Part shown: in pieces, positions 1-64,000 of the stretch | Layout: each line of letters opens with the position of its first letter | Position numbering within the stretch: position 1 is the first letter of the stretch | Source of the DNA: a virus | Length of the DNA: 64,000 nucleotides | IMG/VR virus record: IMGVR_UViG_3300025264_000007 | Coordinates: 1-64,000 of that record | Strand: one strand, 5' to 3' | Program-made: the position numbers and the translations under genes | Notes under the pieces: generated by a model | Databases searched by the model: none | Told to the model about the DNA's origin: nothing | The model's input: only the letters and a program-made list of their open reading frames with translations

Positions 1-466
1 GGGTGCTGCCGCCTTCAATTGCTCCAGCCACCGTCAGCGCACCGTTCATTCCAACAGCACCACTCATGTTGATCTTGGTGTCAGCCGTAATGTCAAGGTG
101 ACCATCAACCGAACTAGAGATCTTAAGAGCCGAATCACGGAATTGTAATTCCTGTGCGCCTTCCAAAATAGCGTGATGACCTAGATCATACTTGAAATTT
201 GCACCAGCAAAACCGCCGTCGTTGTTGTTTGTCTGGATAGAACCAGACGCACCACCTGGCTCGTTACCAGCAGCGGCGTCATAAACCGAGTTAAGAGCCG
301 CAATAATGCTCTGATTATTGATGGAACTGGAAAGGGTGTTGTCGTAGCTACCCGACGTGCCCCCTTTCAAACTATAGAACGACCCATTATCATTAACTGT
401 CAAGCCACCGAGCATTACACCATTTAATTGGTATGGTGCTGCGGAAGCAGATACTACATTTGCCAT
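1..466 (-). CDS. Tail fibre-like virion protein, N-terminal part (runs off window start; not in ORF track)
   Basis: ATG at 466 after AGGAGG (475-480); open to position 1: MANVVSASAAPYQLNG...PGGASGSIQTNNNDGGFAG...LQFRDSALKISSSVDGHLDITAD; Gly/Ser/Ala-rich beta-type sequence typical of phage fibres. Confidence 0.65.
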   Translation of the reverse strand, partial: MANVVSASAAPYQLNGVMLGGLTVNDNGSFYSLKGGTSGSYDNTLSSSINNQSIIAALNSVYDAAAGNEPGGASGSIQTNNNDGGFAGANFKYDLGHHAILEGAQELQFRDSALKISSSVDGHLDITADTKINMSGAVGMNGALTVAGAIEGGST

Positions 467-722
467 ATTATTTTCCTCCTAAAAGAAAATAAAATTGTTT
501 TTTTACCTACCGGAAAATCCGGCAATTCATATGCAACTTTTTGGGAACAAATAAAGAAAACTCTTTATTAAAACTGAAGAGTGGAAAACCGCGGCCATCT
601 TCAAGTCAGCGCGTTTGTATTGCTGACATGGCTTATACGCTGTATATAGGTTTTCTATTCACCTTTGGATTGGTATTTATCTCTTTTTTTATGCCAAAAG
701 AAATAATACTTTGAGACCAAGT

Positions 723-1094
723 TTAGCTGGCGCTCGTCACATATCTAACGGTTGGCGGGGTGCTGGGAGCCGCTGTGCTATCTTCGGCAGCAGCGGTTAC
801 GCACCAATGGCTAAAGCCAGAACTAAACGCCATTCCCTCTGGAAATACATAACTTCTCTTTACTGAGGCAGCGCACTTCAGCACGATGCTGGCTGCGGTT
901 GTCCCAGCCGTAGCACTAGTGGCATCAGCAAGTTTAAAATAAACGATGGCAGCAAGACCCGTATTGTCAATTTCCACCATGTAGAGGGTGCCAGCGGCAC
1001 CTGTTGTATTGTCTACCGCAGAGTTGGTTGCAGCCGTGTCTTGAACTAGTCTAGCGCCAAGAGGATTAGATTGGTTGGTAACTGTGACGGCCAT
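723..1094 (-). CDS. Hypothetical protein, probably virion structural (Ala/Thr-rich, beta-rich)
   Basis: SD AGGGAG upstream, late-type motif at 1138-1145, composition. Confidence 0.55.
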   Translation of the reverse strand: MAVTVTNQSNPLGARLVQDTAATNSAVDNTTGAAGTLYMVEIDNTGLAAIVYFKLADATSATAGTTAASIVLKCAASVKRSYVFPEGMAFSSGFSHWCVTAAAEDSTAAPSTPPTVRYVTSAS

Positions 1095-1205
1095 GGGGTT
1101 AGCTCTCCCTTTGTTTTCGATAAATAAACATTCTCATTAGTTAGTCTCGTGAGTGCCCTTTAAACGGATTATCTTATCATTTTATTCGCGAAAAAGAAAT
1201 TAAAT

Positions 1206-1232
1206 AAAAAAGCCCCACCCGAAGGTGAGGCT
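1206..1232 (-). terminator. Intrinsic terminator after tRNA cluster
   Basis: AGCCTCACC-TTCG-GGTGGGGCT followed by a T run on the minus strand. Confidence 0.85.
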
Positions 1233-1308
1233 TGGAGCGGGCAGTCGGGTTCGAACCGACGACATTCAGTTTGGAAAACTGACACTCTACCAACTGAGTT
1301 ATGCCCGC
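1233..1308 (-). tRNA. tRNA-Gly(TCC)
   Basis: GCGGGCA acceptor, anticodon loop TT-TCC-AA, GGTTCGAA T-loop, encoded CCA; 76 nt. Confidence 0.95.
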
Positions 1309-1311
1309 ATA

Positions 1312-1385
1312 TGGTGCCCAATGGAGGTGACGCTCCCCCGTCTACTGGATACAAATCAGTTATTCTGCTGTTGAACTAATCGGGC
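1312..1385 (-). tRNA. tRNA-Thr(TGT), atypical
   Basis: GCCCGAT/ATTGGGC acceptor + ACCA, anticodon loop TT-TGT-AT; D-loop lacks GG, T-loop AGCGTCA non-canonical. Confidence 0.75.
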
Positions 1386-1426
1386 AAAGGCTGATTTTGA
1401 ATCAAGAAGATCAGCTAACTTCTTTG

Positions 1427-1736
1427 TAGAACCGCTAGGACTTGAACCTAGATAGAAACGCTTCAGGTTTGTGCTGGTTTCCCAACTCCCTGGACTATAT
1501 CATCATCTACAGCACAATCTGTTTAGATGTCGGACGCTAATCTTGTATTATGCTGAAAGTTCGTTCAGCCCCAAGTAGTCTCTGCACCTTCCTACCACGC
1601 TTGGTAGGCTTGGCTCAGGATTGCCATACCCCTAAGGGCTTAGGTTTCCCTGAATTCATCCGATTTGCAACAATCATTTCTGACTGAGGTCACCCTTGAT
1701 GAGGCGTTCTCATTAACCAAATTATGATACGGTTCC
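1427..1736 (-). tRNA. Intron-containing tRNA with CAT anticodon, probably tRNA-Ile2 (lysidine); exons 1699-1736 and 1427-1463
   Basis: Spliced form GGAACCG...AACGC-CTCATAA-GCGTT...CTAGG-TTCAAGT-CCTAG-CGGTTCT-A; C29:G41 and C5:G68 pairs, no initiator features, tilS nearby; CCA not encoded. Confidence 0.85.
1464..1698 (-). mobile_element. Group I self-splicing intron (235 nt) inserted after the anticodon (36/37)
   Basis: P1 TCAT/GTGA with U.G at the 5' splice site; P3 TCGGATG/CGTCCGA; P4 region AATTCAGGGAAACCTAAG...TATGGCAATCCTGAGCCAAGC; R GAAGGTGCAGAGACTA; S GATATAGTCCAGGGAGT; terminal CACAAACCTG (omega G). Confidence 0.92.
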
Positions 1737-2402
1737 GTATTCTTTAATAAATTTATCAAACTCTTGATTTACAAATTCAGGGTTATGTTTCCCCCTATCT
1801 TTTATAACATATGGAGTGAACCCTGCCTTTATGATTTCTTTGATCTTGATGCGATCCCTATTTTGTACCTGTTTCACACTGTGTGCTTCAGTTATCTTTT
1901 TGTAATGCCAAACTCCGTTCCACATAACAGCAACCTTGATAGACGGGATAATAACATCGGCATCCCAGCCATTAAACATTGGTTCATTACATAAAACCTC
2001 TTTGTAGACACCGCCGCAAAGCTCGGAAAATAGAATCTCGTTTTTACTTCGCCGTGTATCCTTTTGAACCTCGGCTGAAATCCTGCCTCCTTTTCTTCCC
2101 AACGCTTGCCAATCTCTAAACTTAGCAGCACATTTTCTGCTGCAATATTTCTGTGATCTTTTAGTCTGTGCAACATCAAAATGTTGATCACAACCCTTAC
2201 AAAACCGTTTTACCATTTCAACTGGCTTTCCCATTCCTGATCGGTAGTTCACGCCAGTCATAGTTTTACTTATTTTCTCGTTGATTTCTTTTCTTTTGCT
2301 TTTTGTTGAGAAGCTCCGAGCGCATTCACGACTACAAAACTTTCCATTAGAATATTTGCTGTATTTTACAGCCTCTTTACTATCACAATTCATACATTTC
2401 AT
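1722..2402 (-). CDS. Free-standing homing-endonuclease-like protein (two CxxC...CSxxC Zn motifs + Vsr/DUF559-like nuclease domain)
   Basis: CMNC..FCSREC, CKGC..YCSRKC; C-terminal SKNE..DVIIP..KVAVMWNGVWH..RDRIK..GF. Confidence 0.7.
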   Translation of the reverse strand: MKCMNCDSKEAVKYSKYSNGKFCSRECARSFSTKSKRKEINEKISKTMTGVNYRSGMGKPVEMVKRFCKGCDQHFDVAQTKRSQKYCSRKCAAKFRDWQALGRKGGRISAEVQKDTRRSKNEILFSELCGGVYKEVLCNEPMFNGWDADVIIPSIKVAVMWNGVWHYKKITEAHSVKQVQNRDRIKIKEIIKAGFTPYVIKDRGKHNPEFVNQEFDKFIKEYGTVS

Positions 2403-2519
2403 TTCTTTTCCTCCTATAGTATATAGTCGGCTTGAACTAAAAACGTATAGCTTTGTCTCATTTCCTATTCAGTTTTCAAAAAGCGTCTGATGGTTTGGTA
2501 GCCGCCCCATCACTATAAT

Positions 2520-2547
2520 ACTATAACATATTCTGATTGTGTGTCAA
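2520..2547 (-). promoter_or_regulatory. Sigma70-type promoter for the endonuclease-tRNA transcript
   Basis: TTGACA-16 nt-TATAGT with TG extended -10. Confidence 0.7.
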
Positions 2548-3165
2548 ATCTTTTTCTGTGTTTCCAAGATTACTATACTCTTTTTCTACCAGTTTTCTAA
2601 ATGTTTTTTCGAGCCCTTGATTTACCCTGCGAGCATGCGGCATAATGTCATGCCGTATAATGCTGCGCATGAACTTTCTGTCTGCGTTGGCGGGGTCAAC
2701 CAAGAACGGCACTTCCTTACGCTCGCACCAATCTTCTAGGGAGCGTTTAGAGGTAGAGATAAAGGGTCGAAAAACGTTTTTATTGCGGTAGGGAATAATC
2801 TTACCCTGTCCATGTATTGAAGAGAATAAATACCACTCTATCACATCGTCTAAGTTGTGACCCGTAACGACTGGATCGTGAAAGCTGCGAAACATTTTGT
2901 ACCGCTCATCACGCCAGTGCTCTTCAAGTGATTTGTGCGGAGGACAATCATTATAATTAACTCCTATCACAAAGGGAATATCTCTACTTTCGCAAAAGTT
3001 CTTTACAAATCTTTTACATTTCTTCCCGAAGTCTGTGCCGTGGTCAAAATAGACTGCGGTCACATCGTGATTGTTGCTGAGAAAGTCTAGGATAGCCATT
3101 GAGTCTGGCCCGCCGCTGACGGCAACTGCCAACTCTCTCGGCAACTTTCCCAAAACTTTAAGCAT
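2521..3165 (-). CDS. tilS: tRNA(Ile)-lysidine synthase, minimal catalytic domain
   Basis: PP-loop AVSGGPDS, DHG, RDERY, TGHNLDD..E, RPF, DPAN..FMRSIIR. Confidence 0.9.
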   Translation of the reverse strand: MLKVLGKLPRELAVAVSGGPDSMAILDFLSNNHDVTAVYFDHGTDFGKKCKRFVKNFCESRDIPFVIGVNYNDCPPHKSLEEHWRDERYKMFRSFHDPVVTGHNLDDVIEWYLFSSIHGQGKIIPYRNKNVFRPFISTSKRSLEDWCERKEVPFLVDPANADRKFMRSIIRHDIMPHARRVNQGLEKTFRKLVEKEYSNLGNTEKDLTHNQNML

Positions 3166-3178
3166 TTAAATTCCTTTG

Positions 3179-3253
3179 TGGTCCCGGCAGGACTCGAACC
3201 TGCGACCGACGGTGTAGAAAACCGATGCTCTAATCCAACTGAGCTACGGAACC
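3179..3253 (-). tRNA. tRNA-Arg(TCT)
   Basis: GGTTCCG/CGGGACC acceptor, TAGCTCAGTTGGATTAGAGC D-arm, loop TT-TCT-AC, GGTTCGAGTCC T-arm. Confidence 0.9.
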
Positions 3254-3261
3254 AGATTTGA

Positions 3262-3456
3262 GGAGTTTCGGAACCTACACGCGTAAAAGCAGGTTCTCCC
3301 TGTTACTTTGTATCTAACCCTAAAAGCTGTTTTCCACACGCAACTCCCCGAAGGTATGTGGTTACTGCAAGTAGGGACGCTGGCTCTTTATGTTTCCTGC
3401 CAGATCGGTTCAGGTTTACCCTTGACACTTATCGTCGTCGGGTTTTGCCAATCTCC
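3262..3456 (-). ncRNA. Candidate structured non-coding RNA / leader upstream of tRNA-Arg
   Basis: No long ORF; stems CTGGC/GCCAG, CCACAT/GTGTGG with C-TTCG-G loop, GAACCTGC/GTAGGTTC; ends GGAGATTGG/CCGAAACTCC can pair. Confidence 0.4.
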
Positions 3457-3496
3457 ATTTTGTATCTCCTGTGTTTTGTGTAGCCAATAAATAGAT

Positions 3497-3721
3497 CTAT
3501 AAAAAGTAACCGAGCGCAAACCCGGAAAGAAACAAAGTAGGCATCAACCAACTTGACCTTTCAGCAGTAATTTCGTTTCGCCCGGCTTCAAGCAGAAAAA
3601 GCGGAGAAACTCCCCAATTGGGCTTTTCCAAATCTTCCTGTGTTAGAGTGCCTGCTTCAAGATTGGCCACAATACAATCATGTAATTGCTCCATGTCTTC
3701 AAAATTGTTCCACTGGTCCAT
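3497..3721 (-). CDS. Hypothetical protein with C-terminal membrane anchor
   Basis: SD AGGAGA; hydrophobic C-terminus. Confidence 0.6.
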   Translation of the reverse strand: MDQWNNFEDMEQLHDCIVANLEAGTLTQEDLEKPNWGVSPLFLLEAGRNEITAERSSWLMPTLFLSGFALGYFL

Positions 3722-3729
3722 ATTCTCTC

Positions 3730-4050
3730 CTAAAGTCCGTAGACGCCAATTACATCTTTTGCGTTGTCTTCAAGAATGTTTCCACGGGGGAAGTTCTTAG
3801 CGGGAGCTTTCCAAGAAGCAGCCTTCCAAATCAAGCCGTCCTCTTTGCTCACGAAGAACCAAACGCTCTCGCTGGAACTACGCTTTTCCTTTTTGGAAAT
3901 CTTGTAATACTTTCCGCCGGGATACACCTTGATATCGGGAGCATCGAGGCTACCGTCAAACTTAGAATCATAGTGCTCCTTAAGCATCTCATTACATTGC
4001 TCAAGGAAACCATTAAGATGAAACTCAACTTCGGGATTTGCGATGGCCAT
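3730..4050 (-). CDS. Conserved-looking phage hypothetical protein
   Basis: GGKYYKI...VWFFV..DGLIWKAASWKAPAK..RGNI pattern, familiar from phage early proteins. Confidence 0.7.
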   Translation of the reverse strand: MAIANPEVEFHLNGFLEQCNEMLKEHYDSKFDGSLDAPDIKVYPGGKYYKISKKEKRSSSESVWFFVSKEDGLIWKAASWKAPAKNFPRGNILEDNAKDVIGVYGL

Positions 4051-4523
4051 TATGACACCCTTTCTAAATCACGCTCGGAGTAGAAGGGATCGTAGCGATC
4101 TTCCGAGCCGGGATACTGAACCTTGTAGTTGCCTCCGGACTCAGCCTGCATGACCAAGGCGACCTTGCCAGCCAACTTCCAACGCCCGTTGCGCTTGTTG
4201 TCCTTGAAGCGGACTAGCGAACCGACAGGATACCTGGGAGGCAGCGCAGCCACCGTATTCAACGCTTGCGTAATGTTGTCAACGTGGTAGCCTGCGAAGT
4301 AATCCGTGTAAGGATCGCTCTCATCGCCGTCACTCACGATGTGCGGAGAACTGATGGAGTCGTTGCTGTTGACCCAAAAGGAAATTGTCTGGTTAGAACC
4401 CTCAAATCGGGCATAAACCTTAGATGACCCATTGCCGTGGTGATCAAGATCTTTGATTACCACCTCACGGTCTACGAGTTTAGCACGATTGCGAATCTTC
4501 TTGATAGCAGCAGCTTTTTTCAT
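4050..4523 (-). CDS. Hypothetical early protein with C-terminal SH3/KOW-like module
   Basis: Start re-set to ATG 4523 after GAGGGAG; C-terminal YPVGSLV..YKVQY..DLERVS. Confidence 0.65.
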   Translation of the reverse strand: MKKAAAIKKIRNRAKLVDREVVIKDLDHHGNGSSKVYARFEGSNQTISFWVNSNDSISSPHIVSDGDESDPYTDYFAGYHVDNITQALNTVAALPPRYPVGSLVRFKDNKRNGRWKLAGKVALVMQAESGGNYKVQYPGSEDRYDPFYSERDLERVS

Positions 4524-4544
4524 AACTGTCTCTCCCTCATTCAT

Positions 4545-4572
4545 ATAATAGCACGGATTAGGAGTAGGTCAA
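4545..4572 (-). promoter_or_regulatory. Early-type promoter (ATCCRTG class)
   Basis: TTGACC-TACTCCTAATCCGTGC-TATTAT. Confidence 0.75.
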
Positions 4573-4808
4573 GTTTTATTTTCTGTTATTATTATTTCGG
4601 CAGTTGGCAGCCATCCTCGGTATGCCTGATATTCATTTTCGGGAACCCCCGCCGAGACCACTAATGTTCCAGCTTGTTGATTGTGTAGACATGCTATGGA
4701 ATCTTTTTGCATAACAATATGCCAGCCTTTCTCGCCGTACCTTTTTATTTTTTGGATGGTGCGATTTGATGCTCTTTTGGTGGCTTTGAGAAAAACGATT
4801 TTATCCAC
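4569..4808 (-). CDS. Hypothetical protein
   Basis: SD GGAGG, GTG start. Confidence 0.6.
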   Translation of the reverse strand: MDKIVFLKATKRASNRTIQKIKRYGEKGWHIVMQKDSIACLHNQQAGTLVVSAGVPENEYQAYRGWLPTAEIIITENKT

Positions 4809-4864
4809 CTGTTTTCCTCCAATTTCACACCAGCCGCCCTATACGGCGTAGTTGGGCACTTTAT

Positions 4865-5044
4865 TTAAAACCCGGTAACCTCGGGCGGAAACATATTAGT
4901 TGCTGGGATGGGATAACATTCCATCATATCTTTCGGGACTTCGAAGAAATCCATGTCAATCATAAAGGTCTCCACCGCATCTTGCAGGGTAGGAGCCCAG
5001 ATGGTAAAGATTACGCCGCGGACTTCGATTTGAAAGCAGTTCAT
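4865..5044 (-). CDS. Hypothetical protein (59 aa, not in ORF track)
   Basis: MNCFQIEVRGVIFTIWAPTLQDAVE...; ATGA overlap with upstream gene, SD AAGGA. Confidence 0.55.
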   Translation of the reverse strand: MNCFQIEVRGVIFTIWAPTLQDAVETFMIDMDFFEVPKDMMECYPIPATNMFPPEVTGF

Positions 5045-5268
5045 TTATTTTCCTTTCGTGAACTTTTGTTTCGTTTGCTACGCATATATATCAATTGTTC
5101 CCTCTGCAATTTTTGCAGAGTTCTTGTTCTTCTGTTGCTTATCTTCTTCAACAATTCTCGCTGCTTCTCTGCGTGCTTTGATTTCAGCCACACGATGAAC
5201 ATCAAAGTTCCACCAGGCAAAAGCAGGGCTAATAGAATACCAGCCAGTAGCGTAATTGATGGGATCAC
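5041..5268 (-). CDS. Small membrane protein
   Basis: Hydrophobic N-half, basic C-terminus, SD GAGGAG. Confidence 0.55.
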   Translation of the reverse strand: MIPSITLLAGILLALLLPGGTLMFIVWLKSKHAEKQRELLKKISNRRTRTLQKLQREQLIYMRSKRNKSSRKENK

Positions 5269-5282
5269 TCACTTATACTCCT

Positions 5283-6053
5283 CTATTTCTTTATATAGGT
5301 TTGAAGAGCTAAAATAAGCTCTGCTGGCCCTTGAATGTCGTGGTAAGCGGCGCATTTCATAGCAATATCCACATCATTTCCGTCGGGGGTTATTTTATCC
5401 CCAAAAAATATGCATTGAGCAGGAGACTCTCCTATATTTTGGAGAGCATAGCTTTTATCCCACCCTTCACGCGTCACGTCAATCGATATTTGACCACCGA
5501 GCCTAAATGATAATCCCCATCCACTAAAATCTTCTCGCAACTTATCGATAATCTTTTTTCGTTCTCCGCTTTTTTGGTCCCACTTCACATAATCTTCGCG
5601 CTGGGTAGTGGTGCAGTTTCTGCCAACTACAGAAAAGTTAATTTGGCTTTCTCGCCACTCAACAAATGTTCCGGTCTTAAATTTGGTATGGGTATCTGCC
5701 GCAGTTTTGAGGAGCACGTTAACAATATGATTAATATCCGCGCGCGAGTAGTGGTCAAGCAGGGTCACCTTGTGGATAAGCTCCGGCTCGATAGCTCTAG
5801 TTTCATCATCCATATCCAGGCGTGTATTATAAACTCTCGTTCCGTTGCATGCAAACACGCGGTCAAACACGTTGAGTAAAGTAGCGTTTGGAATTTGCTC
5901 TTCTATTTTGGCGAAGTCTGATCCTGTTACTAGATACTTTTTAGATGCCATCGGGAGCGATTCGAGCGCGGTCACCACCTCCTCGGAAATTCTTTGGCGA
6001 GGGTCGGTAAGTGTTCCATCCATATCAAACAAAAATGCTTTGGCCTTTTTCAT
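5283..6053 (-). CDS. HAD-IIB phosphomannomutase (eukaryotic PMM-like)
   Basis: FDMDGTL, VTGSD..K..EQ, GTFVEWR..INFSVVGR, GGQISID, WDK, FFGDK..GND; start at ATG 6053 (ATGA overlap). Confidence 0.88.
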   Translation of the reverse strand: MKKAKAFLFDMDGTLTDPRQRISEEVVTALESLPMASKKYLVTGSDFAKIEEQIPNATLLNVFDRVFACNGTRVYNTRLDMDDETRAIEPELIHKVTLLDHYSRADINHIVNVLLKTAADTHTKFKTGTFVEWRESQINFSVVGRNCTTTQREDYVKWDQKSGERKKIIDKLREDFSGWGLSFRLGGQISIDVTREGWDKSYALQNIGESPAQCIFFGDKITPDGNDVDIAMKCAAYHDIQGPAELILALQTYIKK

Positions 6054-6418
6054 ACTAGTGTTTCTCCACTTACATACCTTAAAAACTCCCGCAACTTTAC
6101 AGGAGGCATCATTAAATAACACACAGTTTCATATTCGCTCTCGTTAATCACAAAGCAATTCTCCTGGGGGGTTACAGCATATCCCGTTGGAAAAAGAAGA
6201 AGGGTATAAATTATAGTATTCTCTTTATCCTCATTGTAGGAAGCCGGCTGCAAAAAAGCATCAATTATTACTCCCAACTTATTAAATCGACTTGAGCGCG
6301 CAAACGTTCCGAGCGGAACTGCCCTTTTCGGATAATCATCCAAGGTGTCAGATTCCTTCAATGCACTAACAATCTCCTTGACGAAGATATTTTCTGTTTC
6401 TTCGGTTGTATCACTCAT
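6050..6418 (-). CDS. Hypothetical protein
   Basis: ORF packing; late-type motif at 6431-6438. Confidence 0.6.
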   Translation of the reverse strand: MSDTTEETENIFVKEIVSALKESDTLDDYPKRAVPLGTFARSSRFNKLGVIIDAFLQPASYNEDKENTIIYTLLLFPTGYAVTPQENCFVINESEYETVCYLMMPPVKLREFLRYVSGETLV

Positions 6419-6461
6419 GTGTCTTTTTTATAAGTAGGTCTTATTTTAGGGCTCACCACTT

Positions 6462-6683
6462 TTAATGAATGGTCGGCTCTTTAATATCGTCGTCGAAAAG
6501 CATCATCATTTCAATTGAAGCGGCGGCTTTCAGCAGTTCAGCGCGCCGCCAGGAATCCAAAATATCTAAGTTGTCTAAAGCCGTAAAAAATTGAATCGGT
6601 GTGATGCCAGGAGTATTTCCTAGAGTTTCGAGAATTTCTCCGGCTTCGGCGAGTATTCTGTTTTCCTCTTCAAAGCTTTTCAC
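6462..6683 (-). CDS. Hypothetical protein
   Basis: ORF packing. Confidence 0.5.
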   Translation of the reverse strand: MKSFEEENRILAEAGEILETLGNTPGITPIQFFTALDNLDILDSWRRAELLKAAASIEMMMLFDDDIKEPTIH

Positions 6684-6710
6684 ATTTTGTTTTTTGATGA
6701 CAATGTTTTC

Positions 6711-7607
6711 CTACAACACATCCTGCCACTTGGTGCCGACTTCATCCAGCAGTTGGGTAACTTCGTCAGCCCACTCCGCATCCATCATCTGCTTGCCCCA
6801 GCGGGAGATGGTAAGGCCAGGAGGGAGAAGCGTAATATTGTTGCCCAAGTAGCCATCTTCGTTGACCTTGCCGCCGATGACGGGGCTGACCATCCTAGTG
6901 CTGGAGTCGCTCGGGGACGCTCTGTAGTGGTAGGAGGTCTGCTGGGGGAGGTCCCGAGAAAACGCTGCCCAAGTCTCTGAGCCGTTCTGCTTCCTCACAC
7001 GGATGTAGGTGCTCTGAACGTACCACTCTTCAATATTGGTGTTGCAACCGTCACTGGTGTCCAAATCCTGTTTGGCAATCTCTTCCCAATTGATACCGGT
7101 GACGACGCCGAACTGCGTGGCGTAGTGCCCCTTGTCGTAGTCGTATTCTCGGTACCGCATCAGAGCGCCAGGAACCAACCCTGCCTGCTCCAAGGAAGCC
7201 CGCATAATGCGGTGAGCCAAGGCTCTTACCGAGCCGCAAGTGATGATGTGTTCCTTCTTGGCTTCGCAGGTGCGAGAGTTGTGCCCACGCTCGTTGCAGA
7301 AACGGCACTTACGACCGCCGCTCTTCTTGGTGGCATTCAACTTGTTGAGGCGGTTTTGCTGTTCTTCCCAGAGCCACCGCTCTTGGTAACCAAAATTGTC
7401 TTCGTGCCACTTGCCGGCGGTTTCAATCGTAGCCTGGAGACGCTGCCACTGAGAATTCCCGCGGTATTCCCGTTCGGTGTTTGTGATCTCAATGTTGTAT
7501 TTCTTTGCGAGATCTTCCATACGCTGGTAGTTCTCTTTGATCCGGGGGCAACTACGGCGATTGTGTCCGTACTGTCCGCAGGATTGGCATTGGTTCTGTC
7601 GTGTCAT
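6711..7607 (-). CDS. Protein with two CCHC zinc knuckles
   Basis: CQSCGQYGHNRRSC and CRFCNERGHNSRTC (Cx2Cx4Hx4C). Confidence 0.75.
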   Translation of the reverse strand: MTRQNQCQSCGQYGHNRRSCPRIKENYQRMEDLAKKYNIEITNTEREYRGNSQWQRLQATIETAGKWHEDNFGYQERWLWEEQQNRLNKLNATKKSGGRKCRFCNERGHNSRTCEAKKEHIITCGSVRALAHRIMRASLEQAGLVPGALMRYREYDYDKGHYATQFGVVTGINWEEIAKQDLDTSDGCNTNIEEWYVQSTYIRVRKQNGSETWAAFSRDLPQQTSYHYRASPSDSSTRMVSPVIGGKVNEDGYLGNNITLLPPGLTISRWGKQMMDAEWADEVTQLLDEVGTKWQDVL

Positions 7608-7628
7608 AACGTCTCTCTCTCCACTAGT

Positions 7629-7656
7629 ATATTACCATGGATACAGTATGCGTCAA
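7629..7656 (-). promoter_or_regulatory. Early-type promoter (ATCCRTG class)
   Basis: TTGACG-CATACTGTATCCATGG-TAATAT. Confidence 0.75.
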
Positions 7657-7670
7657 GTTTTTAATGCAAT

Positions 7671-7695
7671 AAAAAAGCACCCCCGAAGGAGTGCT
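7671..7695 (-). terminator. Intrinsic terminator
   Basis: AGCACTCC-TTCG-GGGGTGCT + T run. Confidence 0.85.
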
Positions 7696-7722
7696 GATTT
7701 ATCATATAATTTAAACTTTAAA

Positions 7723-8214
7723 TTATGAGGTGGCTGCCGTAACACAAACGAGGGAAACACGCAGAATAGCGTCGGTCGTTTGGGTTCCCACATCGCCATG
7801 TGTCACTCGAACAGTAATAGCACTATCCGACCCGTCATCGCCGTCGGGAGGGATCGCGATTGGCGAAATCACTTGGGCCGCCACTGCGTTGATACTCAGG
7901 GCAATTGTGCCACTGTAGCAATCATTGGAATTGGCTGTCCCCACATCGGTAATATTAACTGTGCCACCGCCGGCACTTGCTGTCTCTACAGCGATTTCTC
8001 CACACAGAACGAATGAGCCTGCGGGGACGAGATCGGAAAAGTCAGTAGTCTGCGCGTCGTCGGAAACTGTTGCAGTGCCGTTTACAATTTGCAACGCTGC
8101 GCTCATTTGTCCTGATTGAACAACAGGGTTAATAGCCGCTCTTTCGATCGCTAGACCGCTTTGTCCACCATATTGTACCAAACCTTTATTATCATTGATA
8201 ACTGTTCTAACCAT
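7723..8214 (-). CDS. Probable virion structural protein (beta-rich, decoration-like)
   Basis: AGGAGG SD, own late motif and terminator, Ala/Thr/Val/Gly-rich. Confidence 0.55.
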   Translation of the reverse strand: MVRTVINDNKGLVQYGGQSGLAIERAAINPVVQSGQMSAALQIVNGTATVSDDAQTTDFSDLVPAGSFVLCGEIAVETASAGGGTVNITDVGTANSNDCYSGTIALSINAVAAQVISPIAIPPDGDDGSDSAITVRVTHGDVGTQTTDAILRVSLVCVTAATS

Positions 8215-8291
8215 AATAATTTCCTCCTATTTGTTCGCATGATTCCGACACGACGGCGATATCGTCTTATGGAATGTGCCGGGCCTATTGT

Positions 8292-8299
8292 TAAATAGT
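8292..8299 (-). promoter_or_regulatory. Putative late promoter ACTATTTA
   Basis: ACTANTTA motif recurring in intergenic gaps. Confidence 0.6.
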
Positions 8300-8324
8300 A
8301 TTAAGGTTCGGCAATAGAGGATAA

Positions 8325-9320
8325 TCATGAAATTAATTCATAATCTAGTATTTTTATTTCCCGCGAAAGAGGTTCTTCGGTTTTGGCGCATAAATCGGTC
8401 GTCAAATACTTCTTATTTCCGTCTGGAAGCACAGTAGCGACGTTTGAACCCTCTGGAAGCTCGCTGGCCTTCAAAATAGCCCCAAAAACATTGGCTCCAG
8501 ACGAAATACCGACAGATAGCCCTAAGTTATTGATTTGTCTAGCAATATTTATCGCATCGGCGTCATTTACTCGTAAAACAGGGCTAAGTGCTTGTAAATC
8601 CACGATTTTTGGTATAAAGCTGTCTCCGGTGCCTTCAATTCGATGTTTTCCGTCTTTATTCTCTCTCGGAAGGATGGGGTAAGCCTTAAAGTCGTTTTTT
8701 TCGCTTTTATTGGTCGAAAGTTCCGAAAAATAGTGAAAAAAGCCCATTACGGTGCCCCCAGTGCCGATTCCGGCAATAAAAACGTCTAATTCTCCCAAAT
8801 TATTGATTCTTAGTGCATTTTCGAGTTCGGGAGCCGTTGTTTGGGCGTGTGCAAGCACGTTCCACGAGTTTTCGAACTGTTTTGGGCAGAAATAGCCGTT
8901 TTTCTTGCTTTTCTTGGCTGCGAGGGCTATACACTTGTCAAACCCGCCCTCTTTTAGCGTTATTTCGAGCAATTTTGCTCCGTAGAAGCGCATAAGGCGT
9001 TTTCTTTCGGTAGAAAGCCAGCTTGGCATGTATATTTGAACGGGATGACCCAGGTAAGCCCCCATAGCAGCAAAAGAAATGCCCGTATTGCCGCTTGTGG
9101 CTTCTACTATGGTGTTTCCGGGTTCTAGCTGACCCGCTATGTAGCCGGCTTCAAGGATTTGGATGGCCATGCGGTCTTTGATGCTGCCGGTAAAGTTACC
9201 AACCTCGTATTTTGCTAAAATATAGAGTTTTTTCCCTTCAAACTCGCACTCTAGTCTTAGGGTGGGTGTGTTTCCAACGAAATTTCGGAGTTTTTTGAGT
9301 TTTTCCGGCACTGTGTTCAT
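8325..9320 (-). CDS. cysK: Cysteine synthase family PLP enzyme
   Basis: VGNTP, KYE..NFTGSIKDR (PLP Lys), EATSGNTG, QFEN, GIGTGGT, GISSGA. Confidence 0.88.
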   Translation of the reverse strand: MNTVPEKLKKLRNFVGNTPTLRLECEFEGKKLYILAKYEVGNFTGSIKDRMAIQILEAGYIAGQLEPGNTIVEATSGNTGISFAAMGAYLGHPVQIYMPSWLSTERKRLMRFYGAKLLEITLKEGGFDKCIALAAKKSKKNGYFCPKQFENSWNVLAHAQTTAPELENALRINNLGELDVFIAGIGTGGTVMGFFHYFSELSTNKSEKNDFKAYPILPRENKDGKHRIEGTGDSFIPKIVDLQALSPVLRVNDADAINIARQINNLGLSVGISSGANVFGAILKASELPEGSNVATVLPDGNKKYLTTDLCAKTEEPLSREIKILDYELIS

Positions 9321-9329
9321 TGGGAGTGC

Positions 9330-11273
9330 CTAGCTGTCTCTCCAGAGGTTGTTGGCGGCAAACTTAATAACCTCGGCAGCCGAGTCTTCGCTGTAATTGT
9401 AATCTTCGATCAGCGTTTTCACCATTTCGTTATATTTGCCCTGTTGCTTTTTGTCGCGGCTCTTGGATTTGGTAACAATGCGTGAAATTTGCTTAACTGA
9501 GGAGGTTAGTTTGTTTTCGATCGCCTCTCTCAAAGGCGTATAAGACTGCCAATCTACTTTTTCTCCGCGCCGAAGCTTGGAAAACATGTAGGCGGTAATA
9601 TCCACGCGGAAATTATCTTTAGCGGTGCCGACGATGCCGATCTGTTCTTCTATCGACACTAAGAATTTCTCATCGGGTGCAATTTCTTCGTTGGTTATCC
9701 GATCCTTCAGCGTTGCCATATTAACATATGCCTCGGCGTGGTCGAGATAGTTATTAAATAGCGATTCCGCTTGCTCGTCATAAGCGGAAACGAATGCCTT
9801 GGTAATCTCTTTTTCCAAGATGACGAGATATTCCTCGTGAAGAGTCTTGCCCAGGAAATCAAGATACCGACTGCGGTCATCCTCTACTACAATTTGATCT
9901 TTAACTTGTTTGATTAACGCTTCGCGGATAGAAATAGGCGTCACCATATTTTTGTCGCTATCAGACAAAGCAGAATCTATAGCCTTCATGATAAATCGAG
10001 TGGAAATGCCAGTCATTCCTTCTCCTCGCGCCTCATCGCGCAAGTCATTAATATCGACCTTTTTTATATGCCCTTTCTCTATGACTTCTGCCCCATCGTA
10101 TAGTTTCATTTTAGTGAGGGGGTCTACTTTGTTGGATAAGTGCAGCCGGCTAAGAACTGCGAACATGGCGGCCACTTCTAAGGTGTGTGGGGCAACATGG
10201 GCGTCGAAGTCAGAGAGCGCGAGCATCTTCTCATAAATCTTTTGTTCTTCCGAATATTCCAGGCAGTAAGGAACATTGACCCTAACGATGCGATCTAGAA
10301 TTGCTTCATTAGTATTTTCAGATTTAAACTTGTTCCATTCGGCTTCATTACAATGAGCCAAAATAACACCGTCAAAATAAATCATTGGACCTTTACCTGG
10401 CGATGGAATAGATTTTTCTTGAGTGGCTGTAATCATGGTATGCAAGAACTCAATCTCATTTTTGAATACTTCCACAAACTCTACGATCCCGCGGTTGCCT
10501 ACGTTGAACGCGCCGTTCAAAGATAGAACTCGGGGATCGTCTTCGGCATATAGATCAAGCTTAGAAATATCTTCGCTCCCGATCAACATAGTCACATCCT
10601 GGCTGTTCGCATCCATGGGAGGAACAACACCAACTCCGCGCCTGCCGCGCACCGAGAAAGAAGATTGAGCAATAGGCATAGAAGTATAATCGTTGTCATA
10701 TTCTTCCTTTAGTCTAAAACGACAAACGGGGCATAGGTCGCCCTCAATACGCAATCCATAAATGCTTTGAAACTGTTCTCGTAATGAACGAGGAATCAAG
10801 TGGAGTGGTTCTTCATGAATAGGGCACCCCTCAATATGATACATGGAGTCGCACCCCTCCAGGGCTGCTTTGACATGTTCCATAAGGGCTGATTTGCCCG
10901 CGCCAACCGGGCCCAGCAGCAGAAGCACTTGGCGGCTTTCCTCGCCCTTAAGGGAAGCTGATCTGAGAAACCTCATAATTTTGGCAAGGGATCGCTCCAT
11001 GCCAAAAAACCTGCTTTGGAAATAATCGTATGTTTTTAATTCTTCCCCGTTGAATAGTTTGTTACAGCGCGGGCTGCCTTGAGACATTCTTGTGATTCCA
11101 TAACCGGTGATGGCCTCATAGAGCCTCTTGTGAGCAAGTTGGGTTATAGACGAATCTTTCTCCAGCAGTTTAAGATAGTCTTCCAGAGTTCCGTGGAATG
11201 TTTCCACCTTTTTCTTTTCTTGGTGTTTCTCAACCAAGGTGAGAAATTTCTCTGACTTCTTTATTTTCGTCAT
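9330..11273 (-). CDS. prkA: PrkA/YeaG AAA+ serine kinase family protein
   Basis: LLGPVGAGKS, CPIHEEPL, IEGDLCPVC, NRGIVEFVEVFK, EAILDRI, GMTGISTRF. Confidence 0.93.
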   Translation of the reverse strand: MTKIKKSEKFLTLVEKHQEKKKVETFHGTLEDYLKLLEKDSSITQLAHKRLYEAITGYGITRMSQGSPRCNKLFNGEELKTYDYFQSRFFGMERSLAKIMRFLRSASLKGEESRQVLLLLGPVGAGKSALMEHVKAALEGCDSMYHIEGCPIHEEPLHLIPRSLREQFQSIYGLRIEGDLCPVCRFRLKEEYDNDYTSMPIAQSSFSVRGRRGVGVVPPMDANSQDVTMLIGSEDISKLDLYAEDDPRVLSLNGAFNVGNRGIVEFVEVFKNEIEFLHTMITATQEKSIPSPGKGPMIYFDGVILAHCNEAEWNKFKSENTNEAILDRIVRVNVPYCLEYSEEQKIYEKMLALSDFDAHVAPHTLEVAAMFAVLSRLHLSNKVDPLTKMKLYDGAEVIEKGHIKKVDINDLRDEARGEGMTGISTRFIMKAIDSALSDSDKNMVTPISIREALIKQVKDQIVVEDDRSRYLDFLGKTLHEEYLVILEKEITKAFVSAYDEQAESLFNNYLDHAEAYVNMATLKDRITNEEIAPDEKFLVSIEEQIGIVGTAKDNFRVDITAYMFSKLRRGEKVDWQSYTPLREAIENKLTSSVKQISRIVTKSKSRDKKQQGKYNEMVKTLIEDYNYSEDSAAEVIKFAANNLWRDS

Positions 11274-11276
11274 CTA

Positions 11277-12593
11277 TTAAAACTCCCAAGTGTCATCTTC
11301 TATAACAGTAGTAAATCTTACACCACCTTGCCATAGAGTGTTAATGTGCTCAAAAACTTTATTTGCTTCTGATAACTCTAAATCCCTTCCGTCGTGCTCA
11401 TGTTTTAATATAAGCGTTCCGTCTTGGAGCAGTTCGCTAACAAATATTACGGGCACCGAATTAAGCCCTATGTTTGTAATTAGATCGTCTCGGATAGTTT
11501 TCCAACTCTTCTCGCCCGTAACCTCGGTAATGCGATTATATCCTTCTTGTGGTTGGAATGAATAACTAAACAAATTCAGTTCTTTGCACAAATCATAATC
11601 TAAATAAGATTTAATAAAACTTTCGTCGTTGTGTGTTTCTCGTATTCGCAAGCATTCACTAAATCCTTGTTTTTCCTCAATATATTTGAACATTTTATAT
11701 CCAAGGTGATAGGGATTTATTCTTCCCAAATGAGGTCTAATCACTTGATTATGCAGCCGAATAAATGCGAGATGATATTCGGGAGGTAAATCTAGCGACG
11801 TAAGGATTTTTTCATGGATCAGGCATGCCCAACCCTCATTCATAATTTTCGTCAGTGCCTGCGGCATAAAATATGATGACTCTTGAGCTACGATATTAAT
11901 AAGGTCTCTCTCCCATTCTTCCAAGAAGCGACTATATTCCGCCATGAATTGTAAGACGTTTATATCAGGTTCTAGGGGGATGCGGTTTAGATCAAATTCA
12001 TCCCATCTTCCTGTTGTGTCAGATATTTTAAGATCGTGGTAATATTTTAAAAGCTCTTTGTGGTTTCTCCTTTTCATTCCAGGGGTGCGAGGAATTTGAA
12101 AGCGAATAGAATGGCAGGCATCCAATATTTTTTCTACCCTCTCTATTCCAATAGTAGGGTCTTCCACATATTTCTTGATGCGCTTAGAGGCTGACTTAAA
12201 TCGAGAAAGAGCATTGTCTGCGTCAGTCTCGATGAACATGCGGTTGTTCTTAAAGAAATCGCTATGCCCGACGCAATGTGCCATTGTAAGCACATGAGTG
12301 GGCATCGGATTTTCTGTCATCAAGTAAGAGATGCTGGGATTGGAGTTAATGATCATTTCATACGGAAGACCCGACATTCCTAAATTATATTCTGTCTGAA
12401 TGCGATCAAAAGATTTTCCGTATGACCAGTGTCGGTAGTGTGTAGGTAAGCCTGAATAGGCCATGTGCCCGATCATCTCCTTATAGTCGCATATTTCATA
12501 ATCAATCGGGTACCAGTCTAGCCCAAGCTCTTTCCCGAGATTACAAATTTTAGAATCCCATTGCTGTAGCTCGCTCATTGACCATTCAGCCAT
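11277..12593 (-). CDS. spoVR: SpoVR/YcgB family protein
   Basis: GLPTHYRHWSYGK, YEMIINSNP, AHCVGHSDFFKNN, TKIMNEGWA, NPYHLG, HDGRDL. Confidence 0.93.
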   Translation of the reverse strand: MAEWSMSELQQWDSKICNLGKELGLDWYPIDYEICDYKEMIGHMAYSGLPTHYRHWSYGKSFDRIQTEYNLGMSGLPYEMIINSNPSISYLMTENPMPTHVLTMAHCVGHSDFFKNNRMFIETDADNALSRFKSASKRIKKYVEDPTIGIERVEKILDACHSIRFQIPRTPGMKRRNHKELLKYYHDLKISDTTGRWDEFDLNRIPLEPDINVLQFMAEYSRFLEEWERDLINIVAQESSYFMPQALTKIMNEGWACLIHEKILTSLDLPPEYHLAFIRLHNQVIRPHLGRINPYHLGYKMFKYIEEKQGFSECLRIRETHNDESFIKSYLDYDLCKELNLFSYSFQPQEGYNRITEVTGEKSWKTIRDDLITNIGLNSVPVIFVSELLQDGTLILKHEHDGRDLELSEANKVFEHINTLWQGGVRFTTVIEDDTWEF

Positions 12594-13780
12594 TATTTCG
12601 TGCCTCCAAAAAGTTTCTTAAATGATTTCCAGATATCCCTGTGGTCTACCAGGCGCGTGCGCTTAAAGTCTTTATCTTCCGCGAGCTTCAGCCAATCCCA
12701 CAGTTTTTTTTCAGCCGTCCCAGTAAAAAGAAAACTGTCGTGGTCGAATATTTGTTGTTTTCCGATTTCAGTATAGCATGTCATCTGGCTTATCTCTTTA
12801 ATCCGTCGAAAGCTTTCTAGTGCTTCCTTATTGTCGATTGTCCAATTATCTCCATCGCCGCAATAGAAAGTGTAAATATTCCAGTTGTTGGGGTGATAAC
12901 GTTTCTCTATTATTTCTTCTACTTTTTTTATCCCCGTCGAAACTAATGTTCCTCCGTTGGGAATTTGCGTAAAGAATTGATTCTCGTTTACCTCGTGAGC
13001 GATGGCTGTGTGGGAAATAAATACCACATCTACTGCCGAGTATCGATGATTGAGAAATTGATAGAGAAGAAAAAAGAAACTTCTAGCTAGAAACTTTTTC
13101 GATTTATTCATCGATCCTGAAACATCCATTACGAAGAAGACCACGGCTGACGTGTTTTCTTTTTGAACCGGGGCTATGTGCTTATATCGCAAGTCACTTT
13201 CATGAAAAGGAAAACGATCATCCTTCTCGGGATCATAGGCTCCAGCTTTGATCGCTGCTTTTTTTCTTCTAATCTTTTGTTTTATAGTTTCTTTTTTTGA
13301 CAGCCGCGGGCGAATTCCCCAGGGTCGCTTCCCTTTGCGCTTCATTTTTTCTTCTGTAATAAACTTGAACCGTTTTTTTTCTAGTTCCGGAAGATTAAGA
13401 TCGGCAAAGAGATATTCTGCCAATTCTTCCAATGACATTTCTATCTCATATTTTTCGTCGCCGGCTTTGTCTCCGGGTTGGTCACCGGGTCGGGCTGCGG
13501 TCTTCCGCCGCTTACCAATGCGCTGCCCTTTCTTTACTTGTTTCCCCTGCGCAGACCCTACCGTTTTATTTTTCTCGTTACTGCCATATACAAAGCGGTG
13601 CTCTTTAATTCCCCTAACGGGAATTCGAATTTTCTTTTTGCCATTTTGACCGATAATACTTTCTTCGGCCACCACATCTTTAATGCTGTCTTTGATCGCC
13701 TTTTCTATTTTGTGGCGATGCCGCGAACGATCTCCCGATGCTCGGTCAGCAATTGTTTTATGTTCTCTAAAAGTGCTCAT
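12593..13780 (-). CDS. yeaH: YeaH/YhbH (DUF444) VWA-like protein
   Basis: DRSRHRHK, IPVRGIKE, DLNLPEL, DLRY, MDVSGSM, GGTLVS, WNIY..DGDNW. Confidence 0.92.
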   Translation of the reverse strand: MSTFREHKTIADRASGDRSRHRHKIEKAIKDSIKDVVAEESIIGQNGKKKIRIPVRGIKEHRFVYGSNEKNKTVGSAQGKQVKKGQRIGKRRKTAARPGDQPGDKAGDEKYEIEMSLEELAEYLFADLNLPELEKKRFKFITEEKMKRKGKRPWGIRPRLSKKETIKQKIRRKKAAIKAGAYDPEKDDRFPFHESDLRYKHIAPVQKENTSAVVFFVMDVSGSMNKSKKFLARSFFFLLYQFLNHRYSAVDVVFISHTAIAHEVNENQFFTQIPNGGTLVSTGIKKVEEIIEKRYHPNNWNIYTFYCGDGDNWTIDNKEALESFRRIKEISQMTCYTEIGKQQIFDHDSFLFTGTAEKKLWDWLKLAEDKDFKRTRLVDHRDIWKSFKKLFGGTK

Positions 13781-13798
13781 AAATTTAAGATCCTACAG

Positions 13799-13806
13799 TA
13801 AGTAGT
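13799..13806 (-). promoter_or_regulatory. Putative late promoter ACTACTTA upstream of yeaH
   Basis: ACTANTTA motif in intergenic gap. Confidence 0.6.
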
Positions 13807-13819
13807 TTTTATTCGGATC

Positions 13820-14113
13820 TTATGCGAGCGTGAGTTCTGAAATCTCTATCTCGTGGGAGTTCCCGTCGGGGTCCATGACGATTGCTACTCCACCCACATC
13901 GCCGCCGCTTGTGAGGAGTTCGGCAACTTCTCCGGTCATTGCCATTCTTTCGTAGTCAACTTTTTGACGTCCGCTGGCTGTGGTCTTCATCACCTTAGCC
14001 AGAACATTCCAGTTGACCATTTGCCCCGGCTGAAAGTCTGTTTCCATACGGAACCCTTGTTCATTTATTGCTTCTTTGATAAGCGTTCTCAATAAGGCTT
14101 TGGTGAGCTTCAT
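13820..14113 (-). CDS. Hypothetical protein with MKLTK..L..LIKE leader
   Basis: Shared N-terminal leader, then FQPGQMV SH3-like segment. Confidence 0.65.
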   Translation of the reverse strand: MKLTKALLRTLIKEAINEQGFRMETDFQPGQMVNWNVLAKVMKTTASGRQKVDYERMAMTGEVAELLTSGGDVGGVAIVMDPDGNSHEIEISELTLA

Positions 14114-14337
14114 TTCTTGCGCTTCTTCGCCATCTTGCGGAAAGTCTTAGCAAGGTTATAACGCTTGCTTCCTTCTGGGCAGCTTTCGCTGCCAAACTTA
14201 TCTCCGGTGCAGACGCCCTCGGTTCCACGTCGCTCAATATCTTTCTCTGCGCCTTGAATCCACTTCTCATCTTTCTCATTGATTTTATTAATCTCTTCTT
14301 GGACCATAGTTCTAAGTTGTGTCATTGTAATTTTCAT
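14110..14337 (-). CDS. Hypothetical protein with MKIT..QLR.MVQEEI leader
   Basis: Leader, KWIQGA..G, LAKTFRKM basic tail. Confidence 0.65.
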   Translation of the reverse strand: MKITMTQLRTMVQEEINKINEKDEKWIQGAEKDIERRGTEGVCTGDKFGSESCPEGSKRYNLAKTFRKMAKKRKK

Positions 14338-15455
14338 TATCTATATCCCGTTGGGTCTCCGTCTGGGTGATTCTTTTTGTAGACCTGATTTAAATAGTTC
14401 TCTAATTCCTTTATAGTCTTTTGTTTTGTTGCCCGCATAAGTGAGGCGAGCATCTCTAAGGTCTTGCGGGCATCAGGATTGGAACTAACATTATGGAGTG
14501 GGTTGTCAATGTCTCGTGCAAAACGTCCAACGGCGTTGGGTGACCCAGCCAATCCCCGAAAGAATGCGGTGGCTTTTCGCTTGCGTTCTAACTCGTCTGA
14601 ATAATCCACCTTGCCTTGGACATTCGCTCCCTCAAATTGCTCTTTGCCAGCGAGGATATCTTGGGCGGCTTGAACAAACAAAAACACATCATCTTCACCT
14701 GCTTGTTTGCGGACCCTATCCTTATCCATACTCCTATCTCTAGGCTCTGGCTTATCAGTAATCTTTACTCCCGACTTCTCTACCTCTTGCTTGAAGTCCG
14801 CCAGTTTAGTGAGGGCTTTTTTCTTTCCGACCTCAACGTGCGGCCAAGTACTTTTATCGATATGAATATAATAAGGGATGCCCCTTTGTTCTGCTACTGC
14901 CACGCCTCGTTCTATTCCATCCATTTGATACCAGTTGAGAGAAAGTGCGGTTCTTCTTTCCATCTTATTGGAGAACATATCTTTTTCATTCCTATAAAGT
15001 GGGACAGCAAAATGTATCTCGTCAATGTAGGTGTCGGCATCATCAATATAGGGTTCGTCCAAAAGGATTCTATCTTCTGCCTCAAAGGCTTCTGAGTGTC
15101 CTGTCTTATCAACGTTGGCTGCCAACTTAGAAGACGTTCCTCTTTTTGGGTCAGCCCAATAATCCGTGGGGACTCCTTTATATTTTTGGGCCAAAGCCCG
15201 GCCATCCAATTTGAAGATAGCCCCTTGTGGATAGGTTCCTGTATAAGCATTGACTGGCGTTCTTGCGGTGGAAAAATAATAAAGCTTACCTTTACCTAAC
15301 TCAGCTTCCACTTCTTTAGTAAATCCACCGGACGCCATAAACTTATTGTCTTCAAGTATCTTGGCTGCTTTATTAATCCCGCTCGTATAGTGATAGACAA
15401 CATCGCTGATGCCTTCCTTCAGGAACTTGCGCCAGTTTTCCATTAGGAGTTTCAT
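14337..15455 (-). CDS. Putative ADP-ribosyltransferase-fold protein with MKLLMENWRKFLKE leader
   Basis: VYHYT..IL, FSTAR, FKLDG, EAEDR spacing typical of ART folds. Confidence 0.5.
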   Translation of the reverse strand: MKLLMENWRKFLKEGISDVVYHYTSGINKAAKILEDNKFMASGGFTKEVEAELGKGKLYYFSTARTPVNAYTGTYPQGAIFKLDGRALAQKYKGVPTDYWADPKRGTSSKLAANVDKTGHSEAFEAEDRILLDEPYIDDADTYIDEIHFAVPLYRNEKDMFSNKMERRTALSLNWYQMDGIERGVAVAEQRGIPYYIHIDKSTWPHVEVGKKKALTKLADFKQEVEKSGVKITDKPEPRDRSMDKDRVRKQAGEDDVFLFVQAAQDILAGKEQFEGANVQGKVDYSDELERKRKATAFFRGLAGSPNAVGRFARDIDNPLHNVSSNPDARKTLEMLASLMRATKQKTIKELENYLNQVYKKNHPDGDPTGYR

Positions 15456-15456
15456 T

Positions 15457-15954
15457 TTATGCGATACCTCCCATCCGATTTACTACTAGATTTTTTATTA
15501 GTACAAGTAACGCCCCTGCGGGCAGAAGAAAAAGACCCGCACTAGCTAGGGCGTTTATGAAGTTTAACTTTTCTTCCTCGGAAAGCCCCTCTCCCGCTTT
15601 CCACTTCTTCACGGCAACAACAAATGGCTCAACGCCTGATGCTAGTTTTTCCTTGAATACCCTAATGACGGGCTTAAGTTTGTCAAGGTTGCGGGAAATC
15701 CACTCTCCAACCCTTCCTTCTTCAAGTGCCTGTTCAAATCCCTCTAGGAGAAGGTTGCTATGTTCCGTGATCGGGCCCGACTTACCAGGCTTGGCAGCCT
15801 TCTGTGTAAAGGGGGGAGTGTTGGCGTTGCCACCGCTCCCTGCTAGCTTTACCATAGAAGCGAAAGTTCCTTTGGCATACTTTTGAAACTTGCCCTCGGC
15901 TGCGGCTTCGGTCACTGCCTTTCTCACCATCTCTCTTAGCTTCTCTTTTTTCAT
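15457..15954 (-). CDS. Hypothetical protein with KLREMVRKAVTE leader and C-terminal hydrophobic helix
   Basis: Start re-set to ATG 15954 (TAATG overlap with a small upstream ORF). Confidence 0.6.
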   Translation of the reverse strand: MKKEKLREMVRKAVTEAAAEGKFQKYAKGTFASMVKLAGSGGNANTPPFTQKAAKPGKSGPITEHSNLLLEGFEQALEEGRVGEWISRNLDKLKPVIRVFKEKLASGVEPFVVAVKKWKAGEGLSEEEKLNFINALASAGLFLLPAGALLVLIKNLVVNRMGGIA

Positions 15955-16109
15955 TATTTTTTTACCTGGGGGGTTACTTTCACCACCTCCCAAATCTTCT
16001 CAAGTTGCTTTTCTCTCATGAAGTGATCTTTCAAGAGTTCACGGATAATATCCCATTTTTTCATATTATTTTTCATGATCGGTTCCCACTTAAGTTTTAA
16101 GGGCTGAAA

Positions 16110-16117
16110 TAAATAGT
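16110..16117 (-). promoter_or_regulatory. Putative late promoter ACTATTTA
   Basis: ACTANTTA motif upstream of leader-bearing gene cluster. Confidence 0.6.
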
Positions 16118-16140
16118 ATATTTATTAACAAAAAACACAG

Positions 16141-16539
16141 TTAGCGTGTTTCCATCAGTGCCTTAAGAACCTGGGAAGAAATTACTTTATCTCCCGTTTT
16201 ATAAAATCCCGTGCTTATGACCAAGAACCTATTTGCTCCCAAGTCGCAACATAGGGAGATATCCACCTTGTAGGATGTTTTGTTGCCGAGCCGGGTTTCC
16301 GGAATCAAGGCGACTCGATCGTCGCCGTCACCGAGCCGTAAAATGTCGTCATAAAATACATCCATGGCTTGAAAGTGATGGATGCCTGATGCTGCGGCTA
16401 CCTTAGCTTTGGTGATGCGCTGGAGATTGCCGGCAATCCTCATATCGTCGCGCGACATATAGAATAGTGTGAGGGTCGAGGCAGTAATTAAAAGTAACAC
16501 AAACATCGTGACCATCAAGGCCATACCGCGTTTCTTCAC
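16141..16539 (-). CDS. PilX-like type IV minor pilin
   Basis: KKRG|MALMVTMFVLLLIT class III signal; DMRIAGN..A..AA.SGI PilX N-terminal pattern; VISTG. Confidence 0.75.
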   Translation of the reverse strand: MKKRGMALMVTMFVLLLITASTLTLFYMSRDDMRIAGNLQRITKAKVAAASGIHHFQAMDVFYDDILRLGDGDDRVALIPETRLGNKTSYKVDISLCCDLGANRFLVISTGFYKTGDKVISSQVLKALMETR

Positions 16540-16865
16540 CGACCCACCCCCACATTAATCATTAGGTTTCTTCGGGGAAGCGACGGAACATTAAATCTGT
16601 CTATAGAGAAAAGTTGTAGATTTTCCCTAATCCACGTTTCCGTTCTCTGCACACATTGGGAGCGCGGAGTGTTGGATCGGATGCAGATTGCTTCTTCTCT
16701 TTTAATTACCTGGCAATAGCAGCGCATGCGGTTTTGTAGTTCCTGCTCCGGCGAGAGTGTGACCCCTGCCGGCAAAGGAACGTTGGTGCCCGGAAGCCAC
16801 TTAGGGCAAGTCACCGGATTTAATCCAGCAAAAATAATCAGATATGTGGATAGAATAGAAGTCAT
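16536..16865 (-). CDS. Cys-containing exported hypothetical protein
   Basis: Hydrophobic N-terminus, GTGA overlap with the pilin gene. Confidence 0.55.
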   Translation of the reverse strand: MTSILSTYLIIFAGLNPVTCPKWLPGTNVPLPAGVTLSPEQELQNRMRCYCQVIKREEAICIRSNTPRSQCVQRTETWIRENLQLFSIDRFNVPSLPRRNLMINVGVGR

Positions 16866-16967
16866 TGAAAAGCCTCATTATTTCTTGTAAGAAGATTTGT
16901 CTTATTATAGCAAAGTTTTATAGGTTAGTTAAAGGGGATCTCTTGGCTGCCCTCATCCGAATTTTTT

Positions 16968-17201
16968 TTAGTGATACTCATCGAACATCGACACCAAAAT
17001 CTTTCCTTGATAGTTGGGTAGCCCCGTATGATAGCTTAGGCCGTATTGTTGAATAACCTTTACAGCCTCAAACAGCATTTGTTGGCTGTTCCCCGTTATG
17101 ATTTCCACAAAGGCTCCGCTTTGTAACCAGCGTTCTAAAAAGCGCGCAACCACGTTGCCGACCTCATAATAAGTTAGCCCATGCAAATCAAGTGTAGGCA
17201 C
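16968..17201 (-). CDS. Stand-alone Smr domain protein
   Basis: TLDLHG...FL...VEIITGNS...NYQGKI. Confidence 0.75.
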   Translation of the reverse strand: MPTLDLHGLTYYEVGNVVARFLERWLQSGAFVEIITGNSQQMLFEAVKVIQQYGLSYHTGLPNYQGKILVSMFDEYH

Positions 17202-17399
17202 TACTCATCCCTCTCTAGTGCTTTTGCGCTGCGTGCCGCCCACGCTCCCATCCTACAACTATGCTTTAGCACAAAACATTGAAGCTTCCAGTTGATCGCT
17301 AAAATAGCGACGAAAAATTTTCTCTTCACCGCATTATATCGTTTTTTCATCTCTCACCTTTAAACTCTCGTTTTTTCTTTGGAAATTTTTTTGTTACGG

Positions 17400-17624
17400 C
17401 TATTCATCGCTAATACCGCTAATCACTTCTACATGTTTAGTTCGCACCCAATAATCACGTTCCCCGCTGCGCACCTTGCAGTAATCGGATAACACAGCCC
17501 CTTGCTCAGATGGATCCTTGTCAAGGGTGCAGTCAACGGCAGTCATCAGCACTCCAATACCGGAGACTTGAGTGCCGTGCTTTCCGTAGTGAAACTTGAC
17601 CAAGTCGCCCACATTATACATCAT
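17400..17624 (-). CDS. Small SH3/KOW-like protein (YNVGDLV)
   Basis: GDLV motif, GIGV, C-terminal VEVIS. Confidence 0.65.
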   Translation of the reverse strand: MMYNVGDLVKFHYGKHGTQVSGIGVLMTAVDCTLDKDPSEQGAVLSDYCKVRSGERDYWVRTKHVEVISGISDE

Positions 17625-17848
17625 TCCGTCTGAGCTTTCGAAACCAAATAGAATTGGTCATAGCTCCAAAGATGTTTTTCACCAGTGGAGCAGACATAAC
17701 CATAAAAATGTTTTTTACTGCCGCCAACGGTGTCAACCACAAGTATAAGACCATCCGTTCCCAAGAGCGGTTTATCAGTGAGAGCGCAGTTAACTCGGCT
17801 AGCAGGCTTGAACCTAAGCAGGTCGCCCACGTCAAAATCCGTTATCAC
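17621..17848 (-). CDS. Small SH3/KOW-like protein (FDVGDLL)
   Basis: GDLL motif, C-terminal YLVS. Confidence 0.6.
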   Translation of the reverse strand: MITDFDVGDLLRFKPASRVNCALTDKPLLGTDGLILVVDTVGGSKKHFYGYVCSTGEKHLWSYDQFYLVSKAQTE

Positions 17849-18071
17849 TCAACCACTCCTTATATTGCCGGCAATGCGATAAAAATACATAACCCGACCA
17901 AGTAGGGAATTGCACCGTAGCTTGATCAGCACCTTCTGGCCAAGTTCGGATCGGCAGTAAAGTGTTGGCGTCAAAGATATCGGTGATCACTCCGAACTCC
18001 TCACAGCCGCCCCCATATTGCCATACAATGAAGTTGCCGACGTCAAACATTATGTGACCAAGTGCCGGCAT
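17832..18071 (-). CDS. Small SH3/KOW-like protein (FDVGNFI)
   Basis: Motif + FGVITDI + VQF. Confidence 0.6.
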   Translation of the reverse strand: MPALGHIMFDVGNFIVWQYGGGCEEFGVITDIFDANTLLPIRTWPEGADQATVQFPTWSGYVFLSHCRQYKEWLSDNGF

Positions 18072-18276
18072 GTTTTTGGGCTTTCTCTAGTTCATAGCTC
18101 ATGAACCATAATGGTAAGGAACTGCTGGGAAAAGATACTGCGTATTGGGTAACGGCTCCGGAGTCAAAGATTGCCTCTATCACGAGCCCGACCTCAGAAC
18201 GGTTGGAAAAAACTGAAGTGATGCTTTTGTGCCCGCCCGTGCGACGCCGACGAACGATATCTCCGGGCTTTATCAT
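18043..18276 (-). CDS. Small SH3/KOW-like protein (IKPGDIV)
   Basis: Motif + VGLVIE + YAVSF + ELEK. Confidence 0.65.
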   Translation of the reverse strand: MIKPGDIVRRRRTGGHKSITSVFSNRSEVGLVIEAIFDSGAVTQYAVSFPSSSLPLWFMSYELEKAQKHAGTWSHNV

Positions 18277-18385
18277 GTAGTAACCGTTCCGAACATGCTG
18301 AGGATTTCTTTATAGTTTATTATAGCATACACTTGCGCAGCTTTCTAGCCTAGCCGGCGTACATTCTTTTTTTTCTTGTTTTTTT

Positions 18386-18679
18386 CTATGCGTGTGCTAG
18401 CTGTGCCCAGCCTGCAACCCTACAGAAGTGAGAGTGAGTTGGGTATTCCCAGAACTCTTCGTTTTCCATGAGCTTCTCGTAGGCAGCGTGTATCATGGGT
18501 GGGAGTTCTTCCCATACTTCATCGGCATCTGCTGCCAACTCCGGCAAAGATAAGCCAGCGTCGTGATTAAGTAGAGGGGTCATTTTTTCTTCCTTTCTCT
18601 TTCGAGCTTTTCTATGAGTCTGCTTGCTAGCGTGTGTGCTAGCAGTTCCCGTGTATCGGGGGATGTTAGATGTTGACAA
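18386..18679 (-). CDS. Hypothetical protein (start uncertain, possibly ATG 18583)
   Basis: ORF track; GGAAG upstream of the internal ATG. Confidence 0.45.
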   Translation of the reverse strand: MSTSNIPRYTGTASTHASKQTHRKARKRKEEKMTPLLNHDAGLSLPELAADADEVWEELPPMIHAAYEKLMENEEFWEYPTHSHFCRVAGWAQLAHA

Positions 18680-19024
18680 TCATTTTTTAATACCTTCAAA
18701 AAGAAGGCTTTAGCTTTTCTGTGGTGTTTTTCTCTAAAGTATACTTCGTGTGACATTTTAGTCTAATATCAAAAATCTCTAAAAATTAGCTATCCGTTGT
18801 GAACGTACCTAGCACAGACCGTACCCCCACCGGGGCGGGTGGGAGATACATTAGGGGGGCAGGCAGGGGCTCCCGTCTTGGCAGGATACTATAGCGGTTG
18901 CCGCTGTCAAGCTTTAAAGCTGGCAGGGGCTATCAGCAGCAGGCAGGCGTAGGCGCTGGCGTTGCTGGTGTTCGCTGTTACTCTCTCCTATAGTTTTCAT
19001 TCTTTTATTTGTTTCCCGCAAAAA

Positions 19025-20266
19025 CTAAGCGTCGATCGCGATCACACGCTCATTGGTTTGGAAGTAGGGGCGAGCAGCACCACGCTGGTCAGTCATCCAC
19101 ATGCGTTGGGCCTTGCACCGCTTGGGCTTGGGAGCTTCCATATCCGTCAGAATAATGACACCGTCAAAGCTATGCTTATTGACATAATCGGTGGGAGCAT
19201 CGAAGCAAGTGCCGCCGCAGGATACCCGCTCAGTCTTCTTGTTCTGCCCCTTCTTCCAGACGTAGACCTTATCCTCTGGCACCTCAGTATCAAAGGGGAT
19301 GACCGTGAACTCTGCCAGCTTTGCCAGCCCATTGAGTTCAGCGAAGAAGCTCTCTAGCATGTGATCGCTGACAGAGCCCGACTGGTCGATGGCAATGGCA
19401 ATCTTTGCCTGCCGCAGCACCTTCTTGCCAGGGTGGATGTAAGCGTAACGCTTGTTGATCCGCTTCACACTGGAGCGACGACTAGCACGCTGGCTGGTCT
19501 TGATGAAGTAGCGGAGCACCTTGCGCCAGTCTACCTTAGTCTCTAGTCTTTTTATAATCTCTTGTTTTACTTCCGCCGAAACCGAGCCCCAACCTTTAGC
19601 AGCTTGGCTAGCTTCTTGGGCAGCTTCTTTGAGCGCATTCTTGAGACGTTCCTGAGCCATCTGGTTAGCCTCTGCCGGCATGTTGCCGTCATCCCAACCG
19701 GAGTGGTCGTCAAAGCTACCAGGCTCGCCGGCACCACCGCTGTCGCCTGCCTCGCTGCCTTCACTACTGTCGCTACCTTCGCCGTCTTCGGTAGACTCGC
19801 CGCCATCACCGCCGGCAGAGCCTTCACCTTCTTCTTCGCCACCATCTTTCTTAATGTTGGCAAGGTACCACTCGGCACTCTCACCCGCAGGCAGATCAGC
19901 GAAGGGCCCGACACCAGGCATGCAAGCCAGTTCGGGCAGTTCATCTTTGAGGTGGCTGTTGATAGCCAGATCAGCCGCGATGTTCCACGTCTTATGGGGA
20001 ACGCCTTCAGGCTTGCGACTCGTAACATGTTCGAAGATCAAGTGGTAGAACTCATGCTTGAGAACACCCTTGACGTGCTTTTCGGAAAGACTGGCAAAGA
20101 ACTCGGGGTTGTAAACCATCTCGAACTGTGCCGTCTCAGGGTTCACACGCACACCCGCTGTTGGGATGGCAGTCGTAGAGATCTTTTCGATCCGACGGCT
20201 CAAGGCTGCGAAGAAGGGCTCTTCCATCAACAGTCTATAGGCGTGAAGGCTTAGATCAAAACTCAC
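19025..20266 (-). CDS. Metallopeptidase (HExxH) + VWA domain protein (DUF2201-like)
   Basis: PTAGV, YNPEF, VLKHEFYH, WNIAADLAIN, acidic Gly linker, DDH..W, AIDQSGS, GGT.F, ILTD. Confidence 0.88.
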   Translation of the reverse strand: MSFDLSLHAYRLLMEEPFFAALSRRIEKISTTAIPTAGVRVNPETAQFEMVYNPEFFASLSEKHVKGVLKHEFYHLIFEHVTSRKPEGVPHKTWNIAADLAINSHLKDELPELACMPGVGPFADLPAGESAEWYLANIKKDGGEEEGEGSAGGDGGESTEDGEGSDSSEGSEAGDSGGAGEPGSFDDHSGWDDGNMPAEANQMAQERLKNALKEAAQEASQAAKGWGSVSAEVKQEIIKRLETKVDWRKVLRYFIKTSQRASRRSSVKRINKRYAYIHPGKKVLRQAKIAIAIDQSGSVSDHMLESFFAELNGLAKLAEFTVIPFDTEVPEDKVYVWKKGQNKKTERVSCGGTCFDAPTDYVNKHSFDGVIILTDMEAPKPKRCKAQRMWMTDQRGAARPYFQTNERVIAIDA

Positions 20267-20286
20267 AGTGCCTCTCCCTCATTCAT

Positions 20287-20314
20287 ATAATAGCATGGAT
20301 ACACTACTTGTCAA
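20287..20314 (-). promoter_or_regulatory. Early-type promoter (ATCCRTG class)
   Basis: TTGACA-AGTAGTGTATCCATGC-TATTAT. Confidence 0.8.
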
Positions 20315-20332
20315 CTTTTATTTCGTTCCCTT

Positions 20333-20365
20333 AAAAACAAAACCCAGCGTTTGTGCTGGGTCTTG
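20333..20365 (-). terminator. Intrinsic terminator after MoxR gene
   Basis: CAAGACCCAGC-ACAAAC-GCTGGGTTTTG + TTTTT. Confidence 0.8.
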
Positions 20366-20396
20366 CCGATCTCAAAGGAGTCTGGAGAGAGAGGGA

Positions 20397-21440
20397 TCAG
20401 GCTCCCAAGATCTTGGAGAGGTGGGTTCCAACCGCTCCTTTGTTTGCCCCGTGGAAGTTGACCACGTTGCTTTGAATGCCGCCCGTGGAGATCACACTCC
20501 AGAGCTTCATGGCTGCTTCGCTAGGCAGGCTGACGAAGTAGTTAGCCAGGTTGGCAACTTCCTTCTCAGAGAGTTCCTTCTTGCAGACGTCTTCAGCCTC
20601 GACCTTTTCGATCATGGCACAGTGCTCGTTGAGCGAGAAGGCTTCCAGAGTTTCGCTGCGATCGCCAGCTAGCAGTTGGGCAACCGTCACAACCCGCTCG
20701 TAGTTCTGAGCGAAGTCGTTGAAGGCAACAGCCGCTTCGAAGCCGACGAAGCTTTGAGCCAAGGTGAACATGGCAGGGGAAGCTTCTTCCAGAAGATCAG
20801 CCTTTACCAGCACATCGTTCAGCCGATGCCAGGAGCGACGGCTGGGATAGCGTTTGTTGGGCTCAATGTCAGCGTTATGCTCAAGGTGAGCACGGTTCTG
20901 ATTGATGAAATCCCAGATGAGGCCATCAATATTTTCTTTGCCCCAAGCCAACCAATCTTCTACCGTGGGCTCAATGTCCCAGACCGACCAGCGATCGAGT
21001 TCAGCAGGATCCATCTCATTGACCTGATACTGCTCGCCATGCTCGCCGCCGTTGATGGCAGCGAACACTACGGTATCCGGGTGAAGATGATGACCGTTCA
21101 GCTTCCGGCTGTCGGTCAGTTCGAAAATCCCCTGCCGAACTTCTAGGGTAGCGCGGTCAACCTCGTCGAGGAAGAGCACAACCGGTTGCTCGCAGGATTC
21201 TTTGAACCAGTCAGGGGGATTGAAGGTGGTGCGATTGCCGTCAATGCTGGGAAGACCGACAAGGTCTCCCTCGGTCATTTGGCTGGCACGCCGTTCAACA
21301 ACAGGCAGTTCCATGTTGGCGGCCAACTGGTAAACAACCTGGCTCTTGCCGACACCGTGGCGACCACGGAGCAGAACTGGCAAGCGAGCAGCACTCACTG
21401 CGGGAGCCAGCTTGACAAAGGTTTTGAAGTCTACAGACAT
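20397..21440 (-). CDS. MoxR-type AAA+ ATPase
   Basis: GRHGVGKS, GDLVGLP, LFLDEVDR, AAIN, MDPAELDRW, PSRRSW. Confidence 0.88.
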   Translation of the reverse strand: MSVDFKTFVKLAPAVSAARLPVLLRGRHGVGKSQVVYQLAANMELPVVERRASQMTEGDLVGLPSIDGNRTTFNPPDWFKESCEQPVVLFLDEVDRATLEVRQGIFELTDSRKLNGHHLHPDTVVFAAINGGEHGEQYQVNEMDPAELDRWSVWDIEPTVEDWLAWGKENIDGLIWDFINQNRAHLEHNADIEPNKRYPSRRSWHRLNDVLVKADLLEEASPAMFTLAQSFVGFEAAVAFNDFAQNYERVVTVAQLLAGDRSETLEAFSLNEHCAMIEKVEAEDVCKKELSEKEVANLANYFVSLPSEAAMKLWSVISTGGIQSNVVNFHGANKGAVGTHLSKILGA

Positions 21441-21464
21441 TGTTCTCTCCCTCTCTCCAACTGT

Positions 21465-21492
21465 ATAATAGCATGGATAGGGTATCTGTCAA
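21465..21492 (-). promoter_or_regulatory. Early-type promoter (ATCCRTG class)
   Basis: TTGACA-GATACCCTATCCATGC-TATTAT. Confidence 0.8.
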
Positions 21493-21765
21493 CTTTTAAA
21501 TGCACTTTTAACGCTTTTTTCTTGCGTTTTAAAGCCAATGGTGCTCGAATTGACAAAGACCCTTATACTATGTATTAGGCACCTCAAGACAAACGCCCCC
21601 AAACGCTGACAATATCTGACACACGCAGAAAACGTTGGTATTGCTGGATTTCTATTATCTTTTAACCATCCACAGCAGACAAACCAAACAGTTACAGCAC
21701 TGTGCAACTTTTGCAGTCAGTTCTGTCAACTATGCATCATTTATTTGCAGCAGGCAGAGAGCACC

Positions 21766-22239
21766 CTAGAACTTTAGTTTAGATAGGTCTGTGTTCTCTA
21801 TATAATCTTCTATAGATCCTGTATGATTCTCTGCCTCTTCTAGCATGTCGTAGATGGAAAATGTTTTATCTTTTTTGTTTGGTGCCGCATGAAGCTGACC
21901 TGAGAATATCCTGTGAACTGTAGAGGGATTAACCTTCATAGCCCAGAAGCGTTTAGAGAATGCTTTTGCAGTTTCCCTTGTGCTTAACCTATACTGTTGT
22001 TCCTTTATCCAGGCTATGTGCTTCTCGCTTAATTTATGCGTTCTTTGTTTTCTTTTTTTTGCGCGCCTTTGATTTGATGCTTTGGTGTCAGCATCATAAC
22101 ATTTTCTACAACGAGAGCGGAGACCGTCTTTAGCAGACTTGATCTTCGACTTGTAATAGTGTTCGACCGGCAACGTCTCTTTGCATTTTGTGCAAGTCTT
22201 AACGTGGTTGCCGCCCTCGTCGTAGAACGCATGTGGCAT
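21766..22239 (-). CDS. Zn-finger + HTH-like DNA-binding protein
   Basis: KTCTKCKE...DGLRSRCRKC; STRETAKAF..VNPSTVHRI. Confidence 0.6.
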   Translation of the reverse strand: MPHAFYDEGGNHVKTCTKCKETLPVEHYYKSKIKSAKDGLRSRCRKCYDADTKASNQRRAKKRKQRTHKLSEKHIAWIKEQQYRLSTRETAKAFSKRFWAMKVNPSTVHRIFSGQLHAAPNKKDKTFSIYDMLEEAENHTGSIEDYIENTDLSKLKF

Positions 22240-22354
22240 CGCTACTCGCGGTTATTGTTATTGAAGCTTTTGGCAGTGAACGCGAGAAACTCAAAGGCTA
22301 GCTTAGTCACAAAAAAGCCTCCCACCAACGCAGCGGCAATTACGATTGCCGTTT

Positions 22355-22816
22355 TCATCCGTCTGTTCCAGTAGGGGTGATCTCCACCAGTTCAATAGCG
22401 AAGTTTAGCGTCTTGCCTGCCAGAGGGTGATTCACGTCGAAGGTGACCTCCTCATCCGTGCTGCTGGTGACGGTGGCCATCACCGGCTGTCCGTTGGGAG
22501 CCATGAGCGGAACCTCTGATCCATCCGTGAGATCCAGATCCTCCGGAAACACATCGCGCTGAATAGTGGTGACTGCTTCCGCGTTGGGATCGCCGTAAGC
22601 ATCTTCCGGGTCGAGGGTGATGGTGCGCTTTTCGCCCGGCGTCATGCCGGCAACTGCTTGGTCGAACCCGGCAATGAGTTCGCCGGATCCGAGGGTAAAT
22701 GTGAGGGGAGTTTCGCGTTCGTATGAATTGTCGAACTCGCTCCCGTCATCGAGGGTGCCGCGGTAGTGAACCGCAACGGTATCGCCTGTTTGGGCTGTGG
22801 GGGTGGTGGTTGTCAT
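22355..22816 (-). CDS. FKBP-type peptidyl-prolyl isomerase (SlyD/FkpB-like)
   Basis: VAVHYRGTLDDGSEFDNS, LIAGFD, PEDAYG, DVNHPLAGKTLNF. Confidence 0.93.
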   Translation of the reverse strand: MTTTTPTAQTGDTVAVHYRGTLDDGSEFDNSYERETPLTFTLGSGELIAGFDQAVAGMTPGEKRTITLDPEDAYGDPNAEAVTTIQRDVFPEDLDLTDGSEVPLMAPNGQPVMATVTSSTDEEVTFDVNHPLAGKTLNFAIELVEITPTGTDG

Positions 22817-23355
22817 GAGTTATCTTCTCCTAGATAAAAGTCTTTACAGACTTGTTCGAATTTATTAATAGCGTTCCACAAAAGTGTGTCGAGGTCATCG
22901 ACTCCATGGTCAGGATAGTTGTCGTCGTAATACCTGGCCACTTCGTCAGCATCAAGGGACAGGAGTTCTTTGTCTTGCAGAACCTCCCCATCCATGCAAG
23001 CGTAGCCCCCTACTCGGCACTCGTCCTCCGAAATAGTTGTCATGGTGACTAGCCGATTCTGAAAATATGAGGTGTCGCGACTCGCAGCTAGAACCCAACC
23101 TTTGGGTCTCTCCCACTTTGTTTCCAAAGTAACGAGAAGGCGCTCAGTAGAAGGATCGTAATCGTAGTCAGCGACCTCTATCCACCCCACGCTACTCCAC
23201 TCGTCAGCATTAGGCACAAGTTGGAACAGTAACGAGTCTGACCCAAGCGCAGCACCTGTCGCATCATAATCGAAGGCAAAATCTTCTGCTTGCTCAGGCG
23301 TAATACCGTAAACGGTGACGTAGCTTCGGGTGGCGTCAATTTTAGTGCTCGTCAT
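22813..23355 (-). CDS. Hypothetical acidic protein
   Basis: ATGA overlaps on both sides. Confidence 0.65.
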   Translation of the reverse strand: MTSTKIDATRSYVTVYGITPEQAEDFAFDYDATGAALGSDSLLFQLVPNADEWSSVGWIEVADYDYDPSTERLLVTLETKWERPKGWVLAASRDTSYFQNRLVTMTTISEDECRVGGYACMDGEVLQDKELLSLDADEVARYYDDNYPDHGVDDLDTLLWNAINKFEQVCKDFYLGEDNS

Positions 23356-24116
23356 CTGTTTTCTCCTTTTTCTAGGTGATTACAAAGATTATCTAGTCGT
23401 TCCAATGATTTTTCTAGATAATCTTCTTCTATTTCACACCCTTTAAATGATCGTTCTGTGTTGGCGCAAGCAATCATCGTCGATCCACTCCCGCTAAAAC
23501 AGTCTAACACAATATCGCCAGGGTGTGTATGGGCTTTAATCATTCTTTCAATTAAAACGATAGGTTTTTGGGTAGGATGCCATCCGGCGTATTCTTTGCT
23601 CGTGGTGTGATTGTTTTTCGCCCACACATCAGTCGGAATCTTCCCCAGGGGGTTATTTTGGGCTCCGGCCCGCACATTTTTGGGCATTTTGTAAGGAATT
23701 CGCACGTTGTCGGCATAAAATGGGAACTCTTTTCCCTTAGAATACATTAAAACATCTTCGTGCTTGCGAGGGAACTTTTTCCTTGTGCGGCCGCCCCAGT
23801 CATACGACCAAATGATCCAATTCTGGTAGTGAGCGTCCGGAATATTATTCAATACGTCTAGCTTGTAGCGTAAAAAGGTGTCTTTTTTGGTAGTTCCCCA
23901 CACATAAAAGCAGGCACCCGGCTTCATTACGCGAAAACATTCTTTGGTCCATTGGTCGCACCATCTTAAATAGTCTCCCTCGGAAGCCCACTGGTTATCC
24001 CAGGAATCTTTGATAATTTCAAAGTAAGGAGGGTCAACAATGACCAAGTCTATTGATTCATCCGCCACCGTCTTGAGGTAGGAAAGGCAATCAGCTTTCT
24101 GAAGATCCGCTGTCAT
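23352..24116 (-). CDS. Beta-class N6-adenine/N4-cytosine DNA methyltransferase
   Basis: VDPPY, HPTQKP, VLDCFSGSGS. Confidence 0.9.
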   Translation of the reverse strand: MTADLQKADCLSYLKTVADESIDLVIVDPPYFEIIKDSWDNQWASEGDYLRWCDQWTKECFRVMKPGACFYVWGTTKKDTFLRYKLDVLNNIPDAHYQNWIIWSYDWGGRTRKKFPRKHEDVLMYSKGKEFPFYADNVRIPYKMPKNVRAGAQNNPLGKIPTDVWAKNNHTTSKEYAGWHPTQKPIVLIERMIKAHTHPGDIVLDCFSGSGSTMIACANTERSFKGCEIEEDYLEKSLERLDNLCNHLEKGENR

Positions 24117-24366
24117 TTTCTCTCACAATTATCTCGACGTCAGTAGTGTCGGTTTCCATCTCAATCCATACTCTTGCTCCACAACTCAAAGGTTTGTGGG
24201 GTCGATAGATCACCTTGGCTAATTCTATACCATCTTTGGTTTTGATTATAGCTTCGTGGGCATAATTATTTTCTTTATATGTTTTTACCGTCAAAACAGG
24301 CTCGTCAGTTCCGTGCTTTGTGTTGCGCTTGATGACGTGTTGGTTAACGTGGATGATCTTTTTCAT
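24091..24366 (-). CDS. Conserved-looking phage hypothetical protein
   Basis: IHVNQHVI..N...EPVLTVK...KPLSCGARVWIE. Confidence 0.7.
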   Translation of the reverse strand: MKKIIHVNQHVIKRNTKHGTDEPVLTVKTYKENNYAHEAIIKTKDGIELAKVIYRPHKPLSCGARVWIEMETDTTDVEIIVRENDSGSSES

Positions 24367-24379
24367 ACTAGCCCTTTCA

Positions 24380-24409
24380 GAGCAGGGCCAGCTATAGCTG
24401 GCCCTGCTC
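24380..24409. repeat. Perfect 30-bp palindrome
   Basis: GAGCAGGGCCAGCTATAGCTGGCCCTGCTC. Confidence 0.85.
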
Positions 24410-24417
24410 CTTGGAAG

Positions 24418-25593
24418 TTACTCGTCTTCATCATCAACGATGAACGAAGGATCATCAACAGGAATTAATCTCCCATTGTCCATCGCCTCTTTGTCTTGGA
24501 CCATCTTCTGCGGTAACCGCAACAAGTCATCATTGAGGGTGCGAGCACGATACCCCCCAGCATGCAGTTTTTCAACTGCCTCCGCCTGGGTGACTCCGTC
24601 GGGAATCTTCACGACAAGAAGCTTTTGGGTGGGCTCCCACCGCTCGCTCATGAAGGTTTCAAGGGCGTCGTCTACGGCGGACTCGCCGTTCCTCACGGGA
24701 AAGTGAACACCCCAACGAGCAACCTTATCCCAATCATCGTCACTCTTTGCGAGTTCGCCGATGAACGTTCCAAGATTACGCTCCCAATTAGCCCCATCGC
24801 CACTACAAATCCGAACCACAGCATCGGCATCATCTAGAGTGAGATGCCGATTGGCCATGTTGTAAGCGAAGTGCGCTGCGCCTTCTACTCCTTTGCCTCG
24901 ATAATTCCGCACTTGGTAAACTATTTGGCTGTTGTTGTCGATAATTCGCTGGGAGATCTCTTTTAATTTAGTCTCTGCCAGAGGATAGTTTTTCCGCAAC
25001 CAAGTATTCATAGCTTTTTTGCGCGTTTCATCGCGGACAGCCTGGTCCCCGAACAAACCGTCTACAAATCCCTGATTGAGTGCTTTTTCCGCTTCAGTCG
25101 CTGTGCAAGGCAGTTTGACCTCGGGCCCGTTAAACGATGCTTGAACTAGCATGCGCTGACCGTCGGTGTCAAAGAAATCGTGAGGTAACGTGATTGCACG
25201 AATTTTTGTGCCGTTAGCTGGGTCGAATGATTTGCACTTTTCGTTGGCAAACAAGTCGGAGACCGCCGTGAAGCGATGAACCCCCTCAATTATTTTGAAT
25301 TTCTTCGAACTGTTGGGAGCTTCTTGAATTATGATGGGAACCTCCAAGCCATTGTTCCAAATCGCTATGGTTATTTTCTTAAGGTGCCCGTCATGAGTTG
25401 TCTCCACATGGCGAATCTGACTCTCGTCATGTGGGGCTGCAATTAAAGCAAGATTTACCAGGGAGTCTTCTTGGTCTTCAATCAATTGCGTGATCAACTC
25501 TACGACCGCCGTGGTGTAAGCAACCCCCTTGAGGGATTTAATATGTGAGATCCTATTTCGCATCTCTTGGGTTTCATACCATTGTTTTTTCAT
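24418..25593 (-). CDS. ParB/Srx-like N-terminal domain protein
   Basis: QIR...I..NGLEVPIII...FKIIEGVHRFTA. Confidence 0.65.
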   Translation of the reverse strand: MKKQWYETQEMRNRISHIKSLKGVAYTTAVVELITQLIEDQEDSLVNLALIAAPHDESQIRHVETTHDGHLKKITIAIWNNGLEVPIIIQEAPNSSKKFKIIEGVHRFTAVSDLFANEKCKSFDPANGTKIRAITLPHDFFDTDGQRMLVQASFNGPEVKLPCTATEAEKALNQGFVDGLFGDQAVRDETRKKAMNTWLRKNYPLAETKLKEISQRIIDNNSQIVYQVRNYRGKGVEGAAHFAYNMANRHLTLDDADAVVRICSGDGANWERNLGTFIGELAKSDDDWDKVARWGVHFPVRNGESAVDDALETFMSERWEPTQKLLVVKIPDGVTQAEAVEKLHAGGYRARTLNDDLLRLPQKMVQDKEAMDNGRLIPVDDPSFIVDDEDE

Positions 25594-25742
25594 TTGGTTT
25601 TTTCCTCTATTTGAGTCGCATTGACTCGTTAAAAAGATCTAATATTCACCATGAATATCTTGATCGTAAATGAAATTACCATTCACCTCTCATGGTTGAG
25701 CTTCTTGTAAGATCCTCCTTCCGTCTATTCTTATATCTTATA

Positions 25743-25946
25743 TTATCCCTCTTTGGGTGAGGCGTTAAGCTTTTTTTCTAAAATAACAATGCGTGCATCA
25801 AGTTCCATTTGGATGCGGGCTACTTCGTCGAGTTGTGCAGTTAAATAATTGATAGACCCTACCAAAAGATCAAAAACTTCCTTGGTAAAGGGGAGGAAGA
25901 TATCCGCCTCCGGCGGGCGCTCAGGAGGAGTTTCGTCAGTCATCAA
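25743..25946 (-). CDS. Hypothetical coiled-coil protein
   Basis: ORF track. Confidence 0.45.
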   Translation of the reverse strand: MMTDETPPERPPEADIFLPFTKEVFDLLVGSINYLTAQLDEVARIQMELDARIVILEKKLNASPKEG

Positions 25947-26487
25947 TGTTCTTTCTTAAAATTGTCGTTCCCTCTCTTGCGAGTTTATTATATGATATTT
26001 TTTTCATCTTCTGCCGCCTCTTAGTCGATTTATTTGTATTTCTAATTGTTTTATAAGATCTGTCGTGGGTACCCGATATGCGTCGCGCAGTATCAGAGAG
26101 AGAGTGCTCTTGAAATTCGCTAAAGCCGAAGCTATTTCCTCCTTAGAATTCTTCATAGGCTGGTCAATCTGGAGTCGTCACAACGATTACTTTAGTTCTC
26201 ACACGCACGGGTCTATGCTGCTCTAGAAAAGCAGGTAATAGCTGATGACACAGCCCATGACTGCACCGAAAGCAGCACACAGCGCCACCTGAAGAAGCAT
26301 CAACTTTCTATCGTATTTGGGGAGCTTGCTTATTCTTTTCATTGGTCTTCCTTGTTTCTTCTTCTCGTTATGCTCTCTAGGAAGGAGCTAGCTGTGTTGG
26401 TTATAGCTCTCCCGAACATAAAGCCTATTACTACTACTGCTGTTGCTATAATAAATGTTTTCATTTTATTTCTTGGTGCCTTTCATG

Positions 26488-26865
26488 TCAGAATTCTTCG
26501 CAAGTTGATTCGGCTGGGTCACAGTCAAGTGGCGTTTGCCAACCGTTCTCAAGCGGGAAGTAGTAGGAGCGCACCGCATGAGGCTGAAAGTTTTGCTGCG
26601 AAGCCACAGCCAAAACCAAAAGCTTTTCGTTGGTGTTGACACCGAAAACAAATCGGCATCCCCTAAGAAGCCCAGGCACATGCTTATTGTTGAGGGATTT
26701 GGGGTCTTTGGTGAGCACCCCAACCGCAATCACCCTGCAAAACCGATAGTAGCGTTGCATCTCGACGGTGCGAACATCCAGCCGTTGGCAGCAATGCTGT
26801 TCTGGTGTGGCGGGAGCGTGTGAGCACCCCACAAATATTAATGATGTCATTAAAATATATTTCAT
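26488..26865 (-). CDS. Cys-rich lipoprotein (paralog A)
   Basis: Lipobox FVGC-SHA, CCQRL, start ATG 26865 via ATGA overlap. Confidence 0.65.
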   Translation of the reverse strand: MKYILMTSLIFVGCSHAPATPEQHCCQRLDVRTVEMQRYYRFCRVIAVGVLTKDPKSLNNKHVPGLLRGCRFVFGVNTNEKLLVLAVASQQNFQPHAVRSYYFPLENGWQTPLDCDPAESTCEEF

Positions 26866-27143
26866 TGTGTTCCTTTCACTGCAAAAACATATTTGCAAAT
26901 GTCTAAGCCTTCTTTAATATTCTTTACTGCCTTGGGGTCATGCGGGAATCGGTTCTCTAAGAAAGCAAGTCCGATGCATAGCCTTTCAAATCTTCCAAGA
27001 GTGTCGGTACGCAGCTTCAGGCGCTTGCAGCATTGCCCCCCCTCTGAGGGAATTGGTTGCGCATGAGAGCAACTGGTTACAAGGAGGGCGCTACAAACAA
27101 TGATAGCTAAGAGAACTATAAACTCTAGGGGATTGAGATTCAT
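26862..27143 (-). CDS. Cys-rich lipoprotein (paralog B)
   Basis: Lipobox VTSC-SHA, CCKRL, start ATG 27143 via ATGA overlap. Confidence 0.65.
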   Translation of the reverse strand: MNLNPLEFIVLLAIIVCSALLVTSCSHAQPIPSEGGQCCKRLKLRTDTLGRFERLCIGLAFLENRFPHDPKAVKNIKEGLDICKYVFAVKGTQ

Positions 27144-27433
27144 TTTCTTTTTTTCCTGGGCTGCGGAATGCCGGCCTCGTTCATTAAGAAATCTAAATGC
27201 CACTGGTCAAAAGCGTTTATCTCTTTTTGTCTTTTTCGCCGCTCGCGCTTGTAATCGATCTTTGGAACCCATCCCATATAATACATGACCGAGCGCAAAA
27301 CACGCGGGTCTTGCTTCTTTAGCATTTGTACAATTTGATGTGCTTTTGCACGAACCTGACGGTGGGTCAGGGGTTTAGTGTTGTACCCATTGTGCGTGGT
27401 GATGTACCCCGCTAAAAGCAAACTAACCATCAT
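27140..27433 (-). CDS. Hypothetical basic protein
   Basis: ORF packing. Confidence 0.55.
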   Translation of the reverse strand: MMVSLLLAGYITTHNGYNTKPLTHRQVRAKAHQIVQMLKKQDPRVLRSVMYYMGWVPKIDYKRERRKRQKEINAFDQWHLDFLMNEAGIPQPRKKRK

Positions 27434-28313
27434 TTAAGACCAAGTGCGCCTGCGCTTTTCGGATGCGTTCGATTGCTAGCTCGCGATACTCGTCGTTGAT
27501 TTCAAACCCGATAAAGTCGCGGTTATTTTCGAGCGCCACCACTGCGGTGGTACCAGATCCAATAAAGGGATCGAGAACAACTCCGCCCTCAGGGCAACTC
27601 GATAAAATAGGATCAGCGATGAGTTCTGGCGGATAAACAGCAAAGTGGGCACCTCGATAGCTTTTTGTAGAGATATCCCATACCGTAAACTTCGGGCGCG
27701 TCAGTGTTTCGCCGGCTTCAATACGCTTGCGGAGTTTTTCGTAGTGAGAAGCTTGATTGACACTCGAAATGGCAAAACCTTCTTTGCCATGAGCATCTTT
27801 ATCTTTACGTTTACTAATATTGTTCTTGGAGAATGCGCGACGGATCGAAATCTCTTTCTGCGGCACTCGCGGTTGATCAAAGTAATAACCCTTAGTAACC
27901 TTAGTAAACATGTAAAGTTTTTCGTGGCTTACCCAAAACCGATCTTTGGCCGACATGGGTTGGGGATTGGGCTTGCTCCAAATCACTTCGTTACGCAAAA
28001 TCCACCCACGATTGGTCATTTCAATTTCAAATCGGCTAGGAATCTGTGCAAGACACTTCTTAATATAAGTGTCACCGATGTTGACCCAGCACACCCCTGT
28101 CTTTTTAAGCACTCGTTGAACTTCGTCGAAAATATTACACAGATCATTCACATAATCTTGATAACTTTCTTCCAAGCCAATCTGGCGATCCTTTTTATAA
28201 TCACGAAGATTATAATAGGGAGGTGAGGTGATACACATGTCAACCGACTCGGCAGGAAGCTTCTGAAGTTCTTCCAGCGAGTCGCCTAAATGAATGACGT
28301 TTCTCTCTAGCAT
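27423..28313 (-). CDS. Beta-class N4-cytosine-type DNA methyltransferase
   Basis: ITSPPY, WVNIGD, HFAVYP, VLDPFIGSGT. Confidence 0.9.
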   Translation of the reverse strand: MLERNVIHLGDSLEELQKLPAESVDMCITSPPYYNLRDYKKDRQIGLEESYQDYVNDLCNIFDEVQRVLKKTGVCWVNIGDTYIKKCLAQIPSRFEIEMTNRGWILRNEVIWSKPNPQPMSAKDRFWVSHEKLYMFTKVTKGYYFDQPRVPQKEISIRRAFSKNNISKRKDKDAHGKEGFAISSVNQASHYEKLRKRIEAGETLTRPKFTVWDISTKSYRGAHFAVYPPELIADPILSSCPEGGVVLDPFIGSGTTAVVALENNRDFIGFEINDEYRELAIERIRKAQAHLVLNDG

Positions 28314-28915
28314 GCGAGCCCCTCTTCAATCCGTTCAATCGCGTCATCGCGCAATTCTTTCGCCGTGGGATAATCCTTTTTAGCATGATTTGGTTCGAAC
28401 TTAAAGGTCGAGTAGGGAAAAAGTTCTTCAAACCTGAGCAGCCGTCGCCACGACGCAGCGCGGTAGACCTTGCGCTTGGAAAAGGCGCAGGATGCCGCGC
28501 TTCCGAGCACTTCAAGCTCATAAAGACCCTTCACAGTCTCGGCAGGAATCTCGTAGGCTAAGGGCTTGCCGCCGTCATAAATGGGGTTCATGTCGAGAAC
28601 CACATATGAGTCTACCTTTTCCAACTTATCATAGAAAGTGCTTTCTTCGAAGAACCTTCCCTTGCCCGTTGCCGTTGAAGGAGCAAAACTAAGCTTTGTC
28701 TTCATGTTCCGCACTTCGATGCGGGATGACCAGTGGTCATTGCCGGCGATTACATCGTAGGCTTCCTGTCCTGGCACGGTGCGCCCATCAACGAGGCGAG
28801 CGACGGTGCGCTCGGCTTGCGCTGACATTGAGTTACAGTTCATATTCCGAACGAATTCGTCTCGCGTATCGCCGTAACCCTCCGCGATCTTATCCATGTT
28901 CCAATTGATTTCCAT
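28307..28915 (-). CDS. Putative PD-(D/E)xK-type endonuclease
   Basis: AE...AYDV...RIEVR motif; overlaps the MTase gene. Confidence 0.45.
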   Translation of the reverse strand: MEINWNMDKIAEGYGDTRDEFVRNMNCNSMSAQAERTVARLVDGRTVPGQEAYDVIAGNDHWSSRIEVRNMKTKLSFAPSTATGKGRFFEESTFYDKLEKVDSYVVLDMNPIYDGGKPLAYEIPAETVKGLYELEVLGSAASCAFSKRKVYRAASWRRLLRFEELFPYSTFKFEPNHAKKDYPTAKELRDDAIERIEEGLAC

Positions 28916-28952
28916 CGTGGCAGCCTTTCATTATAGTTGTTCCACGCTTACT

Positions 28953-28980
28953 AGAATACCTTACTTTGGTAAGAAGTCAA
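28953..28980 (-). promoter_or_regulatory. Sigma70-type promoter, 16-nt spacer
   Basis: TTGACT-16-TATTCT. Confidence 0.6.
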
Positions 28981-29201
28981 GTTTTATTTTTGTTACGTTG
29001 TTCGGCTTCGAAGCCTCGCCGCAGAATCCGGCTGACCGAATTGGGTGATTCTATGACTTTCATCAGCGCACCGCAGACAGGGCAGTTAGGAGCTTGAATA
29101 TCTCGGGGATCAAAATAAAAAACAAACTTGCATTCTTTCACGAGATCGTTGTTGCGAGTCCCCGCGGAGGAGCACTGCCAGTTGGGTGGCGGAGAAGTCA
29201 T
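28977..29201 (-). CDS. Small Zn-ribbon protein
   Basis: WQC...C...NCPVCG. Confidence 0.6.
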   Translation of the reverse strand: MTSPPPNWQCSSAGTRNNDLVKECKFVFYFDPRDIQAPNCPVCGALMKVIESPNSVSRILRRGFEAEQRNKNKT

Positions 29202-29285
29202 TTTATTCCTTTCGTCAGCCGTAACAAATCAGATACATCATAACAGCAAGGGAAGCTGCGATCAAAATATCTATCGTAGTTGGCT

Positions 29286-29585
29286 TCATACCTTAAGTAG
29301 GTATTTTTGAGCCAAGATTGCCTTACAAAAATATTTTTTCTCCCCAATTTGAAGTTCATAGGTTAGCGGTTGGTTAAGTTTATTAGTTTTGACTTGAACC
29401 ACTAAAGCTAGTTTTCCCTCTAAAGCATCTTTGGTCAGCCGAAAAGGCGGATCATAAAACGAGTCGTATCGTTCAGCAGGGCACTCACTTAAGAACTTGT
29501 CTTTGCCAGCGCGCGCGCAGCACAGGCTCCAGCCATGCTCATTGACAATCACTTGCAAAAGGTCGCCTGCCGTGAACTGTTTCAT
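29286..29585 (-). CDS. SH3-like small protein (FTAGDLL)
   Basis: Motif, ATGA overlap. Confidence 0.55.
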   Translation of the reverse strand: MKQFTAGDLLQVIVNEHGWSLCCARAGKDKFLSECPAERYDSFYDPPFRLTKDALEGKLALVVQVKTNKLNQPLTYELQIGEKKYFCKAILAQKYLLKV

Positions 29586-29887
29586 TCATCGGGGGTCTCA
29601 AATTCAGGTAAGGGAGCAACAGTTCCGGTGTGGTTATGAAGCATATTAGCAAATTGGTAAAGTTGAGCGCCCATTTCGGCTGCAAGTTCAGCCGTCTCGC
29701 TCATCATCTCCGGATCGAGCACCATCTCTGTTGCTCGTTTTGCGCCCCCATCGGCTACTTCTTCGATCAGACGTTTCATCTGAACCGACAGGTCGCCATA
29801 CATGCTAGGGAGATCCAGCGCGTCTTTAGTGACTTGAGGAAGGATTTCCTCGTAAATAAGTTGATAGTTGATGATGGGGTAAGTCAT
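29582..29887 (-). CDS. Hypothetical protein
   Basis: ATGA overlaps. Confidence 0.6.
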   Translation of the reverse strand: MTYPIINYQLIYEEILPQVTKDALDLPSMYGDLSVQMKRLIEEVADGGAKRATEMVLDPEMMSETAELAAEMGAQLYQFANMLHNHTGTVAPLPEFETPDE

Positions 29888-30873
29888 GTGGTTTGACCTT
29901 TCTTTGTTGCGCGGCGTTCATCCTCAAGGTGTTGGGCAGCCGCCGCGGGGAAATCTGGGGGGATAGGGAGTGAGGCGTGAAATATACGGCGAAGGGGGTC
30001 ATCTGTGTTGACGGAATGCTCCGCTTTGGGTTGGGTACCGGCGGCGCGCGCGGCATCCTCCACCTTTAATGTGCTGTATGCCCCAAAATATGACCTTGAC
30101 ATACACTTCAGGTTGTGAAGGTCGTCGGTATCGGCATGCGTGGGGTCGTCGGTATCGGCAGGCGTGGCGCAGTCGTGAGTCTGCTGGAGGCTTTCGATGA
30201 GCTTCTCGGTTTTTTCTTTTTCGCCGTTGTGGAGTTCAATCTCGATGTATCCCACCCTAGACAAATCTTTGCCGGTGAGAAACTCGTATTCAGCGCCCTC
30301 GCAATCTACCTTAAGGTAGTCAATGAACCCATTGGGACTGGCCGCTAGAATATCTTCAATAGAAATCGTCTTTACTTCTTCGTATTCGTCGTCGAAAGGT
30401 TTTTCTGCGGAAGAATAGGCGTCGCCCGAAAAGTTGCCGTTCTGTAAGTTTTTTTGCATGTAAACTGTTTGCCCTGACGTGGCTCCCACTGCTAGGTTAT
30501 GCAGTTGAACTCGTTGGGGCGCTACGACCTGGCGTGCAACGTTGTCACTCAAGCGCCTAAAAGTTTCTTTGCACGGCTCGTAAGCTATTACATTGGTAGC
30601 TATTCGTGAAGCTAAATAAGTAAATGCGCCGACGTTTGCTCCCACATCCACAATGCACATGGGGCGGGGGCAAAGTGGGAATATGGGCAGACTTCCCCAG
30701 CCGATGAGGTACTCTGTGAGCATCTTTTCATCGTTGTGGGGATGGGAACTGGCCATTTGATTTAGGTTTACCATGCCATATGAGGGCCAGCTATAAGCTA
30801 CTGCTACCTCTCTGACGCGGTCGTAAAACCACTCGTCTTTCTGTCCTTGCGTAGCATCTTCAAACTCTAACAT
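29884..30873 (-). CDS. FkbM family methyltransferase
   Basis: VDVGANVG, IAYEP, HNLAV, IDYLKVDCEGAEY, EIELH. Confidence 0.88.
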   Translation of the reverse strand: MLEFEDATQGQKDEWFYDRVREVAVAYSWPSYGMVNLNQMASSHPHNDEKMLTEYLIGWGSLPIFPLCPRPMCIVDVGANVGAFTYLASRIATNVIAYEPCKETFRRLSDNVARQVVAPQRVQLHNLAVGATSGQTVYMQKNLQNGNFSGDAYSSAEKPFDDEYEEVKTISIEDILAASPNGFIDYLKVDCEGAEYEFLTGKDLSRVGYIEIELHNGEKEKTEKLIESLQQTHDCATPADTDDPTHADTDDLHNLKCMSRSYFGAYSTLKVEDAARAAGTQPKAEHSVNTDDPLRRIFHASLPIPPDFPAAAAQHLEDERRATKKGQTT

Positions 30874-30934
30874 TGAAACTCCTAATGGTTTAGTATACGC
30901 CAGGTTGGCTATGATGTTTAGTTATTTTCATCGT

Positions 30935-31180
30935 TTAATATCCCACATAAGGTGAGATTTCTGCCGGCAATACCCACCATAATATATTGCGCAGGAACTG
31001 CACTTGGTAGTGATGGCGGTGATTCCCGTCGGGTCCGCTGACGATCACTCCCACGGTTCCTTGTGTGATGGTTTGGTTGTCTTCATCCCCATCGATAGGA
31101 ACGCTCGAATAAATATTGGCGGCTGCTTCCACGAGCGCACCCGGATAATAGCATGACGATTCAGTCGCTTTAGTCGGCAT
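30935..31180 (-). CDS. SH3-like small protein (YYPGALV)
   Basis: Motif + GTVGVIV + YQVQF. Confidence 0.55.
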   Translation of the reverse strand: MPTKATESSCYYPGALVEAAANIYSSVPIDGDEDNQTITQGTVGVIVSGPDGNHRHHYQVQFLRNILWWVLPAEISPYVGY

Positions 31181-31643
31181 ATTGGCGGAGAACTTCGTAA
31201 AGTCGTTGGGGTGTTAGATCGGAATAGTGGTAGAGGTTGTCAACTGCGCCGGCAAGACGCAAGGCGTAGGCAATCCACTCAGAACAATACCAGCGACCTG
31301 TGCGCTTGATGTGAAAGGGCGTGAACTTTGATAAGATCATGCCTGCCCAATCATAGCCGTCGCCTTTGGTGTCGTGGTAGAATAGCTCAATGGTGTTGAC
31401 CTGCTCAAGCGTAACGGGTATACAGATAATATCATAGTCTTCCATATTTTCTTCAGCCTCTAGCCAGATCTTTCGAACGCCTTCCGCGCTAAAGGGGAGA
31501 ATGCTTATTGATTTGCCGTCAGGCATCATAAGTTCAGCATGAGAATAGATGGATTGGGTAGTCTTTCGGACAAGCCGGTTGTGCCACTCTCCCTCGCCCT
31601 TGTAGAACGCTACGCAAAGTTGAAGTGGTTCTGTCGGCTTTAC
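31170..31643 (-). CDS. Permuted papain-like (NlpC/P60, YiiX-like) amidase; start codon problem
   Basis: Frame open upstream of the called ATG: VAFYKG..LVR..T.SIYSHAEL, then GVR, YDW, RWYCSEWIAYAL, LTP. Confidence 0.65.
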   Translation of the reverse strand, partial: VKPTEPLQLCVAFYKGEGEWHNRLVRKTTQSIYSHAELMMPDGKSISILPFSAEGVRKIWLEAEENMEDYDIICIPVTLEQVNTIELFYHDTKGDGYDWAGMILSKFTPFHIKRTGRWYCSEWIAYALRLAGAVDNLYHYSDLTPQRLYEVLRQYAD

Positions 31644-31767
31644 CCCATAATAATATAACTATATCGGCAGGTAAGGAAATGAAAAAAATTTCGGCAAGTC
31701 TTTTTGGTGCTGAGAATTAACCTCAATCCCACGATGTTCTTCGCCAAATCTTGTGACGTCACCCGGA

Positions 31768-31989
31768 TCATTTCCCGAGTAAAAAGTAGGCGGTTAGAAA
31801 CCCCCCCACATAAAATACGGGGTGGAGCATAATGTGGAGTTTCATCCGTTGATGATAATACCCGGTAGCAATCATAAATTTAGCCACCAAGGCGGCGGTC
31901 TCCCGTCGGGCGCGGGGATCTTTCATCAGCGCGTCCTCCCACTCTTGTTGGTTACGAGCCACCTCATTATCTATATCTTTATTTGGCAT
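31768..31989 (-). CDS. Small membrane protein
   Basis: C-terminal hydrophobic segment. Confidence 0.5.
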   Translation of the reverse strand: MPNKDIDNEVARNQQEWEDALMKDPRARRETAALVAKFMIATGYYHQRMKLHIMLHPVFYVGGFLTAYFLLGK

Positions 31990-32362
31990 CGGCTTTTTTT
32001 CGTAACCATGAGGGGTTGGCTACCCTAGCTTTTCCCTTAACTATTTTAAGATGTTTGGCAACCGGGGGAATATCCCAATATGACACCCGGAAACACCCGT
32101 CGAATTCTCCCAGGGCTAACGGTTCGCACTGCATTTTTATAAGCTTCTTGCATAAAAATGTAAATTGCTTGGGAGTTTCTCGCGCCACATACAGGCCGAC
32201 TGTTCTCTCCTCAAAGCTACAGTAAAGCTCGTCTGTTTTCCACTTGCCGATGGAGCGAGCAACAGGAAGACCGTCTTCCGACTCCCGAAGGCGCAGGCGA
32301 TTCTTTCTACAGAATCTTTTAAACTCTTTAATTCTTTTTACTTGATCCTCGTCAGAAACCAT
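31979..32362 (-). CDS. Hypothetical protein
   Basis: SD AGGAGA. Confidence 0.6.
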   Translation of the reverse strand: MVSDEDQVKRIKEFKRFCRKNRLRLRESEDGLPVARSIGKWKTDELYCSFEERTVGLYVARETPKQFTFLCKKLIKMQCEPLALGEFDGCFRVSYWDIPPVAKHLKIVKGKARVANPSWLRKKADAK

Positions 32363-32372
32363 TTTCTATCTC

Positions 32373-32705
32373 CTATGAAAGGGGGCGGCGTTCATGCTGC
32401 GCCTTAAGCGCACGCGCAAACCAATTTAAACTTTTTCCTTCATTCACTAACATTGCCTCAAAGACCGGGTTATTTCTCACAATCACCGCATACAGCTTAT
32501 GCCATACATACCACTCTTCTTGCCCCACGGGGAGAAAGCCCGCCTGTGCCAGTTGGTGGTTGACCTCTCTGTATGAAAGGTCGCTCCGAGCCGCAGCTAG
32601 CAGCATTTGTCTTCTCTTCACATCCATATAGTCTATTATGCCATAAATCCCGCGGAGCGTAAAGAGCGATAGAGTGCTCTTATTCCCAGATGTGGCGACA
32701 CGCAT
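32373..32705 (-). CDS. Hypothetical protein (true start probably internal)
   Basis: ORF track. Confidence 0.5.
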   Translation of the reverse strand: MRVATSGNKSTLSLFTLRGIYGIIDYMDVKRRQMLLAAARSDLSYREVNHQLAQAGFLPVGQEEWYVWHKLYAVIVRNNPVFEAMLVNEGKSLNWFARALKAQHERRPLS

Positions 32706-32801
32706 CCCTCACTGCGTGGGCTGCGATACTTGCACCTAAAATCCCTAAAAACATTAATCCTACGACTCCGCTCCCAAGCGCCAACGCTATCTCGCGGGAA
32801 T

Positions 32802-33179
32802 TCATTCGTCGATACCGTGGTGGCGACCCGCATTCCGAGCATAAAGATAGAGAGCCCTCTCCAGCAATTCTCTGAGCGCAGCACCCATCTCATCAGGAGA
32901 CATATCTTCGCCCCGGTAGCTCATGGAGCGGAGCAATGCCACGCCCTCTTCATGAATCACTACGGTGGTGCGCAGTGATCGCGTGAGATGGTTGTGCTCG
33001 CACTCCCACACATCCACTATTGGGTTCTTTTTACTCATCTTCTTTTCCTTCTTCTCCAAAACGTTTAACTTCAACATATCTTCCACAATAATACATAGCT
33101 CCGGCCAAGAACCCAAAGCTAAAACCGGTGATCCTTCCGGTCGCGAAATCGTGCGCGGCGCATGCCCCAAAAAAAACAA
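32802..33179 (-). CDS. Hypothetical protein (true start probably internal MSKKNP)
   Basis: ORF track; AAGGA before the internal ATG. Confidence 0.5.
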   Translation of the reverse strand: MFFLGHAPRTISRPEGSPVLALGSWPELCIIVEDMLKLNVLEKKEKKMSKKNPIVDVWECEHNHLTRSLRTTVVIHEEGVALLRSMSYRGEDMSPDEMGAALRELLERALYLYARNAGRHHGIDE

Positions 33180-33207
33180 TCATGAATACATAAAACTGCA
33201 AAAACAT

Positions 33208-33582
33208 TTAATTCACCTCCACTCGAATGTGGCAGAGATGGCGAAGCTCTTGCGTTTTCTGCTCGACCACATCTGATAACTGAGCCAAGTCAACCACTTG
33301 GTCTTTGCTCAAAACAATATATTCTTTGTTGTCGTCATTAGCCAGTATCACCTTGTTGTCGGCGAGAACCTCACTCATAAACTGAAGCTGCTCAGACAAA
33401 GCAGCGATGGCGCTAGCAAGAGCCCCGATATCGCTAACTCCAAACTCGCTGAAGGGGGCATCCACAAAAGCGCACAAGTAATCAAGCGTCAGCGATGCTT
33501 GTTCGACGCCTTGATTGTATGCGGCAAGACTCATTAGGTATTCACCTTTTTTTGACCGCTTTGTCATTTGAGCGTCAACCAT
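33208..33582 (-). CDS. Hypothetical protein
   Basis: ORF packing. Confidence 0.55.
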   Translation of the reverse strand: MVDAQMTKRSKKGEYLMSLAAYNQGVEQASLTLDYLCAFVDAPFSEFGVSDIGALASAIAALSEQLQFMSEVLADNKVILANDDNKEYIVLSKDQVVDLAQLSDVVEQKTQELRHLCHIRVEVN

Positions 33583-34094
33583 TCGGGAAACCTAATTTTA
33601 AAAAAAGCATAAGTTCTGTTTACCTTCTTACGATATGCCTGAATAGCTGCCACATTCTGGGAGCGCCGCCAACCGGGGCCGCCATTATAACACGCGGCTA
33701 GGTTTTTCCCCTGGCAAGTCTTGTAGGTTCGTAAATTAGTTAGCACGCGAGTTGCTGCTCTTGTGGCATGAGTAATGTTGTGCATGTCTCGGCGAAAATC
33801 GGCGAAGGAGGCGTATCCCCACTGTCGCTTCCCCCACCAATACCAGTTGATTTGAAATACTCCCACATCCCCCGTTGCCGATGCCGCATCCGCTTGAAGA
33901 CGTGACTCTGCCCAAGCGATGGAGATCAAGAAGTGAGGGTCGGCACCGCGCCGATTGGCTTCCCTTATTATATCTTCGGCGACGGCTAGCTGTGCGGGAG
34001 TATAGTAGGCGGGTGCCCCCAGATAGAAAAAGTGCTCCGCTTCGGTGAGAGAAAAATCCCAACCCACCAGCAAACTGATCAGCACCCCCATCAT
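33564..34094 (-). CDS. Lytic transglycosylase (SLT domain)
   Basis: IAWAES (catalytic Glu), GDVGVFQIN, ACYNGG; N-terminal hydrophobic anchor. Confidence 0.85.
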   Translation of the reverse strand: MMGVLISLLVGWDFSLTEAEHFFYLGAPAYYTPAQLAVAEDIIREANRRGADPHFLISIAWAESRLQADAASATGDVGVFQINWYWWGKRQWGYASFADFRRDMHNITHATRAATRVLTNLRTYKTCQGKNLAACYNGGPGWRRSQNVAAIQAYRKKVNRTYAFFKIRFPEWLTLK

Positions 34095-34693
34095 GCGAAA
34101 TCAATCTCCACTTCTACCGTAATGCTTAACTGCGGCGTACGCAGATGGTTGACAATTCCATGTTTCTTTGCTTCCTCGGCGTCCATGAACCAGTCGGCAT
34201 GTTTTTTATTGAAAACCTTTTTCTTAAAGTAGTCGTCTTTCTTTCCACAATTACGAGCCATCATAGTAAATATCTTCTCATCCAGCCTTTCGGCTTCTTT
34301 TACATCGGCTTTTAGCTCTTCTATCTTTCCCCAGCCTCCGCTGCTCACGTCGTGAATCATGACGGTGGCATTAGGGTCGGCAAACCTCAGACCTTGTTCT
34401 CCAAAAGTTAAAAGAACGGCTCCGCAAGACATAGCTTTACCTTCTACAATGGTGGCAACGGGTAAGTCAGCAGCCTGAATAGCCCCTATCATTGACATTA
34501 AAGCATAAACTTGTCCCCCATACGAGTCAATGATGACCGGGATAACTTTTTGCCCGGTGTTGTGGGCGAGCGCCATCTTGTGCGCAAACTCCGTAGCCGA
34601 TTTTTCATTGAACTTGTTTACTCGAATAATAACGGGTTGCTTCCGCAACTCGCACTCTTTGATGAGTGGTGAGATTTCTGACTTCCAGATCAT
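34091..34693 (-). CDS. clpP: ClpP-like serine protease
   Basis: IDSYGG, GKAMSCG (Ser), VMIHD (His), DWFMDAEEA..GIV. Confidence 0.9.
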   Translation of the reverse strand: MIWKSEISPLIKECELRKQPVIIRVNKFNEKSATEFAHKMALAHNTGQKVIPVIIDSYGGQVYALMSMIGAIQAADLPVATIVEGKAMSCGAVLLTFGEQGLRFADPNATVMIHDVSSGGWGKIEELKADVKEAERLDEKIFTMMARNCGKKDDYFKKKVFNKKHADWFMDAEEAKKHGIVNHLRTPQLSITVEVEIDFA

Positions 34694-34698
34694 ATAAT

Positions 34699-34956
34699 TT
34701 ATCCTCGGAGAACCTGTTTCCCCTTATTTAAATAGGTTTTGAGGTCTTCGAACCCCCCAATAAACTTCTCACTCCCCGCAGTAATCTCGACTACCAGGGG
34801 CACCGTGCGCCAATTATAGGTATTCTGAATCTCTGTAAGAAGTTGGGGCTGCTGGTCGAGACCGTAGCATTCAAACTCGTGCTGCTTCTCTGCGAGCAGC
34901 CTGATTGCCGCATGGCAATAAGGGCAATCTGTCTTTGTGTATAATCTAAATTTCAT
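34699..34956 (-). CDS. Glutaredoxin
   Basis: CPYC, RTVP, FIGGFEDL. Confidence 0.92.
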   Translation of the reverse strand: MKFRLYTKTDCPYCHAAIRLLAEKQHEFECYGLDQQPQLLTEIQNTYNWRTVPLVVEITAGSEKFIGGFEDLKTYLNKGKQVLRG

Positions 34957-35821
34957 TTTTTACTATCTCCAATTCAAAGGGGTGAACCTCTTCATAAATA
35001 TCTCCCCCGAAAGAAATCCGGTAAAAGGAGCGTGCAAACTCGCCATTCGTGCGAGACGACGGTGCTAGCACAAGCCCATAGGGGTGCAGGGCTAGCGGGT
35101 TGGCTTCTGACCACTTAATAAAATCATCTAAGCCGGGTGGGGGGCGTCGTCGATCCCCTTCAATATACTCGCGCAACCCAAAAGCATAGCCGGCGGCATC
35201 TCTGGAAGATGTGCGGTATTCGGCTACAAGATCTAACAGTTTGTCGTCTTTCTTAGCGCGGGGATAAAAGTAAGCCATCCGAGGGCGAACCAAAGCGCCC
35301 GGCTGAAAAGGGTCGGCGTCGTGAGTGATCTCGCAGAACTCTTCGTACGACACCCTCTCCCCATACGATGAGTGCATCATACGGAGCGCGTTCTCATACC
35401 CAAAAACAGCCCCAAAAGGTCTAAAGATCGCCCACCCGATACGGAAAGGGCTCGGAATTACACTGCACCGGGAGGGAATACACAAGGCATCGCTTTCGTC
35501 TACCAAAAATCTTTTCTTGCCGCCGGTCAAGTTAAAAGAAAACTGTCGATAGCCGCGCGGGGATGTTCCTTCGTATGCCAGATTGTGACACCACAGGGAT
35601 CGGCCGCCACGAACCAACGTTGTATAGTCGGGGTGCTTCTCCAAGACTTGGGCGGGAAAAACCAGGCGAACGCGGTCTTCGTCCCGCGAGGGAGAATAGT
35701 TATACCGGCGGCGTGAGATTGCCTCAAAAAATGGATTACGTTCCACGGTGGTGTCGTCGCTATAATACCTAAACTGATTGCCAAAAAAGTTTTGGTATAG
35801 GTTGAGCCAGGTGTGTCGCAC
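34946..35821 (-). CDS. Hypothetical protein
   Basis: 291-aa ORF in operon context. Confidence 0.65.
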   Translation of the reverse strand: MRHTWLNLYQNFFGNQFRYYSDDTTVERNPFFEAISRRRYNYSPSRDEDRVRLVFPAQVLEKHPDYTTLVRGGRSLWCHNLAYEGTSPRGYRQFSFNLTGGKKRFLVDESDALCIPSRCSVIPSPFRIGWAIFRPFGAVFGYENALRMMHSSYGERVSYEEFCEITHDADPFQPGALVRPRMAYFYPRAKKDDKLLDLVAEYRTSSRDAAGYAFGLREYIEGDRRRPPPGLDDFIKWSEANPLALHPYGLVLAPSSRTNGEFARSFYRISFGGDIYEEVHPFELEIVKNEI

Positions 35822-35823
35822 GC

Positions 35824-36132
35824 TTAGGCTTGCCCTTTCGCCATCCGCACGAGGAGGCGATCCAGCGACTCGATCACAATTAACTGATTACTTGAGAGAG
35901 AATTGCTGCTGAGGAGGACGCGACTAAATTCGTGACGCTCGTCGAGATCGTCGGGCAGAAGCTCATCTTCTGTTTGTTTGCTCAGGTCGTGGGGGTAAAT
36001 CGCTACCACATAATCGGGATTGAGGGCAACTTCCCTAATGCCATATTTTTTACCATATCTCACCGACGCCGTAATATCATTTTTTCCGTACGCCTGCAAG
36101 GCTTGTTGGTGTAGTTCCATAACCTTTATCAT
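35824..36132 (-). CDS. Hypothetical protein
   Basis: REVALNPDYVVAI pattern; packing. Confidence 0.6.
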   Translation of the reverse strand: MIKVMELHQQALQAYGKNDITASVRYGKKYGIREVALNPDYVVAIYPHDLSKQTEDELLPDDLDERHEFSRVLLSSNSLSSNQLIVIESLDRLLVRMAKGQA

Positions 36133-36133
36133 C

Positions 36134-36367
36134 TTATACCTCTTTACAGTCTATCTTGCGCGCCAGCCAGGGAGACCCCTGGTAAAGAACCTCATAATAG
36201 GGCTCGGATTCGGTAGCAATGCGCTGAGGAGCTTCGTCGCATACAACCACGACGAGGGGCTCGTTTACTTGAACGAAGTCATCCACCACGTTATCGCACT
36301 CCATCTTAATGAGAGTTACTGCCGAGGGAAGGAAAACCAAGTCGCCTTTTTTAGGAGTCATCGTCAT
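36134..36367 (-). CDS. SH3-like small protein (PKKGDLV)
   Basis: Motif + YEVLYQG. Confidence 0.6.
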   Translation of the reverse strand: MTMTPKKGDLVFLPSAVTLIKMECDNVVDDFVQVNEPLVVVVCDEAPQRIATESEPYYEVLYQGSPWLARKIDCKEV

Positions 36368-36737
36368 CGGGCACTTCCTCCTCTGTCATTTTTTGAACGA
36401 AGGCATCGAATCCCTTAAGCTGGCTGAGTGTCTCAGTGAGATCGCCGAGGTTGTGAATCGGTTGCCCTGGTGGGTCGGCGGCGGAGGTGGTCTCCGGGCT
36501 TCCTTCCAGCTTGGCTCGTTCAAAACTGAGAAGCATATCTTTATATTGCCGTAGCTGATGGGCTGCCTCATCCAAACGTTCCAGGGCCTCCTCAATGTCG
36601 TTGGCTAGAGAATCGGTGCCGGCAGCTTCTAGCTCTTCCACCGCTCTATTAAGACGGTAAGCCTCCTCTAACACCAGACACCTCATAGTGGCGGGTACGC
36701 GACCCACCTCTACTTCAAAGTTAATTGTTGCTCGCAT
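36351..36737 (-). CDS. Hypothetical coiled-coil protein
   Basis: SD AAGGAG. Confidence 0.65.
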   Translation of the reverse strand: MRATINFEVEVGRVPATMRCLVLEEAYRLNRAVEELEAAGTDSLANDIEEALERLDEAAHQLRQYKDMLLSFERAKLEGSPETTSAADPPGQPIHNLGDLTETLSQLKGFDAFVQKMTEEEVPDDDDS

Positions 36738-36791
36738 ATACTAATTTCTCCTTACTAGGATTATCTCTCACTCTTTACATTTTGTTAAGAG

Positions 36792-37436
36792 TTAGTTCTT
36801 TTTCTTTTTCTTCCGCTGTGCCGCCTTGAGGCAGCGGTCTTGCAGCCTGACCTTCTCTCCATTTACGAGGAGGGTTGAGGAGGCGTGGAGCCCGGTAGCG
36901 TGGTTCTCCATCACCAGACCAAACTGGTTGTGAAGTTTGCGGTTATTTACCAAATTGTAGTTGGCTCGGATGAGGCAGAGCGATCCAGCCGGGAAGGCAG
37001 GCGGCTCAGTCGCAGTAGCGATGGCCTTCTTGGCGTACTTGTTTTTGGCAATTGCTTCAAACTGGCGCTCGGTTGGAACGAAGTCCTCGTCAAGCAAAAT
37101 CTTGCCGGATAGGTCGCTGAAGTATTGAGTTGTGCGATAGTATTTGGCGACGATGAGGGCAGTGGGGCGGTGGTGAGCCTTGTATGACTGAACCCAACGC
37201 TCGCGCTTCAGGACAGTCTCGGGAGAATAGCGTTGCTCCATGCGCTCAAAGCACTCAATCTGCTTGGGGCTCAACTTGCCGCCATCCCCGAACTGACGTT
37301 CCAGAGATTCCGCAAACTGGCGATCCTTTTCAGACAGCTTCTTAGCCATCAAAGACTCAAAGCGAGCCTCGCCGTTCTCAACTTCAAGGCGTTCAGCACG
37401 TTGACGGCGGGGATACATTTGGTGCCAGTATGACAT
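36792..37436 (-). CDS. Hypothetical early protein
   Basis: SD GGAGG, own promoter; F.ESL..Q....LSPKQ pattern, C-terminal FPAGSL SH3-like part. Confidence 0.7.
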   Translation of the reverse strand: MSYWHQMYPRRQRAERLEVENGEARFESLMAKKLSEKDRQFAESLERQFGDGGKLSPKQIECFERMEQRYSPETVLKRERWVQSYKAHHRPTALIVAKYYRTTQYFSDLSGKILLDEDFVPTERQFEAIAKNKYAKKAIATATEPPAFPAGSLCLIRANYNLVNNRKLHNQFGLVMENHATGLHASSTLLVNGEKVRLQDRCLKAAQRKKKKKN

Positions 37437-37457
37437 AGGGGTCTTTCCTCCATAACT

Positions 37458-37485
37458 ATATTAGCATGGATGGGGGGCATGTCAA
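37458..37485 (-). promoter_or_regulatory. Early-type promoter (ATCCRTG class)
   Basis: TTGACA-TGCCCCCCATCCATGC-TAATAT. Confidence 0.8.
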
Positions 37486-37629
37486 GTTTTTTTATTCCCC
37501 CCAGTCTTCCAGTAATATTTGGTTTTTTTTAATATTTTCTCTAACTTCCTCGCACTTCTTCCAGCGATTGCGGTAATAAATCGCTCCCCCTAGAAAAATG
37601 AGTGAGAGAAATAAGCCCAACATTTCATA

Positions 37630-38103
37630 TTACTTCATCATCAGGTCCATGAAATGTTTGACCCACATAGCCCCAGCGGCGGTGGCAATTAACCAAATGA
37701 CCTTGGTGATGCCTTCTTTCCAGCTTCTCAGTTCCGCCACTTCCATTTTGAGGTGTTCTACCTCTTCCAGATCTTTGTCTGCTTGGATCTTCCAGACTCC
37801 TAGTTCGCGTGCAAATTCTAATGAAGGCTTGGCCTCGTTGACAAACTCCATGCGTCTATCCGATTCTACCTCCAGTTGCTTTACTCGGCTGAAGAGTCCC
37901 GAGTCGGGTTCATAAATACTTTTCTTGATGCCGCGCATGCCTTGGAGCACCTCGTTTTGGGTTTCCTTGATGTGCGAGATCTCCATCAGGAGTTTATCAA
38001 ATCCCCCATTTAAGGATGATGCGCTGGCTAGTTTACACTCCATCTTGTCCACTTTGTGGAGAAGATTTTTTAGGATTTCTTCGCTCATTTTAATGACCCT
38101 CAC
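37630..38103 (-). CDS. Coiled-coil protein with C-terminal transmembrane helix
   Basis: PDSGLFSRV..LE; VIWLIATAAGAMW; late motif ACTAATTA at 38158-38165. Confidence 0.6.
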   Translation of the reverse strand: MRVIKMSEEILKNLLHKVDKMECKLASASSLNGGFDKLLMEISHIKETQNEVLQGMRGIKKSIYEPDSGLFSRVKQLEVESDRRMEFVNEAKPSLEFARELGVWKIQADKDLEEVEHLKMEVAELRSWKEGITKVIWLIATAAGAMWVKHFMDLMMK

Positions 38104-38181
38104 ATAAAAAAGACCAGCACAAAATATACTGATCTTTATGTATGAAACCGGCTGTTCTAATTAGTCGCTAGACTTGTGTTT

Positions 38182-40286
<2,105 letters not shown>

Positions 40287-40315
<29 letters not shown>

Positions 40316-41237
40316 TCTCCTTTACGTTTAAGATTAATATTTCATTAGATTTTCCCATCTTCTTGACAGTCGCTTGGGAAGCGGCATTGAGCAAATCCAA
40401 GATGGGGGTAATTATCTCTTTATCTTTTAGCGCCTCGGAATTCTGGATCCCTTCCATCAGCGCAATACTCTTTTTGAGGTCACGGCGCACAGCTTTCTCT
40501 TCTGCGGTATAAATATTCTTCATACCATAACTCCAAACAGGATACTCGATTTGATAATCTTTGTATAGTTCCAAAATTTCGGGATGGCGATTATATGAAA
40601 TTGCCCAGTTATTCTTTTTCTTTATTTCTTTCGCGAACCTGAGATGATCGAAATCCTTATGCGTCGAACCCCTCTCACCGTATAGAGTAGAGTTTTCCAA
40701 AAGATATGGTGGGTCAGCGTAGATAAAAGTCTCATCGTCGTGCCTCCGTAAGCTGTCTTCAAAGTCTGCCTGCTCTACACTTAGAGAGTGACATACAAAG
40801 TTTTTTAGGCGGTCGATGCTGCTTTGGGTAAACCTCTTCTCCGCGGCTTGGTTGGAGTATCCTGCACTCAGAGTGCATCCGCTAAATGAGGAGCGGTTCA
40901 AAGCATAGAACATACAGGCCCGCTGCATGGCATCGTAATCTATCCAAGCCTGTTTCTTAAGAAAATCTGAGAACATTTTGGGGGTGCAAGGATGGAACGA
41001 CGTCTCAAGAAGAGTGGCGACTGCTTCTGGCTGTGTCAAAACATGCTGCCAGAAGTTGGTGAGAGGCTCAAAGATATCGTAGCCATGAACTCTGACGCCC
41101 TGAGAGGCGTAATGAATTTCAATGGAACCACCGCCAAAAAAGGGACTGACAATTTCTGTCAGGTCTTTTGGGAAATATTTGGTTATTTCTTTGAGTGCTC
41201 TTGTTTTACCACCGGGGTATCTTAAGAGAGATTTCAA
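40287..41237 (-). CDS. Dam-family (D12) DNA adenine methyltransferase
   Basis: LRYPGGK, SPFFGGGS, NRSSFSG, YADPPY, ISYN, EILI. Confidence 0.92.
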
Positions 41238-41262
41238 TCTTCCTCGCTTTCTTAGTCTGATT

Positions 41263-42933
41263 CTACCACGGTTCGCCCGTTGGCTTAATAGAGCTAAATA
41301 CCCGAGAAGCGTACTTCATTCTAATTTTGGCTAGCTTGGTTCCTTCGCTATCAGAAATTCCTATTGCATCTCTTCCTACCGGGGAAAATGTGAACCCTTG
41401 AGTCTCATTGTTGATATCTTGTGCTTTTTTCGTGGCTTTGCTAATGGTGGCGCTGTAGGGCGTCTTCTTTCCGCGCCCGGTCACTTGAATCCACGGAGGA
41501 GTTAAAGCGTCGCCTTCTTGCCTCACCCAAAAATACAAAAAGTGCTCTTTAAAGTCATCAAGAGCCATGTTGGTGTAAGTGTCGAGCACTTGATCTCGCG
41601 CATACTCCAACAACTGTCCCCCTGCCGTCTTTAGGTTCTTCAATAAAATGGGAGCCAGGTTCCCCATCCCCGTGGCTGAGAAAGGTGATATACCCTTGAG
41701 AGAGGGGTCATACCCTTCGTCGTTGGGGTCATCGATTGGGTTAATAGTTTTTTCGAGACGCTTTACAAAAAGTTTAAGGGCCTGCGCGCTCAGAGACCGG
41801 TATTCACCCGTTCCCTTTCCCTTTTTTTGGATTTCCTTTCCTAGCATCATCGAAAGAGCTTCAGCATATTTGCCAGGGTGCTTGGCTAGGTGGGCATTCA
41901 CAGTGTTTAAAACTGCCGTTCTGAGTTCCTCGCGCTTCTTTTCAATAGCGTAATATGATTTTTGTCCGGGAATTCCTAAGATTGTTTGTTTTAAATCCAG
42001 CCGAATCCCCGCTTTCATCTGTTTTGTGGTGATCCCCCCAACAGGATCCAAAAGACTGCCGATGCCCCGGTTCGCCCAGGCGATATCAGCCTTCTTTTGT
42101 TTAGTAGATTTGGCCGAAATTCCAAGAAAGTAGCCACCCCCAGCTAACTTACTTGGCTTCTTGTATTGAACGACGACGTCGGAAGGGTTCAACCGTTGGT
42201 CAACGGTTTTGCCGGGTTCCGGTGTGGGGCTGTCAGCCCCATAGATAAACTCGCCGAGGGAGCCTTTGCGTGCGGTCCATGCCACTCGGGCGACGTTGTT
42301 CGTGTACCCCCCCTGGTTCAACAGGTCATACATCGCCTGAGCCCTTCCCTTCTGGGCGTCGAGGCGTTTCTCATAATTCTTGGGGAACATCGCCTCAAGC
42401 TCATCTTCTCTTTGGGTGAGTGTCGCCTTGGCATCTCCGCCATGGGAGAAAATATTATCATAAGTGGAGCCATTAAGAAGATACGCTAAGTGGATCTCAT
42501 TAATGTCACCCTCTAAGGTTTGTTCTGCTGCTTCCGCGAGCAACTCTTCCACCACCACATCAACGAACTCATGTAGATTATTCAGACCTTCCCCGATTTT
42601 AATCGTGAGGGGAAGTTTAGCCTTCTCTTGAACGATCGCCGTCATCAACGCTGGAGAATGGTAGCGCAACTCTTCATCTACGTCAGGGCATCCGCAACTC
42701 TCAACCGCCCCCTTAACGTAGTCATCGACGCTGGCGGCACAGCCGCCATCTAAAAATAAATTCTGGCTAAAGATTTCTTGCTGATGATCCGTAAGCGTAT
42801 CCCAATTGGGATATTGCATCCCGTTCATTTTAAGCCGACGATCTAGCTCTCTCACCTTGTCGCTGAATTCATTATGAACCGCTGGGTGACTCCCTATGTT
42901 AGCTACGTTTTCTGGCTTAAAGTTGGCATACAT
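41263..42933 (-). CDS. Hypothetical protein with putative PD-(D/E)xK-variant nuclease domain
   Basis: GDINE..., NPSDVVV...GISAK motif. Confidence 0.5.
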   Translation of the reverse strand: MYANFKPENVANIGSHPAVHNEFSDKVRELDRRLKMNGMQYPNWDTLTDHQQEIFSQNLFLDGGCAASVDDYVKGAVESCGCPDVDEELRYHSPALMTAIVQEKAKLPLTIKIGEGLNNLHEFVDVVVEELLAEAAEQTLEGDINEIHLAYLLNGSTYDNIFSHGGDAKATLTQREDELEAMFPKNYEKRLDAQKGRAQAMYDLLNQGGYTNNVARVAWTARKGSLGEFIYGADSPTPEPGKTVDQRLNPSDVVVQYKKPSKLAGGGYFLGISAKSTKQKKADIAWANRGIGSLLDPVGGITTKQMKAGIRLDLKQTILGIPGQKSYYAIEKKREELRTAVLNTVNAHLAKHPGKYAEALSMMLGKEIQKKGKGTGEYRSLSAQALKLFVKRLEKTINPIDDPNDEGYDPSLKGISPFSATGMGNLAPILLKNLKTAGGQLLEYARDQVLDTYTNMALDDFKEHFLYFWVRQEGDALTPPWIQVTGRGKKTPYSATISKATKKAQDINNETQGFTFSPVGRDAIGISDSEGTKLAKIRMKYASRVFSSIKPTGEPW

Positions 42934-43424
42934 TACAGATTGTTAATTTCGCTTTGGATCATGGTGCGCAGGGAGTGGATGGACTCTGTCTTTGCTTTCT
43001 TTTCTTTCTCTGCTTTTTCCATCGACTCGTCCTCGTCACCATCCTTGTCCAAGTCAAGGAAGTCGGGCTTCTTGGCTTCGGTGCGTTGTCCCGGTGACAA
43101 CTCGTCAGCGCGGCTTTTGATTCGGCGCATCAAGTCATTGACTAACTCATATATCTCGTGCTCCTCTGTTCCGTCAAGGTAAGGAATAAAATCATCGCGA
43201 AGAGAATACATCATGCCTTGCAGTTGATGAAGGGCAACTCTGTCTCCCCCCATGCGTCCCACGGTCAGATGCTTGGGAATAGCTTTTCCTTCTTCTGACC
43301 AGCGATTAATGTTTTGCATGAGGGCATTAGGTGGAGCGGCGGGGCGCACCTCTTCATGAAGAGATTGGTATTCCTCTTTGATGATTTGTGCTAACCGTGC
43401 TTTGGTAATTTTATATTGGGACAT
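42933..43424 (-). CDS. Hypothetical late protein with KITKARLAQIIKEE leader and EF-hand-like loop
   Basis: SD AAGGAG; KPDFLDLDKDGDEDE; late motif at 43458-43465. Confidence 0.7.
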   Translation of the reverse strand: MSQYKITKARLAQIIKEEYQSLHEEVRPAAPPNALMQNINRWSEEGKAIPKHLTVGRMGGDRVALHQLQGMMYSLRDDFIPYLDGTEEHEIYELVNDLMRRIKSRADELSPGQRTEAKKPDFLDLDKDGDEDESMEKAEKEKKAKTESIHSLRTMIQSEINNL

Positions 43425-43464
43425 TATTTATTTTCTCCTTGTGAGATGACCTATCTATAAATAG

Positions 43465-44178
43465 TCACTTATCTAGGTGATTTCTCAATTCTTCTTCAGT
43501 TAATAGTGTATACGAAAATGAGTTGCCGTATAGATCCGCCGACTGCTTACAAAGGCTGACGAACTCATCATAATCTTTCACCCGTTTAAACACTTGGCAA
43601 CCCGCACTCCACTTGTTGACAATATACGATTCTGTGTAAGGATTGCTCCGATGGATATTGATCCCAAAGAAGCCCTGGTTAACGTGACACTCCATGCGCT
43701 GATAATCAATCACGTCATCTTTGTTGTTGTCGCGCCACACTCCCACCTTTTGGCGCTGAACTAGGGCTTCATATCTTCCCTGGTGTTTTCCAAGTTGCCA
43801 GCCTCCTCGGTATTGGTTGGGAACCAAGACAGCCGTTCCCTGGGGATTCATGGGGTTTTCTAGCCAATACTTGCCCGGATCAGTCGTGATGGAGTATCTT
43901 TTCTGAATCATCAACTCTTCTTCTCGGTAGAGCACCAGCATAAAATCATCAAACTCGTTGGTGCCTTGGTTGTCGCGGCGCACCCCTATTAAATTTAAGT
44001 TTAGTTTTTTGTTTGCCCCGTCGAAAAAGACGTAGCCTTTCGCTTTCATCAGCGACATAATATTTGGGGAAGTTAGGAGTTCTTCTAGTGACTTAGGTGG
44101 GCTCTTCGGGGCCCGTGGGTTTTGCGGCTTTCGCAGCAAGTTCATTAGAAGATTTAATAATTGAGTTAACAAGTTCAT
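43465..44178 (-). CDS. Endolysin-like L,D-transpeptidase-fold protein
   Basis: NLIGVR..FDD, TTDPG, GINIHR...WSAGCQV (His/Cys dyad). Confidence 0.7.
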   Translation of the reverse strand: MNLLTQLLNLLMNLLRKPQNPRAPKSPPKSLEELLTSPNIMSLMKAKGYVFFDGANKKLNLNLIGVRRDNQGTNEFDDFMLVLYREEELMIQKRYSITTDPGKYWLENPMNPQGTAVLVPNQYRGGWQLGKHQGRYEALVQRQKVGVWRDNNKDDVIDYQRMECHVNQGFFGINIHRSNPYTESYIVNKWSAGCQVFKRVKDYDEFVSLCKQSADLYGNSFSYTLLTEEELRNHLDK

Positions 44179-44452
44179 TCATTTCCGTGTCGGGTTTCAT
44201 CTTATAGAGCAACTCGCTGCCGTCTTCCTTGAATTCTAATTCTGCGGTTCCTAGTTTGTAATACATTAACATCGTTAAATAGGCTGGCAGGTTAAAATCG
44301 GGGTCATCTTGGACTTGGCGGTGTATCCATCTCATTACCCGAGCGGCAAAGAAAGCTTTCTCGGCGTGGATCACATTGTCGTCGCCTTCCTTAATATAAC
44401 CTTCTTCCTCTAAAAGTTTAATGACATTAAATGTCAACTTTTCCTCGCTCAT
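44093..44452 (-). CDS. Hypothetical protein
   Basis: Start re-set to MSEEKL. Confidence 0.55.
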   Translation of the reverse strand: MSEEKLTFNVIKLLEEEGYIKEGDDNVIHAEKAFFAARVMRWIHRQVQDDPDFNLPAYLTMLMYYKLGTAELEFKEDGSELLYKMKPDTEMNELVNSIIKSSNELAAKAAKPTGPEEPT

Positions 44453-45356
44453 CTCGCATCTTCTGAATGCGGTCGGCGGCTTGCTGGCTTCCACGGAAAC
44501 CTTCGGGTCCGCCGGGCTCTAAGGTCGTGACGCCTCGGATCTCCAATTCGTCTTCAATCCACGCTTGTCCGATGGGGTTGCCCACCGGGGCTGTGACAAA
44601 CCCCATGGCGGCATCAACAATCGCATCTTCGGGAGGGCCAAACTCTGTGTTGTCCACGACAACAAAGTTGTCCCCGAAGAGTTCAGCGTAGGCATCTTTA
44701 TTATCTTGTACGTCTTGCCACATCTGCCGCACCCCATCTTCGGGGAGTTTGCGGGATCGGGCTGCGTTTCTTTCTAGGGCTACTTCCATAGTAGTATCCA
44801 CGAACAACATCAGCGTGTCATACCCCAGCGATTCCATCGCTTCTTTTTGTCCCAGTGTTTTCTTGTAGCGGCGGCCTGTTCCGTCAACGAGCAACCCAAG
44901 TCTTCCACTTGTGTAAAATGCTTTAAGTGCATTGAGTTGGTCTTTGGCTACGTTACGAATAGAGTCGGGGCTTGCGCCCTGAATAGCATCCCAAACGGCT
45001 GGGTCTGTTTGTTCAATGGTGGCAAGGTCGCTTGGGCTGATCCCGGCTTTGTTTAGACCCCTCTCAAATAATCTATCAGAATTAACATACTTGAGCCCAG
45101 TGTTCCCCAGGAACGAGGCGTTCTCAAAAGTGCTAGCACCTTTGGAGTTGCGCATCCCAAAAACCAAGTCAGCTACAAAAGATTTGCCGCTGCCGGGTCC
45201 GCCCGCTGTAAAGACACACTTAAGGATGCCTCGATCAAAGACGCCCTCCTCCAGAGTCTCGGGCTGCTCAAGCAGCCACTTAAGTTTTTCGGGCTGATAC
45301 GAAGAAACGACCTCCTTGATCAAATCACGAAGGTCGTCTTCTTGGAAACGATTCAT
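44427..45356 (-). CDS. P-loop kinase (AAA_33/zeta-toxin-like) with LRDLIKE leader
   Basis: AGGPGSGKS, VNSD..FE, LLVDGTG, FVDT..EVALERNAAR.R. Confidence 0.8.
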   Translation of the reverse strand: MNRFQEDDLRDLIKEVVSSYQPEKLKWLLEQPETLEEGVFDRGILKCVFTAGGPGSGKSFVADLVFGMRNSKGASTFENASFLGNTGLKYVNSDRLFERGLNKAGISPSDLATIEQTDPAVWDAIQGASPDSIRNVAKDQLNALKAFYTSGRLGLLVDGTGRRYKKTLGQKEAMESLGYDTLMLFVDTTMEVALERNAARSRKLPEDGVRQMWQDVQDNKDAYAELFGDNFVVVDNTEFGPPEDAIVDAAMGFVTAPVGNPIGQAWIEDELEIRGVTTLEPGGPEGFRGSQQAADRIQKMRDERGKVDI

Positions 45357-45373
45357 TATTTTCTCCCGAAGGA

Positions 45374-46048
45374 TTACTTGCGTCGCAGGAGTCGTTCGAC
45401 CACTCGTTTAAGAACTGCTTCGGTGAGTTCCTCGTCATCAATGACCTCAAGATCGAGAGCCTCATCCTTGCGGTTGTTGACGAAGGCGTCGTCGCCCTTC
45501 TTCTCGCCACGACCCTTTCCGCTGGTCTTTTTCTTTGTTCCCTCGGCTCCGCGCTCTTCGGCTCCCTTGCGCATATCTTCGCCGGGCTTTTCCTTCTTGG
45601 CGGTGTAATCCTTGTCTTCCCCAATGTCGCGACGGTTGTAGGCGCGGCGGTTGCCAGCATCGTCTCCCATATCCATTTCTTCATCGGCAGCGTCATCAAG
45701 CTCATCCGACACATCCATGCCCATATCCATCTCGTCGTCAGCGGCTTCGTCAGCGGCTTCGTCACCGGCCTCGCCTTCGACTTCAATCTCGACTCCCGTT
45801 TCCGAGGAAATAGCATCCACCACGGCGGCGACGATGCGTTCAACCGCTTCTTCTTCGCCCACGTCTGCGGCAGCTTCTTCGCCTGCTTCCATCTCGGCTT
45901 CGCCGGCTTCGACCTCGTCTTCCGCAGCCCCCATCTCGTCTTCCATGTCGTCTTGCTCGTCGAGCCAGTTCTCCGTGAGCGGTGCCATGTTGGCAAGCTT
46001 GCCCCAACGGCGCAAAACACGTTCGTTCAAAAGAGTCTTCTTGGTCAT
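45374..46048 (-). CDS. Highly acidic protein, prohead core/scaffold-like
   Basis: LLNE..LRRW.KLA N-terminus, Glu/Asp/Met-rich low complexity, EAVLKRVVERL C-terminus; SD AAGGAG; late motif at 46089-46096. Confidence 0.6.
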   Translation of the reverse strand: MTKKTLLNERVLRRWGKLANMAPLTENWLDEQDDMEDEMGAAEDEVEAGEAEMEAGEEAAADVGEEEAVERIVAAVVDAISSETGVEIEVEGEAGDEAADEAADDEMDMGMDVSDELDDAADEEMDMGDDAGNRRAYNRRDIGEDKDYTAKKEKPGEDMRKGAEERGAEGTKKKTSGKGRGEKKGDDAFVNNRKDEALDLEVIDDEELTEAVLKRVVERLLRRK

Positions 46049-46116
46049 TATAATAATCTCCTTAAATGATTGGGTCATCAATCATTATTAAGTAGTTTGC
46101 CAATAGGGAAAAGCAC

Positions 46117-46449
46117 CTATTCTTCCTCAAAATCTTCAAAAACGCCGGCCCCCTTAAGTTTCTTAAAAGCCGCATGTTCGATCTGGCTAATCCTAGGAAA
46201 GCTTACCCCCATGCGTTCCGCCACTTCTCGCAGGCTTAATCCGTTGTCATGCTTGCGCGCACAAACCACAGCACAATTCAAGTCTTCGCTGTGGTTCATC
46301 CAGTTCCTGCACGCTGTTGCGTCACACTCCACTCTCCATTTTTCATGCACCTCAAAACAGGTGGGGTCGGGGCTATACTGAGTTTCAAATTCTGTAGGGT
46401 CTTTGTCTTTTTCTTGTTGCTGAGTTTTAGGATCTTTACGATAAAACAT
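46117..46449 (-). CDS. Small sigma70 region-4 HTH protein with Cys-rich N-terminus
   Basis: LSLREVAERMGVSFPRISQIE..AFKKL; C..C..CR.W..NC. Confidence 0.8.
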   Translation of the reverse strand: MFYRKDPKTQQQEKDKDPTEFETQYSPDPTCFEVHEKWRVECDATACRNWMNHSEDLNCAVVCARKHDNGLSLREVAERMGVSFPRISQIEHAAFKKLKGAGVFEDFEEE

Positions 46450-47508
46450 TTATTTTCTCCGAGCGTTGTAGGTGTTGAGAATGTGGGCTCCACTCTCGTG
46501 AGTTCCGGCAGAAGTTTGCCTCGCCCATTCTACCTTATATCGGAGTTCTGTCAAGTTTCGTGCCCCCGAATAAGAGAGCCCACTTTTTATACCTCCTCTC
46601 AACTCTAAGAGAATATCCCCCACATTTCCTTTGTAAGGAATATAAGAAGCCACTCCCTCGGGAGTGGATGACTTGTTGCGCCAGTCGAGTTGAGCATCTT
46701 TGGAAGCCATTCCCCGATATTCTTTTACGGGATAGCCGTCGGGATGGTAAGCCACTGCCCCAGGAGTTTCGGTGGTTCCCGCAAGCAGGGATCCACACAT
46801 CACGAAGTCAGCGCCAGCGGCTAAGGCTTTGACGATATCTCCGGAGCTTTTGATTCCTCCGTCTGCGATGATCGCGACGTCTCGGTCAGTTCTCGCGCAA
46901 TCAAAGATGGTCTGGAGACCTGGGACGCCATGCCCAGTAACCACACGAGTAGAACAGATGGAACCCCCACCAATATTACAACGTATAGAATCAGCACCCC
47001 AGTCGGCAAGATCATTGACCCCCTCTAAGGTACATACGTTGCCCGCCATAATATGGATATGATTATCGTATTCTTCCCTCAAATTCTTGAGGGCTTCCTT
47101 CATCAAGATGTGATGACCGTGGGCAACATCTACGCAGAGGGTGTCTACCCCAGCCGCCACCAGGGCTGCGGCTCGTCTCATGTAATCGTCGGTCACGCCG
47201 ATGGCTGCTGCGACGTTGCCAGACCAGTCGGTCTGCTGAATAGCGTGTTGAGCCATCTTCGCCTGTTCTTCTACCGTATGGTACCTGTGAAGAATTGCCA
47301 TACCTCCAGCGTTGTTCATGGCAATAGCCATAGCATCTTCGGATACGGTGTCCATCGGCGATGCGATGATGGGGAGTTCTAAAACTTTTCCTCTCCCCAG
47401 GTCGCTTGATATATCTACCTCGCTTCTGCTCTTGATATCGCTGTATTGCGGTACCATCAGCATATCGTCGTAGGTGACTGCTTCTTTAAATTTCATTGGA
47501 TTGCCCAT
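46450..47508 (-). CDS. IMP dehydrogenase / GMP reductase family (no CBS domains)
   Basis: TYDD, PIIASPMDTV, VDVAHGH, AGNV, GGGSICSTR, IADGGIK, YRGMAS, PEGV. Confidence 0.9.
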   Translation of the reverse strand: MGNPMKFKEAVTYDDMLMVPQYSDIKSRSEVDISSDLGRGKVLELPIIASPMDTVSEDAMAIAMNNAGGMAILHRYHTVEEQAKMAQHAIQQTDWSGNVAAAIGVTDDYMRRAAALVAAGVDTLCVDVAHGHHILMKEALKNLREEYDNHIHIMAGNVCTLEGVNDLADWGADSIRCNIGGGSICSTRVVTGHGVPGLQTIFDCARTDRDVAIIADGGIKSSGDIVKALAAGADFVMCGSLLAGTTETPGAVAYHPDGYPVKEYRGMASKDAQLDWRNKSSTPEGVASYIPYKGNVGDILLELRGGIKSGLSYSGARNLTELRYKVEWARQTSAGTHESGAHILNTYNARRK

Positions 47509-47767
47509 CTGCCAATTCCTTGGCTTGTTGTTGGCAGTCAGGGCAAAATAACCTGACTAATTTTTCTTGGTTTCTTACTGATACGCGCCAACTCATGTGA
47601 GCTTCACGCGTCTTGGGAAAATCTTTATTGCAACCCGAGCACTGCTCAGGCAGTTGACTGAAGAGGGTTAGCTGTGACTTCATGCGGATGGCAGCGTCTT
47701 GAGCTTTCCTCTTCTCTTTCTTTTTCTTGTTGGCTCGCTTGAGCTTCTTTTTATGTTTTTTATCCAT
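47486..47767 (-). CDS. Basic Zn-ribbon protein
   Basis: Start re-set to MDKKHKK; CSGC...LFCPDC. Confidence 0.65.
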   Translation of the reverse strand: MDKKHKKKLKRANKKKKEKRKAQDAAIRMKSQLTLFSQLPEQCSGCNKDFPKTREAHMSWRVSVRNQEKLVRLFCPDCQQQAKELADGQSNEI

Positions 47768-48278
47768 TGACCACCTCAAAGGGTTCGGTGCGATACTCTG
47801 CCAGCCAGTTCGGAACCTTGTCGGCTGGGTACCGTAAGCGCGGCTTGGATGCGTAGAACTTGCGGTAAGATACAACCGGGTTGGCTGACCTGAATTTCTC
47901 AGGCATCGCAAGTCGTAGGGGCGTGGGGCGCTGAGTGGGGAATCGCTCCCCATCAAACAAGATGACAATGCGATGAAGAACTTCGGAGCACTTGTGAGTC
48001 TTGTTGAACCGGCGACCATACTCCGCGATCATAGCGTCGCAGTGAACGACCAGCGACATAAAATTTGCGGCGGACTCCGCTGCCCACATACATGATGGGT
48101 GCTTGGGGTTGAACGAGCGATAAGGAGCGTCAAGCCCCTGCTCGTTGAGAACTGTAGATAAAATCTGACACGATTCTAAAATCATTTTAACCACGCGGAG
48201 GTTGTCTTGTGACTCCGCTGACTTGATCCAGTCAATCTCGCCGGTATCGGCGTTGCCCTCAATAGCAAAGATGTTCAT
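47760..48278 (-). CDS. Pyrimidine-dimer DNA glycosylase-like protein
   Basis: MNIF..., VVKMILESCQILST, KHPSCMW, EYGRRFNKTHK, LAMPE, YRKFY. Confidence 0.75.
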   Translation of the reverse strand: MNIFAIEGNADTGEIDWIKSAESQDNLRVVKMILESCQILSTVLNEQGLDAPYRSFNPKHPSCMWAAESAANFMSLVVHCDAMIAEYGRRFNKTHKCSEVLHRIVILFDGERFPTQRPTPLRLAMPEKFRSANPVVSYRKFYASKPRLRYPADKVPNWLAEYRTEPFEVVNG

Positions 48279-48296
48279 AAGTTCTCCATAGATACG

Positions 48297-48324
48297 ACTA
48301 TAGCACTTATCCTGCAAAGGTCAA
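48297..48324 (-). promoter_or_regulatory. Sigma70-type promoter, 16-nt spacer
   Basis: TTGACC-16-TATAGT with TG. Confidence 0.7.
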
Positions 48325-50150
48325 GTAATTTCTTCGGGCTCGTCGAAATAGTTGTCGAGAATTGAAAACATTCCCTCTAGCTCTGATGCCATCACCGTAT
48401 CTTGCTCCAGAAGCATATTAGACAACACTACCAGATGCTCGCGCTTGGCCGCCAGCAGAATCTCTGCCTCGCGCAGCGCATCGGCGATGATCTCCCTCAC
48501 CGAGCGATCAAACTGATCTTTAGTTAGTTCCGAAGAGTCGCTGGAGCGGGGAGCATAGCCTTCGGTCTTTCCAAAATAAACGGGGCCAAGAGCCCCCATC
48601 CCATAATCTTTGACCATTTTTTCTGCCACTTGTTTGGCACGCATCAAATCATTGGAAACGCCTGTGCTGGTGCCTTCCTCTCCATAAAACATTTTTTCTG
48701 CCACATAGCCACCCAGCAAAACCTTAATGGAGGCTATATTTTCTTTCTTGTTCCATGAATATTTATCATCTTCAGGCAATTGCATAGTGAGACCGAGCGC
48801 CTGACCGTGAGGAATGATCGTGACCTTATGCAAAGGATCCGCATCTGCTAGGTAATACGCCAAGAGAGCGTGGCCTGCCTCGTGAATCGCCGTCGCACGG
48901 CGCGCTCGATCGGTCATCTTCATAGACTTGCGCGGCTTCCCTATTATTAGTTTATCGCGCGCCTGCTCAAGGTGGCCTCGATCGACAGACGCGCTCCCCT
49001 CCATCGTAGCGCGGATCGCTGCTTCGTTCACCAGATTAGAAAGATCTGCTCCCGAAAAACCAGTGGTCATCCTCGCTATCTCATTTAAATCTACGGCAGT
49101 ATCAAGGGGCACTCCCTTACAGTGTATATCTAAAATTTGCTTACGCCCATGAGCGTCAGGGAGAGGTATATGCACCTTTCGGTCAAAACGACCGGGGCGC
49201 AACAGAGCCTTATCCAGAACCTCTGCGCGGTTAGTCGCCGCCAATACAATAATGCCACTATGCTCCGAAAACCCGTCCATTTCTACCAGTAGCTGATTCA
49301 ATGTCTGCTCGCGCTCGTCATGACCACCGCCGGAACCGGAGCCTCTTTTTCTTCCCACAGCGTCTATTTCGTCAATAAAAATAATACATGGAGCAAGACT
49401 TTTGGCTTGATCAAACAGGGCGCGAACTCGGGCTGCACCAACTCCCACAAACATTTCCACAAAATCGGATCCTGAAATAAGCAAGAAAGGGACGTTGGCT
49501 TCGCCAGCCACCGCCTTAGCCAGAAGGGTCTTGCCGGTTCCCGGCGCGCCCACCAACAAAGCTCCCTTTGGGAGTTTGCTGCCCATGCGGGTAAAGCGAG
49601 AGGGGTGCTTTAAAAAATACACCACCTCCTCAAGTTCTGCTTTGGCCTCCTCGCATCCGGCAACGTCAACAAAGCGAGTATGGTTAGCTTCAGGTAGAGA
49701 AAGACGCGCCTTGGTTTTAGCAAATCCGTCAACCTTCCCCGCGGAGGCAGATAAATTTTTGATCAAAAGATACAAAAAATAAAACAGGATCAGGAACGGC
49801 AACCACGACAGCAGGAGGGTCACCCACAGTGAGGGCGCTTCCGCCTCTAAAAATCTTACCTCTAAGTTCTTTTTGGTCGCCAGCTTATTAACGAAATCAT
49901 CGGTAAGGGGCGCGGTAGTCACATATACCCGCTCCCCCAATTCCAGCCGCCAGTTATTTCCCTGCACCACAAAGCGACCGGGATTGTGCTCGTTGACATT
50001 ATCAAGGAGCGAGAGAATTCTAGTATAACTCACCTCCTCTACAGACGGCTGGTGCCTTTTATCTGCCCAGGAGGCTAATGCTGAAATTAATAAAAAAGCG
50101 CCCAACCACATCGCTAGAACTCGTAGTTTTCGACTATAAAATATTCCCAT
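48321..50150 (-). CDS. ftsH: ATP-dependent zinc metalloprotease FtsH
   Basis: Two TM helices, [44 protein letters not shown]. Confidence 0.96.
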
Positions 50151-50218
50151 CTATTGTGGTTCCCTCGCGCTCCTTTGTATAACTAGTTTTTGCGCAGGGA
50201 TTTTTATGGTGCGGAAGG

Positions 50219-50398
50219 TTACTCTAATAGTTCAAGAGTGTTGAGGATCTTCATTTCTGATTCCGCGGTAGTCTCTGTTTCTTCCCAGTGGATAGTCCAC
50301 CATTTGTCGTGGCGGCGAGTAAATGGTCCTAACAGCATTCCTACGAAACCGGTCGAAGGATCCTGCACCAAGGTACCTGATCTTAATTGTGTGCTCAT
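50219..50398 (-). CDS. Small SH3-like protein (LRSGTLV)
   Basis: SD AGGAGG before ATG 50398; VGMLL, WTIHW, LELLE. Confidence 0.6.
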   Translation of the reverse strand: MSTQLRSGTLVQDPSTGFVGMLLGPFTRRHDKWWTIHWEETETTAESEMKILNTLELLE

Positions 50399-50441
50399 CG
50401 AGCCTCCTAACTTCCCACTACTATGGGTGCTTGTTGTCTGG

Positions 50442-50912
50442 TCATTTTTTACACATTTGGTTGTTGCACAACCCTGATAAAAAATTGAATTGTTTCTTCT
50501 GGAGGTTGCAGGTAAAGAAGGGATCTTTTTCTGCAAACTCATCCAAATATTTGTTGGCAATAATTGTTTGGAATACCGTGATGCCGTGATCTTTGATCTT
50601 GTTGACATAATAAGGGTTGTCATCGTAAAAGATTTCTATGTTATGTTCTTTTAGGATTTTTAATTTATGTTCCGCCATTTTCTGGAAGTGATCCAAATCC
50701 ATATTTTTTTTCTCATACTCAAATCCGCACAAGATATCTTCGTAGGTATCTGGACCAAATCCTAAATCGGCTAAACCTTTTTCTACTTCGTGTCGTTGAG
50801 AAGGGGGAGTTCCCGTTACAATATAAACCTTCCCCTGCCAACCGTTAATGAGTCTTTTAAAAAACTCAGGTGCATACGAAAGGGTATCGTGGAAATCAAT
50901 GCCGATATTCAT
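50442..50912 (-). CDS. HAD-superfamily phosphatase-like protein
   Basis: IGIDFHDTL, IVTG, K, IFYDD. Confidence 0.75.
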   Translation of the reverse strand: MNIGIDFHDTLSYAPEFFKRLINGWQGKVYIVTGTPPSQRHEVEKGLADLGFGPDTYEDILCGFEYEKKNMDLDHFQKMAEHKLKILKEHNIEIFYDDNPYYVNKIKDHGITVFQTIIANKYLDEFAEKDPFFTCNLQKKQFNFLSGLCNNQMCKK

Positions 50913-52883
50913 TAGCTCAAAATATCCATAGTATTATATATGTTTGTGTAAGTTTCCTGGGAAATATTATCTATCGCAAAGGGGCGTGGTTCGCCGATCC
51001 ACTGAAGCTGGAACCAGAGGACGCCGTCGGAACGATCCCAGTCAGGGGGGGATTTGATAATAAGGGCTGTTTGCTTTGTCTTGCGACACTGCACGAGTCT
51101 CCCCACTTCAAGCGTACGGGGGACAACCTCAAACATTCCGTAGTGCCTACTCATCTTCTTTCCTAACGATGTTGAAACAATTATTAACGTTTACTAAAAG
51201 TGTTTGTTCTTTCTCTCCGGAGGTGAGCCACTGAAGATCTACATAGCGGTTGGCCCAGCTTGTGCCGGTACCTTTCTTCTCCTCGTAAGACTTGGTGAGG
51301 ACAAGAGCGAGGCGGTCAGAACGTCGGCAACGCAGAAGAGTGCCGGGCATCTGAACTTTGTTCGCATGGTAGAGACTGTAGTCACTCTGATTCACTCAGC
51401 ACCTCCCAATTCATAGGCATATAAATACATCGGCGACCGTTCGGAAATAGCACATCCCATAAAATATTTTTACCGGTCACTACTTGCTTGTTAGCAAGGA
51501 TAGCATATTCTCCACACTCTTTAACGGTGGAGTTCTCACGGCACTGTTTCTTGATACGGAGAAGGGTGCCTGGTTTGAGTCTGTCAGGGTAATTCACTGG
51601 CTACCTTCTCCAACAGATCCGGGCGGTATCGCTTGGGATGGTTGCCGTTGTTAAAAAGAACGCTGACATAATGATATTGTCCGTCAGGAGTATGAGTGAC
51701 AAAGTTGGAGCGCGTGATAAGACCCATCTGTCCGCCGGGGACAGCAATGCGAACCAAATCACCCACCTTGAACTGGGGTTTTGTGTCGAAGTCTGGATTC
51801 ATTTTACTTTCGCCAGATATTCTATGGGGTATTGGGTTGACTGGTGCGCTCCAAAGAGAACGTCAACAAACTGAGTCTCGCCTCCGAGATATTCATCAAG
51901 AGCCCAATAGTTTGAGCGAGTGACGACGCCGAGAGCCTTTGTGGCGTTGGCACTGACCAATTCGCCAATCTTATAGCTCACATATTCGGGATTCATTACC
52001 ACATCCTTTTCGTCAGTTTTTCTTCTTGAATAAAGAAGGTTGAGCTATCGGGCTTGAGTACACACCACATGGGATAGACCGGACCATTAATCTTTTCAAC
52101 CAGAACCAAGGGCGTCTTGTTGTCAGCCAGGTCAATGAACCACAAGGTTGACAAGTGGTCAATCGCCGTCTTTCTAATTCTTACTAGGTCGCCGCACTTC
52201 ATGATACTACCTCAAAATGGCTGGCGTTTCGCCAATGCTCTGCGTGAAACCGTGGTTCGTGCGTGGTATCCATGAGAGTTACTCTGATGATTAGGTCTGC
52301 GGGGTCGGGTCCTATCTCCGTTACCAGTCCCAAAGCACCCCCAGGCTGATTGGTAACTCGATTGGGCTTGCGTCTTACGAGGTTGCCGACTTTCATGAGA
52401 GCACCTCCGCTTGATCAGGGAAAACCATAACGGCACCCATGTCTAGGAAATTCATATTCTGCAAAGACTCGAACCGCACAAGAGACGGGTAAACCTTTAC
52501 TCGCTCCGGTAGCTTGTCTTGATCTAGCTTGTGAGAGAGGTCATACTTTTCTTGGATAACCAAGCCAATCTCCCCCTCTAGTTTAGCACGGATGACGGGA
52601 GCGAACTGAGCCAGACCAGATTTGTTTATTTTGATAATCTGTCCGACTTTCATGAAATCTGCTCCATGTTGCAGACATAATCTACGAAAGATTGCCCGCC
52701 ATCAATCGGCTCGCATTGATAGAAGAGGTGTTCATCGGCATCTTCATAGTCTCGGTCAAACTTACATGACGGCGACAAGCCGATAACCAAAGCAATCACA
52801 TTGACCTCGGTTGCTGCGTTGCTGTTGACCAGCATACCCGGCTGGATGCGACAGCGTTTTTGAATCTCTTTTGCTACGCTCAT
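50912..52883 (-). CDS. Array of nine small SH3/KOW-like paralogs (50912-51154, 51147-51395, 51382-51597, 51584-51802, 51799-52002, 51996-52202, 52199-52396, 52393-52653, 52650-52883)
   Basis: All carry x-[KEQM]-x-G-x-L/I-V/L/I near the N-terminus, G/A-L-V/I strand, V-x-W/F, mostly ending E-V/I-S-like; all overlap their neighbours. Confidence 0.75.
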
Positions 52884-52892
52884 CTGTGCCTC

Positions 52893-53048
52893 TTAATACA
52901 TGAAGGTGTTTTCAACGAGGTGTTCAACAACCACGTCGTGAATTTCCATAGCATTTTGGGGATGCTCGTTGATGGCGTCGTACCAAGCGTCAAGTGCTCC
53001 TTGACCAACGGCTCCTAGAATCTTTTCAATGTGTTCTTGAACTGGCAT
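52893..53048 (-). CDS. Hypothetical 51-aa protein (not in ORF track)
   Basis: SD AAGGAG directly after promoter; MPVQEHIEKILGAVGQGALDAWY... Confidence 0.6.
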   Translation of the reverse strand: MPVQEHIEKILGAVGQGALDAWYDAINEHPQNAMEIHDVVVEHLVENTFMY

Positions 53049-53067
53049 GTCTCTCTCCTTGTATCTT

Positions 53068-53095
53068 ATATTAGCACGGATAAGGTGCCTGTCAA
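53068..53095 (-). promoter_or_regulatory. Early-type promoter (ATCCRTG class)
   Basis: TTGACA-GGCACCTTATCCGTGC-TAATAT. Confidence 0.8.
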
Positions 53096-54842
53096 GTTTT
53101 ATTCTTGGGTCCCTTAGAAATAAGTTCTAGGTGGTCGCACCTTACCCAATAGTCTCCGTCGGGTGTTCGCACTTTGAACTTATTGTCGGCAGTGAAAACA
53201 TAACGCTGCTTAATAACAATACCTGTCAACATCGTCTCATCAATATATTCTTCTGTTACTCGCCTAGCCTCAAAGTTTACAAGGTCGCCGAGTTGGTATC
53301 TAAACGGATTGCTCATCGTTCACTAATTTCAAATGCTGGACGGAATAATATTCTTCCAGTTCATATCCGAGCCAGTTAACCTTTACACAGACCGTAGTGC
53401 GGTCGTCTGGTGTTTCTGGATAGGAAAGCACCAGCCCAAGTTGGCGATTGTTGCCTTTGGCTACTGATTCCCGAAAACTCCAATCGGGCTCTACTAAGTC
53501 ACCGGGTTTCACTTATCACCTCTAGGCTTCCTTCTCTAAAGACTTGACCGCCGCTGAACCCTTCTAAACGAACAAACCCCTCAGCCACTGAAAGAACCAA
53601 ATATGTTCGGTCGCCAAGGCTGGCTCCATATCGTCCCTTGATCGAGACCAAATCACCCGGCTTCATTTATGACCTCCAAATACTTATTCCGAAACCAGTG
53701 AGTTTGTTTGCCCAGTGATGTTTTTTCGGTCAGAAGTAGTTGAGTGTAGTCTTCTTCTTCTGAAGATTCAAGAGCAATAATGATCCCGTAGAATATTTGG
53801 TAAGAGTAGCCCTCAGCCGTCTTAACCAAGTCACCGAGTTTCACGCCACAACTCCAATTCGCCGTAGTGCCAAGTTCTTTCTTTGCCTTCCAGCAAAGTC
53901 AAAACTGTTTCGCTTCGGTGGGAACCACCTTCAATAACTTTGATGACCAGCATCTTTTTGCCGGCCACTTCTCGGTCGGAAAAAATGTTTGGGGCTTGTC
54001 TTACCAAATCACCCGGCTTCATTTAGCACCTTCAATTCACACAAGCGTTGCTTACAGGGGGAGTTGTCGGACATAAAGTTCCAGAGAACGTCGCACCACA
54101 TATAGCCCGCTGGGTTTTTGGGTGGGAGATAAACTTTTACAACAATACCTGAGACTGACTTGTCCATTTCGTGCTCAAACGTTACGAGATCACCGACTTT
54201 CATTGACTAGCTCCAAATAATCGTGGTCTTTGGGATAGGGTCCATTGCCTTCTCCGTCAGTCCACGCAATATCAACTTTTTCTTCTGCGCCTTCACAAGC
54301 CTTCCACACACCGACAACCACGCCATAGACTGGTTCTTTCGTGGGGTGTGACCATTTTACTAAATCACCGCGTTTCACTGATTACCTTTTCTATACGATA
54401 GGAGCTACAATTGCCGGGAGATCCGTCCTCGCAGTAAACCATACGAATGTGGGGCGGGATGCCCTCGCCGTGAAGCTCAACTTTAGAAATGAGGGCGAGG
54501 TGACCCGACTTCATCTCAACAAGGTCGCCAACTTTTAGTTCGTATCGCCAACCGGCGTCGTCTCTAATCATTTGTTTCTACAATCTCAAAGTTAGGGTCG
54601 CTGTGAAGGCTCACCCAGCGGGCATCCCTTACCTGACCCAAAGCCTCAAGCAGGAGGAAGGGGCCAGGAGCAGGCGTCTTAAACGATACCTTGTCAGTCT
54701 CCCCGCTCACCTTCCACATGTCACCCTTTTCGTGAATGCGGTTTTTGCCGTGACGGGTGATGCCAGAGAGCTTAACTGTCTTGCCTACGTTAGGTCCAGG
54801 CGGTAGCTGTGTCCAGTGCTTTTTCACGACTCTCTCCCTCAC
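53092..54842 (-). CDS. Array of nine small SH3/KOW-like paralogs (53092-53316, 53300-53512, 53499-53666 [not in track], 53653-53844, 53831-54022, 54009-54203, 54190-54378, 54365-54571, 54564-54842)
   Basis: Six consecutive ORFs start MKxGDLV; 14-nt overlaps. Confidence 0.8.
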
Positions 54843-54846
54843 TAGT

Positions 54847-54874
54847 ATACTACCACCCTATTGGGATAAGTCAA
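54847..54874 (-). promoter_or_regulatory. Sigma70-type promoter, 16-nt spacer
   Basis: TTGACT-16-TAGTAT with TG. Confidence 0.65.
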
Positions 54875-54884
54875 GTTATTTATT

Positions 54885-55127
54885 TTATTGTGCCAGCAAT
54901 ATTTCAGCGTAATTTACACATAGACAGACAGTCTTGATTCCCTCGGGACGACACAGAAGTGGTCCTCGTCCAGATTTAGTGAAGGGGTTTCCAGAATAGG
55001 CAACCACGCTATAAAAGTATCCTTCGGGCCAAATAGGTTCAGGCCCACTACACACATACCCCAGCGTGGGCTTACCCTTCAGACGAATTTCAACCACTTC
55101 ACCAATCTCAAATTCGTTTTCAACCAT
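54885..55127 (-). CDS. Small SH3-like protein (FEIGEVV)
   Basis: SD GGAGG, motif, LGYV, YSV. Confidence 0.65.
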   Translation of the reverse strand: MVENEFEIGEVVEIRLKGKPTLGYVCSGPEPIWPEGYFYSVVAYSGNPFTKSGRGPLLCRPEGIKTVCLCVNYAEILLAQ

Positions 55128-55151
55128 AATGAAAACCTCCCTTACAGCAGT

Positions 55152-55179
55152 ATATTAGCACACTTCTAGGAGAGGTCAA
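55152..55179 (-). promoter_or_regulatory. Sigma70-type promoter, 16-nt spacer
   Basis: TTGACC-16-TAATAT with TG. Confidence 0.7.
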
Positions 55180-55180
55180 G

Positions 55181-55420
55181 TTATATTTCGATTCTGAGAA
55201 AAGTCAAAAATCTGGAAAGTAGGGAGCGATTATTTTTCGGAGCCATCTCGTTTTTGGTAATTTCATCCGCACAGGTAAAAAAGCGTTGCTCTCGGTATTG
55301 CTGGAGCAGGCGCTCGTCGCTTAATACCCACTTGCGGAGTCTGAACCATTCCACCAAGTCACTGGGAGTATAAACGGGCTGGTTCTCTAAGATAGCCAGA
55401 CGGTATAATGCAGTAGCCAC
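55181..55420 (-). CDS. Hypothetical protein
   Basis: GTG 55420 after GAGGAG; the track ATG abuts the -10 box. Confidence 0.5.
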   Translation of the reverse strand: MATALYRLAILENQPVYTPSDLVEWFRLRKWVLSDERLLQQYREQRFFTCADEITKNEMAPKNNRSLLSRFLTFLRIEI

Positions 55421-55438
55421 GGAGTTCTCCTCTACCAT

Positions 55439-55466
55439 AGTATACCATTCCTTCGGCAGAGGTCAA
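55439..55466 (-). promoter_or_regulatory. Sigma70-type promoter, 16-nt spacer
   Basis: TTGACC-16-TATACT with TG. Confidence 0.7.
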
Positions 55467-55474
55467 CAAAAAAA

Positions 55475-56119
55475 CTAATCGTTTAGTTCAGATATGAAAG
55501 CCTCTCGCCAATTTGTGTAGGACCCATTTGGATACCTTTCTTTACAAACTCTACTGTATTCATACGTCATATCCCAGCCGTCTAAGATGGCCATGTGTGG
55601 GAGAGAGATAGAACCGTTACTTGGGCACACATCAATTAGTTGCGCCCCCATTGTAATGCTGAAATTGGGATCAATGACCATCTTGGCGGGATCGGCTTCC
55701 ACCAGTTCCGCATAGGCCAAACATTCTTCTGGAGATATGTCTGGGCTGCCTGTCGCATCTTGAGCTACTGCTATCAGGTAATCCCACTGTGCGTTGTCGC
55801 CGCCAGAGATGGCGTGGTCGAAGGTGATGCCTCGGAGGTAAGCCTTGCAGGCAGGGCACCAGACTGTGCTGATGGCGAAGACCTGTAATTTATTTTTGCC
55901 GCAGCCGTCGTGCAGTTGAACTTCCTCACCAAGGCAATTAATAAATGTAGCGTTGCGTAGTTGGTCGCCGATTCCGTTGCCGGTTCCCCGCTCTTCGCAT
56001 CCGTGGTCAGGCTCGGAGGGTCCAGCGTCTGCCGGTCCTGCATCTAGCGTGCCCTCAAGCGGGGCTTCTCCGCACGCAAGTATCCCTAGAAGAACCCCTA
56101 CATAAAACTTCCCTTTCAT
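55475..56119 (-). CDS. Thioredoxin-like (TlpA/redoxin) lipoprotein
   Basis: Lipobox ILAC, DAGPADAGP linker, GDQL.N.TF, WCPAC, SLP. Confidence 0.75.
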   Translation of the reverse strand: MKGKFYVGVLLGILACGEAPLEGTLDAGPADAGPSEPDHGCEERGTGNGIGDQLRNATFINCLGEEVQLHDGCGKNKLQVFAISTVWCPACKAYLRGITFDHAISGGDNAQWDYLIAVAQDATGSPDISPEECLAYAELVEADPAKMVIDPNFSITMGAQLIDVCPSNGSISLPHMAILDGWDMTYEYSRVCKERYPNGSYTNWREAFISELND

Positions 56120-56158
56120 ATAGTAAGTATGTTGGGATATCCGTAAGTTGACGTATTT

Positions 56159-56716
56159 TTATTTATCGCCCGTTGAACCGAGAGCGCCGTCACCCCGGCT
56201 TGTTTCCTCGTCGTAAATATTTTCTGCCTCCACCAACTCAAGGTCGGTGGTGATTTTGACGAAGACCGCTTGGGCAATTTTATCACCCGCATGAAGCGTC
56301 TGGGTACGGTCGCTTGGGTTGTGAAGGTTCACAAAGATTTCTCCTGTGTATCCTCGGTCAACCACGCAGGCTCCCACGAGGAGGCCACGCTTGGAGGCGA
56401 TCCCAGACTTGTTCTTGATCTCCATCATATATCCTTCGGGCACCTCAATCTTAAGACCTGTTGGCAGAGTAGATGCCCCGTGAGGAAGGATGCTCTCAAT
56501 CTGTTTAGGTATCATATCATTCGGAGGGGGGCAGAAAAATAAATCCATGCCGGCATCTGTGGGGTGTGCCCGTTGAGGCATTTTAGATTGGGCATGGAGT
56601 AATTGAACTCGGAGGGGCATCATATCACTTTCATAGTCTGGGCAAGCTGGCTTGAGGTTACAACCGCAATTATAACATAATAGATCGTCTTTAATTAAGT
56701 TTTTTCCATCAATCAT
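56159..56716 (-). CDS. dut: Trimeric dUTPase
   Basis: AGMDL, PTGL, KSG, VVDRGYTGE, DKIAQ, RGDGALGSTG. Confidence 0.94.
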   Translation of the reverse strand: MIDGKNLIKDDLLCYNCGCNLKPACPDYESDMMPLRVQLLHAQSKMPQRAHPTDAGMDLFFCPPPNDMIPKQIESILPHGASTLPTGLKIEVPEGYMMEIKNKSGIASKRGLLVGACVVDRGYTGEIFVNLHNPSDRTQTLHAGDKIAQAVFVKITTDLELVEAENIYDEETSRGDGALGSTGDK

Positions 56717-56910
56717 CGGGGAGTCAATCCTCTCTTGTGTATTTTAATTATCTTCGTACGAAATTTCACGGTACAAATATCTCCTTCAATATCCATTATT
56801 ATTCCTTCCCAGTCAAACAGGGATAAAAGTTCCCATACATTGCAATGGACGCTTTGCCCAATACAAAACTCTTTGATTGGATTCACATTAGTCGTGAAAC
56901 GCCATGTCAA
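56713..56910 (-). CDS. Small SH3-like protein (FCIGQSV)
   Basis: Motif + EGIIMDI + TVKF. Confidence 0.55.
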   Translation of the reverse strand: MTWRFTTNVNPIKEFCIGQSVHCNVWELLSLFDWEGIIMDIEGDICTVKFRTKIIKIHKRGLTPR

Positions 56911-57442
56911 TGCCGTCGTCTACCTCATCGCCATGAACATCCCAGCCCTTAGTGGTCTGGCGAGCAAATAGTTCCAGCTTTGCCTGGTCCGGAAACATTT
57001 CTTCAATTCTCTTTCTTACTTCCCCTGGCTTGGTGCTGTGTTTTTGGCGCATCTTCGATACCAGTTGTCGGATGTTCCGTGCCCCACGCGGTTGCGGGAT
57101 CTTACCTCGCTTACCGATAAGGCACAGTTCGCACTGACTCATAGTATAAAAACCGGGATTCACTTTTTGTTTATCCCAAACAAAACCGACGGTCGCCCAG
57201 CTAAACCCCCACGCCTTCATGAGTTCAATGGCCTGGTCGAGGTGAGGATTGGTTGTCCACAAAAAAAGGAGACAATCCTCGTCGCAATGACGTGTGATAT
57301 CGAGGCGTTTTAAATCCTTAAGTTTGAGGCACTCATAATGACGCAGCGCGCCCCCGCTGTCGGGGCCGCCTTTACCCGTGTGCTGCAACTGCCCTTTGTA
57401 ATCCCACGGGGGATCTGCGTAGATAATCTGATATTTTTTCAA
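56888..57442 (-). CDS. MT-A70 family adenine methyltransferase
   Basis: IIYADPPW, LFLWTT, WGF, FVWDK, HSTKP, LELFAR. Confidence 0.92.
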   Translation of the reverse strand: MKKYQIIYADPPWDYKGQLQHTGKGGPDSGGALRHYECLKLKDLKRLDITRHCDEDCLLFLWTTNPHLDQAIELMKAWGFSWATVGFVWDKQKVNPGFYTMSQCELCLIGKRGKIPQPRGARNIRQLVSKMRQKHSTKPGEVRKRIEEMFPDQAKLELFARQTTKGWDVHGDEVDDGIDMAFHD

Positions 57443-60400
57443 GTCAACCTCCTAAAGGTTCTGCGGAGACTGCGAGTGCTAAATCCCCATTTATCACTGT
57501 GTTCTAGGTTGGCGACGTAAACTTTATTCAAGGAAATCCTGTCGTTGTCTTTGACGCCCCAGCATCTAATGCGGGCATCAAAGGCGTTGCTGTCAGTCGT
57601 GTGGATAATCCAATACGCTGCGCCGTTCTTTGTCTTCTTTACTTTTACTTCCCTCGGAATGAACCAGACCAGTTGAAGGTCGGGGTCATACTCGCTGATA
57701 GGTGGGCAGCCTCGTCCCATTAGATTGTCCTGAATCTCTTGTGGCATAATCTCGTGGATCGGAAAGATGCCAGTGAGAGAGGCGAAGTGTTCCAGCTTCT
57801 CTTCATCCGTGAAGTCTCCTTCGGGAGCGTAGAGTTCAATGTTATCCTCAAGGTTTTTCTCCTTGCGTGGCCGGTCAACTGCTACCGCTGACCAAAAGTG
57901 TCTGAGTCCTGTGAACCTGTCATCCATCAACTCGTCAAGAGCTTTACTCCTGACCAGCACATCCAAGGCTTTCTTGTTGAGTTTGGAGTAGGTAATGTTC
58001 TCATGGAAAAGGAACTCCTCAATCGTATTGAAGGGTCGGTTGTTGATAATCTGGTCTAGGGCGCTGTCGCCCAGACCTTTGATGCCGGCAAGCGGTTGAA
58101 TTAATGTTTTGCCGTCGTCTCCAATTTCCCAGACTCGTCCTGATCTATTAATGCTGGGTGGCTCTATCTCAAACCCAAAGGCTTTGGCGGTGTTGATAGC
58201 GCCAGCCTTCTTGTCCTCTGGTTCCTTGTCCAAGAACGCAGCCATCCACTCAACGGGATAATAATAACTAAGCCACGCACACTGGAATGACACCGCTCCG
58301 TAAGATACAGCGTGTGACAAGTTGAAGCCATATCCGGAGAAGTATTCCATGTTGGCCCACTGTTTATCGGCCACCTGTTGGGATAGCCCATGCTCGGCAC
58401 AACCTGCTACGAACTTTTTATAAATCTTGTCTCTTACTTTATCTTTTCCTGTCCCCTTTTTCGTCAGAACTTTACGGAGGAGGTTGCCCTCGTCCAGAGA
58501 AATATCCTTGCCGAGCTTGTGAGCTAGCATCGCCAACTGTTCTTGGAAGACCAGTAGTCCGTGAGTCTCGCCCAAAACTTCTTTAATGATTGGGTGGTCG
58601 TAATAAACTTGGCTCGGGTTGGTCTTGTTGGCAACATAGAGACTATGCGCCTTAGCGGATAAAGGTCCCGGTCTGAAGATAGCTGTGACCGCTGCGAAGT
58701 CTAGTAACGATGTGGGCTCTGCTTCTTGGCAGAACCGTTGTGCTCCGCCGTTGGTCATCTGGAAGATGCCAGCCCACTTGCCTTTGTGAAAAACCTCTCG
58801 CCAGACTTCTTGGTTGTCAAAATCAATTGCGTCGGGATGGAGATGAGCATTATAATAATCTCTGACCTGTTCAAATGTCGGCTCTTCAATCCCTTCGTGT
58901 CGTTTTAATATATGTCGGATGGCTCCCGAAATCATACGGAGAGTTGATAGTCCGAGCAGGTCGAATTTAATGAAGCCGAGTGGCTCAAGGTGGCGAACGT
59001 TCTGGCCTTCACTCCACGGGGTCTGGATGACTCCGCCGGAATTGATGAGCGGCATATGTTTGTCAAGGTCCTCTGCTACAACCACGCCGCCAGCGTGTCG
59101 TGATATGCTCCGCATATTGCCGAACAGATTATCAACGTGAGTCTCAATATGAGGATACTTTTGGAAGAAGTCTTGGAGGGTTTCACTGTATTCTTTTACC
59201 TCCGTAAATGTTGGGGTATAGACGCCAGCGATTTGACCGTGCGCTTTCTTGGCTAGAGGTGTGGCTTCGCTCATCATAACACCAGTGACCTTGTTGACTT
59301 CCATAAACGGAATGTCATAGAACTTGCCAATGTCTTTGATGAGAGAGCGGAGTTGAAGCGTATTGAAGTTGCTGATGGGGACGACCGTTGTCTTTCCCCA
59401 GTCTTCTGCTAGTTGCTCCTTCAAAGCCATTGGCTCCTCAACATCAAAGTCAATGTCCGGGTAGCCTTTGCCGCCCTTGGTTAAGAACCTCTCAAACTGT
59501 AGGTCGTATTTGATGGGGTCAATCTGAGTAATGTCTAGAACATATGACAGGAGGGAGCCAGCGGCTGAACCTCGTCCAAGTCCTACCAACATTTCCTCCT
59601 GGGCTTTATCACTGATAGCTTTCATCGTCAGAAAATACTGGGCGAACCCTCGGTCCTTGATGATTCCTAGTTCATATTTAAGACGCTCCACATACTCGGG
59701 GTCTGTGATATTCTTTTCTTTCATTCCCGCCAAGGCGTCTTGGGTCAGAGCTTGGATGGCTGTCTTGCCTTTGGGCACCACGAATTCTGGGAGGCGTACT
59801 TCACTGCCCGGAAGGAAATCTTCACAGCGATCAAAAGCGATGTGATGGGTGCGTTCAATGCTGTCACGGATGGCGGTATCATCATAACTGATACGGTGCT
59901 TGGCTGAATATCGTTTGTAACTCTCCCACATCTGGTCCCCATTTTTGGGATAGAGTTCGTAGCCGACTTCATCAACCGTCTCGGGAAGACCGTTGTCGCC
60001 GTCAGCCCACGCTGGAACTTTGCCGCCCCAGCCGATGCGCTTATACATCTCTCGGTCTTTCCAAAGTTCTGGTCGGGGGTAGTGACTGTCGGCAGTGCTG
60101 ATAATCTCTACGCCCATTTCCATACAGGCTTGGATAATATAATTGTTGCCTTCGTGCTGTTCCTTGATATCGTTCCATTGAACCTCTCCGTAGAAGCGGT
60201 CGCCAAAGATTTCTTTGAACTGGGCGATTGTGTCCCGCATCGCTGAAAGAACGTGGTCTGGGCTCTTGTCTCTGTTCTTCCAGAAGTCTGCGAACAAAGG
60301 ACCAGACATACAGGCGCTGCTGATGATGAGCCCCTCATTGTATTTGTCCAGCATCTCAAAATCCATACGAGGATAACGATAAAAGTTTTCAGGTTGGTAG

Positions 60401-60858
60401 CTGTTGGATACCAACTGGAAAAGATTGTTGAGACCTGTCTGGTTCTGCGCAACCATCACAAGGTGGTTGCGGCTATTGAGAGGATTAAATTTCTTTTGTC
60501 GGTCCTCATCTTCAATGACCATTCCATACTCTTCTTTTTTTTGTTTCTTCTTGGAGTTGGCCTTGTGTTCTTCATACATTGTGCGCCACTTACGATGGGA
60601 CTTGATGAAGTAGGATTCACATCCGTAGATGGCTCGGAAGTCTTTGCCGTCTGCCTTCATTTGCTTCAAGTGTTCCACCTGAAATGACAAGCCGTTCATG
60701 TGACCGTGGTCGGTGAGAGCGTGGGCATTCATCCCGTTCTCGTAGGCGAAATCCATATGTTCGCCTGGCATCCCCAATCCGTCAAAGGGGGAGAGCCCAG
60801 AGTGTGCATGAAGACCCACAAATGGGATCTTGCTTACAATCCGTTCAGACATTAGCAA
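57439..60858 (-). CDS. dnaE: DNA polymerase III alpha subunit
   Basis: PHP (LHAHS..DG, LTDHG, DSHY), GRGSAAGS, FERFL, PDIDFD, SRHAGG, KFDLLGL, YGFNLSHA. Confidence 0.96.
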   Translation of the reverse strand: MLMSERIVSKIPFVGLHAHSGLSPFDGLGMPGEHMDFAYENGMNAHALTDHGHMNGLSFQVEHLKQMKADGKDFRAIYGCESYFIKSHRKWRTMYEEHKANSKKKQKKEEYGMVIEDEDRQKKFNPLNSRNHLVMVAQNQTGLNNLFQLVSNSYQPENFYRYPRMDFEMLDKYNEGLIISSACMSGPLFADFWKNRDKSPDHVLSAMRDTIAQFKEIFGDRFYGEVQWNDIKEQHEGNNYIIQACMEMGVEIISTADSHYPRPELWKDREMYKRIGWGGKVPAWADGDNGLPETVDEVGYELYPKNGDQMWESYKRYSAKHRISYDDTAIRDSIERTHHIAFDRCEDFLPGSEVRLPEFVVPKGKTAIQALTQDALAGMKEKNITDPEYVERLKYELGIIKDRGFAQYFLTMKAISDKAQEEMLVGLGRGSAAGSLLSYVLDITQIDPIKYDLQFERFLTKGGKGYPDIDFDVEEPMALKEQLAEDWGKTTVVPISNFNTLQLRSLIKDIGKFYDIPFMEVNKVTGVMMSEATPLAKKAHGQIAGVYTPTFTEVKEYSETLQDFFQKYPHIETHVDNLFGNMRSISRHAGGVVVAEDLDKHMPLINSGGVIQTPWSEGQNVRHLEPLGFIKFDLLGLSTLRMISGAIRHILKRHEGIEEPTFEQVRDYYNAHLHPDAIDFDNQEVWREVFHKGKWAGIFQMTNGGAQRFCQEAEPTSLLDFAAVTAIFRPGPLSAKAHSLYVANKTNPSQVYYDHPIIKEVLGETHGLLVFQEQLAMLAHKLGKDISLDEGNLLRKVLTKKGTGKDKVRDKIYKKFVAGCAEHGLSQQVADKQWANMEYFSGYGFNLSHAVSYGAVSFQCAWLSYYYPVEWMAAFLDKEPEDKKAGAINTAKAFGFEIEPPSINRSGRVWEIGDDGKTLIQPLAGIKGLGDSALDQIINNRPFNTIEEFLFHENITYSKLNKKALDVLVRSKALDELMDDRFTGLRHFWSAVAVDRPRKEKNLEDNIELYAPEGDFTDEEKLEHFASLTGIFPIHEIMPQEIQDNLMGRGCPPISEYDPDLQLVWFIPREVKVKKTKNGAAYWIIHTTDSNAFDARIRCWGVKDNDRISLNKVYVANLEHSDKWGFSTRSLRRTFRRLT

Positions 60859-60880
60859 CCTTTCTGTTTAGTATGCTTCT

Positions 60881-60908
60881 AGTATACATCAAAATAAGAA
60901 AATTTCAA
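60881..60908 (-). promoter_or_regulatory. Promoter of dnaE
   Basis: TTGAAA-16-TATACT. Confidence 0.65.
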
Positions 60909-60910
60909 GT

Positions 60911-60941
60911 AAAAAATGAGCGGGGTACCCCCTCCCCGCTC
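60911..60941 (-). terminator. Intrinsic terminator
   Basis: GAGCGGGG/CCCCGCTC stem + ATTTTTT. Confidence 0.75.
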
Positions 60942-60991
60942 GCCACCCGCCGTAACAGGGAACACCAATTACCTCTAAATAGTAATCCGCG

Positions 60992-61348
60992 TCACGCTTC
61001 GGCGGTGCTTTCTTCATCAAGGGGGCTCCCGTATACATCCTTGTGCCCGTCCTGGTAAGTAATGATGGTTCGATTAGCTGGGTGTGGTTCAATGTGAACC
61101 TTCACAAAATCGCTCATACTATCAAAGATGGCAATACCTCCACGGGGCGGTGGGTACAGCCAATGAACAACACACTGTCCAGTCGCCATGACGACGCCTT
61201 CAATAACGACGCCGTCGCCGGAGACTCCGGTCTCATCATGCTGGCGGAATACTGTAAAACTGGTAATCCCTCGTGGTGCCAGCTTTGAAGGTGGCTTGGG
61301 GATTAAGTCGTCAGCAACCTCTTCAGCCGTTTTCTGTTCTTCGCTCAT
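60992..61348 (-). CDS. Conserved-looking phage hypothetical protein
   Basis: FTVFRQHDETGVSGDGVVIEGV..TGQCVVHW; SD GGAG. Confidence 0.7.
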   Translation of the reverse strand: MSEEQKTAEEVADDLIPKPPSKLAPRGITSFTVFRQHDETGVSGDGVVIEGVVMATGQCVVHWLYPPPRGGIAIFDSMSDFVKVHIEPHPANRTIITYQDGHKDVYGSPLDEESTAEA

Positions 61349-61637
61349 TTTGATATTCTCCGTAAGCATTCAAAACATTCTCTAACCACTGGGTGCTTAC
61401 TGGCGTAAGCCAGTCTACCCGAATCTCTTCAGGCTCCCGATAGGAGGATCTCATTTTTTTATCCCAGGCAATCTTGGCAATATGAATGTCGTCTTCCAGC
61501 CAGTTAACTTTGCAATAAGCCCAGCCGTGGTCGCCGATTCGTTTGGAACGCACGACGCCTAGGCGCAAAAGTTTGTGGTGCATGTTCATTACAAATGTTC
61601 CCACATGAATTCCGTAGGGTTCGTCTTTTAATCTCAT
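61323..61637 (-). CDS. SH3-like protein (IHVGTFV)
   Basis: Motif, LGVV, CKVNW. Confidence 0.6.
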   Translation of the reverse strand: MRLKDEPYGIHVGTFVMNMHHKLLRLGVVRSKRIGDHGWAYCKVNWLEDDIHIAKIAWDKKMRSSYREPEEIRVDWLTPVSTQWLENVLNAYGEYQNERRTENG

Positions 61638-61651
61638 TGTTCTACCTTTCT

Positions 61652-62164
61652 TTACTCGCCCTCTAATTGGGCTTGTTCGTCTTCGCCGACTCTGGTGGCT
61701 TCATAGGGAATGAAAAGAGATACCACATCAAAGCCGGACAACGAATAAAAAATGCCGTCATAACTTTCTCGGATATGCTCTAGCATATCGTTCCATTCCA
61801 TTCCTTTGCGCAATCCATAGACACGATGGCGGTGCATCTCCTTGTGACCCTCGGGGTCGTTGCGAAAATCATAGATGCGATTAGCGAGAATCGTTGCTTG
61901 GTAAAGATACCGTCCTGACGACACTTGTCTTTCCTTCTGTTCCAAATCTACATACCAAAATGTTCTGGGCACCGTACTTGTTTCATACTCTCTCATAGAA
62001 AACGAACTTCTTTTAGCTTTGTCGGCAAAATATTTGGGGTCTACTATAATCTCTTCTTGGTTTGTGGGGGCATAATGGTATAGGGTGAGGGTACCCCCTC
62101 TGTCGTAGCGATTCATCTGGGCCTCACTGAGGAACTCTTTAAAATCTTTAATAAGTTTTTTCAT
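61652..62164 (-). CDS. Putative ART-like protein with MKKLIKDFKEFLSE leader
   Basis: LTLYHY, TFWY, YLYQA.I, IYD, YDGI pattern. Confidence 0.5.
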   Translation of the reverse strand: MKKLIKDFKEFLSEAQMNRYDRGGTLTLYHYAPTNQEEIIVDPKYFADKAKRSSFSMREYETSTVPRTFWYVDLEQKERQVSSGRYLYQATILANRIYDFRNDPEGHKEMHRHRVYGLRKGMEWNDMLEHIRESYDGIFYSLSGFDVVSLFIPYEATRVGEDEQAQLEGE

Positions 62165-62859
62165 AAATTCTTTTTTAGTTCCCGAAGTTTGAGACGCAGG
62201 ATTTGGCGATGGTGCCAGCGGGACTTGGGTGTCCTGTTGGTATCCAGAGAGTATCCAATTCTGTTATTGATTTCCTTTATCAAAGTTTTATTAGTCTTTC
62301 GCTGTTGCGCTGTTAAACTGGGAAGGTCGTAATCATATTCATGACCTTCTTCCATTTCATATTGGTCGTCAAAGAAGGGAATATAAAATTTACGAGCGGC
62401 TGACTGCCGTTCTTGAGAGAAGAAATCTTCGCGCGACTGAACTTCTTCGTCGAACAAGACTGCATCTCTCTTCTGCATCGTCTGGTCGCCCTCGATGTAT
62501 TCAAAAACAAACCGGTTTTCCTCCGTCTTCTCCCCCCAAATGACTGACTCTTGGTTAAAATATTTGCCAGCCTCAACCATATCTTCACGGCTGATATTGG
62601 GTATCATCATAGAACGCTCCTTGCTACCGAACTTTCCACGAATGCGGATAGGTCCATAGCCCCTCTCTCGAAACCAAGCCATCAATTCTTTGTTAAGTTC
62701 TCGGTTTTCTTTGGAGGATAATTTTTGAGCCATTGGGTTTTCGCCGGTCATAAAGCCGACCGTATCTACCGAGGCTACTTTACCCTGTAGGATATTCTTG
62801 ATCCGGTTAAACCCAGATTCATTCAAGAACTTTTTCCACTCTGTCAATAAACTTTTCAC
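62161..62859 (-). CDS. DUF3293-like protein with MKSLLTEWKKFLNE leader
   Basis: MTGENP..EN..N.EL...GY...GKFG..ERS...G..FNQESV. Confidence 0.6.
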   Translation of the reverse strand: MKSLLTEWKKFLNESGFNRIKNILQGKVASVDTVGFMTGENPMAQKLSSKENRELNKELMAWFRERGYGPIRIRGKFGSKERSMMIPNISREDMVEAGKYFNQESVIWGEKTEENRFVFEYIEGDQTMQKRDAVLFDEEVQSREDFFSQERQSAARKFYIPFFDDQYEMEEGHEYDYDLPSLTAQQRKTNKTLIKEINNRIGYSLDTNRTPKSRWHHRQILRLKLRELKKNL

Positions 62860-62863
62860 TTAT

Positions 62864-63118
62864 TTACTCCACGCAAATGAGGTGATTTTCTCCGATAAAA
62901 ATATATTCATGGCCCTCGACCTTAACCGTCTCCATCCCAAACGCATGAAACACGATCTTTTTATCCGTAAGGTCGGAGGAGCAATCATCAGCACAAGCGA
63001 TAACCCTAGCGGTTAGAAACTCGGCTGCCTGTTCTTCAACCGGAACGAAAAAAACCCCCTCCTTTTTTTTCTCTTTTATTACCTCAATAAGTAGTCTGCG
63101 GTTTAGCGGTTTCATCAT
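62864..63118 (-). CDS. groES: Co-chaperonin GroES-like
   Basis: MKPLNRRLLIE, GVFFVP, ARVIA, KIVF, VKVEGHEYIFI.E..LI. Confidence 0.75.
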   Translation of the reverse strand: MMKPLNRRLLIEVIKEKKKEGVFFVPVEEQAAEFLTARVIACADDCSSDLTDKKIVFHAFGMETVKVEGHEYIFIGENHLICVE

Positions 63119-63167
63119 AGCTCCGTTCGATACTCTGATATCATCATATTATATGTTGACGTTTTTG

Positions 63168-64000
63168 TCAAGTAATTTCACACTCACCGCCGGCACACGC
63201 TGCCTCCCCCTTAAGGTCGGTGTTATCATCTTCTTCCACAATCGTCGTAAGATCAACGGTGGCAAGCTTTTTCATCATCACGGTATATTTTTCCTCTGAA
63301 CAATCTTCAAAGGGGGGTTGGCAATAAGTTCCTCCGTTATGGGGAAGGACACTCAGTCCGTTATAATGATTGCGATTGTCCCACATCCATTCCCCAGCAT
63401 CGATCCACTCGTTCTCATGCAGGGAGATGGTGGCAGAGACGTTGTGTCCGTTTTGACCTGAGCGTTTGCCTGGGCTAACCCATTCTTGTGTTATTTTCTT
63501 TACTCGTCGCAAAAGTTGGAAGGCAGATTCCGTGCGGAGGATGGCCCCTTCGGGAGCCTTCTGGGGCACCGAGATGACGGCTGTATCGTGGGGGCGGAAG
63601 AACTCGTCTTCCACCAACTCCGGGTGGTGAATTGCTAGGTGCCAATAAATTGGCTCATTTTTGCCAACCCTAATGCGGCGAATATAATAATCATTGTGCC
63701 AAGCATGAATGCCGCTAGAGGTTCCCAGGGTCAAACTAGTGGTTCCTGCGGGCTTTACGCAGGTTGTGCGGGCAGCGTGATTGATACTTATAAGATCAGC
63801 AACTCGGGCATTTTCTGCCTTGACTGCTCGGGCCGCTGCCGTCAAATCTATGTCGTCTTGGAGAACTCTTCCTGATGCAATGCCTGTCATTGACACACCG
63901 ATGAGAGCATCCTTTTCGGTGTTGCGCTGCCAGATGTTGCGAAGGTAATGAAAGTCGGTGTATCCCGCTTGAAGAGTGCCGATAAAAGCGGCGGCCTTCA
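63168..64000 (-). CDS. nrdJ: Class II (B12-dependent) ribonucleotide reductase, C-terminal part
   Basis: Frame open to window end: GTLQAGYTDFHYLR..DALIGVSMTG, TTCVKPAGTTS, SSGIH, HNVSAT, GLSVLP, ACAGGECE. Confidence 0.9.
   Translation of the reverse strand, partial: KAAAFIGTLQAGYTDFHYLRNIWQRNTEKDALIGVSMTGIASGRVLQDDIDLTAAARAVKAENARVADLISINHAARTTCVKPAGTTSLTLGTSSGIHAWHNDYYIRRIRVGKNEPIYWHLAIHHPELVEDEFFRPHDTAVISVPQKAPEGAILRTESAFQLLRRVKKITQEWVSPGKRSGQNGHNVSATISLHENEWIDAGEWMWDNRNHYNGLSVLPHNGGTYCQPPFEDCSEEKYTVMMKKLATVDLTTIVEEDDNTDLKGEAACAGGECEIT

Follow-up and report, generated by a model that had tools for sequence, protein, structure and literature searches.

Organisation of the locus

The window, a stretch of 64,000 nucleotides from an uncultured large marine phage (IMG/VR record IMGVR_UViG_3300025264_000007), carries on its minus strand a short tilS gene, a free-standing nuclease gene and a tRNA(CAU) gene that is split by a group I intron (Table 1). 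The last 15 nucleotides of the nuclease ORF (GGA ACC GUA UCA UAA, stop codon included) are at the same time positions 1-15 of the tRNA and reach into its D-arm; this overlap, already noticed in the first-pass annotation, is confirmed on the minus strand. The tRNA(CAU) gene and tilS belong to a small operon with the order tRNA-Arg(UCU), tilS, tRNA(CAU), tRNA-Thr(UGU), tRNA-Gly(UCC), all the tRNAs of which read A-ending codons. An independent contig spanning 1545-2490 (run X10) shows an identical arrangement, and an identical nuclease (P0001) is carried by seven contigs.

Table 1. Features of the tilS-nuclease-tRNA(CAU) locus, in window coordinates.
Feature	Position	Strand	Basis or remark
tilS	3165-2521	minus	TIGR02432 match
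Mini-TilS, 214-aa PP-loop protein, SGGPDS at residues 17-22	2521..3165	minus	N-terminal catalytic domain only
Spacer between tilS and nuclease gene	2403..2520	minus	Strong Shine-Dalgarno AGGAGG, 8 nt 5' of ATG
Nuclease ORF, free-standing, 226 aa	2402-1722	minus	ORF list
Nuclease N-terminal half, two FCS-type zinc fingers (CxxC...FCSxxC)	2118..2402	minus	Family profile
Nuclease C-terminal Vsr-like domain, residues 117-226	1725..2054	minus	AF2 model, pLDDT 86
tRNA(CAU) gene including intron	1736-1427	minus	Sequence
tRNA(CAU) exon 1, ends ...CGCCUCAU	1736-1699	minus	Sequence
Exon 1 parts: acceptor GGAACCG, D-arm UCAU/AUGA, anticodon stem AACGC, loop CUCAU	1699..1736	minus	
Group I intron, ORF-less, 235 nt, starts CAAGGGUGACC, ends ...CACAAACCUG	1698-1464	minus	RF00028
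P1: exon UCAU and first intron C, paired with internal guide GGUGA	1702-1698 with 1694-1690	minus	Sequence
P7 5' strand GACUA; P3' GUCCGA	1580-1576; 1535-1530	minus	
Extra hairpin (34 nt) between P7 5' strand and P3'	1542..1575	minus	Alignment A3, columns 156-200
P7 3' strand UAGUC; P9 hairpin GUUGG-GAAA-CCAGC	1497-1493; 1486-1473	minus	
tRNA(CAU) exon 2, starts AAGCGUU	1463-1427	minus	Sequence
Exon 2 parts: AA, stem GCGUU, variable loop, T-arm CUAGG/CCUAG, acceptor CGGUUCU, discriminator A	1427..1463	minus	

The order of tilS followed by tRNA(CAU) is retained in nine close relatives (TilS 73-86% identical), with a gap of at most ~15 nt between the two genes in six of the nine, and the nuclease and the intron were found at 0 of the 15 loci holding a TilS relative. 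Because both are absent from close relatives, both are polymorphic insertions. An intron-less allele of the unusual tRNA type of the window, with G3 or A3, occurs in L091-L093 as the next tRNA gene downstream of tilS, past 1-1.5 kb of inserted genes, and in some other close relatives tilS is immediately followed by a tRNA of more classical Ile2-like type (GGGGGAU..., stem CUCGA/UCGAU). At L101, L106, L114 and L121, tilS adjoins intron-bearing tRNA(CAU) genes. Variants were searched for in four partial DNA runs, and in one variant contig (run X14) homology breaks within the spacer, at ~2454-2456 (loose ends and a weak joint). The joint itself (1429 to 2454) was rejected as a nuclease- and intron-less variant, being too weak, with a short side of 24 letters and unknown letters between; coverage holes over the nuclease in runs X11, X12 and X14 are uninformative because these runs consist of short contigs.

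The group I intron

The tRNA gene is interrupted directly after the third anticodon nucleotide, between CUCAU and AA, by an intron that matches the Rfam group I model RF00028 over its full length (1-253) with 84.7 bits (gathering score 50, E 4.1e-20). No minus-strand ORF of at least 40 aa lies inside it, and the 235-nt ORF-less group I intron described in the first-pass annotation is confirmed, coordinates included. P1 places a U1699-G1693 wobble at the 5' splice site; the GUG of the guide is kept in 20 of 20 aligned introns, and a U at -1 in a U-G wobble together with a terminal G is common to the window and 20 homologs. Downstream of P9 the window intron closes with CACAAACCUG, its final CCUG placing the terminal G at 1464. 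Compensatory changes occur in 13 of 25 consensus pairs (P4, P6, P6a and P9; 20 homologs), and P7 is invariant.

With introns allowed, ARAGORN reports a tRNA-Gln(CUG) with boundaries moved by 3 nt, a solution that requires an intron ending in C and whose boundaries fail on the homologous intron of Klebsiella phage Muenster. It was rejected: a terminal G and a U at -1 that pairs with a G of P1 are obtained under the CAU reading alone, and the homologous introns are without exception preceded by CUCAU, end in G and are followed by AA. ARAGORN 'intron' calls at loci L064-L070 were also rejected, as Rfam, applied to 60 loci, shows an ordinary 71-nt tRNA(CAU) there.

The intron had been called Azoarcus-like, a description that stands for the insertion site and the core and fails for the extra hairpin and the longer form. 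In this comparison, in which relatives from Burkholderiales, Rhodocyclaceae and cyanobacteria stand in for the Azoarcus intron itself, Azoarcus-type CAU introns (subgroup IC3) have the same insertion site (class Ile2.5Ug, as defined by Williams 2020) and likewise no ORF, possess a GUG internal guide whose G pairs with the U at -1, end in G, and share with the window intron the P4-P6, J6/7-P7 and P9 sequences and the 3' end CACAAAnnnG. The best full-length bacterial match, from a Hydrogenophaga MAG, is 69% identical. The window intron differs from these introns in lying in a phage genome and in its 235 nt, against ~203-212 nt for the betaproteobacterial CAU introns, the added length coming from the additional, conserved hairpin that separates P7 from P3'. 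The compact ~200-nt layout, in which P7 is followed directly by P3', is not that of the window, and in alignment A3 this hairpin is missing from the short CAU introns of bacteria; in the long forms its stem is kept by two-sided changes (CUUG/CAAG, GGUG/CACC, CUGG/CCAG, UCUG/CAGA, CCUG/CAGG).

The 3' signature of the intron was found in 23 viral contigs and in at least 120 bacterial contigs, and cultured jumbo phages of Klebsiella and E. coli contain unannotated copies. The family occurs in many host tRNAs, and its copies either contain an HNH gene of their own (11 copies) or are ORF-less (13 copies). A 2014 review placed all phage group I introns then known in protein-coding genes, despite the many tRNA genes of phages (PMC3984707), and a search of an accessible literature library found no report of phage tRNA group I introns after that review. 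The window, the 23 further viral contigs and the copies in cultured jumbo phages show that tRNA introns are common in large phages.

Identity of the tRNA and the one-domain TilS

The predicted spliced tRNA folds as a 75-nt cloverleaf, and CCA is not encoded after exon 2. It is probably a tRNA-Ile2, as the first-pass annotation had proposed, an identity to which A3:U70, C5:G68 and the linkage to tilS point. A3:U70 is a mark of tRNA-Ile(CAU) genes, among which C5:G68 is frequent, and it rules out the Met and fMet types (Silva 2006, PMC1635315). Against this identity, the window tRNA has no C4:G69 and its D-arm is atypical. It is also devoid of U12:A23, which we take to be a member of the E. coli IleRS identity set. 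AUA accounts for 16.5% of Ile codons (9.3 per 1000 codons), a usage that fits a need to decode AUA and settles nothing.

The adjoining gene, previously called tilS from its sequence, encodes a protein that scores 111.7 bits with TIGR02432 (cut-off 93.6) and matches PF01171 (2.8e-29). Its best PDB matches (1WY5, 3A2K and 1NI5) are aligned over their residues ~20-228 only, and the C-terminal tRNA-binding domains (CTD1 and CTD2) are absent, the full-length model NF007942 scoring 47 against a cut-off of 606. In cellular TilS, which has such domains, the C-terminal part separates tRNA-Ile2 from tRNA-Met, and deletion of CTD2 reduces activity (PMC11947777); the missing discrimination domains count against a lysidine-forming role of the mini-TilS of the window, which has none. 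Pseudomonas phages PA5oct and MIJ3 encode annotated TilS proteins to which it is 41% identical, and it has the PP-loop catalytic domain in common with these jumbo-phage proteins (PMC6892783) and with the type II TilS of Aquifex aeolicus (1WY5); the PA5oct protein is also ~200 aa long. Whereas the window tilS is directly linked to the tRNA(CAU) gene, PA5oct tilS adjoins no annotated tRNA gene, so not every phage shows this linkage. With a one-domain TilS tied to its likely substrate, the locus offers a compact system in which to ask what minimum of protein suffices to distinguish tRNA-Ile2 from tRNA-Met.

Domains and catalytic residues of the nuclease

The nuclease represents a previously undescribed family of more than 700 members, nearly all of which come from large uncultured phages, with a single one in GenBank phage records. 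None of its 718 homologs has a Pfam domain, a phmmer comparison of the nuclease with the PDB gave nothing useful, and only the family profile and the fold search produced matches. For the N-terminal half, the family profile matches the FCS fingers 2W0T (E 0.0015) and 2L8E, the zinc-finger Cys residues are invariant in the family, and the fingers are taken as a putative nucleic-acid-binding module. PHROG_1271, an 'HNH endonuclease', matches residues 2-118 (4.4e-8), and no Pfam match to NUMOD was found in the nuclease.

The predicted structure of the C-terminal domain retrieves 1CW0, 1VSR and 3R3P with Foldseek at a probability of ~1. In the VIA comparison, it matches Vsr with Z 10.3 (rmsd 3.2, 107 residues aligned) and I-Bth0305I with Z 9.5 (rmsd 3.8, 97 aligned), and RNA-binding RAP/FASTK domains also match (Z 8.4-10.1). 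E122, D147/D149, N162, H166 and D183 are invariant among 33 aligned family sequences. Of these, D149, N162, H166 and D183 align with D196, N208, H213 and D222 of I-Bth0305I, and E122 is matched to E170 by position, following the published description (PMC3239194); N162 provides an Asn at the position of Vsr His64. The Met of VAVMWNG had been considered a possible sign of inactivity, an objection that lapses: every family member has Leu, Met or Ile at this place, as in AVLWNG and the AVMWNG of the window, and Vsr itself has Phe62. At the Phe62 position EDxHD enzymes carry an additional acidic residue, which the family lacks.

The I-Bth0305I type of EDxHD homing endonucleases (3R3P; PMC3239194; free-standing phage Hef) shares with the window nuclease the Vsr-like fold, at 21% identity, and a Glu, an Asp, an Asn, a His and an Asp at matching positions, as well as a bipartite build of binding module and nuclease domain, an occurrence in phages and the presence/absence pattern of a mobile gene. 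The two differ in the binding module (two predicted FCS zinc fingers in the window, NUMOD/HTH in the I-Bth0305I type), in the EDxHD acidic residue, which is replaced by Leu or Met in the window family and by Phe in Vsr, and in setting, as the window nuclease is free-standing beside tRNA genes and not in an intron or intein; the similarity to I-Bth0305I is marginal (profile E 0.075). The earlier suggestion of a free-standing homing endonuclease gains support from the Vsr/I-Bth0305I fold, the conserved catalytic residues and the absence of the gene from close relatives.

Association of the nuclease family with CAU and UAU tRNA genes

The genomic surroundings of the family were compared in two independent samples, 58 non-redundant viral loci and 42 metagenome loci. 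A family gene lies within ~130 nt of a CAU or UAU tRNA gene, often overlapping it, in 41 of the 58 and 28 of the 42 loci (p ~1e-17 and 2e-11, respectively, against a CAU/UAU share of 19% of the tRNAs in the viral loci), so that ~70% of ~100 phage loci show the association. The tRNAs beside family members are mostly intron-less and mostly initiator-like rather than Ile2. The anticodon loop YUYAUAA, within which exactly the intron site is located, is the only sequence common to the initiator-like, Ile2-like and UAU partner tRNAs and absent from others.

An intron-bearing tRNA stands beside five family members (the window, L024, L039, the second copy of L026, and L028, the last with UAU), while ~65 non-redundant members, including the closest relatives (51-59% identity), adjoin intron-less CAU/UAU tRNA genes. 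Seen from the intron, the nuclease is found beside 3 of 23 independently found copies; it is adjacent to 4 of 13 ORF-less and 0 of 11 HNH-bearing copies, a non-significant difference (p = 0.098). It is CAU-type tRNA genes that the family tracks, and not introns, so protection of the carrier by the intron, which the first-pass annotation had proposed, is not the rule and does not stand in the form given there. On the strength of these sequence patterns, it can be suggested tentatively, as a possibility rather than a probability, that the proteins combining FCS fingers and a Vsr-like domain are free-standing homing endonucleases that read the anticodon stem-loop DNA of CAU/UAU tRNA genes, a site that the window intron would split. 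If true, this would be the first intron-endonuclease collaborative homing in a tRNA gene, and the intron would be among the first documented group I introns in phage tRNA genes.

Proposed mechanism and alternative explanations

The preferred reading, which is given a probability of about 0.7, is that an AUA-decoding module, consisting of a one-domain TilS and a probable tRNA-Ile2(CAU), has been invaded by two separate selfish elements. The layout of the locus, the family assignments, the presence/absence polymorphism and the link to CAU/UAU tRNA genes are observations; the steps that follow are inferred, from splicing and the formation of lysidine to the cutting of DNA, the place of the cut and a possible cooperation of the nuclease with the intron. 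The first element, a group I intron at the Ile2.5Ug site, would splice itself out before the anticodon loop exists, after which TilS would convert C34 to lysidine and the tRNA would read AUA as Ile. The second element would be the gene of a homing-type endonuclease that entered precisely at the 5' border of the tRNA gene, with a product that would bind by its FCS zinc fingers and cut by its Vsr/I-Bth0305I-like domain. Cleavage would most likely affect the CAU/UAU tRNA gene or its flank in phage genomes devoid of the endonuclease, during co-infection, and recombinational repair would then copy in the nuclease gene together with neighbouring markers (here the intron and tilS).

A closer partnership, in which the nuclease cuts intron-less tRNA(CAU) genes at or near the insertion site, the intron confers immunity and the pair spreads together, seems unlikely. 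It would fit an ORF-less intron with an adjacent free-standing endonuclease gene, both missing from close relatives, the five family members beside intron-bearing tRNAs, the anticodon loop shared by the partner tRNAs, which is the intron's own site, and the adjacency to ORF-less and not HNH-bearing copies. However, that adjacency falls short of significance, the nuclease accompanies few of the intron copies, and the family lies mostly beside intron-less tRNA genes, so the intron is not needed for self-protection of the nuclease. The intron could also act as a regulatory gate or shield, its splicing timing AUA decoding or its precursor hiding the anticodon loop from host anticodon nucleases, an idea that is extremely improbable. 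The anatomy speaks for it: with C34 2 nt away from the splice site, the tRNA has to be spliced before it can be modified. Close relatives, however, have the same tilS-tRNA module intron-less, the intron family acts as mobile DNA (HNH-bearing copies, many host tRNAs), and a shield would stop protecting once the tRNA is spliced and in use.

Two further alternatives concern the function of the products. That the Vsr-like protein serves the adjacent tRNA as an RNA-binding or processing factor (for instance by helping it to splice, or in the processing or stability of the pre-tRNA) and is not a DNA endonuclease is very unlikely, although its structure matches RAP/FASTK domains, FCS zinc fingers are able to bind RNA and the gene is tightly linked to one tRNA class. 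The catalytic residues of Vsr and I-Bth0305I are invariant in 33 of 33 aligned members, most partner tRNAs have no intron, and the orientation of the gene and the side of the tRNA on which it lies both vary, which fits a mobile gene better than a co-transcribed partner; moreover, close relatives keep the tRNA where the nuclease gene is missing, so the tRNA does not need the nuclease. Somewhat less remote, and still improbable, is an elongator tRNA-Met, in which case the phage TilS would have a different substrate, a host tRNA or one encoded in the missing ~60% of the genome. Reading of the CAU anticodon is the default of MetRS, and the absence of C4:G69, the atypical D-arm and the more classical Ile2-like tRNA right after tilS in other close relatives agree with this identity. 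It is opposed by A3:U70, which excludes the Met and fMet types (Silva 2006, PMC1635315), by the same tRNA type downstream of tilS in L091-L093, with G3 or A3, by the neighbouring phage tRNAs, which all read A-ending codons, and by the bacterial hosts of this intron class, which are Ile2 genes.

Relation to other mobile systems

Collaborative homing of an ORF-less intron has reportedly been described for F-CphI with the psbA intron of cyanophage S-PM2 and for F-TslI with the DNA polymerase intron of phage PhiI. The first of these enzymes is named in PMC6083498. Such systems resemble the window in pairing a group I intron that has no ORF with the gene of a free-standing endonuclease next to the interrupted gene, and relatives lack both. 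They differ in that the interrupted gene encodes a protein, instead of a tRNA as in the window, and the window endonuclease family, unlike them, is mostly found beside intron-less targets. I-Ssp6803I resembles the window nuclease in its restriction-fold superfamily and in being tied to CAU-anticodon tRNA genes and an anticodon-loop group I intron; it is, however, encoded inside the intron, cyanobacterial and of another domain make-up, and no sequence or fold match between it and the window nuclease was seen.

Free-standing homing endonucleases within phage tRNA clusters, as in the window, are represented by SegB of T4 and the F-Tfl HNH enzymes of T5, which are thought to promote inheritance of the tRNA region (PMC2330249). 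These belong to the GIY-YIG and HNH families, in contrast to the Vsr-like window nuclease, and have no reported tie to one anticodon class. The link of the window family to one such class provides a concrete target for a new homing enzyme, and the locus is a natural setting in which to see whether a gene next door can lend an ORF-less intron mobility or immunity.

Organization of the locus

The locus, which was confirmed in the same arrangement in one independent DNA contig, comes from an 80.6-kb IMG/VR viral contig with an estimated completeness of 40%. The first-pass annotation had described it accurately as regards the coordinates, the split CAU anticodon, the ORF-less intron, the ORF ending inside the tRNA and the neighbouring tilS, and its group I assignment, for which a model check had been suggested, is borne out by Rfam, whose model RF00028 scores 84.7 bits (E 4.1e-20; gathering score 50). 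The same scan returned three tRNAs besides this single intron.

Features of the tilS-tRNA(CAU) locus, in window positions
Feature	Positions	Strand	Remarks
tilS	3165-2521	minus	encodes a 214-aa protein
nuclease ORF	2402-1722	minus	upstream of tRNA(CAU); ends in GGA ACC GUA UCA UAA
tRNA(CAU) gene, whole	1736-1427	minus	in strand reading
tRNA(CAU) exon 1	1736-1699	minus	3' end is loop CUCAU
group I intron, 235 nt	1698-1464	minus	Rfam RF00028
tRNA(CAU) exon 2	1463-1427	minus	begins AA

P1 is formed by exon UCAU and the adjoining intron C with GGUGA (1694-1690), so that the 5' splice site has its customary U-G wobble; the last intron nucleotide is G, and the ORF listing contains no ORF of at least 40 aa on the minus strand within the intron. 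The predicted spliced product is a 75-nt tRNA with a normal cloverleaf and a CAU anticodon, of which positions 1-15 are also the final 15 nt of the nuclease ORF. When introns were allowed, ARAGORN moved both boundaries by 3 nt and read a tRNA-Gln(CUG), in which the intron would end in C and which fits none of the homologs. The program also missed a tRNA-Thr(UGU) at 1315-1385 (minus), which scores just 41.9 bits in Rfam and has a GCGUCAC T-loop where UUCGAAU is usual; the same tRNA is canonical in the close relatives L086 and L090 (L-numbers denote comparison loci from other viral or metagenome contigs).

The probable AUA-decoding module

The 214-aa protein (mini-TilS) scores 111.7 against the NCBI model of the TilS catalytic domain, TIGR02432 (curated cut-off 93.6), and its alignment spans residues ~20-228 of the solved TilS structures 1WY5, 3A2K and 1NI5. 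These possess C-terminal tRNA-binding domains that have no counterpart in the window protein; in the Pseudomonas jumbo phages PA5oct and MIJ3, the protein annotated as TilS is similarly short. In cellular TilS, the C-terminal domains tell tRNA-Ile2 from tRNA-Met (PMC11947777).

The tRNA itself is probably Ile2 (roughly 75-85%), judging from its pairs A3:U70, described as excluding tRNA-Met and tRNA-fMet, and C5:G68, which is common in tRNA-Ile(CAU) (Silva et al., PMC1635315), from neighbours that all decode A-ending codons (tRNA-Arg(UCU), tRNA-Thr(UGU) and tRNA-Gly(UCC)) and from the recurrent pairing of tilS with tRNA(CAU). The absence of C4:G69 and the unusual D-arm UCAU/AUGA count against this identity. 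AUA makes up 16.5% of the Ile codons in the contig.

Two insertions relative to close relatives

A TilS 73-86% identical to that of the window is encoded by nine viral contigs, six of which carry tilS, a tRNA(CAU) at most ~15 nt away and then tRNA-Thr(UGU); tRNA-Gly(UCC) usually comes next, and tRNA-Arg(UCU) usually lies immediately upstream of the group. Neither the nuclease gene nor the intron was found at any of 15 TilS-relative loci, so two insertions set the window apart from its kin: the first is at the tRNA gene's 5' edge, the second within the anticodon loop. Mobile DNA typically leaves such a pattern. Three of these loci (L091-L093) hold an intron-less allele of the window's unusual tRNA type, with the D-arm UCAU/AUGA (GUAU/AUGC in L092), a G1-U72 pair and an anticodon arm with CGCCUCAUAAGCG. 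In L091, the same slot is filled by a methyltransferase gene that reads into the tRNA up to the D-arm UAA, so the junction at the tRNA 5' edge is a recurrent insertion point. This segment (L091:4590-6122) comprises a 205-aa ORF and a DPPY-type DNA methyltransferase between tilS and tRNA(CAU), the latter ORF ending ...CGPVS* in the tRNA D-arm.

The intron family

In all, 23 viral contigs match a pattern derived from the 3' end of the window intron, in every case in a tRNA 3' exon context. Twelve of these introns are ORF-less (201-244 nt), seven measure 450-773 nt and four have no mapped boundaries; a 349-nt intron call at L104 is unclear. Five copies contain an ORF matching Pfam HNH_3, so the window's ORF-less intron comes from a family in which fully equipped mobile introns also occur. 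In a further copy, of 450 nt, an 87-aa ORF (L120:3289-3552, minus) matches an HTH domain only and also has an FCS-type motif (FCSVQC); it may be the remnant of an intron-encoded endonuclease using the same kind of zinc finger as the nuclease. In four of the viral contigs (L101, L106, L114 and L121) the intron-bearing tRNA is directly abutted by tilS.

With a relaxed 3'-end pattern, related introns appear in at least 120 bacterial contigs, within Arg(CCU), CAU, Thr(GGU), Arg(UCU) and other tRNAs. Where the bacterial tRNA is CAU, the gene is a classical tRNA-Ile2 gene, from Betaproteobacteria among others, and its intron usually measures 202-212 nt; bacterial tRNA-Ile2 introns at this site form the 'Ile2.5Ug' class (Williams 2020); the best full-length bacterial match to the window intron is 69% identical. 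When 20 CAU introns are aligned, 13 of the 25 consensus pairs show compensatory double changes, and two forms can be told apart. The window intron belongs to the longer one, together with those of Klebsiella phage Muenster, several viral contigs, a Hydrogenophaga MAG and an Omnitrophota MAG. The longer form has an extra hairpin between P7 and P3' (window 1575-1542), whose stem is preserved through changes on both sides; the earlier label 'Azoarcus-like' thus describes the site, core and 3' end correctly, though not the architecture.

Intron-split tRNA(CAU) genes of the same kind also occur, unannotated, in cultured jumbo phages that infect Klebsiella and E. coli. That of Muenster (MT708547.1, ~302.8-303.1 kb; L002:2405-2719, minus) has a 231-nt intron (RF00028, 104 bits) and is flanked by the annotated genes for tRNA-Asn and tRNA-Ser; comparable intron matches were obtained in Klebsiella phages KP13-7, phiKp_21 and RCIP0023 and E. 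coli phages TH47 and Turkey5. ARAGORN additionally places introns, 210-226 nt long, in tRNA-Ile(UAU) (L028:2413-2696, between U34 and A35), tRNA-Asn(GUU) (L036:2272-2571) and tRNA-Glu(UUC) (L041:4967-5267), which are under the Rfam gathering score or not listed. Other RNA matches at the phage loci (L081:4391-5036, L013:96-479 and L061:4484-4887) comprise a tmRNA overlapping a group I intron match, which makes an intron-split tmRNA gene possible, as well as two GOLLD RNAs (227 and 296 bits), more tmRNAs and small SRP RNAs.

Fold and affiliation of the nuclease

The nuclease ORF has 718 database relatives, none of them with a Pfam domain or a functional name, and among GenBank phage records only megaphage Lak-C1 has a homolog. 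Its N-terminal half consists of two FCS-type zinc fingers (family profile matches to 2W0T and 2L8E) and resembles the N-terminal region of an HNH endonuclease PHROG. Residues 117-226 adopt a Vsr fold in the AlphaFold model (pLDDT 86), which matches Vsr and the homing endonuclease I-Bth0305I with a Foldseek probability of ~1 and VIA-align Z scores of 10.3 and 9.5, respectively. In the family profile, D149, N162, H166 and D183 align with D196, N208, H213 and D222 of I-Bth0305I, and E122 is matched to E170 by position; all five residues are invariant across the family. The Met in VAVMWNG, previously feared to mark an inactive enzyme, occupies a position that holds an extra Glu in I-Bth0305I, Phe62 in Vsr and Leu, Met or Ile in every family member, and is therefore a family trait and no lesion. 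Since the protein has neither the acidic residue nor the NUMOD binding region of the EDxHD/Vsr-like homing endonucleases, it is filed as a new branch related to them and not as a strict member.

Association with CAU and UAU tRNA genes

The nuclease family clearly tracks CAU/UAU tRNA genes. Among 58 viral loci (80 before 90% clustering; nearest tRNA within 130 nt), this tRNA is CAU in 31 and UAU in 6, and four more have a CAU/UAU tRNA missed by the plain scan; the resulting 41/58 compares with 19% of all tRNAs there (p ~1e-17), and an independent metagenome set gave 28/42. The gene may lie upstream or downstream of the tRNA, on either strand, and often extends into it, ending at the first in-frame stop, with recurrent overlaps of 10 nt (UAG at positions 8-10), 15 nt (D-arm stop) and 38 nt (anticodon-loop UAA). 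The tRNAs are mixed: initiator-like ones (C3:G70, 1:72 mismatch, often with A11 and G12) form the majority, alongside about nine Ile2-like tRNAs and several tRNA-Ile(UAU). They have in common the anticodon loop YUYAUAA, which is absent from other tRNAs. Such tracking fits a homing enzyme with a site in or beside these genes. The Rfam scan detected a group I intron in just 4 of 60 nuclease loci, and the family members that adjoin an intron-bearing tRNA number only five (the window, L024, L039, the second paralog in L026 and, with UAU, L028).

From the sequences, the best-supported account is that a phage AUA-decoding module, TilS plus tRNA(CAU), would have been invaded by two selfish elements, the intron and the endonuclease gene. 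The stronger proposal of the first-pass annotation, that the nuclease cuts at the intron site and the intron protects its carrier, is possible: the shared anticodon loop is an obvious candidate cleavage site, and the nuclease was seen only beside ORF-less copies of the window-type intron (4/13 vs 0/11 ORF-bearing; p = 0.098). However, ~65 family members, the closest relatives included, sit beside uninterrupted targets, so this is not a rule of the family. The further idea that the intron masks the anticodon loop from host anticodon nucleases finds no support; intron-less relatives run the same tilS-tRNA(CAU) module and make such a shield unnecessary.

The literature already describes tRNA-Ile2 introns as a class, TilS of phages, Vsr-like homing endonucleases and collaborative homing, each by itself. 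A 2014 review placed the phage introns then seen in protein genes only (PMC3984707), and our literature search found no later report of an intron in a phage tRNA gene. New here are the endonuclease family and the link between it and a single anticodon class.

Several nuclease ORFs lack a stop codon of their own and end in the downstream tRNA (L005, L016, L019, L034, L046, L262, L264, L267, L271 and others); RNase P processing of a nuclease-tRNA co-transcript would take off the stop codon. L026 encodes two paralogs (3001-3627 and 4933-5520; 43% and 40% identical to the window nuclease), each converging on a different tRNA(CAU) gene, one initiator-like and one intron-split and Ile2-like. Initiator-like tRNA(CAU) genes with a GCGGG acceptor, a 1:72 mismatch and a long variable arm occur in L026 (3650-3749, minus), L031, L037, L059, L264 and L266; they reach 100 nt in total, a class-II-like shape that is unusual for a CAU tRNA.

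Follow-up and report, generated by a model that had tools for sequence, protein, structure and literature searches.

Overlapping gene cassettes for predicted small SH3-like barrels in a variable early block of a putative marine T4-type phage

Introduction

Do the very small genes packed into one block of a marine phage genome encode a single protein family, and how is such a block built? The question is raised by the first 64,000 nucleotides of the IMG/VR record IMGVR_UViG_3300025264_000007 (the window), where 20 minus-strand ORFs lie head-to-tail and tightly packed between 50912 and 55127, 19 of them with 55–92 aa and one with 51 aa. A first-pass annotation had described the 19 larger ORFs and counted about 30 paralogs of one small β-barrel in the window. 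The array is real but was over-counted: HMM and profile-profile tests yield about 17 robust and about 22 probable members. We found no publication on this family, no database family and no cultured representative. The reading we favor, with some reserve, is that of a hyperplastic block in a marine T4-type phage, driven by early promoters and carrying a repertoire of 55–90-aa SH3-like barrels of one phage-restricted family, whose genes are cassettes swapped at their junctions and whose products would be early-acting single-domain binders.

Results

In the 80.6-kb contig, ORFs of the minus strand hold the strict motif K.GD[LI]V 12 times and those of the plus strand not once. An iterated HMM converged on 13 ORFs of the window (E 1e-7 to 1e-26) with zero off-frame decoys, and leave-one-out HMMs recovered seven of the 12 seeds at E<0.01. 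Twelve ORFs, which score E 1e-7 to 1e-26 against the family HMM, form a statistically solid family, and they show its signature of an MKxGDLV start, G-h-h and V-x-W strands, an LEV[IV][SN] end and a length of 55–90 aa. Profile-profile tests, in which decoys reached at most 2.1%, back five more (77–95%): the minus-strand ORFs 52393–52653 (86 aa, 82%), 51382–51597 (71 aa, 87%), 17400–17624 (95%) and 18043–18276 (93%), and residues 105–164 of the 164-aa protein encoded at 4050–4544 on the same strand (77%, E 2e-5). Probable members, all on the minus strand, are 50912–51154 (80 aa; 49% to the family and 69–78% to ORF 51147), the distant 52650–52883 (77 aa; 47–57% to ORF 51147), the divergent 51147–51395 (82 aa), 17621–17848 (27%) and 36134–36367 (77 aa; 15–33%).

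The same tests leave ORFs 30935, 61323 and 36792 marginal, together with two minus-strand ORFs of the array: 54564–54842 (92 aa; hhalign 9%), a possible distant member whose orthologues start with MxVGDKVKL and end with VEVI, and 54885–55127 (80 aa), which reaches 0.3% to the family and 31–35% to ORF 17621 and has no sequence support as a member. Other candidates scored no higher than decoys and are not supported, namely the minus-strand ORFs 50219–50398 (59 aa; 0.2%), 52893–53048 (51 aa; 0.55%) and 17832–18071 (2%) as well as 29286, 56713 and 13820. The first of these had been counted with the array; an orthologue of it directly follows a 51147-type gene in two related loci, L001 and L002. 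The second cluster of four that had been placed at 17400–18276 keeps two members and a probable third (17621) and loses 17832. Among the proposed singletons 36134 is probable, 30935 and 61323 are marginal, and 29286 and 56713 drop out, while the proposed modules are reduced to the C-terminal one of 4050 and a marginal one in 36792, without 13820.

Among 1.8 billion proteins the family accounts for 301 clusters, and 131 viral loci contain 1,039 of its domains, without exception from uncultured marine T4-type phages. The window's own 80-kb fragment stops short of the Gp23 gene, and its T4-type assignment goes via related records of 172–191 kb, four of four of which carry the Gp23 capsid family PF07068; in relatives of 175–190 kb, the Gp23 gene is accompanied by DnaE. 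Judged by these genes, the host genome is probably that of a T4-type phage, and the family appears to be restricted to phages.

Over 912 unique domains the four-block pattern holds as first annotated, with nearly unrelated loops: the blocks reach 2–4.3 bits, and the loops stay below 1 bit and contain insertion hot-spots. Length, charge and three loops vary between members, with pI values from 4.4 to 9.7. AlphaFold models were compared for two members. The canonical 53300 (pLDDT 83, pTM 0.70) is predicted as a five-stranded barrel and the divergent 51147 (pLDDT 78) as an N-terminal helix followed by five strands of the same barrel class, in line with the small KOW/Tudor/SH3-type barrel expected from the first reading. 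The two models have many PDB matches in common, and their top Foldseek and VIA neighbors are all SH3, KOW, Tudor, chromo, PsaE or NdhS barrels (TM 0.5–0.6, Z 5–6.7). As matches these are of medium quality (best Z 6.7, best Foldseek E 0.086), and they do not assign a function. The models support small SH3/KOW/Tudor-class β-barrels as the predicted fold, with one scaffold and variable loops.

Within the SH3-like superfold (SH3, KOW, Tudor, chromo, PsaE, NdhS, CarD-RID) the array proteins resemble other members by their five-stranded barrel of 55–70 residues, the conserved Gly after strand 1 and the hydrophobic core, but they match no named family significantly by sequence or profile, and the MKxGDLV ... 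LEV signature and the chained genes are described for none of its families. No matching family was found in Pfam, PHROG, NCBIfam, PADLOC or PDB, and a Pfam search of 10 members gave nothing at E≤1. Of 126 family representatives, PsaE (PF02427), SH3_15 (PF18346), DUF1918 (PF08940) and BAH (PF01426) each match a single one (E 5e-4 to 6e-3); a profile match common to the members is missing, and the named SH3-like families were rejected as identity. DsrB (PF10781), to which there was a language-model lead (0.91), has no Pfam match.

The proteins had also been suggested to mimic NusG-KOW or ribosomal factors and, as such, to act on the host transcription-translation machinery. The family profile does align over its full length to a PDB NusG KOW domain, at sub-threshold E values of 0.28–0.98, and the structural neighbors include Spt5/NusG KOW, CarD-RID, UvrD Tudor and ribosomal L24/L26-type barrels. 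However, the KOW model (PF00467) matches none of the 126 representatives at E≤0.01, and the Z scores of 5.3–6.1 for Spt5/NusG KOW are level with those of Tudor, CAP-Gly, chromo, PsaE and other barrels. The variety of surfaces across members speaks against one shared target. With the best NusG E value at 0.28 and no Z above 6.7, the similarity is that of a generic fold class, and we regard such mimicry as quite improbable.

Members of the family are mostly chained by a short overlap between neighboring genes. Six consecutive 14-nt overlaps run from 54378/54365 to 53512/53499. The chain is headed by the core member 54365–54571, which belongs to the backbone and is conserved across all relatives, passes through the five cassettes of variable slot 1 (53499–54378: 54190–54378, 54009–54203, 53831–54022, 53653–53844 and 53499–53666) and reaches the backbone gene 53300–53512. 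All these genes are on the minus strand, as are the further core members 53092–53316 (backbone), 52199–52396 (the cassette of variable slot 2) and the three at 51584–52202 (51996–52202, 51799–52002 and 51584–51802). The junction spans about 33 nt, with the stop/start overlap pattern RTG-AAR-NNN-GGT-GA, and encodes the last strand of one gene and the first strand of the next. Its L-E-V codons contain the next gene's ribosome-binding site, GGAGG, at −11 to −7, the [N/S] codon plus one base forms the next start codon, and the upstream TGA stop is supplied by the GGT-GAY of the next gene, giving the 14-nt overlap. Among the 1,039 domains of the 131 loci, 14-nt overlaps join 417 of 548 adjacent pairs, a share that is inflated because only loci containing one or more such junctions were chosen. 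The longest chains comprise 15 genes, and the junction occurs in at least 120 viral stretches with less than one expected by chance.

The LEV is kept in 67% of genes preceding a 14-nt overlap as opposed to 28–41% otherwise, GGT is used in 75% of genes lacking an upstream overlap compared to 35% T at internal Gly, and dS is lowest in the junction codons. These sequence statistics indicate that constraint acts on the junction as DNA and not on a protein motif alone. The gene ends, previously read as pure protein motifs, are indeed conserved, but they also contain the ribosome-binding site, start and stop of their neighbors and, putatively, a recombination site.

This constraint bears on whether the ORFs form one family at all. 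They could be unrelated small early ORFs which share an initiation-friendly MK.. start and a Shine-Dalgarno-bearing tail, given that much of the conserved sequence sits in the junction and that leave-one-out alignments often span the N-terminal motif only. However, away from the junction the internal blocks G-[ILV]-[VI] and V-x-W are conserved with 1.8–3.6 bits across the 912 domains, HMM alignments extend over the full length down to E 1e-26 with zero decoys, and a canonical and a divergent member are modeled in the same barrel class. For the 12–17 robust members the idea is largely refuted, and for the array as a whole we consider it very improbable; it may hold for 54885, 50219, 17832 and 52893.

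Three sigma70-type promoters had been annotated at the array, and all were found on the minus strand. An extended −10 motif (TTGACC-N14-TGcTAATAT) lies at 55152–55179 upstream of ORF 54885, as part of a 36-nt repeat whose other copy is at 54844–54879 and contains the second motif (54847–54874); the third is located at 53068–53095 (TTGACA-N14-TGCTAATAT). The motif has nine matches, all on the coding strand, compared to 0.01 expected, and four are at the array block. From its sequence and placement, the early-type promoter motif is real and would drive the array. Our scans found no terminator-like stem-loop beside the repeats at 54847 and 55152, and no promoter or terminator match and no stem-loop terminator in the six chained junctions. 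ORF 54885, enclosed by the two promoter repeats, is missing from all 11 related loci, and a metagenome contig runs from 54881 straight to 55190, promoter to promoter, skipping it.

The array is not invariant among relatives. Slot 1 holds zero to five cassettes in close relatives. The slot 2 cassette 52199 is present in L001 (94% aa identity, dS 0.06) and cleanly absent from L002, and other relatives carry a different cassette. Homology blocks between the window and L001 stop at 54034, 53647 and 53522, that is at junction repeats, and a one-gene indel between L001 and L002 is flanked by about 35 nt of junction homology. Since homology between relatives breaks at the junctions, whole genes are gained, lost and replaced there. 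Metagenome contigs, too, split off or rejoin at these sites, though their joints have short sides (21–55 nt) and perhaps derive partly from other phages sharing the junction alone. Four cassettes have dS values of 0.06–0.3 compared to 1.0 or saturation for DnaE, FtsH and dUTPase; some cassettes are of much more recent origin than the genome around them.

Every tested orthologue is under purifying selection, in the loops as well as in the core. The pooled dN/dS is 0.27, and 55 independent pairs give 0.16 for the core and 0.19 for the loops. The loops do not evolve faster between orthologues, and as there is no non-synonymous excess in them, an arms-race signature is absent within orthologues. 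Because the loops are under purifying selection like the core, the diversity stems from cassette turnover and not from loop hypermutation. The earlier picture of a diversified library therefore holds for the single scaffold and its variable loops, but instead of hypermutating, old conserved proteins are reshuffled whole.

Fast turnover would also be expected if the junction merely promoted its own duplication and spread by recombination, with the ORFs as passengers of little or no benefit to the phage. Cassettes do change lineage faster than the backbone, their copy number is highly variable and the junction is constrained as DNA. Against such selfish cassettes stand the purifying selection in loops and core (dN/dS 0.16–0.27), the eight backbone members in syntenic order across relatives with saturated synonymous sites, and a junction whose ribosome-binding site, start and stop keep cassettes expressed, which selfish DNA does not need. 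We therefore consider this explanation unlikely.

Overlap coupling is typical of complex subunits, and small β-barrels often oligomerise. Coupled translation along chains of up to 15 genes could thus deliver equimolar barrels for one hetero-oligomer, a ring or filament as in Sm/Hfq-type small barrels. But cassette number and identity vary from zero to five within a slot, single genes can be dropped cleanly, and charge and loops are heterogeneous. The variable number and clean single-gene loss fit a fixed stoichiometric complex poorly, which makes this assembly a quite unlikely alternative.

Discussion

In T4-type phages, promoter-early stem-loop (PeSL) cassettes and modular shuffling are known from hyperplastic regions (Arbiol et al. 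2010, PMC2839356; Comeau et al. 2014, PMC4122927). Our locus is alike in the phage type, in its block of small early genes that are non-essential and follow sigma70-like promoters, and in close relatives that differ by whole-gene insertion, deletion or replacement at short repeats between genes. Such repeat-bounded changes are seen at the junctions and in the promoter-to-promoter joint that removes ORF 54885, and the promoter repeats at 54847 and 55152 correspond to the promoter half of a PeSL. However, the chained junctions lie inside overlapping coding sequence: the repeat is coding sequence in two frames plus a ribosome-binding site, and not an intergenic unit of promoter and stem-loop terminator. 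Furthermore, PeSLs flank unrelated ORFans, whereas the genes shuffled here all belong to one protein family.

In phage T4, the small counter-defence gene tifA, which encodes an inhibitor of a host toxin, is amplified in tandem (Srikant et al. 2022, PMC9391042). Common to both cases are the phage type, the small early protein and a variable region in which short-homology recombination alters copy number, but the tifA arrays are recent, identical, laboratory-selected copies, and the paralogues described here are ancient, deeply diverged and equipped with a built-in junction. Integron gene cassettes are likewise promoter-less, arranged in series behind a common promoter and swapped as units at a conserved boundary. 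In contrast to integrons, we saw neither an integrase nor a folded site of the attC type, the boundary is placed within coding sequence, homologous recombination is the presumed mode of exchange, and all cassettes encode one fold.

The junction would couple the translation of successive genes in a chain. Its similarity is maintained at the DNA level, and for this reason it may serve as a site of homologous recombination, at which any cassette could be inserted into any chain with immediate expression. This similarity extends across hundreds of otherwise unrelated cassettes, so phages could share a common pool of binders. We tentatively propose a plug-and-play element, composed of last β-strand, ribosome-binding site, start, first β-strand and stop, by which marine T4-type phages may pool SH3-like binders through homologous recombination, each cassette neutralising a different host factor or defence protein. 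In the broader reading that we favor, the proteins would be single-domain binders that differ in their targets and work in the early phase of infection, for host takeover or counter-defence. It is solely the fold class, the early-type promoters, the genomic position and the turnover that point to such a role. Loop diversity on a selected scaffold is the pattern expected if the repertoire consists of specific binders for proteins of the host.

In many abundant marine T4-type phages, the family fills about 4–5 kb of the genome. If the plug-and-play reading is true, the array would in effect be an integrase-free, in-frame counterpart of the integron. Gene shuffling with a recombination site buried in overlapping coding sequence and translation signals, by which a new cassette would be expressed at once, is directly testable, and so is a compact, well-folding natural scaffold of 55–70 aa with very different loops, each kept by selection. 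If targets are found, they could open up many ocean phage-host interactions and provide a small binder scaffold.

Array membership and family fold

All long ORFs lie on the minus strand, where 20 tiled ORFs run from 55127 down to 50912, 19 of them 55–92 aa and one 51 aa long, with intergenic gaps only at 54843–54884, 53049–53091 and 52884–52892. Across the contig, minus-strand ORFs contain the motif K.GD[LI]V 12 times, plus-strand ORFs never. Starting from 12 seed ORFs and iterated on six-frame ORFs (contig, 11 related loci and database matches), a family HMM converged on 13 ORFs of the window, which are all the seeds and 17400–17624. No off-frame or wrong-strand decoy entered this set. In leave-one-out tests, profiles recovered 7 of the 12 seeds with E<0.01 and the others with 0.01–1, and below threshold the next nine matches were true-frame minus-strand ORFs ranking ahead of the first decoy. 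Profile-profile comparison of orthologue alignments (negative controls <1%, 40 decoy ORFs at most 2.1%) placed 52393 at 82%, 51382 at 87%, 17400 at 95%, 18043 at 93% and residues 105–164 of ORF 4050–4544 at 77%. Five further ORFs (50912, 52650, 51147, 17621 and 36134) reached 15–49%, or mutual links at 47–78%. The candidates 50219, 17832, 29286, 56713, 13820 and 52893 scored no better than decoys; membership of 54885, 54564, 30935 and 61323 is doubtful. By these measures the family is real but very divergent (mean column identity ∼25%), with ∼17 robust and ∼22 probable members in the window instead of the ∼30 first proposed. It is very improbable that the small ORFs are not one family at all. 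A 156-aa gene inside the array (50442–50912), between 50912 and 50219, has no Pfam or PHROG match and no orthologue in the related loci L001 and L003, where the flanking family genes adjoin.

Structures were modeled for the canonical member 53300 (104-sequence alignment; pLDDT 83, pTM 0.70, five strands) and the divergent 51147, hub of the ambiguous group (pLDDT 78, N-terminal helix and five strands). Foldseek and VIA-align returned solely SH3-class barrels for both, with many entries common to the two lists: NdhS, PsaE, the KOW domains of Spt5, NusG and MutS2, Tudor, chromo, PWWP, CAP-Gly, CarD-RID, the UvrD Tudor domain, VapX and YorP. The scores were middling (best Foldseek E 0.086, TM 0.5–0.6, best Z 6.7 and 6.6). 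Since both models match SH3-class barrels alone, the small barrel suggested initially is confirmed as a predicted fold class, from which no specific family or function follows. KOW domains stand among the neighbors as one barrel type of many. Mimicry of KOW by family members is distinctly unlikely. A charge bias that would point to DNA mimicry or RNA binding was sought and not found (pI 4.4 to 9.7, unbiased).

Searches of the members against Pfam, PHROG, NCBIfam and PADLOC gave zero usable matches, and 126 diverse relatives produced only seven one-off weak Pfam matches, each to a different SH3-like family. Among PDB sequences the family profile had only sub-threshold matches, the ESM Atlas yielded unnamed viral clusters, a weak DsrB lead and nothing else, and we found no description of the family in the literature. 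P0098, a protein of 888 aa with 11 stretches, was dismissed as a member, being an unrelated beta-propeller-type repeat.

Junctions between chained genes

A 12-sequence profile retrieved 97 clusters at 90% identity. When 1.84 billion representatives were searched exhaustively, 301 clusters emerged at 50% identity. The latter are all unnamed metagenome proteins, nearly all of 54–75 aa, that start with MKVGDLV and end with LEV[IV][SN]E[SA]R. This tail is the coding product of a 14-nt overlap with RTG-AAR-NNN-GGT-GA of the next gene. Over 308 chained starts the consensus reads TGGAGGTnnTnA-RTG-AAA-GTn-GGT-GAT. GGAGG lies at −11 to −7 within the L-E-V codons, the ATG/GTG start of the next gene is made of the [N/S] codon and the first base of the following Glu codon, and the upstream TGA stop is supplied by the next gene's GGT-GA. 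The ExR tail is common only where a member follows, and L-E-V is kept in 67% of genes before a 14-nt overlap, but in only 28–41% otherwise. Since the L-E-V codons hold GGAGG and their retention depends on the following gene, part of the apparent protein motif is the translation signal of the neighboring gene.

Gly is encoded by GGT in 75% of starts without an overlapping upstream gene, whereas an equally invariant internal Gly has T at its third position in 35%; the junction Lys is AAA in 78% and the Asp GAT in 74%. Junction codons also have the lowest dS (0.42 vs 0.90 in loops). By this codon bias and the low dS, the junction is conserved both as DNA and as protein. The synonymous constraint at the junction and the follower-dependent retention of LEV are new here. 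Two divergent members, 51382–51597 and 51147–51395, overlap their upstream neighbors by exactly 14 nt with non-canonical GTG-AAY starts. Two-domain fusions of the family exist among metagenome proteins (P0122, 127 aa; P0150, 85 aa), and in P0122 the LEVV tail of the first domain continues directly into the next KVGDLV, as would follow from the fusion of two cassettes, i.e. whole family genes, at a junction that has lost its stop or frame shift.

Related loci and phage setting

A degenerate junction DNA pattern of ∼39 bits was used to collect related loci. It occurs three times in the window (zero in shuffles) and in at least 120 stretches of IMG/VR, with a chance expectation below 1. Among the 131 loci listed (1.2 Mb), the HMM found 1,039 family domains, with as many as 29 in one stretch, and the longest chains comprise 15 genes. 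Adjacent pairs in these loci overlap by 14 nt in 417 and by 4 nt in 49 of 548 cases, the 14-nt share being inflated because loci were selected for having one such junction.

In species-representative cellular genomes (596 Gb) the pattern was present in only 19 stretches. Four of these, single matches in Paenibacillus, Domibacillus and two other MAG contigs, hold no family domain and were set aside as chance; the other 15 are real arrays and all sit on MAG contigs whose taxonomic labels contradict one another. A Gp23 capsid gene was found in 3 of 5 MAGs tested vs 0 of 14 control bacteria. Since three MAGs with arrays also carry Gp23 genes, the arrays are probably phage contigs binned into bacterial MAGs, and with the cellular cases best read in this way the family looks phage-restricted. 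Array-bearing contigs include PBLX01000048.1 (L137/L139), NHDW01000006.1 (L146), PBOB01000020.1 (L138) and CP070664.1 (L143/L148), and the MAG labels are Legionellales, Methylococcaceae, Acidiferrobacteraceae and WOR-3; for the WOR-3 'chromosome' no Gp23 match was obtained.

The window covers the first 64 kb of one viral contig of 80,615 bp (completeness ∼40% by CheckV). Among the neighbors of the array are a DnaE-type polymerase, dUTPase, FtsH (48321–50150), GroEL (38182–39768) and a PrkA/SpoVR/DUF444 trio of the YeaG/YcgB/YeaH type, encoded together at 8325–13780. In related records of 172–191 kb, three of which are 95–100% complete, this DnaE occurs together with a major capsid protein of T4 Gp23 type, so the window comes from an uncultured T4-type phage. 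The polymerase (57439–60858, 1139 aa) is a Pol III alpha polymerase of the bacterial DnaE type and contains PHP, NTPase, finger and HhH domains. Its combination with a T4 Gp23-type capsid gene in the window lineage and the related viral records G001–G004 is new here. Array DNA is contained in many marine metagenome runs, and none of the public runs listed with the stretch was an RNA run. No array or family member was found in GenBank phages by tblastn with the proteins P0107 and P0103 or by blastn with the chained core, nor did a neighboring 556-aa protein have a match there.

Cassette turnover and selection

The array is not invariant across relatives: in the 11 related loci a syntenic backbone of 54365, 53300, 53092, 52650, 52393, 51996, 51799, 51382 and 51147 types is interrupted by slots with differing numbers and kinds of cassettes. 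In the slot flanked by the 54365- and 53300-type genes, five chained cassettes are present in the window and 0 to 3, partly different ones, in the relatives. The slot between the 52393- and 51996-type genes holds the 52199 cassette in the window and L001, none in the related locus L002 and a different cassette in five other loci. That the barrels build one hetero-oligomeric assembly is quite improbable.

DNA homology blocks between the window and L001 start or stop at 54034, 53647 and 53522, within junction repeats, and between L001 and L002, 96–98% identical elsewhere, one gene was lost between junction copies sharing ∼35 nt. At those same junctions, Logan contigs from four marine runs stop, continue unlike or re-join. 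A joint from 53511 to 53854, found in two runs, omits two cassettes, and a promoter-to-promoter joint from 54881 to 55190 omits ORF 54885; these metagenome joints are supporting evidence only, because their sides are short. Between the window and L001, DnaE has a dS of 1.0, and FtsH and dUTPase are saturated, but dS is 0.06 for 52199, 0.13 for 53653, 0.23 for 53831 and 0.30 for 53092. Since these values lie far below those of the backbone, the four cassettes were exchanged among lineages long after the backbones had split. Such cassettes, much younger in dS than their backbone, are new here.

The pattern of scaffold and loops is kept over 912 unique domains: the blocks MKVGDLV, G-[ILV]-[VI], V-x-W and LEV[IV][SN] carry 1.8–4.3 bits, and the three intervening segments, where the insertions are located, carry <1 bit. 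Pooled dN/dS between orthologues of the window and L001 is 0.27. Scaffold codons have a dN/dS of 0.16 (bootstrap 0.12–0.21), junction codons 0.18 and loops 0.19 (bootstrap 0.15–0.23) over 55 independent orthologous pairs, all ungapped and from different loci. A search of these pairs for positive selection in loops found none; purifying selection acts equally on loops and core, which is new here. By the low dN/dS throughout, the proteins are functional and the loops constrained as much as the cores. Paralogue diversity is old and reshuffled, not continuously generated. That the family genes are selfish cassettes is unlikely.

Promoters

A generic sigma70 scan gave 9 sites vs 7.2 expected and thus no overall enrichment. 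In its extended form, TTGAC-N14-TGnTAnnMT, the search returned nine window matches, all on the coding strand, vs 0.01 expected. The nine copies share the consensus TTGAC-N9-TATCC(A/G)TG(C/G)TA(A/T)TAT and lie at 4545–4572, 7629–7656, 20287–20314, 21465–21492 and 37458–37485, and, four of them at the array block, at 53068–53095, 54847–54874, 55152–55179 and 55439–55466. Due to this strand bias, excess and shared consensus, the three array promoters named in the first-pass annotation (55152, 54847 and 53068) can credibly be assigned to one class of phage promoters. Early timing would be suggested by the T4 precedent (PMC2839356) and by the resemblance of these promoters to host sigma70 promoters. 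A 36-nt promoter-bearing repeat in two copies (54844–54879 and 55149–55184) flanks ORF 54885–55127, which has no orthologue in the 11 related loci; ORF and repeats look like a PeSL-like insertion beside the chained array.

Biological meaning of the array

It is well supported that the array represents one SH3-like family, chained by a multi-purpose junction and reshuffled as cassettes, each under purifying selection, behind host-type promoters. The array would most likely provide a set of specific binders of one domain each that act early, for host takeover or counter-defence, by analogy with small counter-defence genes, tifA among them (PMC9391042), and with other variable early regions in T4-type phages.
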